In this document: positions 1 to 18,261 of the stretch, piece after piece
How positions within the stretch are numbered: position 1 is the first letter of the stretch
Layout: each line of letters opens with the position of its first letter
From: an uncultured archaeon
Lineage (GTDB): Archaea; Aenigmatarchaeota; Aenigmatarchaeia; CG10238-14
Reading direction: 5' to 3'
NCBI GenBank assembly: GCA_964601485.1
Contig: CAZRNP010000016.1
Location: 1 to 18,261 of the forward strand
Length of the DNA stretch: 18,261 bases
Program-made: the position numbers and the translations under genes
Notes under the pieces: generated by a model
Told to the model about the DNA's origin: nothing
The model's input: only the letters and a program-made list of their open reading frames with translations
Databases searched by the model: none

Positions 1-290
1 CATATTTGAAACCCTAATACACCTGTATTTGGCATGTTTCTAACATTAATTTTTAAATTAAATAGTTTTTTATACAAATCAATTATCTTTGTTAGATAGT
101 GTTCTCTGTCATCTATTATATTACCCCTAAGTTGATAAAAGAACCCTTTAGTATACCTATTCATGCTACCGTCTCCTATATGAAGTCCTGTTTCTTCTGC
201 AAGATCACATGTTATTTCATTAGGTAATATAATTTCTTTTTTTAAATCTGCATTTTCAAAAATTATTTTGTTAAGATTTAATTTTGTCAT
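1..290 (-). CDS. LAGLIDADG-type homing endonuclease-like protein, N-terminal 96 codons (ORF runs off the left window edge)
   Basis: Own translation of the minus strand from ATG 290-288 stays open to position 1: MTKLNLNKIIFENADLKKEIILPNEITCDLAEETGLHIGDGSMNRYTKGFFYQLRGNIIDDREHYLTKIIDLYKKLFNLKINVRNMPNTGVLGFQI. LAEETGLHIGDGSM fits the LAGLIDADG dodecapeptide pattern (helix ending in G-D-G-S). Absent from the ORF track because it is edge-truncated. Confidence 0.55.
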   Translation of the reverse strand, partial: MTKLNLNKIIFENADLKKEIILPNEITCDLAEETGLHIGDGSMNRYTKGFFYQLRGNIIDDREHYLTKIIDLYKKLFNLKINVRNMPNTGVLGFQI

Positions 291-357
291 ATAAATGTAT
301 ATAAATTGAAAGATATATAAAAATTTCGATTGTATATTATAAAATTTAAGAGAATAG

Positions 358-448
358 TGGACCGGCTGAGATTCGAACTCAGGGCCTTTCGGTTATCAGC
401 TTCGTCGTATAGTACTCGAACGCTCCAGCCAGGCTGAGCTACCGGTCC
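358..448 (-). tRNA. tRNA-Ile (anticodon GAU) with a 16-nt intron
   Basis: Minus strand reads GGACCGG-TA-GCTC-AGCCTGGCTG-GAGC-G-TTCG[AGTACTATACGACGAA]G-CTGATAA-CCGAA-AGGCC-CTGAG-TTCGAAT-CTCAG-CCGGTCC-A. This is a complete cloverleaf once the bracketed insert (plus-strand 401-416) is removed. Anticodon GAT is the complement of 395-397. CCA is not encoded. Confidence 0.85.
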
Positions 449-507
449 TTGAAAACTTATTTTTAATGCTAACTATTTTAATCTTGTGTTAAGAACTTAA
501 TTAATGA

Positions 508-579
508 GGGCCGATAGATCAACGGTAGATCGCTTGCTCCGCAAGTAAGAGGCTGAGGGTTCAAATCCCTCTCGGTCCA
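508..579 (+). tRNA. tRNA-Ala (anticodon CGC), atypical anticodon loop
   Basis: GGGCCGA-TA-GATC-AACGGTA-GATC-G-CTTGC-TCCGCAA-GTAAG-AGGCT-GAGGG-TTCAAAT-CCCTC-TCGGTCC-A. The acceptor stem carries G3:U70, the alanine identity pair. Anticodon CGC is at 540-542. Position 33 is C rather than the near-universal U. Confidence 0.75.
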
Positions 580-705
580 AATGGTTAAGCTAAAAATAGG
601 TTATTAATGGTATTTAGTAGCCAAATTCAAAGACTTGAAAAAAGATGAAAAAATCGGTCCATTGGACCTGAAAATCTATGGACTTTTGGAGAATTGAATC
701 CTTAA

Positions 706-727
706 TGAAGAACAAAAACATATCTGA
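706..727. repeat. 22-nt repeat TGAAGAACAAAAACATATCTGA (copy 1 of 2 near-identical copies)
   Basis: Matches 2152-2173 at 21 of 22 positions in the same orientation. Looser relatives lie at 11269-11293 and 12442-12460. Confidence 0.8.
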
Positions 728-877
728 TTCTGAACTTCCTTCGTAATTATCGCCGAGAGTGAGGAGTGAGTTGTTGTTATTTTAAGAAGGAAAATTCAAC
801 ATGTCATCTGATTCTGTGGGGTTATTTTAAAGGCTTAAATCTTTTATATATAATTTTCTTTTTTTAGAATAAATTTA

Positions 878-1600
878 TTAGAAGAGTTCAGGAATAAGTT
901 CATGCAGAGTTGTATGGGCATCTTTTATTATAGGACTGGTATCCTCTCGTGATCTGTACTTCTTTTCTAGAATGGAGAATAAAATCGAAAGATGTTTTAA
1001 AAATTCATCTAATTTAAATTGTTTTAATTTCATTGAGCCTGCCTCTGAATCGACAAGTCTAAATGGATAATCGTTAAGTCTAAACATCTGATTTTTCATG
1101 TTATTATCTAAATCTTTGATAGTAACTTTTCCTTCATCAACAATCCTCGCAAAAGCCTCTCCAACATTTTCTTGCAGAACGGCTTCGGCTAATGCAAAAT
1201 CGATTTTAGCTATGTCTATTGGACTTACTCCAGCTTGTTCGTAAAGATTTAAAATACGATTATAAGCTCTGTTGACTACATTTGGAAGGAATACGTAAAC
1301 TTCCTTTCCATCAGACCTTTTGTAATTTACTTTTAAAGACTCTTTCTCAAGGGATATTATTAACCCTTCTAAAAATGGGTCTTCACCAACTTCTTTCTTT
1401 ATACCATCCAACAAATCTCCTAGTTTTCCAAAACTTCCTTCGATTGGCACCCATGGGATATAGGCTAAAACAGTGTAATTGTTTGATGCATCTAGTTTTC
1501 TTATGTCATCTACAGAAGCACATTCAAAATTTCCACTACTCGTTCTAATTATATAGCTATGACATTGTTGAGAAGAGATATTTATCGACCTCAAATACAA
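878..1600 (-). CDS. hypothetical protein (240 aa), no recognisable motif
   Basis: Long open frame in an AT-rich background, which makes chance ORFs of this length unlikely. No catalytic or recombinase motif recognised. Lies inside the tRNA-Ala-bounded segment. Confidence 0.6.
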   Translation of the reverse strand: MYLRSINISSQQCHSYIIRTSSGNFECASVDDIRKLDASNNYTVLAYIPWVPIEGSFGKLGDLLDGIKKEVGEDPFLEGLIISLEKESLKVNYKRSDGKEVYVFLPNVVNRAYNRILNLYEQAGVSPIDIAKIDFALAEAVLQENVGEAFARIVDEGKVTIKDLDNNMKNQMFRLNDYPFRLVDSEAGSMKLKQFKLDEFLKHLSILFSILEKKYRSREDTSPIIKDAHTTLHELIPELF

Positions 1601-1763
1601 AATATACCGATAAAATTAAATAATTTATCAAAAATAGACTCGTTAAAACCAAATAATTTAATGGATAAATGGCTAAAAAAGTAGTGAATCCTTCTAATAT
1701 TTCGTATACCAAAAACAATAATAAAATAAATGTAGCAATATCACATTTTTTTCCTTCAAACAT
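1557..1763 (-). CDS. hypothetical small membrane protein (68 aa, two hydrophobic segments)
   Basis: Track ORF with two TM-like stretches (IATFILLLFLVYEIL and LVLTSLFLINYLILSVYFVF). Its 3' end overlaps the start of the 240-aa ORF by 44 nt, suggesting co-transcription. Confidence 0.4.
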   Translation of the reverse strand: MFEGKKCDIATFILLLFLVYEILEGFTTFLAIYPLNYLVLTSLFLINYLILSVYFVFEVDKYLFSTMS

Positions 1764-1920
1764 ACTCTCTAATTAATTATTGTGGATAATGACGTATAAA
1801 CCTTATTTGCGAGCATTTTTCAATTTCGTCCAAAGAACAAAAATCTATATGATTCCGTTTAAATTAAAATGTTTTTCTGGATAGGTAAAGGATAAAAGTT
1901 TAATTTTAAGTTAAATTTTA

Positions 1921-2154
1921 ATGGTCACCGAACATGCTCTTGAAATAGCAAGAATAATTGCCCAAAAATATAGAGTGAAATTAGAAGTTAGTTTTATACA
2001 TAATTCTGACAAGGTAGATGTTAAAATTAGTTATCAAAATCTGAAGGATTTAAATGGTTTTTTAAGTGAATTGTCGAAAACACCAGGGGTTGGATGTGAA
2101 ATATTTTATTGGAGTAAACCAGATTCTAGTAAAACAGATAAATACATTGCTTGA
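1921..2154 (+). CDS. hypothetical protein (77 aa)
   Basis: Track ORF with an ATG start and no motif recognised. Its TGA stop is the first three bases of the 22-nt repeat at 2152-2173. Confidence 0.4.
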   Translation: MVTEHALEIARIIAQKYRVKLEVSFIHNSDKVDVKISYQNLKDLNGFLSELSKTPGVGCEIFYWSKPDSSKTDKYIA

Positions 2155-2173
2155 AGAACAAAAACCTATCTGA
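2152..2173. repeat. 22-nt repeat TGAAGAACAAAAACCTATCTGA (copy 2)
   Basis: 21 of 22 identity to 706-727. Confidence 0.8.
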
Positions 2174-2345
2174 AGTATATTCTCCAGTGAATACTTTCAG
2201 CCGTTTTCCATGATAACAAACCATTAAGAAATGGACTCTTTTGGTTGAAAGGGTTAAGGGAATTTTGAAAGTGAAAAAGTATATAGTGGAGAGGTTAGTT
2301 TAGCCCATTTAGTGTAACTAAAACCATTAAAAACTATATTTGAGC

Positions 2346-2365
2346 TTCAAATCCCTCTCGGTCCA
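2346..2365 (+). repeat. Exact 20-nt copy of the tRNA-Ala 3' end (TTCAAATCCCTCTCGGTCCA): putative att-site remnant
   Basis: Identical to 560-579 (T-loop, 3' T-stem, 3' acceptor strand and discriminator of the tRNA at 508-579). The upstream bases (TGAGC) cannot form the T-stem, so it is a fragment and not a gene. A further 10-nt match, TCGGTCCATT, occurs at 654-663 and 2358-2367. Confidence 0.8.
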
Positions 2366-2453
2366 TTTAATACGTTTAGAATATAATTATATGGAAAATA
2401 CCCTACAAAAACTGTATAATTAATAAATTTAATACAGAAATCAAATATTAATT

Positions 2454-4838
2454 ATGAAGAAAAAAATTTCGTTGCTGATCTTCTCAATTCTAATTATTTT
2501 TCTTTTAATATCAACAGTAAAAGCAGATGGTGGATTCTTCCCTCCAGTTTATTACAAGGAAGACTTGTTTGAACCGACTCAAAAAGCCGTTATATTTCAT
2601 AACAACGGTGAAGAAAGAATAGTACTTCAAGTTGAATACAGCGGTTCAATGAAAGATTTTGCATGGGTAGTTCCTACCCCAAGTTATCCTGTTGTTAACA
2701 AGTCAGATCCACTTTTATTTGAAGAACTCCACTATTTAACTGAACCGATTTATAGAAGAGCTCCTGAGTGGCCATTGTTTTGGGGTTATTATGGTTCTGC
2801 CCTAATGGCAGTAGATAAAGGGGGTGTCCAACTTCTTGAAAGATATCAAGTTGGAATTTATGATGTGAGTATTCTATCTGCAACAGACCCTAATGCCTTA
2901 ATTAATTGGTTGAACAATAACAATTATTCAATCCCTCAAACTGCAAGAGGTGTAATTCAGCATTACATCGATAAAAATTGGTATTTTATTGCGATTAGAA
3001 TAAATTTAGCACCGTACAACGAAAATCTTATATCAACTCTCAGGAAAATCGACAGTAGGGTTACTACTCAAGAAAATGCAGTCCAATATTTGACAGACGA
3101 TTTAGTGAATTATGTAAAGGATGGAAAATTATACGATGAGTTAACTGCGATAAGAAATACTAATATAGAGTACGGTGAGGAAACAAAAACAAAGGTACAA
3201 GAGTTACCATACATGTATCGAATGCGTTATGAAAGTGCTCCTACTAGATTGATTGATGAGAGGGAATATACAGAATTATATGAAAATTATAACGGCTATT
3301 TAGATGATCACTTAAGGAATGATATACAGAAAAATATAGAAAATAAACTCACTCAAAAAATAGAGATTCCTTACTCGGATAGTTGTTATGAAGGTCGTCA
3401 CTGGCAAACAGGTGTTGATTATTCTTATTGTTATGTTTGGTATTTTACAAAAAATTCAGAAGAATATAAAACCTTGAAGAGTGTTGATTGCGGTCAGTAT
3501 TGTTCTAGAGTTTCTCAAACAAAAACCCAGTATTCAGCGGATGACTTAGCATACGTGGCGGCTAATGCTATAATGAATGGAGATGAATATATTAAAAACT
3601 ATTTTGAAATAACTCAGACGCAAATTGACTGGTATCAGAATTCTAAACAACGTTTCGATTATGTTTTCAATCAAGTTAAAAATAAGTTAATGGTAAAGTT
3701 AAATCAAGATGCGAATAATCTACGTTTACAGCTTGAACAACAATTAGCTCAAGAATATTCCCAAAAAACAGGAATGACTTTCAGTAATGTGAATGGAATT
3801 GCATATTTCTTTGCCGATAAGACATTACAAGATATTAAAACTGATAAAACATTCTTAAATTCATACATCTACAGTTTTGGTTTGATTGATTCTGGTGAAT
3901 ATACCAATTACAAAAGATTACACGATGGAAATCACGATGAAATAGGACTTAGGACTGCGATGGAGGAAATTGTAGATAAAGTAGTCTATTTTGAATACGA
4001 ACAAGTGAAAGGACAGTTAAACGCTGGAACAGTTCAACCATTGATGATAACATTCTATTCTGATGAAATAGTTTATCCTTTGAAAATGTCATCGATGAAC
4101 AAAGGCGCTGCTGAAATTTTGTTGTATGTTTTTACGAATTATAGAGTAGAAATAAATGGGTTCAATGTAGAATACGCTAAATGGATCAAACCCGAGGATA
4201 TAAGAACTGAAAGTTATCTCGAGTACAAAAGACAATATGGGGATAAACCAGTTTCTGAAGTCCCTCAATATTATCGAAAAGATGTTTATTATTACCTCAA
4301 CCAACTGTTGGATGACAGATACTTTTTGACCAAGATGAGAAGATCTATGTACCCAAGTGAAATGGAAGATTTGGTAATAACACAAGCTAGAAACAACGAA
4401 GAATACAGGTTGATTACATATGAACCGGGTTATGCAATGAAATGGATAGGGTTCATTATTGGAATCGGTATTTTAAGTTTGATCCTTACAGTTTTTTTCA
4501 TACCGATCGGATGGTTAAGCAATAGGTTGACAAATAGAAATGAAAAATCCATTTATTATGTTACTAAAAAAAGATGCTTTTATTATGCCTTAATATTCAT
4601 GCTTTTATTGGGCTTAACTATTATATTTTCTACTGTTGCAAATGTTTATTGGGATGTTTTAAAACCATTTAGCTGGTTTTTTGAATTCCTATCACATTTA
4701 TTGAATTTCATCGGACTTCCAGGACTTTTAATCGGAATAATTCTGTTCATACTTGCTTTATCCTTGATATTTGCTATTATACATGTAATTTTCAGTTTTA
4801 TCATATCGATATTTAAAACTTCAAAAAAACAATATTGA
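2454..4838 (+). CDS. DUF2330-like secreted protein with a large insert and a C-terminal multi-TM region (794 aa)
   Basis: Signal peptide MKKKISLLIFSILIIFLLISTVKA. It is followed by DGGFFPPVYYKEDLFEPTQKAVIFHNNGEERIVLQVEYSGSMKDFAWVVPTPSYP, which matches my memory of the DUF2330 N-terminal signature (GGFF ... FAWVxPxPs). The middle is about 450 aa, rich in Y/N/E/K with a 4-Cys cluster. Four or more TM helices occupy the last ~170 aa. Confidence 0.85.
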   Translation: MKKKISLLIFSILIIFLLISTVKADGGFFPPVYYKEDLFEPTQKAVIFHNNGEERIVLQVEYSGSMKDFAWVVPTPSYPVVNKSDPLLFEELHYLTEPIYRRAPEWPLFWGYYGSALMAVDKGGVQLLERYQVGIYDVSILSATDPNALINWLNNNNYSIPQTARGVIQHYIDKNWYFIAIRINLAPYNENLISTLRKIDSRVTTQENAVQYLTDDLVNYVKDGKLYDELTAIRNTNIEYGEETKTKVQELPYMYRMRYESAPTRLIDEREYTELYENYNGYLDDHLRNDIQKNIENKLTQKIEIPYSDSCYEGRHWQTGVDYSYCYVWYFTKNSEEYKTLKSVDCGQYCSRVSQTKTQYSADDLAYVAANAIMNGDEYIKNYFEITQTQIDWYQNSKQRFDYVFNQVKNKLMVKLNQDANNLRLQLEQQLAQEYSQKTGMTFSNVNGIAYFFADKTLQDIKTDKTFLNSYIYSFGLIDSGEYTNYKRLHDGNHDEIGLRTAMEEIVDKVVYFEYEQVKGQLNAGTVQPLMITFYSDEIVYPLKMSSMNKGAAEILLYVFTNYRVEINGFNVEYAKWIKPEDIRTESYLEYKRQYGDKPVSEVPQYYRKDVYYYLNQLLDDRYFLTKMRRSMYPSEMEDLVITQARNNEEYRLITYEPGYAMKWIGFIIGIGILSLILTVFFIPIGWLSNRLTNRNEKSIYYVTKKRCFYYALIFMLLLGLTIIFSTVANVYWDVLKPFSWFFEFLSHLLNFIGLPGLLIGIILFILALSLIFAIIHVIFSFIISIFKTSKKQY

Positions 4839-4907
4839 ATTCTTAGGTTAAAACGCCGATAAAATTATTTAAACCAAAACCTATAGTCTTTCAAAGGAGG
4901 TTCAACA

Positions 4908-5087
4908 ATGACTTGTTATTGTAAATCTTTATTGGCTGTTTTAGTGATAATCCTTGCTTGGTTTGAAACAGGATACAATCAAATACTCCTGACAATCGTC
5001 GGTCTAGTACTACTTGTCATGAGCATAAAACCAAATATCTGTTGTTGCTGCATGAAAAAAACTGCCAAAAAAACCAAGAAGAGATAA
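4908..5087 (+). CDS. small Cys-rich membrane protein (59 aa), missing from the ORF track
   Basis: Strong SD AAGGAGGT sits 7 nt upstream of ATG 4908. Translation is MTCYCKSLLAVLVIILAWFETGYNQILLTIVGLVLLVMSIKPNICCCCMKKTAKKTKKR. It has two hydrophobic helices, CxC and CCCC motifs, and a basic tail, with stop TAA at 5085-5087. Confidence 0.65.
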   Translation: MTCYCKSLLAVLVIILAWFETGYNQILLTIVGLVLLVMSIKPNICCCCMKKTAKKTKKR

Positions 5088-5164
5088 GTTAAAACTATAA
5101 AGACTTTGAAAACAGCTTTGCATAATCAATATAACCTTCAACTCAGTATCTTTTATAGATAGAA

Positions 5165-5881
5165 ATGATAATAGCTGCCACAGGAGACATCCATTCACCG
5201 AGGCTTTTCGAGTATTTTGTAGAGGCTATGGAAGATTTCCATGCCAAGCCAGACTTGTTTTTTTTATCAGGGGACGTGATCAACAAGGGGAAGGTTGACG
5301 AATACCAAAAGATCTACAACGTATTCTTCGGTAAGATTACTTGTCCCATCATAGCATGTTTTGGTAACGATGAGTTTGGGAATGAGACGAAGATGTTGAT
5401 AGAGAGTCAAGTCCCTGACATCAAGTTTTTAGACGATGAAACTTTGATCGTTGAAGTGCAGGGCAAGTCTGTTGGTATTGTTGGGAGCTTAGGCAGCTTA
5501 GACAGACCATCTTTTTGGCAAAGGAATAATGTCCCTGGTGTAGCCGAGGTATACAAGAAAAGAGTAGGGACTGTGGAGAAACTTCTGTCTGAATTGAGGA
5601 CTGATGTGAAGGTTTTACTCATCCACTACGCCCCCACGTACAAGATTCTTGAAGGAGAGGAAGAAAGAATTTATCCTGAACTGGGTTGTAATGATTATGA
5701 AAGGATCTTGACAGAACAAAAACCTGACCTTGTTATAACTGGGCATTCACACAAAGGAAAAAAACAAGCTTGGGTCGATACTGTCCCGATAGTAAACGTG
5801 GCTTTTCCTCTGAACAAAGAAATAGTCATCATCGATACGGAGAAAGATTTGAAACCTGGGTTGGAGAAGTTTCTTGAATAA
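5165..5881 (+). CDS. calcineurin-like metallophosphoesterase
   Basis: The ordered metallophosphoesterase motifs are all present: GDIH (D-x-H), SGD (G-D), GNDE (G-N-x-E/D), IHYAP (H) and GHSH (G-H-x-H). Confidence 0.9.
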   Translation: MIIAATGDIHSPRLFEYFVEAMEDFHAKPDLFFLSGDVINKGKVDEYQKIYNVFFGKITCPIIACFGNDEFGNETKMLIESQVPDIKFLDDETLIVEVQGKSVGIVGSLGSLDRPSFWQRNNVPGVAEVYKKRVGTVEKLLSELRTDVKVLLIHYAPTYKILEGEEERIYPELGCNDYERILTEQKPDLVITGHSHKGKKQAWVDTVPIVNVAFPLNKEIVIIDTEKDLKPGLEKFLE

Positions 5882-5918
5882 ATTAAAATTTAATGTAACT
5901 TTAGAATTCATTTAAAAC

Positions 5919-7709
5919 TCATACTTTCGACCCCGAGTAACTGGCTCTAAATTCGCTTAAAAAGGGAATTGCATCAACTTCCTTCGAAGGGATGTGAATT
6001 GCAGTTCCCTTCATATAAGCTATCGAGTGAGAAGTATAATTTATTTCAAGTCTTTTAAGCATGTGCATAAATTGTTCGGGAAAATTTGGCCAATAGTTGA
6101 TAGTCGCTTCTGTAACCCGACCCCTATCCCAGATCGCTTGTTCAACGTAACCTCTTAAAAGATTTTCCCCCATCTTCGCTAGTTTCCATGCATTTTCTTC
6201 GTCAACTCTTTCTATACTGTTAAAATCTAAAATGGGGGATAGCTGTGAAGGGAGGCATCGAGCAAATCTCGTGTACTGACCTTTAAATTTTTTCTGTCCA
6301 AATTTTTTTAAACCTTCACCAGATTCTTTTCTTTCAGTTTTTGCGGGTTCGAAATCACCAAAAACCTTAAACCTTTCGAAAGATCTTTCCCCTAATGTCC
6401 TTCTTTCTCCGTAAGAAAAGGTAAAATTTTCATTTGAATAAGTAGTCTTTCCTTCAAATACAGAGCCGAATAGCATCCCTTGCATCTCTTCAGTAATCGG
6501 AAATTTTGGGTTTTTTATGATTAACCCTGCTCCAATTTTGGACCAATATCTTGGGTTATCTAATCTAATTCCAAGTTTTTCTATGGTATCTAACAGAGTT
6601 TTATTTATTACGCTCTTTCCTGTATAATACGTACTGACTATATCAGCTGCAATTCTCCCTATTTTTGAATGAACAGCATCTATATTCAATAAATAGGGTT
6701 TACCTTCATCAACCCAATTTAAAGCCAAAGAATAAGACCAAGGCCACTTATAAGATGTACACAAAACCCATTTCATTTTTTCGTTAGGGCTTCCCATTGC
6801 TTGAATAACTTTAGCTCTTTGCAAAGTTCCAAGGACTTCTTGTTTCTCTCTTATCTTTTGCAATGTAGTTTCAACTTGAGAAGTAGGGAGGAATTCCCCA
6901 AGTTTTTCTCTAAGGCTTTCAACCTTACTATAACCTGCTACGACTCCGTCTATTAATTCTAATAAAGGTTTTGGGTCAGTGTGGGTTTGAATTAATTCAA
7001 TCAAATCTTTTCTGGCCTCTAAGAAAGTCTTTGTAGAACCCCCGAGTCTCCTATCTATTTTTCTGATTGTTTCTCTTGCTTCATCCTTCTTCCCTCCATA
7101 AAGACCCATAGCATCAACCAATGCCTCCTCGTTCAAACCATAAGCTATGTAGTTGCTTATAGGCCCATAAAGTCCCCAATAGATTTTTTCAAAATCTTCT
7201 TTGATGATTCCAAAAGCTTCATGTAACGGATATCCTTTCAAGACTCTTAAATCTGCGACTTTTTCAAGGTCAGGAACTCCTCTGAAGAGAGTTTTAAGTA
7301 TAGGATGAACGGCAATTCCAAATGTGTAAAAAACTGCCTCTCTCTCTATGTATTCATTAGGATTTATTCCTCTTTCTAAAAGACGGGGTTCAGCTCTTTT
7401 ACCAGCTTCTAATAATATCTTTCTTTGATGTTCTCTCCAGATTCGTTCTTGTTTAAGCTCAGAGTTAATACCCCTAACTTGTTCAACTTCGCCTTTAAGA
7501 TCGGCATCAAACAAACGTTCAGCATGAAGTTCAACATCATGAGCGGTGGGATGAACCCTAATTCCTTCTACCTTAATTTCTTGAGTTTCAGCTTTTTTTA
7601 CTAAATCTTTAACCGCTTCATCTAATTGTTGTTCGAGTCTTTCCTCTTCGTCTTTCCAATGCCAAGACAGAGTATGACCTTCTGGTAGATTTCTCCAATC
7701 GATCTGCAT
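5919..7709 (-). CDS. conserved-looking cytosolic protein of unknown function (596 aa)
   Basis: Uninterrupted 1.8-kb ORF with an ATG start, balanced composition and no TM or signal peptide. I found no P-loop, HExxH, KxDG, class I/II aaRS or other diagnostic motif. Confidence 0.8.
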   Translation of the reverse strand: MQIDWRNLPEGHTLSWHWKDEEERLEQQLDEAVKDLVKKAETQEIKVEGIRVHPTAHDVELHAERLFDADLKGEVEQVRGINSELKQERIWREHQRKILLEAGKRAEPRLLERGINPNEYIEREAVFYTFGIAVHPILKTLFRGVPDLEKVADLRVLKGYPLHEAFGIIKEDFEKIYWGLYGPISNYIAYGLNEEALVDAMGLYGGKKDEARETIRKIDRRLGGSTKTFLEARKDLIELIQTHTDPKPLLELIDGVVAGYSKVESLREKLGEFLPTSQVETTLQKIREKQEVLGTLQRAKVIQAMGSPNEKMKWVLCTSYKWPWSYSLALNWVDEGKPYLLNIDAVHSKIGRIAADIVSTYYTGKSVINKTLLDTIEKLGIRLDNPRYWSKIGAGLIIKNPKFPITEEMQGMLFGSVFEGKTTYSNENFTFSYGERRTLGERSFERFKVFGDFEPAKTERKESGEGLKKFGQKKFKGQYTRFARCLPSQLSPILDFNSIERVDEENAWKLAKMGENLLRGYVEQAIWDRGRVTEATINYWPNFPEQFMHMLKRLEINYTSHSIAYMKGTAIHIPSKEVDAIPFLSEFRASYSGSKV

Positions 7710-7923
7710 ATTTTACCATTTAAATGAAAAAGTTAAATAGTTAATTAGTACCAGTAGATATGGCTCTAAATAATTTTCAGTTCCAACAACCTTTTGAGGT
7801 AGATTTCTGTTAAATCAAAAATTATAGTGGTGATCATAAACCTACCAACAAAGCATTTATTAATTAAATTATATTAAAATTTTACAAGCTTGAGAAAAAG
7901 AAAAATTTTAGAAAGAATTGTAG

Positions 7924-10266
7924 GTGAAAATGTTGGAATTTAAACCGAAGATTACAGAAAACAGATGGAATCCTGACTTAGAGAAAAAAATAAAGGAATC
8001 TTGGGAAAAAGAAAAAATCTACGCTTTTAAAGTCAACACAAAAAAGAAGACGTTTACTATAGACACGCCACCGCCATACCCATCTGGGAGGCCATGGCAC
8101 ATAGGCGCAGCGGCTCATTATTCACAGATTGACATGATAGCAAGGACAGCAAGGATGATGGGGTTTGAAGTTTTTTTTCCCATAGGCATCGACAGGAACG
8201 GTTTGCCCGTTGAACTCTACACTGAAAAAAAATACGGTATAAATATCCATGAAACCCCAAGAGAAAAATTCATTGAATTGTGCACGCATGCCCTCGATGA
8301 CTTGGAAGCAGAAATGATTCAGATAATGAAAGTTATGGGGCTGAGCGGGGATTTTGAAAACTATTATCGGACAGACTCAAAAGAATACAGGACTTTAACC
8401 CAATCAACGTTCATCGAACTATGGGATAAAGGCCTAATCTACGAAGACACTAGGCCGAACAATTATTGTGTTAAATGTGGTACGACAATAGCAGACGCAG
8501 AAATAGAATACGAGGAATTGCCGACTGAATTGATCCATGTTAAGTTTAAACTAAAAGGAACTGGTGAAGACATAATAATTGCAACTACAAGGCCAGAATT
8601 GTTGTGCTCTTGTGCTGCTGTCATATTCAACCCAAACGATAAAAGGTACAAGAACTTAGTAGGAAAACATGCGATAGTTCCTGTATTCAATAAAGAAGTA
8701 AAAATTCTTCCAAACCCTTATGCAAAAGAAGATTTCGGTTCTGGTTTAGTCATGGTGTGTTCCTACGGTGATTATTCTGACGTAAGGCTTTTTAGGGAGT
8801 TGAAACTGGAAGAAATCATTGCTGTCACGCCTGAAGGTAAGACGGGTGAGAATGCTGGTAAGTATGCTGGGTTATCTGTCAAAGAAGCGAGGAAAAAAAT
8901 CATCGAAGATTTAGAAAATAGTGGATTAATCCAGAAAAAAGAGGAAATAATGCACAGAACTCCTCTCTGTTACAGGAGTAAGACTCCCATAGAAATAATA
9001 CCCATGAAAGAGTATTACTTGAAACAACTCGATTTTATTCCCGAACTCCTCGCGATTGCTAAAAAAATAAAATTCTTTCCCGAGAGACACAGGCAGATCT
9101 TGGTAGACTGGGTTAATTCTTTGACTATCGATTGGCCGGTATCCAGGAGAAGGTATTATGGGACAGAGATACCAGTTTGGTATTGTAAGAATTGCAAGAA
9201 AGTGTGTCTGCCAGACCCAGGAAAATACTATCAACCGTGGAAAGACAACCCCCCGTTCAAAAAGTGTCCTCACTGTAAATCTGATAAAGGTTTTGAAGGC
9301 GATAACAGGACTTTTGATACTTGGATGGATTCGAGCGTTTCTCCATTGTTCATTTCAAAATACAAGAAAGATGATGAGTTTTTCAAGAAGACTTTCCCTT
9401 CTAGCATAAGGCCCCAAGCAAAAGACATCATAAGGACTTGGCTGCATTACACTATTTTGAGGTGCTATCAGTTGACGAAAAAACCTGCTTTTGATGGGGC
9501 GTGGATAATGGGTTACGGTGTTGATGAGAAAGGAGAAAGGATGAGTAAATCGAAAGGAAACGTCGTTGACCCAATACCGATTTTAGAGAAATACGGCGGT
9601 GATATATTCAGGTTCTGGGACGCTGCTGAAGCTGGTTTGGGCTCAGATTTTAGGTATTCTAACGATAGGATAGAAGGGTCTGCAAAATTCTTGACAAAAT
9701 TGTGGAATATCTCTAGGTTTATCTCTATGTTTCCAGAAATGAAAAAAACTGAATTGACAGCAACAGACAAGTGGATATTGTCAGAGTTGAATGAATTGAC
9801 TAAAAAATGTATTGAAGGTTATGAAAATTTTGATTTCTTCATTCCTGCAATCGCGATAAGAGAGTTTACTTGGAATCTTTTTGCTTCACATTATTTAGAA
9901 ATGGCAAAGCCAAGAGCATACGGGCAGGGGTTTAACGAAAAAGAACAGGAGGCTGCTTGGTATACTTTGCACCTTGTCCTGAAGACTTTGCTTAAGTTAT
10001 TTGCACCCATTGCTCCTTTTATTACTGACTATACTTGGAGAGAGCTGTACGGAAAAGAAAGCATACATCTAGAGCTCTTGCCTAAGCCTGAATGGGGGTT
10101 TGGCCTTGAAAAGTTCACCGGACAAATAACAGAATTCAACACAAACATCTGGAAAATGAAGAAGGATAAAGGACTTAGCTTGAAAACAGAGGTTAAAATC
10201 GAGGTTCCGAAAGAATTGAAGGTATTCGAGAAAGATCTAGTGATGATGCACAATATTAAGGCTTAA
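7924..10266 (+). CDS. valS: valine--tRNA ligase (archaeal type)
   Basis: Class I aaRS. It has the HIGH region PPPYPSGRPWHIGAAAHY, the editing (CP1) signature ATTRPELL and GSGLVMVCSYGD, the KMSKS loop ERMSKSKGN, and an anticodon-binding C-terminus. The size (~780 aa) fits archaeal ValRS. The start is ambiguous: GTG 7924 from the track, or ATG 7930. Confidence 0.88.
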   Translation: MKMLEFKPKITENRWNPDLEKKIKESWEKEKIYAFKVNTKKKTFTIDTPPPYPSGRPWHIGAAAHYSQIDMIARTARMMGFEVFFPIGIDRNGLPVELYTEKKYGINIHETPREKFIELCTHALDDLEAEMIQIMKVMGLSGDFENYYRTDSKEYRTLTQSTFIELWDKGLIYEDTRPNNYCVKCGTTIADAEIEYEELPTELIHVKFKLKGTGEDIIIATTRPELLCSCAAVIFNPNDKRYKNLVGKHAIVPVFNKEVKILPNPYAKEDFGSGLVMVCSYGDYSDVRLFRELKLEEIIAVTPEGKTGENAGKYAGLSVKEARKKIIEDLENSGLIQKKEEIMHRTPLCYRSKTPIEIIPMKEYYLKQLDFIPELLAIAKKIKFFPERHRQILVDWVNSLTIDWPVSRRRYYGTEIPVWYCKNCKKVCLPDPGKYYQPWKDNPPFKKCPHCKSDKGFEGDNRTFDTWMDSSVSPLFISKYKKDDEFFKKTFPSSIRPQAKDIIRTWLHYTILRCYQLTKKPAFDGAWIMGYGVDEKGERMSKSKGNVVDPIPILEKYGGDIFRFWDAAEAGLGSDFRYSNDRIEGSAKFLTKLWNISRFISMFPEMKKTELTATDKWILSELNELTKKCIEGYENFDFFIPAIAIREFTWNLFASHYLEMAKPRAYGQGFNEKEQEAAWYTLHLVLKTLLKLFAPIAPFITDYTWRELYGKESIHLELLPKPEWGFGLEKFTGQITEFNTNIWKMKKDKGLSLKTEVKIEVPKELKVFEKDLVMMHNIKA

Positions 10267-10347
10267 TGTGTCATTAATTCAGTATTTTAAGGGCGATAAT
10301 AGGCGAAAGGTTTATATTCTTTTCCTTCTATAGTTTGTAGGACGTTT

Positions 10348-11055
10348 ATGTATAGTCAAAGGAATAATGTTAATGACTGGGGATTGAAAAGAGAAAATAG
10401 TATTGATAATTATGCAAGAATTGTAAAGGCATCTATTGGCGGGATAAAAAAAACTAGATTAATGTCTGAAGCAGGTTTGAGTTTCACACAACTCAATGGA
10501 GTGAATAGACCGGATAAAAATACAGAGGGATATTTGAAAGAAGTTCTTTTATATCGATTAATAGAACCAAATAATGGAGATTATTGGACGACTGAGGAAG
10601 GTAAGGGATTTTTAAAACATTATCATAAGATGAGAAGTTATTTAAAACCAGGATATTCACCTAAATTCATTCCATCATCAAAACTACAAAGTACAAAACC
10701 CATTGTCGTTAAACAAAAAAAGAATGGAAAAAATCGTACTTTTTACGATATTATAGCTAGATGTGTAGAGGTATCAATTAACGGAATGAAAAAAACTAAA
10801 CTAATGTATGATGCGGGTTTGAACAATGAGAAATTAAAAGAATATAGGAATATACTCACAAGACTTGGATTAATGTTAGAAGAAGATAACAAGCTTTGGG
10901 CAACTGAAAAAGGTATTGAATTCTTAGAGGCTTATAAAATTACAAAGAATTATCTAAGAGACCCATCTGAGGTTTCAGTATCTATGCCAGTGCCACAAAC
11001 CATTATGCCAAATGGTAATGGTGGTTTTGTAAAAAATTTTCGTCAATTTAGTTAA
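10348..11055 (+). CDS. tandem winged-helix (HTH_45/DUF4364-like) DNA-binding protein
   Basis: Two internal repeats: NYARIVKASIGGIKKTRLMSEAGLSFTQL...YWTTEEGKGFLKHY and FYDIIARCVEVSINGMKKTKLMYDAGLNNEKLKEYRNILTRLGLMLEEDNKLWATEKGIEFLEAY. Each fits the archaeal wHTH pattern (G..KT.lMy.agL....l..Y...L...gLi......y.lTekG..fL..Y). A BRE/TATA-like GAAAGGTTTATATT lies ~35 nt upstream of the ATG. Confidence 0.8.
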   Translation: MYSQRNNVNDWGLKRENSIDNYARIVKASIGGIKKTRLMSEAGLSFTQLNGVNRPDKNTEGYLKEVLLYRLIEPNNGDYWTTEEGKGFLKHYHKMRSYLKPGYSPKFIPSSKLQSTKPIVVKQKKNGKNRTFYDIIARCVEVSINGMKKTKLMYDAGLNNEKLKEYRNILTRLGLMLEEDNKLWATEKGIEFLEAYKITKNYLRDPSEVSVSMPVPQTIMPNGNGGFVKNFRQFS

Positions 11056-11120
11056 AATCCTAAAACTTTTAAAAACTTAAATAAACGAATTATTAGTAAA
11101 AAGGAAAGAAATTATACACA

Positions 11121-11139
11121 GGTGGATACGATTTAACAC
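11121..11139 (+). repeat. 19-bp perfect direct repeat GGTGGATACGATTTAACAC (left copy)
   Basis: Identical to 12543-12561. Both copies are preceded by AAATTAT(A/T)-ACA. A second partial copy, TTTAACACAGAAT at 11159-11171, matches 12554-12566 at 12 of 13 positions. Confidence 0.9.
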
Positions 11140-11314
11140 ATATCATGATCAGGAAATCTTTAACACAGAATGCTTCTGAAAATTATAAATTCCCTAAGTT
11201 CTTATGGCCGAGGGAGATAATATCGTTCATGGACCCAATGAAATTAGAATCTCAAAGTTGATACAGTTACCAAAAAATCTATCTGATTCAGAAAAATAAA
11301 AAGAAAAGAAAGGT

Positions 11315-11482
11315 TTAAGCATCTCTAGCTTTCAATGTCTTTCTCCCATTTTCCTTTGCTCTATCAGCAGCCCTTTTAACCATAGCTGCTACATCTGTAT
11401 CAAGTCTCTTCAAGAACTCTTCACTTGCTCTTGCCTTTCCTTTAACTAATTCTCTAACTCCACTCTTAACGATTAAAGCCAT
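11315..11482 (-). CDS. small histone-fold protein (55 aa; archaeal histone / DUF1931-like), missing from the ORF track
   Basis: SD AAGGGGGTGG sits 6 nt upstream of ATG 11482. Translation is MALIVKSGVRELVKGKARASEEFLKRLDTDVAAMVKRAADRAKENGRKTLKARDA. The C-terminal A..A...GRKT(L/I)KA.D matches the L2/alpha3 junction signature of archaeal histones (HMf-type ...AGRKTIKAEDI). The protein ends right after it, so alpha3 is absent. Confidence 0.7.
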   Translation of the reverse strand: MALIVKSGVRELVKGKARASEEFLKRLDTDVAAMVKRAADRAKENGRKTLKARDA

Positions 11483-11540
11483 TTATTTCCACCCCCTTTA
11501 TGATTAAATTTTCATTTAATGGATTTAATATAATAGAAAA

Positions 11541-11666
11541 TCAAAAATATTTTCCTCTCTTCTTTCGCCTTATGTTGCTATCAAATGTATCCGACATGTG
11601 TGATAGTCTACCGAATTCATCAGGCATTATTTTCTTTTTTTGTGATGTGTAATAACCTTTTACCAT
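11541..11666 (-). CDS. possible 41-aa basic micro-protein
   Basis: Own translation is MVKGYYTSQKKKIMPDEFGRLSHMSDTFDSNIRRKKRGKYF. It has an ATG start but only a distant GAGGA upstream, and no homology was recognised. Confidence 0.25.
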   Translation of the reverse strand: MVKGYYTSQKKKIMPDEFGRLSHMSDTFDSNIRRKKRGKYF

Positions 11667-11727
11667 TTTATTTCTCTCATTATCCTCATGCTAAATCAAG
11701 TTGCTAAAAAAGAAAAGGGGTTAGTAT

Positions 11728-11826
11728 TTACTCGTTGCACACCAACGCTCTGTAACCCTCTGCCGCCATTCCTGAGACTAAATAAAACATTAATAGTCTC
11801 ATTGAAAATACTTTTAGTTTTTCCAT
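11728..11826 (-). CDS. possible 32-aa hydrophobic micro-protein (alternative frame to track ORF 11696..11878)
   Basis: SD AAGGTGA (complement of 11832-11838) sits 5 nt upstream of ATG 11826. Translation is MEKLKVFSMRLLMFYLVSGMAAEGYRALVCNE. The overlapping 60-aa track ORF starts at GTG without an SD. I cannot decide which frame, if either, is real. Confidence 0.3.
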   Translation of the reverse strand: MEKLKVFSMRLLMFYLVSGMAAEGYRALVCNE

Positions 11827-12090
11827 TAAACTCACCTTTCGGATTAATAATAACAAGAAGATGGTGGTAGTGTATCACCTTAAGGCACTATTCACTTCAA
11901 GTTCAAAGTCATTCAATAGTTAAATTAAAGTAATCTGTTATATTATATATGTATTATAAGTATTAATATATATCTATTATAGTATAAAATAAAAGTGTTA
12001 CACAATAAAGGAAATTAGGAAATGATAATGATTGGTGGTAGTTTCTAATTGACTTATATTCATCTTCTATGTCTTCTTCGTCTACTTTCT

Positions 12091-12288
12091 TCACCCAACG
12101 CCTCTTTTTTTATCGTCTTTTTTAATATCTTCTTTCTTTTTCTCCTGTTCTCCTTTCTTTTTCTTAACCTCTTTAGTTTTCATAATTGAATTTTCTTTTT
12201 CCAATCTATCTACTAGCTTGCTTGTTCTGCTATGATAAACTATTTTTTTGTGTTTCTTTATTTTCTTCATCCATAATGGTTCTTCCAT
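12091..12288 (-). CDS. possible 65-aa lysine/glutamate-rich protein (shorter form of track ORF 12091..12369)
   Basis: An internal ATG at 12288 is preceded by AAAGGA. Translation is MEEPLWMKKIKKHKKIVYHSRTSKLVDRLEKENSIMKTKEVKKKKGEQEKKKEDIKKDDKKRGVG. The sequence is low-complexity, so it could be a composition artefact. Confidence 0.3.
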   Translation of the reverse strand: MEEPLWMKKIKKHKKIVYHSRTSKLVDRLEKENSIMKTKEVKKKKGEQEKKKEDIKKDDKKRGVG

Positions 12289-12319
12289 AACTATCCTTTC
12301 TCTTATCGAGAATAAAAAT

Positions 12320-12391
12320 TTATTTGATTCTCCCTCTTGTATGTTTGCTACGATTAGGTTTACAACCACGACACCTTTTTTTATTTACCAT
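12320..12391 (-). CDS. possible 23-aa basic CxxC peptide
   Basis: A textbook SD AAGGTGA sits 7 nt upstream of ATG 12391. Translation is MVNKKRCRGCKPNRSKHTRGRIK. It overlaps the 5' part of the 92-aa track ORF in another frame. Confidence 0.3.
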   Translation of the reverse strand: MVNKKRCRGCKPNRSKHTRGRIK

Positions 12392-12542
12392 TTTTTTTCA
12401 CCTTATTTTAATTCTTTAATCTTTTGTTGAATTATATTCCTAAAGAACAAAAATTTATCTTTTTCCCAAATTATTCAATGGGATAAAGGATTTGAAAATA
12501 AAACAGTTAAAGATAAAAATGCCCTTATAAATTATTAACAGA

Positions 12543-12561
12543 GGTGGATACGATTTAACAC
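12543..12561 (+). repeat. 19-bp perfect direct repeat GGTGGATACGATTTAACAC (right copy, inside the aRF1 leader / open frame)
   Basis: Identical to 11121-11139. It lies within the stretch 12539-12589 that is open in the aRF1 frame. Confidence 0.9.
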
Positions 12562-12589
12562 TGAATCCTTAATCAAACTGAGAAAACTC

Positions 12590-13759
12590 TTGAAAACACT
12601 TGAGGGTTTCAAAGGAAGACATACAGAGCTCATTTCCTTGTACATTCCTTCTGGCTACAACATTCAGGAGATAATAGGGATGCTTAAACAGGAATATGCG
12701 TTGACGCAGAACGTTAAGTCTAGGGCGACAAGGCATAACGTCTTAGACGCATTGGAAAAAGTCATGAATTATTTGAGGTTGTTCAAAAAAACACCAATAA
12801 ACGGTTTAGTGGTATTCTGTGGTAATGTTTCAAAAACAGAAGGACAGCCTGAAATCAACCTGTGGTCTGTAGAACCACCTCAACCACTGGCCCAGAAGAT
12901 TTACTGGTGTGACCAGAAGTTCATCCTAGACCCTTTGAAGGACATGGTTAGGGAAAGGGAAGTTTATGGCCTGATCGTCATGGACACTGCTGGTGCTGAC
13001 ATAGGGTTTTTGAAAGGTAAAAAAATCATTCTAGAAAAACACATAGATTCTTTAGTGCCAGGGAAGACTATCAAAGGTGGAGCATCACAAAGAAGGTACC
13101 AAAGAATAAGGGACGAGGCTAAGAATGAACATCTGAAAAAGGTTGGGGAGATAGCATCCAAAATTTTCAAAGAAGAAAAGGATTTGAAAGGCATAATGGT
13201 CGGCGGGCCTGGTTTCGTAAAAGATGATTTCAAAGAAGGGGAGTTTTTAGATTATCAACTGAAACAAAAAATTATGGGTTTGGTCGATACGAGTGATACG
13301 GGTATGCCAGGACTGCAAGAAATGCTAAAAAGAGGGGAATCGTTGGTACAAGAGGCATCTGCAACCAAAGAAAGACATTTAATGGAGGAATTTTTCGAAC
13401 ACTTGAAAAAAGACGATGGCCTATCTGTTTATGGGCTAGAAGAAGTTAAACATGCCCTAGGATATGGAGCAGTAAAGATACTTTTAATGTCTGAAGGGTT
13501 TGACTGGAAAAGAACAAAGCTGGTTTGTTCATGTGGGTACAGCGTTGAGAAGGATATAAGCTCTGAAAGGGTAGAAAAATGTCCTAAATGCGGGAATGAC
13601 TTGAAAATAGAAGAAGAAAAAGAGTTGAGTGAAATTATATCAGAACAAGCCAAAAATTTGGGCTCAGAAGTAGAGATAATATCTTTAGACAGCAGGGATG
13701 GAGAACAATTCAAAGAGATAGGCGGAATTGGGGCGATTTTAAGGTATAAAATTAACTAA
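12590..13759 (+). CDS. prf1: peptide chain release factor aRF1 (eRF1 family) with a non-canonical GGQ region; 5' end uncertain
   Basis: The eRF1/aRF1 hallmarks appear in order: TELISLYIP, an NIKS-like NVKS (12710-12721), YxCxxxF as YWCDQKF, YGLIVMD, the GGQ-loop context PGKTIKGGASQRRYQRIRDE, GIMVGGPGFVKDDF, YGLEEVKHALGYGAVKILLMSE, and a CxC...CxxC mini-domain. The frame is open from 12539. The track start is TTG 12590. Confidence 0.9.
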   Translation: MKTLEGFKGRHTELISLYIPSGYNIQEIIGMLKQEYALTQNVKSRATRHNVLDALEKVMNYLRLFKKTPINGLVVFCGNVSKTEGQPEINLWSVEPPQPLAQKIYWCDQKFILDPLKDMVREREVYGLIVMDTAGADIGFLKGKKIILEKHIDSLVPGKTIKGGASQRRYQRIRDEAKNEHLKKVGEIASKIFKEEKDLKGIMVGGPGFVKDDFKEGEFLDYQLKQKIMGLVDTSDTGMPGLQEMLKRGESLVQEASATKERHLMEEFFEHLKKDDGLSVYGLEEVKHALGYGAVKILLMSEGFDWKRTKLVCSCGYSVEKDISSERVEKCPKCGNDLKIEEEKELSEIISEQAKNLGSEVEIISLDSRDGEQFKEIGGIGAILRYKIN

Positions 13760-13830
13760 ACATGGTTTTCTACCGAATGATAAACAAACTCTTAAATTTT
13801 TAATTATCCTCTTTAGTTCTAGTGATTTAG

Positions 13831-14616
13831 TTGAAAGTAAGAGAAGTTCTTGTTTACAGGCCTGGTGAAGAGATCAACATAGTAGAAAAACCTTTTAGAT
13901 GGGGTTTCTCTCAGACACCATACATGATACCGATGCAGAGAGAACACGATGAAATCATGAAAGTCCTACAGAACGAAGGAGTCAAAGTAAATTATCTGAG
14001 AAAAATGATCGGTTTTAAACCAAAGATGTACGTCTTAAGAGATGATGCTGTTGTTGTGGACAGAAAAGCGGTTGCATGCCATCTTTCTCAGGGGATAAGG
14101 AGGGGTGAAGAACAGATAGTCAAGTTAACGTTGAAAGAACTTGGGATAAAAATAGCTGGACACATCTTTGTTCCTGGTGTTTTAGAGGGGAGTGATTTGT
14201 TCTTCACGAGTAAAAATCATGCCTTCGCCATCGTGGGACCAAGGACCAACATGGAAGGCGTAAACCATCTTAAGGAAATTTTCAAGATAGATGTAACATC
14301 GATCCAAATGGACAATCTTTCCAGCACGCAATTCAACATCATAAACGATATCGCTGTCATAGATGAAGAATTGTCTTATGGTCCCTTGTTTACCGCCTTG
14401 AAAGAAAAGGAATATGACCTAGTCATCGCATCAAAAAAACAAGTCAATGAGATGGCCTTGAACTTCTTGCAGATAGACGATAATAAGATTGTCAACGTAA
14501 AATCAGAAATCAACAAAAAACTAAAGATGATGGGCCTTGACGTGATAGAGGTAGAGATAAGAGACTTGATGAAAGGAAACACTGGTGTTAGGAATATCTG
14601 TTTACCCTTCTACTGA
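13831..14616 (+). CDS. pentein-fold enzyme (amidinotransferase / dimethylarginine dimethylaminohydrolase / arginine deiminase-like)
   Basis: The ~260-aa length is typical of DDAH-like proteins. The N-terminus VLVYRP...EH..i...L...GV.V..L, the central DLFF, and the C-terminal G.TGVRNICLPF carrying the expected catalytic Cys near the C-terminus all fit. The TTG start at 13831 is preceded by AGTGAT. The call comes from pattern memory only. Confidence 0.65.
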   Translation: MKVREVLVYRPGEEINIVEKPFRWGFSQTPYMIPMQREHDEIMKVLQNEGVKVNYLRKMIGFKPKMYVLRDDAVVVDRKAVACHLSQGIRRGEEQIVKLTLKELGIKIAGHIFVPGVLEGSDLFFTSKNHAFAIVGPRTNMEGVNHLKEIFKIDVTSIQMDNLSSTQFNIINDIAVIDEELSYGPLFTALKEKEYDLVIASKKQVNEMALNFLQIDDNKIVNVKSEINKKLKMMGLDVIEVEIRDLMKGNTGVRNICLPFY

Positions 14617-15099
14617 TTTTGAATACGTTACGTTTAGTTTAGAGGTTCGGACTATAATTTTTGTGAAATCTTTGTTCCAGTCGGTTTGAATCGCTGTGGT
14701 TTGCCCTGATTTTAAAGGATCTCTTGGTTTGTTGATTATGTTTACCTTATTCTCATCCACATAAACAGTGAAGTTAGAGATTTGTATTTTACCAGGGTTA
14801 GAAACAGTTATCAAAAGGTTGTTGTTAGAATCCCTAGAAACTTCTGATACCTCTATGTTTTGGAATATTCTCTTGATGTAATTAACAATGTCGAAAGAAG
14901 ATGGATTTTGTGGGAATAAAGGACCGATTATCGGTATTGACCTAAGGCTCGGTATCGAACCTAAGATGAGGTGACCGGCTATAAGCGCAAAAAATATTAA
15001 GATTAAACCTATAGCTAAGCTCTTGACTATTTTGATCATCGTGTAAACTATTACTGCTAAAATCAAAATGCCTATAATTATTGAAATGACCATGTTCAA
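14602..15099 (-). CDS. hypothetical membrane protein (two N-terminal TM helices plus a beta-rich extracellular domain)
   Basis: Track ORF. Its TTG start is at 15099 and an alternative ATG lies at 15093. TM helices are ISIIIGILILAVIVYTMI and LAIGLILIFFALIAGHLILG. The 3' end overlaps the convergent pentein gene by 15 nt. Confidence 0.6.
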   Translation of the reverse strand: MNMVISIIIGILILAVIVYTMIKIVKSLAIGLILIFFALIAGHLILGSIPSLRSIPIIGPLFPQNPSSFDIVNYIKRIFQNIEVSEVSRDSNNNLLITVSNPGKIQISNFTVYVDENKVNIINKPRDPLKSGQTTAIQTDWNKDFTKIIVRTSKLNVTYSKSVEG

Positions 15100-15190
15100 T
15101 ATATTTGTAGCAGAATTTAAGTATATTTCTCAGTGGTGTTTTCATTTTTTAATATTTTTAAAACCATACAAAATTATTTAAATTTAAACA

Positions 15191-15207
15191 TGGATAATTT
15201 ATCCAGG
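15191..15207. promoter_or_regulatory. 17-bp site TGGATAATTTATCCAGG (15-bp perfect palindrome TGGATAA-T-TTATCCA): putative operator, copy 1
   Basis: Ends 4 nt before ATG 15212 and lies 15 nt downstream of the TATA-like ATTTAAA (15176-15182). An identical 17-mer is at 17511-17527. Confidence 0.7.
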
Positions 15208-15211
15208 TTAC

Positions 15212-16903
15212 ATGAAAAGGATAATTTTGATTTTAATTTATTTTCAGATTATGATACTTCTGATATTACCACAATTTGTAGTTGCTAATTCGAACCTCAC
15301 TATAGCAATAGATTGGCTTAAAAAAAATCAGAGAGAAGATGGTTCCTATGGTTCTTGGACTGAACATTGGACTTCACCAGCAATGATAGCGCTCTATAAG
15401 AGCGAAGGTAATTCGTCTAATGTAACAACAGGTTTAAACTGGTTGAAGACCCAACTAGAAGATTCCTCTTCATGGTTCTGGGAAACATGGGGCGAAGCAG
15501 ATGTTCCTAGTATATCACTCTATGCTTTCACTCAAACAGACCATTTATCTGACATCGATCTATCCAATATCTCATCGAACATTCTCTCTTTTCAACAGAT
15601 GAGTGGCGGTTTCAAGGGATATTATGATCCAAATCTAGGCAGCCAAGTGGAAAGTAGTGTTGATACTACAATAGCAGTGTTGGGTTTAATAAATGCTAAT
15701 GCAATACCAGAAGAGAATAAGAATAAAGCAGTGAATTACTTGTTAAACCTGCAGAACTCAGACGGAAGTTTTAATCTAACACCCACCATACAATCTGATC
15801 CTTTATACTCTCACGCTCCTGAACCGATCAGTCTAACCGCGATGGTATTACTTACGCTGAAAGATTGTGGACTAGACACATCAAACACTTCTGTTCTGAA
15901 CGGAATGAACTATTTGAAAAATTCTGCTACCAATTGTTTTGATAATCACAGTTATGCTACTGCCTTATCATCAATAGTATTCGATCGATTCAACGAATTA
16001 AGTTATGAATTAATCGCGATAAATTGTTTAAAAAGTCTACAAAATCCAGATGGAGGGTTTTCAGATAGAATACGTACCACAAATGTTTCAAACGCTCTTG
16101 ATACTGGTTGGGCTGCTATCGCTCTACAAAAAGTTACACCGTTGATCAAAGTAGGAGTTTTAATCAGTTTTCCGAATGGAACAACATTTGCTCATTGCTT
16201 ACAATTACCGAATGGTTCAACCGCAGAAGATGCGTTAAAAGCCAGTGGTATGAAAACATTATGGGCATCTTTCAGTTTTGGTGATGCATTAACGAAGATT
16301 GAAGATGTAGGCTGTCCAACCTCAGATCCTTGGTGTCAATGTTCTAATATGAATGTTTGCTGTTTGCTCTGGAATTTTTGGATACTCAATTCAACCAATC
16401 AATGGAAATTCTCTCAAGTGGGATTTGGAGACTATAAGCTGAAAGATAAAGATGTATTTGGCAATATATGGGCGAGTGATGCAGGCAAAACACCTCCTTT
16501 ATTTTTATTCGATGAGATATGTCCTGATGGATTCACAATCAACAACAATTCCTTTGTTGGTGTTTACACTTGTGATTCAACTACGACAACCACGATTACG
16601 ACAACTTCTGTTGAAGTAACAACAACAGTCGTTGAGCATGGGGGTGGTGGTATGATCACAACTACGACAACGCAAACTACTGTTCCGATGACTACGACTA
16701 GTATTCAAACGACTACATCAACTACATTTTCACCTGCTCCAACTACAACAAGCACTGTCATTACAAACGTCACGAACAATCAGTTAAAGCCTAGTCCGTT
16801 AACAGGGTTTGTTGGTTTTATAATTTCTCCAGTTGGTATCGGTATAATTGTTGCAATAGTTGTCCTAGCATTTTTTGTTTATTTAATGTTGCCAGAGAGA
16901 TAG
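15212..16903 (+). CDS. surface-anchored protein: prenyltransferase/terpene-cyclase-like alpha/alpha toroid + DUF4430 (transcobalamin-beta-like) domain + Thr-rich stalk + C-terminal TM anchor
   Basis: Signal peptide MKRIILILIYFQIMILLILPQFVVA. There are six repeats of the type WL...Q..DGSyG / SGGFKGYY / LQNSDGSFN / LQNPDGGFSD (aa ~30-308). Aa ~312-421 read GVLISFPNGTT...GSTAEDALKASG...W.FWILN...QWKFSQVGFGDYKLKDKDVFGNIW, which fits the DUF4430 pattern. A poly-Thr stalk spans aa ~456-517. The C-terminus is PLTGFVGFIISPVGIGIIVAIVVLAFFVYLMLPER. Many N-x-S/T sequons are present. Confidence 0.85.
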   Translation: MKRIILILIYFQIMILLILPQFVVANSNLTIAIDWLKKNQREDGSYGSWTEHWTSPAMIALYKSEGNSSNVTTGLNWLKTQLEDSSSWFWETWGEADVPSISLYAFTQTDHLSDIDLSNISSNILSFQQMSGGFKGYYDPNLGSQVESSVDTTIAVLGLINANAIPEENKNKAVNYLLNLQNSDGSFNLTPTIQSDPLYSHAPEPISLTAMVLLTLKDCGLDTSNTSVLNGMNYLKNSATNCFDNHSYATALSSIVFDRFNELSYELIAINCLKSLQNPDGGFSDRIRTTNVSNALDTGWAAIALQKVTPLIKVGVLISFPNGTTFAHCLQLPNGSTAEDALKASGMKTLWASFSFGDALTKIEDVGCPTSDPWCQCSNMNVCCLLWNFWILNSTNQWKFSQVGFGDYKLKDKDVFGNIWASDAGKTPPLFLFDEICPDGFTINNNSFVGVYTCDSTTTTTITTTSVEVTTTVVEHGGGGMITTTTTQTTVPMTTTSIQTTTSTTFSPAPTTTSTVITNVTNNQLKPSPLTGFVGFIISPVGIGIIVAIVVLAFFVYLMLPER

Positions 16904-17470
16904 TGCTACTTTTATTGAAGCTTCTTCTGATATTTTTTTCGTAGAACCTGAGCCTATTATTATGACATCTCCGTTCTCAACCTTGAAATGGTTACGGAGG
17001 ATTTTTTCCAATCCTGTAATTTTTCTGTTGCATCCTGGGAATATTAGTCTGTTATTATTACAAACCAAAGTTGTTGCGCCATCAGCTCCTATTTTTATAG
17101 CCTCGTCCCTCTGCTCGATGCCGAATTTAACTTTTTTTGATGAGCCTTTAACAAGAATTGCAGTGTTGTACTTTCCGATTGTGCATTCACTCGTGTCTAT
17201 TTCTATAGGTTTTGAGATTTTCATCAGGATTTTTTTCAACAGTTCATTCCCTTTTTCAGTCAGTACATGCCCTTTAGTAGAAGGCTTAATTAATTTATTC
17301 ATTTTCAGACGCTTTACAAGAGTTTTAATCGTAGCTTCCCCCATTTCCATTTCTTTCATCAGTTGAAACCTTCCCATGGGTTTTTCGGAGAGTAAAAAAA
17401 GGGTCTTAACTATATGGACAGGGGAATAAGATGCCCTGACATCGATCAAATCTTTAAACATGTTATCCAT
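16883..17470 (-). CDS. winged-helix transcriptional regulator with an uncharacterised C-terminal domain (possibly the archaeal DUF4443 family)
   Basis: The N-terminus IVKTLFLLSEKPMGRFQLMKEMEMGEATIKTLVKRLKMNKLIKPSTKGHVLTEKGNELL is a MarR/PadR-like wHTH. The C-terminal ~110 aa (GADGATTLV...IIIGSGS) look like a small-ligand-binding or dimerisation domain. The gene is divergent from the S-component-like gene, and its 3' end overlaps the 563-aa gene by 21 nt. Confidence 0.75.
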   Translation of the reverse strand: MDNMFKDLIDVRASYSPVHIVKTLFLLSEKPMGRFQLMKEMEMGEATIKTLVKRLKMNKLIKPSTKGHVLTEKGNELLKKILMKISKPIEIDTSECTIGKYNTAILVKGSSKKVKFGIEQRDEAIKIGADGATTLVCNNNRLIFPGCNRKITGLEKILRNHFKVENGDVIIIGSGSTKKISEEASIKVALSLWQH

Positions 17471-17510
17471 ATGTATATTTTATAATCAAAAGATTTAAAA
17501 AATTAAAAAT

Positions 17511-17527
17511 TGGATAATTTATCCAGG
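17511..17527. promoter_or_regulatory. 17-bp site TGGATAATTTATCCAGG: putative operator, copy 2
   Basis: Identical to 15191-15207. It ends 8 nt before ATG 17536 (3 nt before an out-of-frame ATG at 17531) and lies 18 nt downstream of the TATA-like ATTTAAA (17493-17499). It sits in the divergent intergenic region shared with the regulator gene, whose start is at 17470. Confidence 0.7.
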
Positions 17528-17535
17528 ATCATGCC

Positions 17536-18261
17536 ATGGAACAAGAATTAAAACAAAAAAGTCAACAGGGAACTTTACTTTTGTCTGCTCAAAGGACGAA
17601 ATATTCCTTGAAGAGAAAATTGTTATTAATGATGGGTTTAACTTCCTTAGGAATCTTAGGAAGGGCTGCATTCCAATTCATACCGAGCGTTGAACCCTTG
17701 ACGCCCTTGGCTATATTGACTGGGTTTTTACTTGGCCCGATTTCTGGTTTTATTTCTGGTGTTGTTGGTTTTTATCTATCCAATTTTCTCGTTTGGGGTT
17801 TTCAAGGGCCTTGGACTGTTTTCCAATGTTTGGGTGCAGGTCTGGCAGGTTTCATCGGTGGGTTGATAGGAAAGTTAGGGAAGAAATCGAGGACAAAATT
17901 TTTAATATCCACTTTAATAGGGATAATCGTTTATGAGATAATTGTGACTGTTTCCATGGGAATGATGTTCTCTTTACCATTGTTAGTGTTCTATACAATA
18001 ACTAGTATTCCATTCTCTATAGTTCATTTGTCGAGTAGCTTAGGTTTTTCCCTATCATTTTACGAGTTCAAAGAACAGATAAAAAAATTGAAGGGTGGTT
18101 TAGTTGAAAAAGAGATACTTGGCTTCAGGGTTGCTCATAGTAGTACTGGCAAGCCTGGTAATAAACTTGTACCTTACCTTTACTCCAGAAAAATCCACAG
18201 AAAAGATAAGGGTAGTAGCAAGGATAGATTTTGGTGCTTCAGAAAAGACAAAGACAGTTGA
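17536..18261 (+). CDS. polytopic membrane protein resembling an ECF-transporter substrate-specific (S) component, with a basic C-terminal tail
   Basis: Five to six TM helices. The stretch IPSVEPLTPLAILTGFLLGPISGFISGVVGFYLSNFLVWGFQGPWTVFQCLGAGLAGFIGGLIG fits the general S-component pattern (P.v.P.t...ilaG.llGp..Gf..G....l.sn.l.g.G.W..fQ....l.G...G). The TGA stop is at the last base of the window. Family assignment comes from pattern memory only. Confidence 0.6.
   Translation: MEQELKQKSQQGTLLLSAQRTKYSLKRKLLLMMGLTSLGILGRAAFQFIPSVEPLTPLAILTGFLLGPISGFISGVVGFYLSNFLVWGFQGPWTVFQCLGAGLAGFIGGLIGKLGKKSRTKFLISTLIGIIVYEIIVTVSMGMMFSLPLLVFYTITSIPFSIVHLSSSLGFSLSFYEFKEQIKKLKGGLVEKEILGFRVAHSSTGKPGNKLVPYLYSRKIHRKDKGSSKDRFWCFRKDKDS

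What the first reader, a model, noticed from the sequence alone, without database searches (positions are those of the whole stretch)
13076..13090. aRF1 lacks the universal GGQ motif: the catalytic loop reads G-G-A-S-Q
- The protein is unambiguously aRF1 and not Pelota: NIKS-like NVKS, YxCxxxF and all three domains are present.
- At the peptidyl-tRNA hydrolysis loop the DNA reads ggt gga gca tca caa aga agg tac, giving K-G-G-A-S-Q-R-R-Y-Q-R-I-R.
- A gap-free alignment to the canonical R-G-G-Q-S-A-x-R-F-A-R-L-R puts Ala165 where the catalytic, normally methylated Gln belongs. A Gln sits two residues later.
- GGQ is one of the most conserved motifs in biology, and class I release factors in all domains use it.
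- The decoding motifs are also slightly off consensus: HTE for the GT(S/E) loop, and NVKS for NIKS.
- The gene is a full-length open frame in stop-rich AT-rich DNA, so it appears to be under selection.
- Possible readings are a displaced catalytic Gln, a release factor with altered chemistry, or a non-hydrolysing paralogue acting as a stop-codon binder or ribosome-rescue/regulatory factor alongside a canonical copy elsewhere.
Basis: partly seen in the sequence, partly recalled or inferred. Interest (0 to 1): 0.75.

Follow-up and report, generated by a model that had tools for sequence, protein, structure and literature searches.

The report
Archaeal release factor without GGQ
The translation-termination factor of this DPANN archaeon, and of a whole clade of its relatives, has lost the supposedly universal catalytic Gly-Gly-Gln motif (here Gly-Gly-Ala-Ser-Gln) while every other sign says it is still the cell's working release factor.

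Summary
ORF 12590-13759(+) is a full-length aRF1 (TIGR03676 448 bits, cut-off 234.7). Its catalytic loop reads K-G-G-A-S-Q-R-R-Y at 13073-13099, and gap-free alignments put Ala165 on the catalytic Gln.

It is not an error. An independent Logan assembly is 100% identical. An 84%-identical relative keeps Ala and Gln with different codons (dN/dS about 0.06).

It is lineage-wide. All 120 closest protein clusters (Aenigmarchaeota-labelled MAGs) lack GGQ: GGWSQ 79, GGMSQ 17, GGASQ 13. GGA is a recent derivative of GGW.

Among 374 aRF1s, non-GGQ proteins carry Gln two residues downstream in 90% of cases, against 12% in GGQ proteins. GG(W/F)SQ arose independently several times, including a separate eight-cluster lineage whose nearest relatives are GGQSS.

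Gly-Gly, Ser+1, the downstream Arg residues and loop length stay invariant, and Pro never occupies position 3.

A GGQ-type relative shares the ValRS-aRF1 gene order. Eighty GTDB genomes, 26 of them non-GGQ and one of those a closed chromosome, each showed one aRF1.

Best reading: the sole, functional release factor with a remodelled GGxSQ loop, as in VLRF1 families. I found no publication describing this.

Not done: an exhaustive search for a second aRF1, the Mtq2 methyltransferase status, and biochemistry.

The parts
12590..13759 (+). aRF1 gene (389 aa from TTG 12590, stop TAA 13757-13759). The true start may lie up to 21 nt upstream (12569-12590).
   Evidence: TIGR03676 448 bits, with eRF1_1 at residues 2-120, eRF1_2 at 126-254 and eRF1_3 at 259-388. 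AlphaFold2 model, mean pLDDT 87; best structural matches are aRF1/eRF1 (TM up to 0.79); homologues start M(I/V)KLRKLL, which matches in-frame sequence upstream of the TTG.
13076..13090 (+). Catalytic loop G163-G164-A165-S166-Q167 (GGT GGA GCA TCA CAA). Ala165 occupies the position of the canonical catalytic Gln, and Gln167 is the candidate displaced Gln.
   Evidence: Gly-Gly, Ser+1 and the Arg residues at 169, 172 and 174 are invariant.
12710..12721 (+). NVKS, the NIKS-type stop-codon recognition motif (residues 41-44).
   Evidence: N41 and K43 are invariant and S44 is at least 90% conserved in alignment A2.
12902..12922 (+). YxCxxxF decoding motif (Y105-W-C107-D-Q-K-F111).
   Evidence: Y105, C107 and F111 are invariant in A2.
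13526..13591 (+). Cys4 zinc-ribbon insert of the C domain (C313, C315, C331, C334), typical of archaeal aRF1.
7924..10266 (+). Class-I aminoacyl-tRNA synthetase (ValRS-like) upstream of aRF1. It serves as a synteny anchor shared with GGQ-type and GGW-type relatives.
   Evidence: Pfam tRNA-synt_1 and Anticodon_1; the same aaRS-to-aRF1 order is seen in L001 (GGW), L003 (GGQ) and L085 (GGA); about 82% nt synteny with L085.

Best explanation
The gene is the orthologous, and probably only, class-I release factor aRF1 of an Aenigmarchaeota-type DPANN archaeon. It most likely still decodes all three stop codons and still triggers peptidyl-tRNA hydrolysis.

In its lineage the catalytic loop was remodelled from GGQ-S-(A/S) to GG-(W/M/A/F/Y)-S-Q, with no change in loop length.

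Inferred mechanism:
- The invariant Gly-Gly pair still lets the loop tip enter the peptidyl-transferase centre.
- The backbone NH of residue 3 does the core catalysis. Any residue but Pro can supply it.
- The amide side-chain role (positioning or selecting water) is taken over in most members by the Gln two residues downstream. This gives a GGxSQ arrangement like that of the VLRF1 families.

In most of the clade, residue 3 is a conserved Trp, presumably packing against rRNA. In the window's genus-level subclade it has been secondarily replaced by Ala.

Shown here: identity, orthology signals, lineage-wide conservation, covariation and convergence. Inferred: catalytic competence and the role of Gln167.
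For: **Identity and fold.** TIGR03676 448 bits; three eRF1 domains; NVKS and YxCxxxF kept; fold matches aRF1/eRF1.

**Selection.**
- dN/dS is about 0.06 against an 84%-identical syntenic relative, with synonymous changes in the Ala and Gln codons.
- All 120 nearest clusters are full-length and non-GGQ.

**Catalytic-loop constraint.**
- Gly-Gly is kept in all but 2 of 374 sequences.
- Ser+1 is kept in 374/374, and the downstream Arg residues are invariant.
- Loop length is constant.
- Pro never occupies position 3.
- By contrast, non-catalytic relatives lose the Gln together with loop conservation and loop-length constraint (Burroughs and Aravind, PMC6514570).

**Covariation.** Gln at +2 occurs in 165/183 non-GGQ proteins against 23/191 GGQ proteins.

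**Convergence.**
- P0150/P0285 (GGFSQ), P0169 (GGWSQ), P0267 (GGWSQ) and P0148 (GGFSQ) are each nearer to GGQ sequences than to any other non-GGQ sequence.
- The P0169 lineage has 8 clusters, all GGWSQ. Its nearest relatives, which include a Diapherotrites-labelled MAG, are GGQSS.

**Orthology and single copy.**
- aaRS-to-aRF1 synteny is shared by GGQ-type L003, GGW-type L001, and the GGA-type window and L085.
- The best 80 GTDB loci come from 80 different assemblies, 26 of them non-GGQ. These include the closed chromosome CP070804.1 (GGWSQ) and a 791-kb contig (GGMSQ).
- No long contig appears for both a GGQ and a non-GGQ protein in the lists.
- The branch leading to the window's 122-member clade is short (0.034).

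**Standard code.** TAA, TGA and TAG all terminate ORFs in the window.

**Literature.**
- The Gln backbone amide is the catalytic group (PMC6742477).
- aVLRF-1 and acVLRF1 use a GGxSQ motif (PMC6514570).

**Inteins.** Inteins sit exactly at GGx|S in both GGQ and non-GGQ hosts, as expected of a functionally indispensable site.
Against: - No biochemical data exist for any GG(W/M/A)SQ factor.
- The +2 Gln is not obligatory. 18 of 183 non-GGQ sequences lack it. Ten of those have Asn at +3. GGASHA, GGMSAA and GGMSAR carry no amide at all in the loop, including two clusters 81-84% identical to the window.
- Gln at +2 also occurs beside a normal GGQ in 12% of canonical proteins, so its enrichment could partly reflect ancestry.
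- In the AlphaFold model, residue 165 already starts the long helix (H165-194). Gln167 therefore sits on another face of the helix. The loop pLDDT is only about 64, and the ribosome-bound conformation is unknown.
- A second, more divergent aRF1 elsewhere in these genomes was not excluded by an exhaustive whole-genome scan.
- From my own recollection, not checked here: substitutions of the GGQ Gln are lethal in yeast eRF1.
Confidence: 0.65

Rival explanations
1. It is a functional sole aRF1, but the Gln is simply dispensable. Hydrolysis relies only on Gly-Gly geometry and the backbone NH of residue 3. The +2 Gln is an inherited or incidental feature. Slow-growing, genome-reduced DPANN symbionts tolerate or compensate a less selective or slower release reaction. 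A bulky hydrophobic residue (Trp/Met/Phe) might mimic the packing of N5-methyl-Gln after loss of the Mtq2 methyltransferase.
For: - Variants with no amide side chain in the loop exist and are full-length, some very close to the window: GGASHA in P0006 and P0013, GGMSAA and GGMSAR.
- Position 3 tolerates W, M, A, F and Y.
- The backbone amide is the accepted catalytic group (PMC6742477).
- Archaeal GGQ is normally methylated by Mtq2, and a GGA mutant is not a substrate (PMC6144793).
Against: The strong and repeatedly convergent coupling of loss of Gln3 with Gln at +2 is hard to explain if the side chain were irrelevant. The figures are 90% against 12%. In the independent P0169 lineage GGQSS became GGWSQ. 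Mtq2 presence or absence was not tested.
Confidence: 0.22
2. It is a non-hydrolysing aRF1 paralogue that works beside a canonical GGQ aRF1 encoded elsewhere in the genome. It could be a stop-codon binder, a ribosome-rescue factor, or a hibernation factor of the Balon or Pelota kind.
For: - Loss of the catalytic Gln is the hallmark of Pelota/Dom34, Balon and most baeRF-1 families (PMC6514570; PMC13324472).
- The whole genome of the window's organism could not be searched.
- Aenigmatarchaeota-labelled MAGs with canonical GGQ aRF1 do exist.
Against: - NIKS-type and YxCxxxF motifs are retained, whereas putative archaeal Balon proteins lack NIKS.
- Scores are far below cut-off for TIGR00111 pelota (106.5 against 177.65) and for the Balon-type families NF052289 and NF052288.
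- The gene sits in the same aaRS-to-aRF1 slot as GGQ-type orthologues.
- GGQ and non-GGQ proteins never shared a genome among 80 GTDB assemblies, nor a long contig, including closed chromosomes CP070804.1 (GGW only) and CP066684.1 (GGQ only).
- There is no rate acceleration.
- Gly-Gly, Ser, Arg and loop length are invariant.
Confidence: 0.08
3. It is an artefact: an assembly or sequencing error at 13082-13084, or an alignment artefact in which an indel really places Gln167 at the canonical position.
For: None was found. Read pile-ups were not available.
Against: - An identical independent assembly exists.
- Gln (CAR) to Ala (GCN) needs at least two base changes.
- 16 sequences carry GGA and 183 are non-GGQ overall.
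- There is no gap in the loop in any alignment.
Confidence: 0.01

Closest known systems
Canonical archaeal/eukaryotic class-I release factor aRF1/eRF1 (TIGR03676; PDB 4af1, 3agk/3vmf, 5lzt)
   Same: - Three-domain architecture.
- NIKS-type and YxCxxxF decoding motifs.
- Gly-Gly at the loop tip, Ser+1 and the Arg-rich helix.
- Cys4 insert in the C domain.
- Fold, with TM up to 0.79.
- Genomic slot next to ValRS, as in GGQ-type relatives.

   Different: The catalytic and normally methylated Gln of GGQ is replaced by Ala here, and by Trp, Met, Phe or Tyr in relatives. Gln is found two residues downstream instead.
VLRF1 families (aVLRF-1, acVLRF1; eukaryotic Vms1/ANKZF1), peptidyl-tRNA hydrolases of the aeRF-1 superfamily
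   Same: The catalytic-loop motif has the form GGxSQ or GxuQ. The Gln lies after a tiny residue and is displaced relative to GGQ (PMC6514570). GG(A/W/M)SQ fits this pattern exactly.
   Different: - VLRF1 proteins lack the stop-codon recognition N domain.
- They have a longer catalytic loop.
- They act in ribosome quality control on large subunits.
- The window protein scores 38.9 bits on NF041024 (cut-off 125) and is a full three-domain aRF1.
Pelota/Dom34 and Balon-type hibernation factors
   Same: They are homologous M and C domains that occupy the A site, and they lack the GGQ Gln.
   Different: - They lack NIKS and YxCxxxF, and Pelota has an Sm-like N domain.
- Their loop is poorly conserved and variable in length.
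- They co-occur with a canonical aRF1.
- Sequence and fold scores are far weaker.
Engineered GGQ-to-GGA release factors (for example the Haloferax volcanii aRF1 Q187A substrate control)
   Same: The tripeptide is the same, GGA.
   Different: Those are laboratory mutants, used as methylation-negative or activity-reduced controls (PMC6144793). Here GGA is the natural, selected state and comes with Gln at +2.

Membership tests
aRF1/eRF1 class-I release factor (TIGR03676) | Whole-protein score above the curated equivalog cut-off | tested here: met
   448 bits against a cut-off of 234.7.
aRF1/eRF1 class-I release factor (TIGR03676) | Three domains eRF1_1, eRF1_2 and eRF1_3, and the aRF1/eRF1 fold | tested here: met
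   Pfam scores of 54.6, 128.2 and 91.2 bits. Model pLDDT 87. Foldseek top hits are aRF1/eRF1, E = 5e-39, TM up to 0.79.
aRF1/eRF1 class-I release factor (TIGR03676) | NIKS and YxCxxxF stop-codon recognition motifs | tested here: met
   NVKS at residues 41-44 (a conservative Ile-to-Val change shared by the clade). Y105-x-C107-xxx-F111.
aRF1/eRF1 class-I release factor (TIGR03676) | GGQ catalytic tripeptide | tested here: not met
   The motif is GGA, with Ala165 on the Gln position in gap-free alignments. The protein is therefore an aRF1 by descent and architecture but not a canonical member by motif, so I file it as a variant.
aRF1/eRF1 class-I release factor (TIGR03676) | Single-copy orthologue that is the only class-I release factor of the genome | tested here: inconclusive
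   Synteny with GGQ-type orthologues, and one locus per assembly in 80 GTDB genomes including closed CP070804.1. No exhaustive whole-genome HMM scan was possible.
aRF1/eRF1 class-I release factor (TIGR03676) | Stop-codon-dependent peptidyl-tRNA hydrolysis | not testable with these tools
   Needs an in vitro release assay.
Pelota/Dom34 (TIGR00111) | Score above cut-off, Sm-like N domain, no NIKS | tested here: not met
   106.5 bits against a cut-off of 177.65. The match covers only the M and C domains (residues 110-388). The N domain is eRF1_1 and carries NVKS.
Balon-type ribosome hibernation factors (NF052289 Rv2629 family, NF052288 MSMEG_1130 family; putative archaeal Balon) | Score above cut-off; lacks NIKS and GGQ; co-occurs with a canonical aeRF1 | tested here: not met
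   39.6 against 320 bits and 20.8 against 480 bits. NIKS-type motif is present. No co-occurring canonical aRF1 was seen. Criteria are taken from PMC13324472.
VLRF1 (acVLRF1 NF041024 / PF18859) | GGxSQ catalytic motif | tested here: met
   GGASQ in the window, GG(W/M/F/Y)SQ in relatives. The motif definition is from PMC6514570.
VLRF1 (acVLRF1 NF041024 / PF18859) | Family-level sequence membership and domain architecture without a codon-recognition domain | tested here: not met
   NF041024 scores 38.9 against a cut-off of 125. The PF18859 hit (45 bits) lies under the stronger eRF1_2 hit, and GGQ-type aRF1s carry it too.

The most novel reading that the evidence does not exclude
GGQ is not universal. 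In a large DPANN clade (Aenigmarchaeota-type and neighbours) and in several independent archaeal lineages, the only class-I release factor has convergently moved its catalytic Gln two residues along the loop (GGQS[A/S] to GG[W/F/M/A]SQ), and in a few cases has dispensed with it altogether. Termination there would run on a different active-site arrangement, possibly linked to loss or retargeting of the Mtq2 Gln-methyltransferase.
Probability: 0.5. Interest if true: 0.88.

Novelty: new variant of a known kind. Interest (0 to 1): 0.8.

Why it matters
**Why the motif matters.** GGQ is treated as one of the few strictly universal motifs of the translation machinery. Papers call it 'universally conserved', including for aRF1 (PMC6144793; PMC5799190, abstract). 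It is used as the criterion for calling a release-factor homologue catalytically active (PMC6514570; PMC13324472).

**What a natural, selected, recurrent exception offers.**
- A ready-made test of the long-standing question of what the Gln side chain and its methylation actually contribute, as opposed to the backbone amide.
- A natural series for biochemistry: GGWSQ, GGMSQ, GGASQ, GGWSAN and GGASH.
- A warning that motif-based annotation, such as 'no GGQ means inactive, Pelota-like or Balon-like', will misclassify the real release factor of many DPANN archaea.
- A question for Mtq2/Trm112: what is their substrate in these organisms?

Tried and rejected
- **Indel or loop-length explanation.** Rejected. 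There is no gap in the loop in the HMMER or MAFFT alignments.
- **Assembly error.** Rejected on the identical Logan contig, synonymous codon differences in a relative, and clade-wide conservation.
- **Pelota, Balon or VLRF1 membership.** All curated scores are far below cut-off.
- **RHTE and NVKS as linked decoding changes.** Rejected. Both are also the consensus of GGQ-type neighbours or are conservative changes.
- **Altered genetic code.** Not supported. TAA, TGA and TAG all end ORFs in the window, and its two tRNAs (Ser and Ala) are not suppressors.
- **Literature.** Seven searches found no description of aRF1 lacking GGQ, and none of an aRF1 intein. Seit-Nebi 2001 and Shaw and Green 2007 are not held in the library, so statements on Gln mutants rest on PMC6742477 and on my own recollection.
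- **Mtq2 methyltransferase status.** No Mtq2-like ORF (NPPY plus a SAM-binding motif) lies in any of the 85 loci held at that point or in the window. I had no lineage-appropriate query, so this test could not be run.
- **Whole-genome paralogue search.** Only partly possible.
- **Other columns covarying with loss of Gln.** R-F against R-Y at +5 tracks the big clade (168/183 Tyr) but not the independent origins, so I did not use it.
- **AlphaFold model.** It confirms the fold but cannot say where Gln167 points on the ribosome.
Full report
**1. What is in the window**

- The ORF 12590..13759(+) encodes 389 aa.
- The DNA at 13076-13090 is GGT GGA GCA TCA CAA, i.e. G163-G164-A165-S166-Q167.
- The protein hits all three eRF1 Pfam domains.
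- It scores 448 bits on the NCBIfam equivalog TIGR03676 aRF1 (cut-off 234.7).
- Pelota (106.5 against 177.65), acVLRF1 (38.9 against 125) and the Balon-type hibernation-factor families (39.6 against 320; 20.8 against 480) are all far below their cut-offs.
- Alignments to solved aRF1/eRF1 chains are gap-free through the loop and put Ala165 on the catalytic Gln. The aligned segments are KGGASQRRYQRIR against KGGQSAQRFARLR (4af1), MGGQSQRRYERI (3agk) and RGGQSALRFARLR (3j5y).
- NVKS (12710-12721) and YxCxxxF (12902-12922) are present.
- An AlphaFold2 model (mean pLDDT 87) has the eRF1/aRF1 fold. Its best PDB matches are aRF1 and eRF1, with TM up to 0.79 for the eRF3-bound conformation. Balon and Pelota score many orders of magnitude weaker.

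**2. Not an error, and under selection**

- A Logan assembly of run ERR4334730 carries a 4465-bp contig that is 100% identical to the window.
- A JGI contig of 100 kb (L085) is syntenic with the window at about 82% nucleotide identity. Shared genes are ValRS-like, an HTH gene, aRF1, an ADI-like gene, a prenyltransferase-like gene, DUF4443 and an ECF transporter.
- Its aRF1 is 84% identical and reads GGA GCG TCA CAG. Ala and Gln are kept through synonymous codon changes.
- Gene-wide dN = 0.083 and dS = 1.33.
- TAA, TGA and TAG all terminate ORFs in the window, so nothing points to a changed code.

**3. The state is lineage-wide, and Ala is a late variant**

- All 120 best protein clusters lack GGQ. 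They range from 99% down to 52% identity, and where named they are 'Candidatus Aenigmarchaeota/Aenigmatarchaeota', apart from one labelled Micrarchaeota.
- The counts are GGWSQ 79, GGMSQ 17, GGASQ 13, GGMSA 3, GGASH 2, and GGWSA, GGYSQ and GGFSQ one each.
- The GGA sequences are the ones closest to the window (at least 81% identity). The next relatives (81% and below) are GGW, so Trp to Ala is a recent change inside a GGW clade.
- A search of 1.84 billion cluster representatives shows GGQ returning at about 46% identity (P0131, GGQSAQRFERVR). It also shows scattered non-GGQ representatives further out.
- A second search from P0131 shows that the DPANN neighbourhood is a mosaic of GGQSA/GGQSS and GGWSQ/GGWSA proteins. 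Both kinds carry Aenigmarchaeota labels.

**4. Pattern in the loop**

I pooled 374 full-length sequences after splicing out inteins.
- GGQ proteins have at +2: Ala 138, Ser 27, Gln 23, His 2, Glu 1.
- Non-GGQ proteins have at +2: Gln 165, Ala 16, His 2.
- Ser+1 is invariant (374/374).
- Gly-Gly is kept in all but two aberrant sequences.
- Position 3 is Q 191, W 130, M 26, A 16, F 5, E 2, and Y, S, D and L one each. It is never Pro.
- The loop has the same length in GGQ and non-GGQ proteins.
- Arg169, Arg172 and Arg174 are invariant.
- Of the 18 non-GGQ sequences without Gln at +2, ten have Asn at +3 (nine GGWSAN and one aberrant AGLSAN) and one has Gln at +3. GGASHA, GGMSAA and GGMSAR have no amide in the loop.

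**5. Independent origins**

- I built a neighbour-joining tree with the motif columns masked. It places the window in a 122-member all-non-GGQ clade on a short stem (0.034), inside a larger and mostly non-GGQ DPANN group.
- The tree needs at least 14 Q/non-Q changes. It is a rough tree, so that number is only indicative.
- More robustly, several non-GGQ lineages are clearly nearer to GGQ sequences than to any other non-GGQ sequence: P0150/P0285 (GGFSQ), P0169 (GGWSQ), P0267 (GGWSQ), P0148 (GGFSQ) and P0227 (GGESQ).
- I followed P0169 with the last protein search. Eight clusters at 60-100% identity all read KGGWSQ(R/K)RFER. Their next relatives, at 50% identity or less and including a Diapherotrites-labelled MAG, read AGGQSSVRFER.
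- So GGQSS to GGWSQ happened there separately from the Aenigmarchaeota-type clade. Repeated coupling of 'Gln3 lost' with 'Gln at +2' is the strongest argument that the two positions are functionally linked.

**6. Orthologue or paralogue?**

- *Same genomic slot.* A class-I aaRS (ValRS-like) lies immediately upstream of the GGQ-type gene P0321 (L003), the GGW-type gene P0077 (L001, on a 780-kb contig, among ribosomal-protein genes) and, with inserted genes, the GGA genes of the window and L085.
- *One locus per genome.* A scan of one genome per GTDB species returned 80 best loci from 80 different assemblies: 26 non-GGQ and 54 GGQ. No assembly appeared twice. The closed chromosome CP070804.1 (742 kb) has only GGWSQ. 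The closed chromosome CP066684.1 (875 kb) has only GGQSA. A 791-kb contig has only GGMSQ.
- *No shared contigs.* No contig length is shared between a GGQ and a non-GGQ protein in the lists.
- *Limits.* These results argue for one aRF1 per genome, with the motif as a lineage character. They are not exhaustive.

**7. Mechanism (inferred)**

- The accepted view is that Gly-Gly lets the loop reach the peptidyl-transferase centre and that the backbone amide of the Gln residue catalyses hydrolysis (PMC6742477). From my own recollection of the bacterial RF work, the side chain and its N5-methylation tune water positioning, nucleophile selection and affinity.
- The retention of Gly-Gly, Ser, the Arg helix and exact loop length, together with the total absence of Pro at position 3, is what a still-catalytic loop predicts. 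Non-catalytic relatives show the opposite pattern. Pelota and most baeRF-1 families lose loop conservation and loop-length constraint (PMC6514570).
- The GGxSQ form is exactly the motif that Burroughs and Aravind describe for the aVLRF-1 and acVLRF1 peptidyl-tRNA hydrolases. A Gln displaced by two residues therefore has a precedent inside the same superfamily.
- I conclude that the protein most likely works as a normal omnipotent release factor with a remodelled active-site loop. Gln167 is the probable side-chain substitute. Trp, here Ala, is a packing residue.
- The existence of GGASH, GGMSA and GGWSAN variants keeps open the simpler rival that the amide side chain is dispensable in these organisms.

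**8. Comparison with the literature**

- Seven full-text searches found nothing on aRF1 without GGQ.
- Recent papers still call the motif universally conserved in aRF1. They propose that it is methylated by Mtq2 'in archaea in general' (PMC6144793).
- They also use absence of NIKS and GGQ to separate Balon-like proteins from aeRF1 (PMC13324472).
- By descent and architecture the protein is an aRF1. By its signature motif it is not canonical, so I rate it a new variant of a known kind.

**9. Verdict**

The paralogue reading is disfavoured, and the indel escape route is refuted.
- Still open: an exhaustive paralogue scan of closed genomes, Mtq2/Trm112 status, and biochemistry.

Noticed in passing
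Homologues P0093 and P0102 and 59 of the first 400 sequences collected. The site is equivalent to window 13084/13085.: Many archaeal aRF1 genes carry an intein inserted exactly between residue 3 of the motif and the invariant Ser (...GGx|C....HN|S...). Both mini-inteins (133-152 aa) and large inteins (about 400-580 aa) occur. Hosts are GGQ (42), GGM (8), GGW (6) and GGF (2), plus one doubtful GGS parse. Two literature searches found no description of an aRF1 intein.
   Followed up: partly
window 12539-12592: The annotated TTG start at 12590 is probably not the true start. The frame is open from 12539. The upstream in-frame residues ...ESLIKLRKLL continue the N-terminal helix that homologues begin with M(I/V)KLRKLL. 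No ATG, GTG or TTG is available there, because the homologous position holds TTA and ATC. A GGTGG Shine-Dalgarno-like box lies at 12543-12547. Nucleotide conservation with relative L085 starts at 12505.
   Followed up: partly
window 11056-12589: A stretch of about 1.5 kb with no ORF longer than 92 aa lies between the HTH_45 gene and aRF1. At this position the syntenic relative L085 carries a 1481-aa S8 peptidase/FG-GAP gene on the minus strand. tblastn finds no remnant of that gene in the window. Rfam and ARAGORN find nothing there.
   Followed up: partly
P0169 and P0400-P0406; locus L087 (GCA_003558235.1, PWMI01000075.1): A second, unrelated archaeal lineage has KGGWSQ(R/K)RFER in all eight clusters. 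Its nearest relatives include a Diapherotrites-labelled MAG and read AGGQSSVRFER. In L087 the gene sits between a diphthamide-synthesis gene and truD.
   Followed up: partly
P0087 (328 aa): A close homologue lacks most of the M domain, including the whole GGx loop (...EKEIY|VAKSIF...). It could be a deletion variant, a pseudogene or an assembly artefact.
   Followed up: no
window 357-448 (-): ARAGORN calls a 92-nt tRNA-Ser with anticodon ACT, which would be unusual because A34 is rare. The call may be an anticodon mis-assignment in a tRNA with a long variable arm or an intron. Rfam confirms a tRNA at this site (46.9 bits).
   Followed up: no
the P0131 family: Organism labels are inconsistent for the nearest GGQ-type family. 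Some NCBI records say 'Candidatus Aenigmarchaeota archaeon', while GTDB-collection records of 80-83% identical genes say 'Candidatus Nanohaloarchaea archaeon'. Phylum-level statements based on these labels should be treated with caution.
   Followed up: no

Follow-up and report, generated by a model that had tools for sequence, protein, structure and literature searches.

Described systems for corrinoid capture and uptake

The B12 transporter ECF-CbrT (PDB 6FNP) carries both cobalamin and cobinamide and requires an ECF module (PMC5997447). The published Lactobacillus cluster nrdJ-cbrS-cbrT-pduO (Rodionov 2009; Santos et al. 2018, PMC5997447) was represented in our comparison by an L. helveticus locus (L013), in which genes for a class II RNR (RNR-II), a DUF4430 protein of 136 aa, a CbrT homologue 64 % identical to the CbrT query fragment, and PduO followed one another in that order. 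BtuM, found in Gram-negative bacteria, is a solitary S-component-like B12 transporter with a Cys ligand (PMC6072759). With regard to capture outside the cell, transcobalamins end in a DUF4430 domain, whose contact with B12 has been described (PMC1796856). Prokaryotic surface proteins combining a toroid with an SLBB domain were predicted to be B12 scavengers in 2007, with a distinct metabolite suggested as a possible target of the archaeal SLBB proteins (Burroughs et al., PMC1796856).

A putative corrinoid scavenging module in an archaeal genome

We analysed a stretch of archaeal DNA of 18 261 nt (hereafter the window). A set of genes located between 15212 and the window end at 18261, the last of them truncated there, probably enables an Aenigmatarchaeota-like DPANN archaeon of tiny, symbiotic type to scavenge corrinoid (vitamin B12-type) compounds (Table 1). 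A preliminary description had proposed a candidate undescribed module of three adjacent genes, encoding a toroid protein, a wHTH regulator and an S-component. All three were present in the sequence, but a fourth had been overlooked: a CbrS-like DUF4430 gene begins inside the 3' part of the S-component gene, and the module thus comprises at least four genes, for a stalked toroid protein (gene 1), a wHTH+DUF4443 regulator (gene 2), an S-component (gene 3) and the DUF4430 protein (gene 4). Our analysis supported a conserved, co-regulated unit, with synteny kept in relatives down to 35–38 % identity.

Novelty of the whole system, however, was not upheld. The transport core is an archaeal cbrS/cbrT homologue and thus an already-described kind of system, because its S-component matched CbrT only in profile searches and the S-component/DUF4430 pair recurred in archaeal relatives. 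It is the counterpart of the Lactobacillus nrdJ-cbrS-cbrT-pduO cluster, and toroid+SLBB scavengers had likewise been predicted by 2007. As in ECF-CbrT, a CbrT-homologous S-component is directly paired with a small signal-anchored DUF4430 gene and there is no ECF module beside the pair (group II arrangement). The differences lie in the archaeal host, the length of the S-component (241 aa versus 174–182 aa, with extra N- and C-terminal segments), the inverted gene order with the S-component first, the out-of-frame overlap, the added stalked toroid+SLBB protein, the lack of linkage to nrdJ or pduO, and control by a predicted DUF4443 repressor and operator.

Table 1. Positions of genes, domains and regulatory elements of the module; residue numbers refer to the encoded proteins
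Feature	Position	Strand	Details
Possible fifth member (uncertain), membrane protein	14602..15099	-	165 aa; weak CARDB-like domain
Gene 1 promoter, TATA-like AT-rich element (inferred)	15173..15188	+	sequence reading
Operator 1, perfect palindrome TGGATAA-T-TTATCCA	15191..15205	.	centre 14 nt 5' of gene 1 ATG
Gene 1, stalked surface capture protein (predicted)	15212-16903	+	563 aa
Gene 1 signal peptide	residues 1-25		
Gene 1 alpha/alpha toroid	residues ~26-306		Pfam and AF2
Gene 1 Cys-rich SLBB/DUF4430-like beta domain	residues ~310-450		
Gene 1 Thr-rich linker	residues 452-527		43 % Thr
Gene 1 C-terminal TM	residues 532-560		
Gene 2, predicted module repressor (wHTH+DUF4443)	16883-17470	-	195 aa
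Gene 2 PH0730-like wHTH	residues ~20-86		PF22167, 2.4e-14
Gene 2 DUF4443	residues 98-192		PF14544, 5.4e-30
Gene 3 promoter, TATA-like AT-rich element (inferred)	17492..17509	+	sequence reading
Operator 2, palindrome identical to operator 1	17511..17525	.	centre 18 nt 5' of gene 3 ATG
Gene 3, CbrT-like ECF-type S-component	17536-18261	+	241 aa; PF12822
Gene 4, membrane-anchored DUF4430/CbrS-like, 5' part only (window ends)	18104..18261	+	

The S-component and its DUF4430 partner

The product of gene 3 spans the membrane with six TM helices and extends into the cytoplasm at both its N- and its C-terminus. It scored above the Pfam cut-offs for both PF12822 (36.3 bits, cut-off 30.7) and PF07155 (29.8 bits, cut-off 26.7), and its AF2 model (pLDDT 83) displayed six long helices in an S-component fold. 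The preliminary description had placed this membrane protein in the S-component class that includes CbrT, and profile and structure searches agreed with that placement rather than with a non-transporter family. The top Foldseek matches were FolT, RibU, ThiT, BioY and PanT, with target-normalised TM-scores of 0.6–0.73; as other S-components were placed above CbrT, the fold alone is uninformative on substrate. The sole PDB match of the single sequence was CbrT (6fnp_A; E 1.5e-6), and with the family profile CbrT was again the only one among all solved chains (E 7.7e-13), the next matches being unrelated proteins at E of at least 0.08. Identity to CbrT was low. These matches support a CbrT-like S-component at the level of sequence homology, from which we infer that gene 3 may transport cobalamin or cobinamide. 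BtuM shares with gene 3 the small six-TM S-component fold and offers a module-free mode of transport, but sequence similarity between the two was undetectable, with CbrT alone retrieved from the PDB.

Gene 4 shares 158 nt with gene 3 in a different reading frame, and its translation, LKKRYLASGLLIVVLASLVINLYLTF..., is a signal anchor. A full-length orthologue was present in the related locus L001 (10845-11252; E 1.6e-30 against a custom DUF4430 HMM), and small DUF4430 genes were found 3' of the S-component gene in L007, L009, L011, L015, L026 and L095. The pair was identified in all archaeal relatives checked, at 38–98 % identity. Across 30 archaeal loci, no ECF module was found within 8–10 kb, and the sole ABC ATPase motif lay more than 5 kb away, in keeping with the earlier remark that the visible neighbourhood lacks EcfA/A'/T genes. 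Nor were genes for B12-dependent enzymes or B12 salvage adjacent in the archaeal loci examined.

The stalked surface protein is an accessory part

Gene 1 had been described as a toroid plus DUF4430 protein on a Thr stalk. The toroid, the Thr-rich linker and the C-terminal TM were all recovered; the toroid matched PF13243 (1.3e-12), PF00432 (2.4e-9) and PF07678 (4e-9) and was modelled by AF2 at a pLDDT above 90 (82 overall). The DUF4430 label for the beta domain did not stand as firmly and is used here tentatively. The domain had no match to Pfam DUF4430 (PF14478) at E <=10, hhalign comparison with bona fide DUF4430 proteins returned a probability of 50 % (E 1.6e-4), and a homologue (P0006) with 56 % identity to the beta domain reached 22.7 bits against DUF4430, under the Pfam cut-off of 23.8 bits. 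The central Cys-rich insert of this domain was modelled at low confidence.

Transcobalamin, intrinsic factor and haptocorrin share with gene 1 a secreted or surface location and, if the tentative label of the beta domain holds, a toroid + SLBB-like layout, whereas the Cys-rich insert in the beta domain, the Thr-rich stalk and the C-terminal TM set gene 1 apart. Foldseek aligned both domains of the gene 1 model to transcobalamin and haptocorrin, albeit with an rmsd of ~24 Å, and ranked transcobalamin 2bb6_A second. The toroid itself was equally similar to terpene cyclases, alpha-2-macroglobulin TED domains and transcobalamin, and the eukaryotic Cobalamin_bind family (PF01122) was absent among the Pfam matches of gene 1. 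The relation to transcobalamin is one of architecture and fold only. The operons reported by Burroughs et al. (2007; PMC1796856) contained CbiO/CbiQ, which are absent from the window.

Three separate lineages, namely the window clade, L006 and L011, had a toroid protein alongside the S-component/DUF4430 pair. The toroid gene was missing from many loci with the pair, including L007, L009 and L095, and in L015 a beta-propeller protein stood in its place. A surface beta-propeller has a bacterial precedent as an alternative B12 trap in BtuG. The toroid protein is thus an accessory, replaceable part of the module. This patchy distribution, the tentative DUF4430 label and the prevalence among toroid homologues of toroid-only proteins, or of proteins with PKD or dockerin domains, would also suit a general surface protein (an adhesin, a glycan- or terpenoid-binding protein or an envelope component) that is co-regulated but takes no part in ligand capture, leaving genes 3 and 4 alone to perform uptake. 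We regard such a bystander role as very unlikely, given that gene 1 is itself preceded by the operator, that toroid proteins recur with the pair across the three lineages, and that toroid+SLBB is the architecture with which transcobalamins sandwich B12. A role for gene 1 in corrinoid capture is accordingly the reading that we favour.

A conserved operator and a PH0730-like regulator

The preliminary description had noted an identical palindrome in front of genes 1 and 3, and this was confirmed as an exact repeat. The palindrome TGGATAATTTATCCA lies 14–18 nt before both genes, and the exact 17-mer TGGATAATTTATCCAGG occurs at 15191-15207 and 17511-17527. Allowing up to three mismatches, the window contained four matches where 0.09 would be expected, a number that none of 200 shuffles attained. 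The position of operator 1 was kept in L001–L004, whilst the geometry of operator 2, the centre of which is also 48 nt upstream of the gene 2 ATG, was the same in L001, L002 and L015. Operator 1 matches the pan-archaeal consensus derived from 60 unique sites, t-TGGAT-RRWYT-ATCCA-a. This recurrence supports the palindrome as a real, phylogenetically conserved operator, as judged from sequence comparison. Over 28 nt that include the TATA-like element ahead of gene 1, the promoters of genes 1 and 3 agree at 89 % identity, and archaeal promoter geometry suggests a promoter role for this element. Its putative counterpart ahead of gene 3 is common to the divergent gene 2 promoter region and was conserved in L015. 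An Rfam search of 14900-18261 for a riboswitch returned no match of any kind at E <=1, and the whole window yielded two tRNAs only; with the conserved operator and the regulator, this agrees with the earlier proposal of protein-based rather than riboswitch control.

Gene 2 shares its two-domain arrangement, PH0730-like_N followed by DUF4443, with PH0730 of Pyrococcus horikoshii (PDB 2P8T), a structural-genomics 'hypothetical protein' and type member of this architecture, for which the searchable literature reports no function, ligand or operator. Matches to 2p8t were obtained with both the single sequence (E 1.5e-21) and the family profile (E 1.3e-51). The wHTH domain also displayed weak matches to DtxR/MntR-type metalloregulator HTH domains. 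DUF4443 is without conserved His or Cys, its invariant residues being E, R, D, G, A and D, and an organic ligand thus fits better than a Co(II) site. The family is predicted to bind TGGAT-N5-ATCCA specifically and to respond to a ligand.

DUF4443 and its operator mark cobalt and corrinoid-type transport genes across archaea

Amongst 80 archaeal genomic loci with DUF4443 genes, 68 carried the gene beside corrinoid-type or cobalt-type transporter genes: S-component/DUF4430 genes adjoined it in 20, and CbtA/CbtB or NiCoT cobalt transporters in 48. Two loci placed it within BtuFCD-like ABC operons. The operator was found within 2.5 kb of the DUF4443 gene in 67 of the 80 loci. With at most one mismatch there were 155 operator sites against 36 expected, 80 of which lay no more than 200 nt upstream of the transporter gene families named above; at corrinoid-type targets, the operator sat 10–23 nt before the start codon. 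The DUF4443 family and its operator mark a predicted pan-archaeal cobalt/corrinoid transport regulon. The preliminary description, which proposed a dedicated regulator, had underrated it, and the link of this regulator to cobalt/corrinoid transport appears to be new.

In bacteria, cobalt transporters have been identified via adenosylcobalamin riboswitch control. The targets of the bacterial cobalamin riboswitch regulon (CbtAB, NiCoT, BtuFCD-type and CbrT-type transporters) parallel those of DUF4443, but the former acts through RNA whereas the latter would use a DNA operator and a wHTH protein. As the DUF4443 operator fronts both cobalt and corrinoid-type transporters across archaeal phyla, regulator and operator together may be the protein-based equivalent of the B12 riboswitch in bacteria.

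The prevalence of CbtAB and NiCoT, the commonest DUF4443 neighbours, and the weak resemblance of the wHTH to DtxR/MntR-type domains could instead indicate that DUF4443 senses cobalt ions in a metal-homeostasis regulon, with the S-component/DUF4430 pair under cobalt control or even importing cobalt. We consider this unlikely. The absence of conserved His or Cys from DUF4443 argues against it, and in bacteria B12, as the end product, reportedly controls the same four transporter classes. Corrin synthesis is generally presumed to be missing from reduced DPANN-type genomes, so nothing would be gained from tying corrinoid-type uptake to free cobalt. The substrates carried by CbrT itself, cobalamin and cobinamide, also speak for a corrinoid (PMC5997447).

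Less probable still is that the same architecture imports haem, another tetrapyrrole or a metal chelate, which the regulator would then sense. The L. sakei operon Lsa1836-1840, compared by description, resembles the window in joining an ECF-type transporter to two kinds of extracellular protein, one toroid-like and one SLBB-like and each encoded separately (the transcobalamin-like alpha and beta subunits), and its proposed role is haem uptake; it differs in being bacterial and in including the ATPase and T components (bioRxiv 10.1101/864751). Thaumarchaeal SBPs under the same operator had haem-binding IsdE as their best but weak NCBIfam match, and the 'distinct metabolite' raised for archaeal SLBB proteins (PMC1796856) would be compatible with such a substrate. 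Conversely, the gene 3 family matches CbrT specifically, and the 48 loci where regulator and operator accompany CbtAB or NiCoT constitute a cobalt/corrinoid theme, unlike iron or haem. The permease and ATPase of the BtuFCD-like operons scored best, although below curated cut-offs, to BtuC and a corrinoid ABC ATPase. From these comparisons we infer a corrinoid, rather than haem or cobalt, as the probable substrate.

Proposed mechanism

In the corrinoid scavenging scheme, the Thr-stalked and probably glycosylated gene 1 protein would trap corrinoid outside the cell. The membrane-anchored DUF4430 protein encoded by gene 4, a CbrS homologue, may then receive the ligand or bind it separately, and the CbrT-like S-component would move it through the membrane, either together with an ECF module from another locus or alone, like BtuM. 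A dimer of the gene 2 wHTH-DUF4443 protein would bind the palindrome TGGAT-N5-ATCCA, which follows the TATA-like element and precedes the start of gene 1 and of gene 3, and presumably represses both genes when its effector, most simply a corrinoid, is plentiful.

A possible fifth member

Upstream of gene 1, a divergent gene encodes a small membrane protein for which domain searches gave no functional annotation (Table 1). The gene was syntenic in L001, L003 and L004, and its start lies ~92–105 nt from an upstream operator. In L015, where gene 1 has been replaced, the encoded protein was present at 83 % identity.

Gene content and genomic setting

The three genes that the preliminary description had placed at 15176–18261 were all found in the sequence, together with two exact 17-mer copies of the palindrome that it had reported as common to genes 1 and 3. 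Conserved synteny and the common operator ruled out a chance adjacency of three unrelated genes, and the observation is confirmed far beyond chance. Its interpretation as a module of surface trap, S-component and dedicated regulator was right in substance, incomplete in that a fourth gene had been missed, and overstated in the novelty ascribed to the transport core and the trap. The DNA of the window is archaeal and AT-rich (30–40 % GC) and also encodes eRF1, a class I tRNA synthetase and two tRNAs. The closest relatives of its proteins were found in MAGs of Aenigmatarchaeota and Micrarchaeota.

Features of the window and their positions
Feature	Position	Strand	Description
Gene 1	15212–16903	+	563 aa; signal peptide, alpha/alpha toroid, beta domain, Thr linker, C-terminal TM helix
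Gene 2	16883–17470	-	195 aa; PH0730-like wHTH plus DUF4443 (5.4e-30)
Gene 3	17536–18261	+	241 aa; above the Pfam threshold for ECF S-components
Gene 4	from 18104, cut by window end	+	frame opens LKKRYLASGLLIVVLASLVINLYLTF...
Operator copies	15191 and 17511		palindrome TGGATAA-T-TTATCCA, repeated as an exact 17-mer
Overlap of genes 1 and 2	16883–16903		21 nt; 3' ends of convergent genes
Overlap of genes 3 and 4	18104–18261	+	158 nt, out of frame; likewise in the window clade (gene 4 counterpart at L001 10845–11252)
Membrane protein gene	14602–15099	-	165 aa; weak CARDB-like domain; divergent from gene 1
ORF-poor interval	11055–12590		1.5 kb at 30 % GC; without ORFs of at least 100 aa
ORF	5919–7709	-	596 aa; no Pfam match at all
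DUF2330 gene	2454–4838	+	794 aa; multi-TM C-terminus
tRNA gene	508–579	+	divergent from the other tRNA gene
tRNA gene	358–448	-	91 nt vs a 71-position tRNA model; may contain an intron

At L001, a related locus on another contig, the interval equivalent to the ORF-poor stretch carries ABC_tran, HMA, DsbD/cupredoxin and methyltransferase genes, a difference in gene content between close relatives. The 165-aa membrane protein is 83 % conserved and syntenic at L015 (8940–9431), a locus in which gene 1 is replaced, and may either belong to the module as its fifth component or simply be a neighbour that has stayed in place.

Genes 3 and 4 resemble the bacterial cbrS/cbrT pair

The AF2 model of gene 3 displayed an S-component fold. 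A single-sequence search of the PDB matched one solved chain, 6fnp_A (E 1.5e-6), and a profile of the gene 3 family (43 members) recovered that chain again, at 7.7e-13, without matching any other S-component. Foldseek failed to single out CbrT, as S-components all look alike and FolT and RibU ranked top. Structure 6FNP shows ECF-CbrT, the ECF transporter through which Lactobacillus delbrueckii takes up vitamin B12; in that species the cbrT cluster is ordered nrdJ-cbrS-cbrT-pduO (PMC5997447). The L. helveticus locus comprised, in order, a class II ribonucleotide reductase, a 136-aa DUF4430 protein, a CbrT homologue (64 % identity to the CbrT query fragment) and a PduO adenosyltransferase. The DUF4430 gene occupies the place of cbrS in this locus, which makes CbrS a DUF4430 protein.

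The truncated gene 4 could be followed in relatives of the window. At L001, L002 and L015, the final 158 nt of the S-component gene are overlapped by a 135-aa ORF whose product combines a signal anchor at the N terminus with a DUF4430 domain, and this counterpart of gene 4 matched the DUF4430 HMM built for this analysis at E 1.6e-30. A small overlapping DUF4430 gene then follows the gene 3 relative in every archaeal locus looked up, the pairing extending to gene 3 identities of 55 % (L007, carried by a 918-kb contig of GCA_016187335.1), 48 % (L009), 45 % (the Nanohaloarchaeal L095) and 38 % (L011). The transport core, previously presented as undescribed, is thus, as judged from sequence, an archaeal counterpart of cbrS/cbrT, which would extend this uptake system to archaea. 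Haem or another tetrapyrrole as the substrate has a precedent in an L. sakei system (bioRxiv 10.1101/864751) and fits the CbrT-specific homology and the cobalt/corrinoid regulon described below less well.

The earlier statement that EcfA/A'/T genes are missing nearby was borne out across 30 archaeal loci, in which no ABC ATPase, ECF ATPase or T component was found beside the S-component. A single unrelated ABC_tran gene was present in the pre-annotated neighbourhoods, 8 kb away in L001. CbrT requires an ECF module (PMC5997447); BtuM works alone (PMC6072759).

Several further features of the pair were observed. By independent gene calls, the predicted overlap of the S-component and DUF4430 genes measured 38–56 nt at L007, L009, L011 and L095, and was longer with the signal anchor counted. 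The overlapped C-terminal tail contains beta strands in the AF2 model of gene 3 (pLDDT 50–75). Two independent Logan contigs (L001 and L002) both end 89 nt past the gene 4 stop codon, and the contig from which the window comes (18305 nt) breaks off inside gene 4; this recurrent assembly break just downstream of gene 4 perhaps reflects a repeat or a strain-variable region. The contexts of two further proteins, P0090 (L005) and P0195 (L096), gave no information, as they contained no regulator and no clear pair.

Gene 1 encodes an accessory, putative surface trap

The toroid of gene 1 matched PF13243 (1.3e-12) as well as PF00432 and PF07678, and is accompanied by a beta domain of ~140 residues with a Cys-rich insert and a linker that is 43 % Thr. 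The toroid and Thr stalk of the preliminary description therefore stood, but the DUF4430 domain that it named had no match when direct Pfam assignment was attempted, and is suggested instead by weaker profile and fold evidence. An AF2 model of the ectodomain (pLDDT 82) matched transcobalamin 2bb6_A at rank 2 (E 1.8e-7) with both domains aligned, as was the case for haptocorrin. Terpene cyclases, alpha-2-macroglobulin TED domains and AprG matched the toroid only, with similar E-values. Because the sequence evidence for the beta domain is weak, 'transcobalamin-like' denotes architecture here and not family membership. Vertebrate transcobalamins carry DUF4430 as their C-terminal domain, and Burroughs et al. 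identify it as the SLBB beta-grasp domain in contact with B12 (PMC1796856). The same work predicted B12 scavenging by bacterial toroid+SLBB surface proteins in 2007, so the trap is not new in kind.

Mapping of the toroid protein across loci showed that it joins the pair in three separate lineages, namely the window clade (L001–L004), L006 and L011/L012, and that it is absent at L007, L009 and L095. At L006, where the gene 1 relative is 35 % identical, the order is membrane protein, DUF4430 and DUF4443, with a 356-aa DUF4430 protein and the toroid gene encoded divergently; at L011/L012 it is S-component, DUF4430, a 256-aa protein and toroid. In L015, an Aenigmatarchaeota MAG with a regulator 88 % identical to gene 2, the toroid gene has been swapped for one encoding a 754-aa beta-propeller/CARDB/Thr-stalk protein (6557–8821 (-); PQQ_2/FG-GAP) that carries the same operator 14 nt upstream and may be an alternative surface trap. 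We take this protein to be loosely reminiscent of Bacteroides BtuG. The toroid protein is accordingly an accessory, variable part and a putative trap. Gene 1 could instead encode an unrelated surface protein that is co-regulated with the pair, a reading that accords less well with the CbrT-specific homology and the cobalt/corrinoid regulon than a role in capture does. At L005, a beta-propeller gene adjoins the toroid+DUF4430 gene of that locus.

A shared operator links DUF4443 regulators to cobalt and probable corrinoid transport

The operator copies lie 14 nt (gene 1) and 18 nt (gene 3) before the start codons, each directly preceded by an AT-rich, TATA-like stretch, and matching with up to three mismatches gave 4 matches vs 0.09 expected by chance. 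Generalized from 60 unique sites, the operator reads t-TGGAT-RRWYT-ATCCA-a. Sites with at most one mismatch numbered 155 in 1.15 Mb of loci vs 36 in shuffles, and 80 of the 155 were located no more than 200 nt upstream of members of the gene families discussed here. The operator preceded the start codon by 10–23 nt in S-component, toroid and DUF6580-type genes, and lay 45 nt upstream of cbtB, ~86 nt upstream of NiCoT genes and ~57 nt upstream of the regulator gene itself. An operator half-site, TGGATAA, is also present inside the start of gene 2 (ATGGATAAC).

Gene 2 has a homologue in PH0730, a structural-genomics protein (2p8t, E 1.5e-21) and type member of a DUF4443 family that comprises 455 clusters at 50 % identity (E 1e-10 or better). 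An alignment scan with one genome per species returned 229 DUF4443 relatives, and neighbourhoods of the best 80, all archaeal, were annotated with Pfam and HMMs built for this analysis. An operator site was present within 2.5 kb of the regulator in 67 of these 80 loci. CbtB/CbtA or NiCoT cobalt transporter genes were neighbours in 48 loci (Thaumarchaeota, Thermoproteota), and a DUF4430 gene plus a CbrT-like/DUF6580-like membrane gene in 20 (Aenigmatarchaeota, Bathyarchaeia, Hadarchaeota, Thermoplasmatales), leaving 12 of mixed lineages with neither. In two of these 12 (L058 and L092), the regulator closes an SBP-FecCD-ATPase operon whose best NCBIfam matches were BtuC and a corrinoid ABC ATPase, both below curated cut-offs.

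Most simply, the effector of the regulator is a corrinoid, since no other ligand makes sense both where B12 producers import cobalt and where reduced DPANN genomes encode corrinoid importers, and since DUF4443 displays no conserved His or Cys. Sensing of cobalt is a serious alternative, yet it fits the CbrT-specific homology and the combined cobalt/corrinoid regulon less well than corrinoid sensing does. Other routes to the ligand were also tried. PH0730 was the only match to the DUF4443 C-terminal domain in a profile search of the PDB, and an intracellular SLBB/DUF4430-type domain, which would imply direct B12 binding, was rejected by hhalign (probability 0.1 %). The only fusions found joined some DUF4443 regulators, in either order, to DUF2111 (P0328, P0381, P0383, P0393 and P0419), an uncharacterized archaeal domain that gave no clue to the ligand. 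A literature search returned no work on what DUF4443 or PH0730 does.

Proposed mechanism and regulon

In the mechanism we propose, the stalked toroid+SLBB protein would capture a corrinoid outside the cell, the CbrS-like protein anchored in the membrane would take over the ligand or capture it in parallel, and the S-component, CbrT-like by homology, would translocate this putative substrate. A DUF4443 dimer on the operator, which separates the TATA-like element from the start codon, would repress genes 1, 3 and 4; repression is suggested because the operator position has a geometry typical of archaeal repressors. The preliminary description had favoured protein-based over riboswitch control, in agreement with the window, where no riboswitch was found and riboswitch control was dropped. 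Bacterial cobalt transporters have been recognized via adenosylcobalamin riboswitch control, and BtuFCD and CbrT belong to the same bacterial riboswitch regulons.

We consider the chances about even that DUF4443/PH0730-like proteins act in archaea as corrinoid-responsive repressors, in the part that the B12 riboswitch plays in bacteria, and control a multi-phylum regulon via t-TGGAT-N5-ATCCA-a. This regulon would include cobalt uptake (CbtAB, NiCoT), BtuFCD-like corrinoid importers, and CbrS/CbrT-like corrinoid uptake pairs with stalked transcobalamin-like or beta-propeller traps. It is predicted to span ammonia-oxidizing Thaumarchaeota, major producers of B12 in the environment, as well as Hadarchaeota, Bathyarchaeia and DPANN. 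In 2003, Rodionov et al. reportedly proposed a 'CBL-box' in archaea as the site of a hypothetical B12 regulator; DUF4443 proteins may be that regulator, and the operator described here may be that box. Our literature search on the CBL-box returned nothing relevant, and an earlier description of the operator or regulator is possible; nor did we find a described mechanism for archaeal regulation of cobalt/B12 acquisition. What is apparently new is that the DUF4443/PH0730 family, together with its operator, can be assigned to cobalt/corrinoid transport across archaea. For such regulation the locus offers a concrete candidate, with a small regulator family, a solved structure (2P8T) and a 15-bp operator, and it gives CbrS/DUF4430 and prokaryotic full-length transcobalamin-like proteins a testable role. 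If the proposal is true, the module would be the route to B12 from the host or community in DPANN archaea, suggesting how ultra-small, probably auxotrophic archaea trap a costly cofactor at the cell surface.

A further candidate regulon member was observed at the Thaumarchaeota loci L058 and L092, where a DUF6925 gene (L058 6205–7233 (-); L092 8636–9673 (-)) adjoins the DUF4443 gene and has an operator-like site 40–75 nt upstream (L058 7267; L092 9740).

Follow-up and report, generated by a model that had tools for sequence, protein, structure and literature searches.

Archaea largely lack B12 riboswitches, and how they sense vitamin B12 is an open question. A CBL-box or 'CblR' regulon, the predicted signal of a hypothetical archaeal B12 regulator, was reportedly described by Rodionov et al. 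in 2003 (J Biol Chem; RegPrecise), who are said neither to have named the regulator nor to have covered DPANN archaea and Thaumarchaeota. This regulon resembles the system described here in having a palindromic DNA signal upstream of cobalt/B12 transport genes in archaea without B12 riboswitches. The boxes that we report precede cbiM, cbtB, NicO, CbrT-like S-component and DUF4430 genes as well as nrdD, and the gene classes match those of the CBL-box (cbiM, cbtB, NiCoT, corrinoid uptake and nrdD); motif identity was not compared, and the CBL-box consensus was not found in the searchable literature. A 2023 study of Pyrococcus furiosus gave the transcription factor of the predicted cobalamin regulon as 'CblrR (unknown)' (PMC10746257). 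The bacterial cobalamin riboswitch regulon, considered together with ECF-CbrT (6FNP), likewise controls the same gene classes, and the S-component of the present locus resembles CbrT; however, control there is exerted by RNA and here by a protein and a DNA site, and the DNA analysed here holds no EcfA/A'/T. The linked gene classes are reportedly (Rodionov et al. 2003) those under B12 riboswitches in bacteria.

Rodionova et al. 2017 reportedly described ThiR and RbkR, archaeal wHTH regulators that respond to vitamins and take the place of TPP and FMN riboswitches. They share with the present system an N-terminal wHTH joined to a small-molecule domain, palindromic operators at promoters for vitamin uptake or biosynthesis and a regulator gene that often lies beside its targets, and the RbkR-DNA structure 5trd was among the structure matches of our regulator model. 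Their sensors are ThiN-like or riboflavin kinase domains, whereas the sensor here would be the GAD-like fold of DUF4443, and the DNA motif and the vitamin differ. In archaea, MDR1, Phr, LrpA and, at some promoters, TrmB repress by binding downstream of the TATA box, where they prevent RNA polymerase from being recruited. A dyad operator between TATA and transcription start site (TSS) and a dimeric wHTH link them to the arrangement proposed here, but the protein family is another one and the mechanism here is inferred from position only. The N-terminal DNA-binding domain of CggR/SorC (PF21715; PDB 7oyk, 8r3g) is a wHTH similar in sequence and structure; however, the C-terminal domain of CggR is large and binds sugar phosphates, its DNA targets are direct repeats, and the effector domain here is unrelated.

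The full-length homologue of our regulator is PH0730 from Pyrococcus horikoshii (PDB 2p8t), the structural prototype of the Pfam families PF22167 and PF14544, and its recognition helix matches. PH0730 comes from structural genomics and has been given neither a function nor a DNA site or ligand; the searchable literature mentions it only in a census of transcription factors. In Thermococcales its gene sits beside pyrF and, unlike the regulator gene described here, is unlinked to the presumed targets. We know of no characterised member of the DUF4443 family, and a literature search returned nothing on DUF4443.

The locus was analysed within a single stretch of DNA of 18,261 nucleotides from a DPANN archaeon (Aenigmarchaeota), referred to below as the window. 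Its relevant features are the following:

10348-11055: second wHTH gene, HTH_45 (Pfam)
14602-15099, minus strand: divergent membrane-protein gene (from the sequence; weak CARDB match only)
15176-15188, plus strand: TATA-like element ATTTAAATTTAAA of the surface-protein promoter (from the sequence)
15191-15207, plus strand: putative operator copy 1, TGGATAA-T-TTATCCA then GG, before the surface-protein gene (exact match)
15212-16903, plus strand: target gene 1, a 563-aa alpha/alpha-toroid surface protein (Pfam, AF2, Foldseek)
16883-17470, minus strand: regulator of 195 aa, PH0730-like wHTH plus DUF4443 (Pfam PF22167 and PF14544)
17493-17501, no strand assigned: A/T-rich TATA stretch ATTTAAAAA in the 65-nt divergent intergenic region (from the sequence)
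17511-17527, plus strand: putative operator copy 2, TGGATAA-T-TTATCCA then GG, before the ECF S-component gene (exact match)
17536-18261, plus strand: target gene 2, a 241-aa ECF S-component (Pfam PF12822 ECF_trnsprt, E 7e-9; stop codon at the end of the window)

The 17-mer TGGATAATTTATCCAGG occurs exactly twice in the window, a count reached by none of 200 dinucleotide-preserving shuffles, and the only other matches with up to three mismatches are the same two palindromes on the opposite strand. Its 15-bp core is a dyad-symmetric 7-1-7 palindrome with two perfect 7-bp arms, and the size of the dyad fits a wHTH dimer; sequence searches thus bear out both the two exact copies and the perfect arms claimed in the preliminary description. 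No further copy of the core with up to two mismatches was present in the window. Counting the TATA-like stretch, the two copies of the repeat are 89% identical over 28 nt (15180-15207 versus 17500-17527).

Both copies lie between a TATA box and a start codon. ATTTAAA is found at 15176-15182 and 17493-17499 and begins 15 and 18 nt, respectively, before the palindrome begins, and the 17-mers end 4 and 8 nt before the ATG codons at 15212 and 17536, in agreement with the spacings given earlier. The placement holds as first proposed and fits a block of RNA polymerase recruitment, in the absence of transcript data. At all DPANN sites, TTTAAA starts 14-18 nt upstream of the box (14-17 nt at the orthologous promoters) and an ATG follows 6-12 nt downstream, again without a mapped TSS. 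Taking ~26 nt to the TATA centre, we infer that transcription of the surface-protein gene starts at ~15207-15213 and yields a near-leaderless mRNA. The ATTTAAAAA stretch is unchanged across an 8-locus alignment and, judging by spacing only, probably serves both the S-component promoter on the plus strand and a leaderless regulator promoter on the minus strand. Autoregulation, which had been considered possible, is not evident from the geometry in this clade, where the box lies upstream of the regulator's own TATA, although Thaumarchaeota-like loci do show it. The membrane-protein gene at 14602-15099, noted earlier because copy 1 lies in the divergent region that it shares, probably stands outside the regulon: the box is ~95 nt upstream of its start, past that gene's own TATA-like element, and the gene is not a conserved partner, being absent from that position in one orthologous locus (L088).

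The regulator is well defined as a protein. Its N-terminal wHTH matches PF22167 PH0730-like_N (E 2.4e-14; 53.6 bits against a cut-off of 30.2), its residues 98-192 match DUF4443 (E 5.4e-30; profile positions 1-99 of 100), and a profile match to 2p8t covers residues 3-188 (E 3e-32). The AF2 model (pLDDT 91.3) has the same fold as 2p8t (Foldseek E 1.8e-14, TM 0.80/0.84, rmsd 2.4 A), and structure comparison showed that the DUF4443 fold resembles the insertion (GAD-like) domain of AspRS rather than a known B12-binding fold. The family comprises ~900 clusters at 50% identity, distributed over DPANN, Thaumarchaeota, Bathyarchaeia, Asgard and Thermococcales. A recognition helix of the form (L/I)xE(A/G)x(I/V)(K/R)TL(L/V)(K/R)(K/R)(L/M) is kept from DPANN to Thermococcales, with T50 and K53 invariant. 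The family also has a conserved acidic GxEQRD motif and an invariant D168, and no invariant His or Cys. The regulator had been assumed to be the only one nearby, but the HTH_45 gene lies ~4 kb away.

Conservation of the site in orthologous loci, proposed earlier as a check, is borne out, as every orthologous locus fetched carries TGGATAA-N-TTATCCA at the two corresponding promoters. Six lineages (L001, L002, L081, L085/86, L087 and L088), with regulators 81-96% identical, have the exact 15-mer at both promoters; in L090 (69%) one box is exact and the copy at the surface-protein promoter has 1 mismatch. All 14 arm positions of copy 2 are invariant in 8 orthologous promoters, the central base alone varying (T/G), and the GG after the box is conserved in DPANN sites. 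In ~162 kb of DPANN sequence, 19 boxes with at most one mismatch were detected, all at these promoters and nowhere else, and the box is therefore not a common repeat; a generic repeat or MITE was rejected on the lack of extra copies in the window or in ~162 kb of related DNA. Among close relatives, however, the entire 65-nt intergenic region between the regulator and S-component genes is 86% conserved. Because of this, the close-clade alignment cannot single out the box, and since its footprint is not discriminating, the argument rests on distant loci.

The box still accompanies the regulator gene in lineages that have lost both the synteny and the flanking sequence. Regulators 56% identical (L091/L092) have one box ~425 nt from the regulator gene. 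A pattern-only scan of GTDB genomes gave at least 120 loci, most of them chance bacterial matches, and three sites in coding regions (L095, L137 and L208) were set aside; among the matches listed, the regulator gene adjoins the box in L114, L127 and L211, with regulators 39-44% identical. A distant set of 76 DUF4443 loci (35-48% identical) contained 28 box matches with up to two mismatches against a shuffle mean of 3.05. In 24 of these 76 loci the pattern GGAT-N5-ATCC lay between -300 and +60 relative to the regulator start, compared with 0.013 expected per stretch (~25x background), and the other 52 had no box near the regulator gene. About one third of the distant DUF4443 genes are accordingly flanked by a related box, TGGAT-RR-N-TTATCCA, the family-wide core being TGGAT-N5-ATCCA. 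The distant boxes are intergenic and TATA-proximal, often with TATA boxes on both flanks, and separate the regulator gene from a divergent gene of the cbtB, NicO-type, ECF S-component or DUF4430 kind. Matches of box-linked genes include CbtB (5e-12), NicO (2e-15) and CbiM (3e-49), and also ECF S-components, DUF4430 and DUF6580. Furthermore, an exact box lies upstream of cbiMNQ in a Bathyarchaeote (L197; among the matches listed) and upstream of nrdD in at least three Thermococcus species with diverged flanks. The Thermococcales regulator gene, which adjoins pyrF, has no box nearby, and its link to the Thermococcus nrdD boxes is indirect. An autoregulatory box was sought at the Thermococcales orthologues (PF1113 and the T. 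kodakarensis gene), and none with up to two mismatches was found.

The two genes downstream of the boxes in the window are candidates for corrinoid uptake. The surface protein is secreted and membrane-anchored; besides the toroid it has a beta domain, a stalk rich in Thr and a TM helix at its C-terminus. It matches SQHop_cyclase_C, Prenyltrans and TED in Pfam (alpha6/alpha6 toroid domain), and its AF2 model (pLDDT 84) is helical over residues 1-285 and contains the beta domain. Over ~450 columns, Foldseek aligned it with transcobalamin, haptocorrin and intrinsic factor (E 1e-7 to 1e-5; TM 0.36-0.39). DUF4430 is the C-terminal domain of transcobalamins (PMC4350170). The window protein itself has no Pfam match to DUF4430, and BLASTP to a DUF4430 domain gave only E 3.1; its homologue P0294 carries DUF4430, and DUF4430 proteins hold the position of the surface protein in L090, L127 and L054. 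On these models and matches, the surface protein is a candidate transcobalamin-like corrinoid binder, its cobalamin binding being inferred. The sole PDB sequence match of the S-component, whose orthologues are likewise 238-241 aa, is 6fnp_A (E 1.5e-6; residues 20-176 against 4-162). The structure 6FNP is that of ECF-CbrT, a B12 transporter (PMC5997447), and its chain A (182 aa) is inferred from its length to be CbrT. The S-component is CbrT-like and may be corrinoid-specific, a specificity that cannot be read securely from a match of 1.5e-6. EcfA, EcfA' and EcfT were absent among the window ORFs and the nine window proteins scanned with Pfam, and no energising module lies next to the S-component in relatives; its genes could lie at another locus, which is the case in group II ECF systems.

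Taken together, the palindromes are very probably the DNA site of the regulator encoded between them. The earlier suggestion of a DNA operator for the neighbouring wHTH gains support from a box that does not vary at either promoter and that accompanies the DUF4443 gene into unrelated gene neighbourhoods and further archaeal phyla, and the link between box and regulator is strong, although there are no binding data. What was observed is the site and how it is conserved, the association of the site with this regulator family in genomes, and the kinds of genes linked to it. Beyond these observations, we consider it somewhat probable that a dimeric DUF4443 repressor uses the box as its operator and so keeps RNA polymerase from being recruited, with B12 or another corrinoid as the probable co-repressor; binding, repression and effector are inferred, as is the direction of regulation. 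A regulator dimer would set one recognition helix on each TGGAT(A/G)(A/G) half-site of a box that, by TATA spacing alone, would occupy roughly -16 to -1, downstream of the TATA box and just ahead of the transcription start of a near-leaderless gene. With the regulator in place, TBP and TFB could still bind, but RNA polymerase would not be recruited. The two repressed genes would form a corrinoid-scavenging system, one encoding a surface binder like transcobalamin and the other an ECF S-component like CbrT. The likeliest signal is vitamin B12 or a related corrinoid, which would act as co-repressor through the DUF4443 domain, so that corrinoid uptake would be shut off once the cofactor is sufficient, and a protein system would do the job of bacterial B12 riboswitches. 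The corrinoid effector is inferred from the target genes only. Counting against the proposal are the DUF4443 fold, which is not a known B12-binding one, the lack of an invariant His or Cys, the 52 distant loci without a box near the regulator gene and the absence of an energising module from the window. Cobalamin derivatives, listed in the preliminary description as candidate ligands, remain the best-supported effector class, the family-wide targets being cobalt/corrinoid transporters and nrdD.

The effector is where a different reading is easiest to sustain. The same regulator and operator could serve a DUF4443 domain that senses Co2+ (or Ni2+) or another vitamin carried by the ECF S-component, which we regard as unlikely though still a possibility to be reckoned with. 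Many of the distant linked genes are metal transporters (CbtB, NicO and CbiM), the acidic GxEQRD motif and D168 could ligate metal, and the insecure specificity of the S-component leaves room for another vitamin. However, a cobalt sensor would leave unexplained the DUF4430/transcobalamin-like binders and the CbrT-like component in DPANN, as well as nrdD in Thermococcus, and the lack of an invariant His or Cys also speaks against a metal site. Bacterial cobalt transporters of these families are, as far as is known, controlled by B12 and not by cobalt, which we count against a cobalt sensor too. It is considerably more doubtful that another transcription factor binds the box and that the DUF4443 gene is a mere neighbour. 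Regulators of other families do adjoin two boxes, a wHTH plus DUF7839 protein at L197 (cbiM) and an ArsR-type protein at L162 (Thermococcus), and the Thermococcales DUF4443 gene is not near any box. Yet DUF4443 genes and the box are found together in at least three archaeal lineages whose flanking sequences are unrelated, and DUF7839 is unrelated outside the wHTH; as a DUF4443 homologue it was rejected (hhalign probability 7%, wHTH only). The HTH_45 protein (10348-11055) was likewise discarded as the binder, having no detectable homologue in the distant box-bearing loci and hence no co-occurrence with the box there.

We give very little credence to the idea that the palindrome acts as a hairpin in the 5'-UTR, affecting translation or stability, or as an initiator or promoter-proximal element of strong promoters. 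The original argument that a 1-nt spacer excludes RNA does not strictly hold, for the RNA could fold into a hairpin: in the ViennaRNA prediction, copy 1 has a stem of 6 bp and a loop of 3 nt. The RNA reading nevertheless fails on other grounds, since fold energies are no better than those of shuffles (z -1.2 and -0.3), the minimum free energy structure of copy 2 does not use the palindrome, and distant boxes alter one arm (TGGATGG) while the other, TTATCCA, stays uncompensated. By TATA-based spacing, moreover, most of the box would lie upstream of the transcript. An Rfam scan of the window at the gathering threshold returned two tRNAs only, with no cobalamin riboswitch (RF00174 and relatives), and an RNA structure was accordingly rejected. 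That the box abuts the predicted TSS and is followed by a conserved GG in DPANN sites would suit a promoter element, but the other promoters of the window lack the box, and boxes serve divergent genes in both orientations, which tells against an RNA as well.

With a corrinoid-responsive repressor as the preferred reading, the proposal can be extended from this locus to the family. We see about an even chance that DUF4443/PH0730 proteins are the missing archaeal B12-responsive transcription factor 'CblR', recognising a deeply conserved TGGAT-N5-ATCCA box and repressing cobalt/corrinoid uptake and the B12-independent ribonucleotide reductase; the regulator described here may thus be the long-sought archaeal vitamin B12 sensor. 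The locus offers a specific protein family with a crystal structure, a defined 15-bp site and coherent targets across several phyla. If the proposal is true, DUF4443 would have an assigned function, and archaea would have a protein counterpart to the cobalamin riboswitch of bacteria. In DPANN symbionts the regulator would gate transcobalamin-like surface scavenging, and our results suggest that these host-dependent archaea regulate the scavenging of corrinoids by a transcobalamin-like surface protein.

The 17-mer TGGATAATTTATCCAGG was recovered as exact copies at 15191-15207 and 17511-17527, a count reached in none of the shuffles (0/200). Its core is the 15-bp palindrome TGGATAA-T-TTATCCA, of which no additional copy was found in the window at up to two mismatches, and each 17-mer forms the end of one copy of a 28-nt repeat (family D9, 89% identity) that includes a TATA-like stretch. 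ATTTAAA starts 15 and 18 nt upstream of the respective palindromes, and 4 and 8 nt separate the 17-mers from the start codons at 15212 and 17536; the preliminary description of a two-copy palindrome with this spacing was accurate. The window is archaeal and AT-rich (G+C 30-40%), and the nearest named homologues of its regulator are from Candidatus Aenigmarchaeota, a DPANN lineage. The features concerned, together with two tRNA genes, are as follows.

15212-16903, plus strand: surface protein, 563 aa, a secreted alpha/alpha-toroid that bears a Thr-rich stalk and is anchored at its C terminus
16883-17470, minus strand: regulator, 195 aa, PH0730-like wHTH (PF22167) and DUF4443 (PF14544)
17536-18261, plus strand: ECF S-component, 241 aa, complete
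357-448, minus strand: tRNA-Ser(ACT), 92 nt, divergent from tRNA-Ala(CGC)
508-579, plus strand: tRNA-Ala(CGC), divergent from tRNA-Ser(ACT)

The window additionally codes for aRF1 and a valyl-tRNA-synthetase-like protein, and no Pfam family was matched at E up to 0.01 by the ORFs at 5919-7709 (minus strand, 596 aa) and 878-1600 (minus strand, 240 aa). Two other repeats were observed. A 24-nt element, ACA(C/G)AGGTGGATACGATTTAACAC, occurs at 11116-11139 and 12538-12561 (family D11, 96% identical), each copy directly after a TATA-like stretch, with one before aRF1 (start 12590) and the other before a 41-codon ORF (start 11146), and could represent a 5' leader common to both or a regulatory element. 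A second intergenic motif, ACAAAAAnnTATCTGATTC, has six matches at up to three mismatches (0.32 expected; reached in 0/200 shuffles) and, lying at irregular distances from the genes downstream, does not resemble a simple promoter.

712-730, 1837-1855, 2158-2176, 11271-11289, 12312-12330 and 12447-12465, plus strand: ACAAAAAnnTATCTGATTC motif

Contigs fetched for the collected regulator homologues provided orthologous loci, in which the gene order S-component (leftward), regulator (rightward), surface protein (leftward) was seen repeatedly. The site is conserved: the exact core TGGATAA-N-TTATCCA lies upstream of both targets in six lineages (L001, L002, L081, L085/86, L087 and L088), one box copy of L090 (regulator 69% identical) carries a single mismatch, and variation in orthologous boxes is confined to the central base. 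In L087 (545-1545), which has the same regulator protein as L085/L086, the S-component gene was not called at its usual place; the box and the initial codons of the S-component are retained there, and behind them come a 135-aa DUF4430 gene and a 116-aa gene. This may be variation between strains, or else an effect of assembly or of a frameshift. Since the entire 65-nt divergent intergenic region is conserved in the close clade (86% overall), its alignment cannot single out the box, and the decisive evidence is that from more distant lineages. Where the regulator is 56% identical and the synteny differs (L091/L092), one box is retained within unrelated flanks. A pattern-only scan of GTDB genomes gave, among the matches listed, mostly chance bacterial ones; the three DPANN matches among them (L114, L127 and L211) each have a DUF4443 gene adjoining the box, encoding proteins 39-44% identical to the window regulator. 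That the box is merely a common genomic repeat is ruled out, because all 19 sites with at most one mismatch in ~162 kb of DPANN DNA (19/19) sit at these promoters.

The association extends to 76 distant DUF4443 loci from a metagenome scan (35-48% identical; named homologues in this range come from Nitrososphaeraceae and Bathyarchaeia). These contain 28 occurrences of the core at up to two mismatches, against a shuffle mean of 3.05 and maximum of 6, and in 24/76 loci GGAT-N5-ATCC falls inside the interval from -300 to +60 around the start of the regulator gene (expectation for one stretch this long, 0.013). The distant boxes, with the variant TGGAT(A/G)G-(T/A)-TTATCCA, are intergenic and follow a TATA box by a few bases. 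Many are flanked by TATA boxes on both sides, and one box then serves both the regulator's own promoter and the divergent gene. The predicted recognition helix is kept from DPANN to Thermococcales, and T50 and K53 are invariant. Taken together, these comparisons argue strongly for the box as the operator of the DUF4443 regulator, a link that is very probable, with binding itself inferred. The proposal that the neighbouring wHTH protein reads the palindrome as a DNA site is thereby supported by family-wide co-occurrence, in the absence of binding data.

Overlapping double boxes at L027 5595-5613, L050 967-985 and L052 2672-2690 form a longer palindrome, (T/A)GGATGGATTATCCATCC(A/T), and a single box of the same kind, TGGATTATCCATCCA, was observed at L055 5869-5883. 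All four stand in front of ECF S-component-like genes, and a GGAT unit in repeat may constitute the half-site.

Genes divergent from or downstream of distant boxes include CbtB (Pfam 5e-12; at least 13 loci), ECF S-component-like proteins (8 loci), a NicO/NiCoT transporter (2e-15), DUF6580 membrane proteins and DUF4430 proteins. In the Bathyarchaeota locus L197, an exact box (3986-4000) lies 17 nt upstream of cbiM-cbiN-cbiQ (CbiM 3e-49). Thermococci account for 4 of the 120 GTDB-scan matches listed, and in three species of Thermococcus (L117 7048-7062, L165 1902-1916 and L201 7402-7416), whose flanking sequences have diverged, the exact box is directly upstream of nrdD, the anaerobic ribonucleotide reductase (NRDD 7.6e-146), immediately before its Shine-Dalgarno sequence and start. 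Cobalt and corrinoid transporters and B12-independent ribonucleotide reductases are, reportedly from work of Rodionov et al. in 2003, classic members of the bacterial B12-riboswitch regulon.

Within the window, the sole PDB sequence match of the S-component is 6fnp_A (E 1.5e-6), from the B12 transporter ECF-CbrT (PMC5997447). The modelled fold of the surface protein (pLDDT 84) matches transcobalamin, haptocorrin and intrinsic factor over ~450 columns, and its predicted structure also gives toroid-only matches to terpene cyclases. In a homologue from Micrarchaeota the toroid is joined to DUF4430, and DUF4430 proteins occupy the position equivalent to the surface protein in L090 and L127; transcobalamins carry this domain at their C terminus (PMC4350170).

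A family of small membrane proteins (48-118 aa; motif ..DIL.G..(I)YF....L.KGI.S..; no Pfam match) was also observed, whose genes immediately follow the box in a number of distant DPANN loci and come after the S-component and DUF4430 genes in close relatives. The family probably represents a part of the uptake system that has gone unrecognised, and its window counterpart would fall just past the window end.

L114 6909-7055; L211 2579-2869; L091 10580-10888; L005 1456-1596: small membrane protein genes
L086 8571-8921; L088 7493-7843; L090 8560-8916: small membrane protein genes

A different transcription factor could bind the box, as two boxes adjoin regulators of other families: the L197 box is divergent from a wHTH and DUF7839 regulator related to DUF4443 proteins only in its wHTH, and the fourth Thermococci match (L162) precedes a CitMHS-type transporter gene, divergent from an ArsR-type regulator. 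This is unlikely given the co-occurrence of the box with DUF4443 genes, and at L197 the box is either bound in trans by a DUF4443 protein or recognised by another family. An RNA hairpin had been dismissed on the ground of the 1-nt spacer; that argument does not strictly hold, as a hairpin is physically possible, but the RNA reading remains unsupported, Rfam giving no riboswitch in the window, and the arm change in distant boxes, uncompensated in the opposite arm, speaks against it. It is also possible that the same DUF4443 regulator responds to cobalt or another effector, a poor fit to the targets in DPANN and to nrdD. A corrinoid co-repressor would fit all targets, because uptake and the B12-independent enzyme would both be shut off when B12 is available, and we infer, with only slight preference, that a corrinoid is the effector of the DUF4443 regulator.

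The window regulator is a full-length homologue of PH0730 (PDB 2p8t; E 3e-32), on which its AF2 model (pLDDT 91) superposes at a TM of 0.80. Its wHTH resembles the CggR DNA-binding domain, and the DUF4443 domain resembles the bacterial AspRS insertion domain, not any known B12-binding fold. The invariant residues include G117, Q120, R121, G128, G131, T133, T134 and D168, and no His or Cys is invariant in the family. The family comprises ~929 clusters at 50% identity (E up to 1e-10) and is universal in Thermococcales (e.g., PF1113 and the T. kodakarensis orthologue), where the gene adjoins pyrF, in T. kodakarensis on its upstream side, with no box nearby. In the searchable literature, no mention of DUF4443 was found, and PH0730 is named solely in a census of TFs.

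Taking the 8-nt TATA as -30 to -23, in the absence of TSS data, transcripts would start at ~15207 for the surface protein and ~17524-17530 for the S-component, leaving leaders of only a few bases, and the boxes would span roughly -16 to -1 or +2. Several archaeal repressors block RNA polymerase recruitment with TBP and TFB still bound, and a dimer at the box may act likewise; repression by such a steric block is likely on positional grounds. Autoregulation, raised in the preliminary description, is uncertain in the close clade because, for the regulator's own gene, the box precedes the shared TATA stretch (~-41 to -55), and is better founded in Thaumarchaeota-like loci, where the box comes after the TATA box and ahead of the regulator gene.

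A 'CBL-box' is said to have been proposed by Rodionov et al. in 2003 for a hypothetical archaeal B12 regulator. If the palindrome is this box, whose consensus was not compared, the site is already known and only the transcription factor assignment would be new. The interpretation reaches beyond the window to a regulon of the whole family, probably linked to B12.

Follow-up and report, generated by a model that had tools for sequence, protein, structure and literature searches.

Extracytoplasmic capture of corrinoids with high affinity, feeding a membrane transporter, is known from the Bacteroides lipoproteins BtuG and BtuH and from the periplasmic BtuF, which have folds (beta-propeller; class III binding protein) unrelated to those described here, serve other transporters (TonB-dependent BtuB; BtuCD) and can be compared with the present system by functional analogy only. 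Accounts of ECF-type vitamin importers, to our knowledge, generally have them operate with no binding protein outside the cytoplasm.

Prokaryotic proteins combining a toroid with an SLBB domain and encoded in ECF-type operons were described by Burroughs, Balaji, Iyer and Aravind in 2007 (PMC1796856), who predicted a role for them in the scavenging of B12 or a precursor and defined a transcobalamin-like SLBB clade by a beta-grasp core of five strands in which the helix is followed by an inserted beta-hairpin. These proteins are mainly from Firmicutes, have SLBB domains of the DUF4430 type (PF14478) and include a split pair from L. sakei, Lsa1840/Lsa1839; in the archaeal examples given, the fusion partner is an Ig, fasciclin or propeller domain and not a toroid, and it was suggested that they may bind another metabolite (PMC1796856). 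No Cys-rich form, riboswitch or actinobacterial member is mentioned in that study (PMC1796856). Among ECF transporters, CbrT of Lactobacillus delbrueckii is a dedicated importer of Cbl and Cbi, against which hemin did not compete, and which as a solitary protein without the ECF module was inactive; the ECF-CbrT paper (6FNP) describes neither an extracytoplasmic capture protein nor the CbrS of the nrdJ-cbrS-cbrT-pduO cluster. The SCO2321 and SCO2322 families (NF053823, NF040672; PF28005) take their names from Streptomyces coelicolor genes, and nothing was found in the literature on the function of SCO2321-SCO2324.

The window, by which we mean the whole stretch of 18,261 nucleotides that was analysed, encodes a two-domain surface protein which an earlier note, made from the letters alone, had read as a cell-tethered corrinoid trap. 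Our analysis supports this central reading on evidence other than that proposed in the note, because of fold matches, a CbrT-like neighbour and riboswitch-controlled split homologues, and we consider it probable that the gene encodes a protein tethered at the surface of a DPANN archaeon, which captures corrinoids and supplies them to an ECF importer. The architecture is not new for prokaryotes, and the novelty is moderate, because prokaryotic fusions of toroid and SLBB domains had already been described by Burroughs et al. in 2007 (PMC1796856).

Architecture of the surface protein

The ORF of the surface protein (15212..16903, forward strand) begins with ATG, encodes 563 aa and contains both of the domains expected from the note; the NCBI gene call (P0001) is 550 aa long and starts 13 codons further in, but the longer MKRIIL... 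start is kept in relatives P0002-P0005. The predicted signal peptide (aa 1-25, MKRIILILIYFQIMILLILPQFVVA; 15212..15286, forward strand) was delimited by a hydrophobicity scan, and the N-terminus is conserved in the same four relatives. The signal peptide is followed by a 12-helix toroid, a small beta module, a stalk consisting of about 40% Thr (aa 457-528; 16580..16795, forward strand) and a C-terminal hydrophobic helix. The last section (aa 529-563; 16796..16903, forward strand) comprises a PLTGF motif, this helix, a short tail and the stop codon, and may serve as membrane anchor or else as sorting signal; a motif of the form xxTG[FL] is present in 8 of 33 anchored relatives, as against 2.8% of background windows. 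Of the 13 N-x-S/T sequons all but one lie in the ectodomain, whose 12 compare with 7.0 +/- 2.3 in shuffled sequences (p ~0.02). Sequence scans thus recovered every accessory feature named earlier: signal peptide, numerous sequons, Thr stalk and hydrophobic C-terminus.

The toroid (aa 26-307; 15287..16132, forward strand) is of the prenyltransferase / squalene-cyclase / TED type, as found with Pfam, AlphaFold and Foldseek. Pfam matches over cutoff cover aa ~26-307 (SQHop_cyclase_C 1.3e-12, Prenyltrans 2.4e-9, TED_complement 4e-9), and the AlphaFold model consists of 12 long helices in an alpha6/alpha6 arrangement (pLDDT ~97), confirming the toroid that had been placed at residues ~30-308 on the strength of repeat motifs, four of which were located at aa 39-47, 131-138, 180-188 and 276-285. 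Foldseek matches of the toroid include SHC, AprG, MstE and A2M-TED as well as TC (transcobalamin) and haptocorrin (HC). These Pfam matches, further NCBIfam matches to squalene cyclase/prenyltransferase repeats and the NCBI name of one relative ('terpene cyclase/mutase family protein') speak for an extracellular terpene cyclase or prenyltransferase-type enzyme. We give this reading next to no weight and reject it as effectively refuted, because the two catalytic motifs looked for, the DxDD acid and the CGEQ thioester motif, are missing: D.DD and CGEQ are absent throughout the protein and the position equivalent to DxDD reads SSVDTT. The protein moreover scores 44.7 bits against a cyclase equivalog cutoff of 322.7, is extracytoplasmic and is linked to a transporter.

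Within NCBIfam the toroid has a weak match to SCO2321_fam (NF053823; 34.7 bits, E 8.9e-9) that does not reach the equivalog cutoff of 300 bits, and by this measure it is related to the SCO2321 family but is not an equivalog. No match of the surface protein to Cobalamin_bind (PF01122) was obtained from Pfam at E<=10, nor did the profile of the toroid family find any TC/IF/HC chain among PDB sequences at E<=10 (IF, intrinsic factor); at the detection limits used, the toroid appears unrelated in sequence to the TC alpha domain.

The beta module (aa 312-456; 16145..16579, forward strand) was delimited by AF2, Foldseek and HMM searches as a transcobalamin-beta-like SLBB beta-grasp module of the SCO2322 family. 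In its AF2 model (pLDDT 90.4) strands are formed by residues 2-8, 14-20, 75-81, 87-89 and 104-110, a helix by residues 27-33 and a hairpin by residues 38-43/46-52 (module numbering); the clade-defining hairpin after the helix is thus present, and as modelled the module is a member of the transcobalamin-like SLBB clade. The best 19 of the 50 PDB matches listed by Foldseek are TC/HC/IF beta domains or the bacterial DUF4430 structure 3u7z (E 6e-5 to 1e-2; TMt 0.84 for 3u7z), followed by generic ubiquitin-like folds at E>=0.08.

The assignment of residues ~312-421 to DUF4430 in the earlier note therefore holds for the fold, through 3u7z and TC/HC/IF, and fails in Pfam: neither PF14478 nor PF01122, families against which the note had proposed to test its reading, is matched. 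PF14478 (gathering 23.8 bits) does not match the module even when the latter is searched in isolation at E<=10, comparison by hhalign of the thin clade profile with the DUF4430 of P0117 was not significant, and the profile of the module matched no PDB sequence. Repeats of P0227 are matched both by this profile and by PF14478, and the SCO2322 family is tied to DUF4430 only transitively and by fold.

By sequence, in contrast, strong and reciprocal homology assigns the module to a family rich in disulfides, SCO2322 (PF28005 / NF040672), although the NCBIfam model of that family does not match it. A word-indexed homologue search with the module profile gave 2 matches and was replaced by an exhaustive HMMER search with the profile of the window clade, which retrieved a family of 1345 representatives; this profile reaches PF28005/SCO2322 proteins at 1e-17 to 1e-19, and a reciprocal HMM built from bacterial members only matches the window module with 85 bits (E 2e-22). 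NCBIfam, in which SCO2322 is NF040672, gave no match to the window module at E<=0.01, while bacterial members of SCO2322 type score 39-42 bits against the NF040672 cutoff of 85.

With the module so assigned, its Cys cluster (GCPTSDPWCQCSNMNVCC, aa 367-384; 16310..16363, forward strand), which in the model directly follows the clade-specific beta-hairpin, is a family hallmark. The Cys-rich insertion was positioned correctly in the note, whereas its description as unusual has to be given up in favour of a conserved disulfide signature found in more than 1000 family representatives. The family pattern has eight Cys (C...C...GC..C.C.C...C...C), of which the window module retains 6 columns and to which it adds two clade-specific Cys; the 60/82 pair is missing as a unit, as it is in 15 of 152 modules. 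Across the family, columns 60/82 are both present in 136 modules, both absent in 15 and discordant in 1, and columns 87/98 are both present in 109, both absent in 43 and discordant in none. Because these columns come and go in pairs, disulfides are predicted for 60/82 and 87/98.

Toroid and beta module follow each other in one chain in the order known from TC/IF/HC (PF01122; PDB 2bb5, 2pmv, 4kki), where the toroid likewise precedes an SLBB domain with the clade hairpin, and the models bear out this part of the note. Among the top 50 PDB matches listed for the whole ectodomain, only the TC and haptocorrin alignments exceed the length of the query, with 454-475 columns spanning both domains. The window protein, as predicted, would also share secretion and glycosylation with TC/IF/HC. 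It differs from them in having no detectable sequence similarity in either domain, a toroid of the squalene-cyclase/prenyltransferase repeat type, conserved disulfides in the beta module, an interdomain linker of about 4 residues and a predicted membrane tether on a Thr stalk. The modelled orientation of the domains (AF2) is not like the TC clamp, with an rmsd of ~22 A over both domains relative to holo-TC.

Neighbouring S component, regulator and palindrome

Downstream lies the gene for a CbrT-like ECF-transporter S component of 241 aa (17536..18261, forward strand), which matches PF12822 (7.2e-9; 36.3 bits, cutoff 30.7) and whose sole PDB sequence match at E<=10 is 6fnp_A of ECF-CbrT (E 1.5e-6), with an alignment covering 157 of the 182 residues of CbrT. 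From its Pfam family and its closest solved relative it can be classified as a CbrT-type S component. Its gene adjoins that of the predicted surface protein, for which the ECF-CbrT paper describes no counterpart. Neither an ECF A/T module nor a B12-dependent enzyme was found within the 18-kb window, which counts against the corrinoid reading. A membrane protein homologous to the S component is encoded in L006 (E 7e-8).

Between the two genes, on the reverse strand, lies a gene for a regulator composed of a wHTH and DUF4443 (16883..17470), assigned to the PH0730 / 2p8t family by its match to 2p8t (E 1.5e-21). It is convergent with the surface-protein gene, which it overlaps by 21 nt, and divergent from the S-component gene. 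A perfect palindrome, TGGATAATTTATCCA, stands before the gene of the surface protein and again before that of the S component, and flanks the gene of the regulator. The first candidate operator (15191..15207; no strand assigned) is the 17-mer TGGATAATTTATCCAGG with a perfect 7-1-7 palindromic core, located 4 nt before the ATG of the surface protein and just 3' of a TATA-like A/T run; the second (17511..17527; no strand assigned) is an identical 17-mer located 8 nt before the ATG of the S component and 41 nt upstream of the regulator start. Two copies in the window compare with 0.15 expected by chance, and none of 200 shuffles reached this number. In L001-L003 and L047 the first copy is conserved ahead of the orthologue of the surface-protein gene. 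In 247 kb of the other loci there was not a single match to TGGATRANTYATCCA, which is found only at these promoters.

The regulator also adjoins the system in L001, L002, L004 and L006, and the linkage of surface protein, regulator and S component extends across lineages that are only 37% identical and very different in G+C. This conserved linkage, together with an operator common to the genes, speaks against a role as adhesin or structural component in the envelope of a DPANN symbiont, in which the toroid would act as a TED-like binding module and the link to the S component would be incidental. Such a protein would fit the stalk and anchor, which are typical of envelope proteins, and the fact that most relatives in the toroid family lack the SLBB module and have dockerin, PKD or CARDB surface modules instead; however, the thioester motif is absent and the split modules of bacteria sit inside ECF operons, and we regard an adhesin as improbable.

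A general link of DUF4443 regulators to B12, or their equation with the wHTH-SLBB sensors of Burroughs, was considered and rejected as a general rule, because no ECF, SLBB or toroid gene is found beside those of three distant family members; 2p8t is also absent among the 50 fold matches listed for the beta module. The predicted operator could also serve as an entry point to the study of the DUF4443/PH0730 regulators.

In the capture reading that we prefer, a glycosylated, stalked protein would be held at the surface of a DPANN-type archaeon, with an ectodomain in which the toroid is fused to the disulfide-stabilised, transcobalamin-beta-like SLBB module. Both domains would jointly bind a corrinoid, be it cobalamin, cobinamide or a similar form, at their interface, taking it from the surroundings or from a host cell, and the neighbouring CbrT-like S component would receive it from them and import it. 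The two genes are probably controlled by the wHTH-DUF4443 regulator through the identical palindromic operator.

Bacterial split homologues and the ligand

Bacterial genes homologous to the window toroid and Cys module head ECF operons (S, CbiQ/EcfT, ATPase). A cobalamin riboswitch (RF00174) lies upstream on the same strand in 14 of these operons, namely in all three Chloroflexota loci and in 11 of 30 metagenome loci; it is present in 10 of the 10 metagenome loci whose upstream sequence exceeds 1.7 kb and in 13 of the 13 operons with a complete leader. One toroid of these bacterial operons (L011) scores just above the cutoff of Cobalamin_bind in Pfam (25.8 vs 25 bits). The S components of the bacterial operons had no CbrT match in PDB, and the link to CbrT therefore rests on the S component of the window itself.

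Since cobalamin riboswitches also control transporters of cobalt or precursors, they indicate B12 metabolism but not necessarily an intact corrinoid. The system could accordingly be a B12-regulated metal importer whose Cys-rich module binds a metal ion such as cobalt, given that the cluster is rich in Cys, that 3u7z was deposited as a 'putative metal binding protein' and that cobalt ECF transporters are commonly under cobalamin riboswitches according to the literature. We hold this to be very improbable: the paired gain and loss of Cys columns fits disulfides and not a single metal site, the S components are of the vitamin type PF12822 with no CbiM/NikM-type family among the Pfam matches, and that of the window matches CbrT. 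Metal ECF systems use S components of the CbiM/NikM type.

Rather unlikely is the same architecture and hand-off to the S component with a different bulky cofactor as ligand, such as haem, another tetrapyrrole or some other metabolite. The L. sakei operon Lsa1836-1840, which combines ECF genes with split toroid and beta proteins, has been reported to mediate haem uptake, a distinct archaeal metabolite was proposed by Burroughs et al. (PMC1796856), the window toroid is unrelated in sequence to the TC alpha domain, and no riboswitch was found in the window or in the archaeal loci. Against this stand the 14 bacterial operons of the Cys-module family under cobalamin riboswitches.

It is conceivable, at somewhat less than even chances, that ECF importers of Chloroflexota, probably Actinobacteria and DPANN archaea use a two-part 'transcobalamin' that is fused in DPANN and co-regulated there with the S component by a DUF4443 repressor via a TGGATRA-N-TYATCCA operator; its toroid may be of cyclase type and its partner a disulfide-rich SLBB module, with the DPANN fusion stalked and glycosylated. 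With such a trap an obligate symbiont could obtain corrinoids at the expense of its host or of competitors. Confirmation of binding would constitute the first biochemical validation of the 2007 prediction of prokaryotic transcobalamin-like capture proteins, and would mean that ECF-type B12 importers can have extracytoplasmic capture partners. It would also provide DPANN archaea, whose supply of cofactors comes from other cells, with a scavenging device that has a defined regulon, and assign a function to two large families that lack annotation, the SCO2321-like toroids and SCO2322-like Cys modules, which comprise more than 1000 representative clusters and lie behind cobalamin riboswitches.

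The proteins of Burroughs et al. share with the window protein its two-domain logic, signal peptide, surface anchoring and ECF-type (CbiO/CbiQ) association, and differ in their SLBB type (PMC1796856), that of the window protein being SCO2322-type. The SCO2321/SCO2322 systems are likewise anchored extracytoplasmically beside an ECF S component, but have their own EcfT, ATPase and riboswitch, whereas the archaeal form is a single fused polypeptide, without the Cys 60/82 pair and below the NCBIfam cutoffs, found beside an S component that stands alone and a regulator that is a protein. A scan of the genome contigs returned one locus, which belongs to the species of L004. Bacteria mostly have the two modules as separate genes, and occasional fusions show the opposite order (P0128, P0141).

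Domain architecture of the surface protein

The open reading frame of 563 aa described in the earlier note lies at 15212..16903 (+), and its four repeat motifs, signal peptide, stalk (40% Thr), terminal hydrophobic helix and Cys cluster (aa 367-384, nt 16310-16363) were each found in the protein, the ectodomain being modestly enriched in N-glycosylation sequons (12 against 7.0 +/- 2.3 in shuffles). The NCBI call of the same protein (P0001, 550 aa) begins at Met14, at window position 15251 rather than 15212, which cuts the charged n-region off the signal peptide; relatives keep the longer MKRIIL start. A P-x-T-G-[FL] motif (PLTGF, 16796-16810, aa 529-533) separates the Thr/Pro-rich stalk from the terminal hydrophobic helix, and recurs at the C-termini of the homologues P0002-P0007, P0117 and P0124 and of a 361-aa protein at locus L006 (5908-6993). 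It is found in 8/33 anchored toroid-family proteins, from only ~3 lineages, against 2.8% of background windows, and Pfam Gram_pos_anchor matches P0007 weakly. This layout of stalk, motif and helix resembles a sorting signal of the LPXTG/PGF-CTERM type, so that the surface protein may be processed and attached and not simply membrane-anchored.

The N-terminal two thirds exceed the curated Pfam cutoffs of SQHop_cyclase_C, Prenyltrans and TED_complement, and an AlphaFold2 model with 73 homologues as input places 12 long helices there at a pLDDT of ~97, which bears out the alpha6/alpha6 toroid originally claimed. Its sequence profile is similar to squalene-hopene cyclases, A2M TED domains and GGTase beta subunits and not to transcobalamin, which was absent among the PDB sequence matches of the window protein. 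Since neither a DxDD nor a CGEQ motif was found in it, a class II cyclase and a thioester domain were both ruled out. The toroid family is very abundant and secreted, with ~330 aa and frequent fusions to dockerin, PKD or CARDB modules, and a genuine DUF4430 module is sometimes fused to its members (P0117, P0084, P0124).

The association of toroid and C-terminal module recurs independently: in archaea the two are fused in the order of the window, in the Caldilineaceae proteins P0128 and P0141 they are fused in reverse order, and in many bacteria they are encoded by adjacent genes. A 319-aa bacterial toroid on a Roseilinea-labelled contig (L011, 7969-8928), which heads a riboswitch-controlled ECF operon, scores above the cutoff of PF01122 (25.8 vs 25 bits), the 'eukaryotic' cobalamin-binding family, and may, judged by its sequence, be a useful bridge from bacterial toroids to the animal transcobalamin alpha domain.

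Family and fold of the C-terminal module

The reading of the C-terminal module as transcobalamin-like stands in substance, with its assignment to DUF4430 replaced by the SCO2322 family. Pfam DUF4430 and Cobalamin_bind matched neither the protein nor, with the limit relaxed to E<=10, the module by itself. A profile built from six full-length relatives and searched against 1.84 billion cluster representatives matched 1345 proteins at E<=1e-3, of which 426 reach E<=1e-10; these are typically short secreted proteins, and among the matches listed the module starts at most 70 residues from the N-terminus in 87%. Bacterial members are classed as PF28005 "SCO2322" in a newer Pfam release and as NF040672 "SCO2322 family protein" in NCBIfam, and an HMM of bacterial members only scores 85 bits (E 2e-22) on the window module. 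The homologue P0227 provides a sequence bridge, its repeats matching both the module profile (E ~1.7e-14) and Pfam DUF4430 (E 2e-13) over the same residues.

Modelled alone with a deep homologue set, the module reached pLDDT 90.4 and pTM 0.84, and its 19 best PDB matches (E 5.6e-5 to 1.3e-2, TM up to 0.84 on stand-alone domains) were exclusively the beta domains of transcobalamin, haptocorrin and intrinsic factor or 3u7z, a solved bacterial DUF4430 protein, followed by generic ubiquitin-like folds at E>=0.08. [quoted passage not shown] 2007 (PMC1796856) define the transcobalamin-like clade among SLBB beta-grasps. Bridge, family assignments, reciprocal HMM match and fold together therefore place the window module, most likely, in the SCO2322 family as a divergent archaeal representative, and make this family a transcobalamin-beta-like SLBB.

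What had been called an unusual Cys-rich insertion is instead a hallmark of the SCO2322 family, eight Cys being present in 121/152 modules. Among these 152, columns 60 and 82 both carry Cys in 136 and both lack it in 15, with a single discordant module; for columns 87 and 98 the corresponding numbers are 109, 43 and 0. Such paired gain and loss is the pattern expected of disulfides in an extracytoplasmic domain. The 60/82 pair is missing from the window clade, where two further Cys are found. The cluster directly follows the beta-hairpin, which in transcobalamin is in prominent contact with B12 (Burroughs et al. 2007, PMC1796856), and this adjacency gives the Cys loop a probable role in shaping the ligand face.

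Transporter partners and the ligand

The next gene, which converges on that of the surface protein and shares 21 nt with it, codes for a wHTH + DUF4443 regulator of the PH0730/2p8t family (16883..17470, -), and divergent from it, 65 nt away, lies an ECF-transporter S component (PF12822; 17536..18261, +). Against all solved structures the S component had 6fnp_A as its sole match (E 1.5e-6, 157/182 residues); 6FNP is ECF-CbrT, a dedicated cobalamin/cobinamide importer for which hemin is no competitor, and the 182-aa chain labelled "Membrane protein" would, by length and S-component homology, be CbrT itself. The coupling of a toroid and transcobalamin-beta-like surface protein to an ECF S component is very likely.

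The trio is also present in the close relatives L001 and L002. The closest named relatives of the regulator belong to Candidatus Aenigmarchaeota (89% identity) and those of the toroid to Micrarchaeota, which makes a DPANN archaeon the likeliest origin of the window. In a GC-rich Micrarchaeota lineage (L004/L006), where the surface protein is just 37% identical, the cluster includes a homologous S-like membrane protein (E 7e-8) and regulator (E 6e-18), together with a stand-alone DUF4430 gene, a DUF4430-like anchored protein and a toroid+Cys-module gene. Three different extracytoplasmic SLBB-type proteins stand together at L006 4152-8657, and P0124 combines toroid, Cys-module and classical DUF4430 in one chain; complexes of paralogous surface SLBB proteins were a speculation of Burroughs et al. 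2007 (PMC1796856).

Chloroflexota operons run in the order toroid, one or two Cys-modules, ECF-S, CbiQ/EcfT and double ATPase, and the cobalamin riboswitch RF00174 (gathering score 31.5 bits) was found in 3/3 such loci with upstream sequence (64.2, 42.9 and 35.8 bits), on the operon strand and at a distance of 39-222 nt upstream of the toroid gene; one of these toroids, that of L011, is the protein above the Cobalamin_bind (PF01122) cutoff. With a DNA pattern written by hand for GCPxxDCFCQC, 30 metagenomic loci were obtained, 30/30 being confirmed by HMM. RF00174 occurs in 11 of these (41-71 bits), upstream and on the same strand in every case, and in 10/10 with >1.7 kb of upstream sequence; of the 19 negative loci, 17 break off ahead of the operon leader and the other two, on short contigs, are ambiguous. 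Given this consistent placement, the bacterial Cys-module family is part of a B12 riboswitch regulon.

With the S component matching CbrT and bacterial homologues under RF00174, the predicted corrinoid trap of the earlier note, with a putative clamp between its two domains, is upheld in substance, and we consider a corrinoid the probable ligand. Cobalamin riboswitches also govern cobalt and precursor uptake. A metal-ion role for the system is argued against by the vitamin type (PF12822) of the S components, by the CbrT match in the window and by Cys that behave as disulfide pairs. A corrinoid ligand also has precedent in the work of Burroughs, Balaji, Iyer and Aravind 2007 (PMC1796856), who described secreted prokaryotic SLBB domains with alpha/alpha toroids fused on either side, recorded that they are anchored at the surface and occur in operons with CbiO/CbiQ, and predicted that they scavenge B12 or precursors, with the caution that the archaeal ligand might differ; in an L. 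sakei preprint, a split toroid/beta pair beside an ECF transporter is tied to haem uptake.

A shared palindrome and the rest of the window

Two identical copies of the 17-mer TGGATAATTTATCCAGG lie at 15191-15207, 4 nt before the surface-protein ATG, and at 17511-17527, 8 nt before the S-component ATG, with a perfect 7-1-7 palindrome as core and a TATA-like run just upstream of each. They are the only such sites in the window, against 0.15 expected by chance (up to 2 mismatches), and their number was matched in 0/200 shuffles. The consensus TGGATRANTYATCCA recurs in L001-L003 at equivalent positions and upstream of a 51%-identical surface-protein orthologue in L047, and in the GC-rich L004/L006 a variant, TGGATGAATCATCCA, lies in the promoter region from which the regulator operon and the SLBB/toroid genes diverge. 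One further occurrence is near another DUF4443 regulator gene, at L014; the other 40 loci (247 kb in total) contain no copy of the consensus. Being common to both promoters, the operator would place surface protein and S component in one predicted regulon, with the DUF4443 protein as obvious candidate repressor, an operator pairing that we infer.

The DUF4443 regulator gene at L014, of 56% identity, is followed ~425 nt downstream by a palindrome of the same type, TGGATAACTTATCCA (6013-6027); no ECF, SLBB or toroid genes were found at this locus, which suggests that the motif is the operator of this regulator family and not a B12-specific element. A general link of DUF4443 to B12 was rejected, since three distant DUF4443 genes have unrelated neighbours.

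Prokaryotic toroid+SLBB fusions having been reported in 2007 (PMC1796856), the novelty first claimed was overstated; riboswitches, Cys-rich forms and actinobacterial members are not mentioned there, and our literature search found no publication on SCO2321/SCO2322 function. New here are the archaeal single-chain fusion of an SCO2321-type toroid with an SCO2322-type disulfide-rich SLBB, the Thr stalk plus C-terminal tether, and the solitary CbrT-like S component as partner, while the place of the riboswitch would be taken by a regulatory protein acting through the common palindrome (a putative pairing).

The remainder of the window is housekeeping (aRF1, class I tRNA synthetase, tRNAs). Directly upstream of the surface-protein gene and divergent from it lies the gene of a membrane-anchored protein of 165 aa that matches CARDB weakly (14602-15099, -); L001 and L003 have counterparts of 163 aa in the equivalent place. 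A stretch of ~1.5 kb (11056-12589) has no ORF >=100 aa and no Rfam match; it holds a 55-aa ORF, histone-fold-like by eye (11315-11482, -), and a 92-aa Lys-rich ORF (12091-12369, -), both without Pfam match. Of two divergent tRNA genes (358-448, - and 508-579, +), the first is 91 nt long, where the model has 71 positions, and may contain an intron. Another large envelope protein, of 794 aa (2454-4838, +), carries a signal at its N-terminus, a DUF2330 domain (E 6e-39) and, towards the C-terminus, several transmembrane helices.
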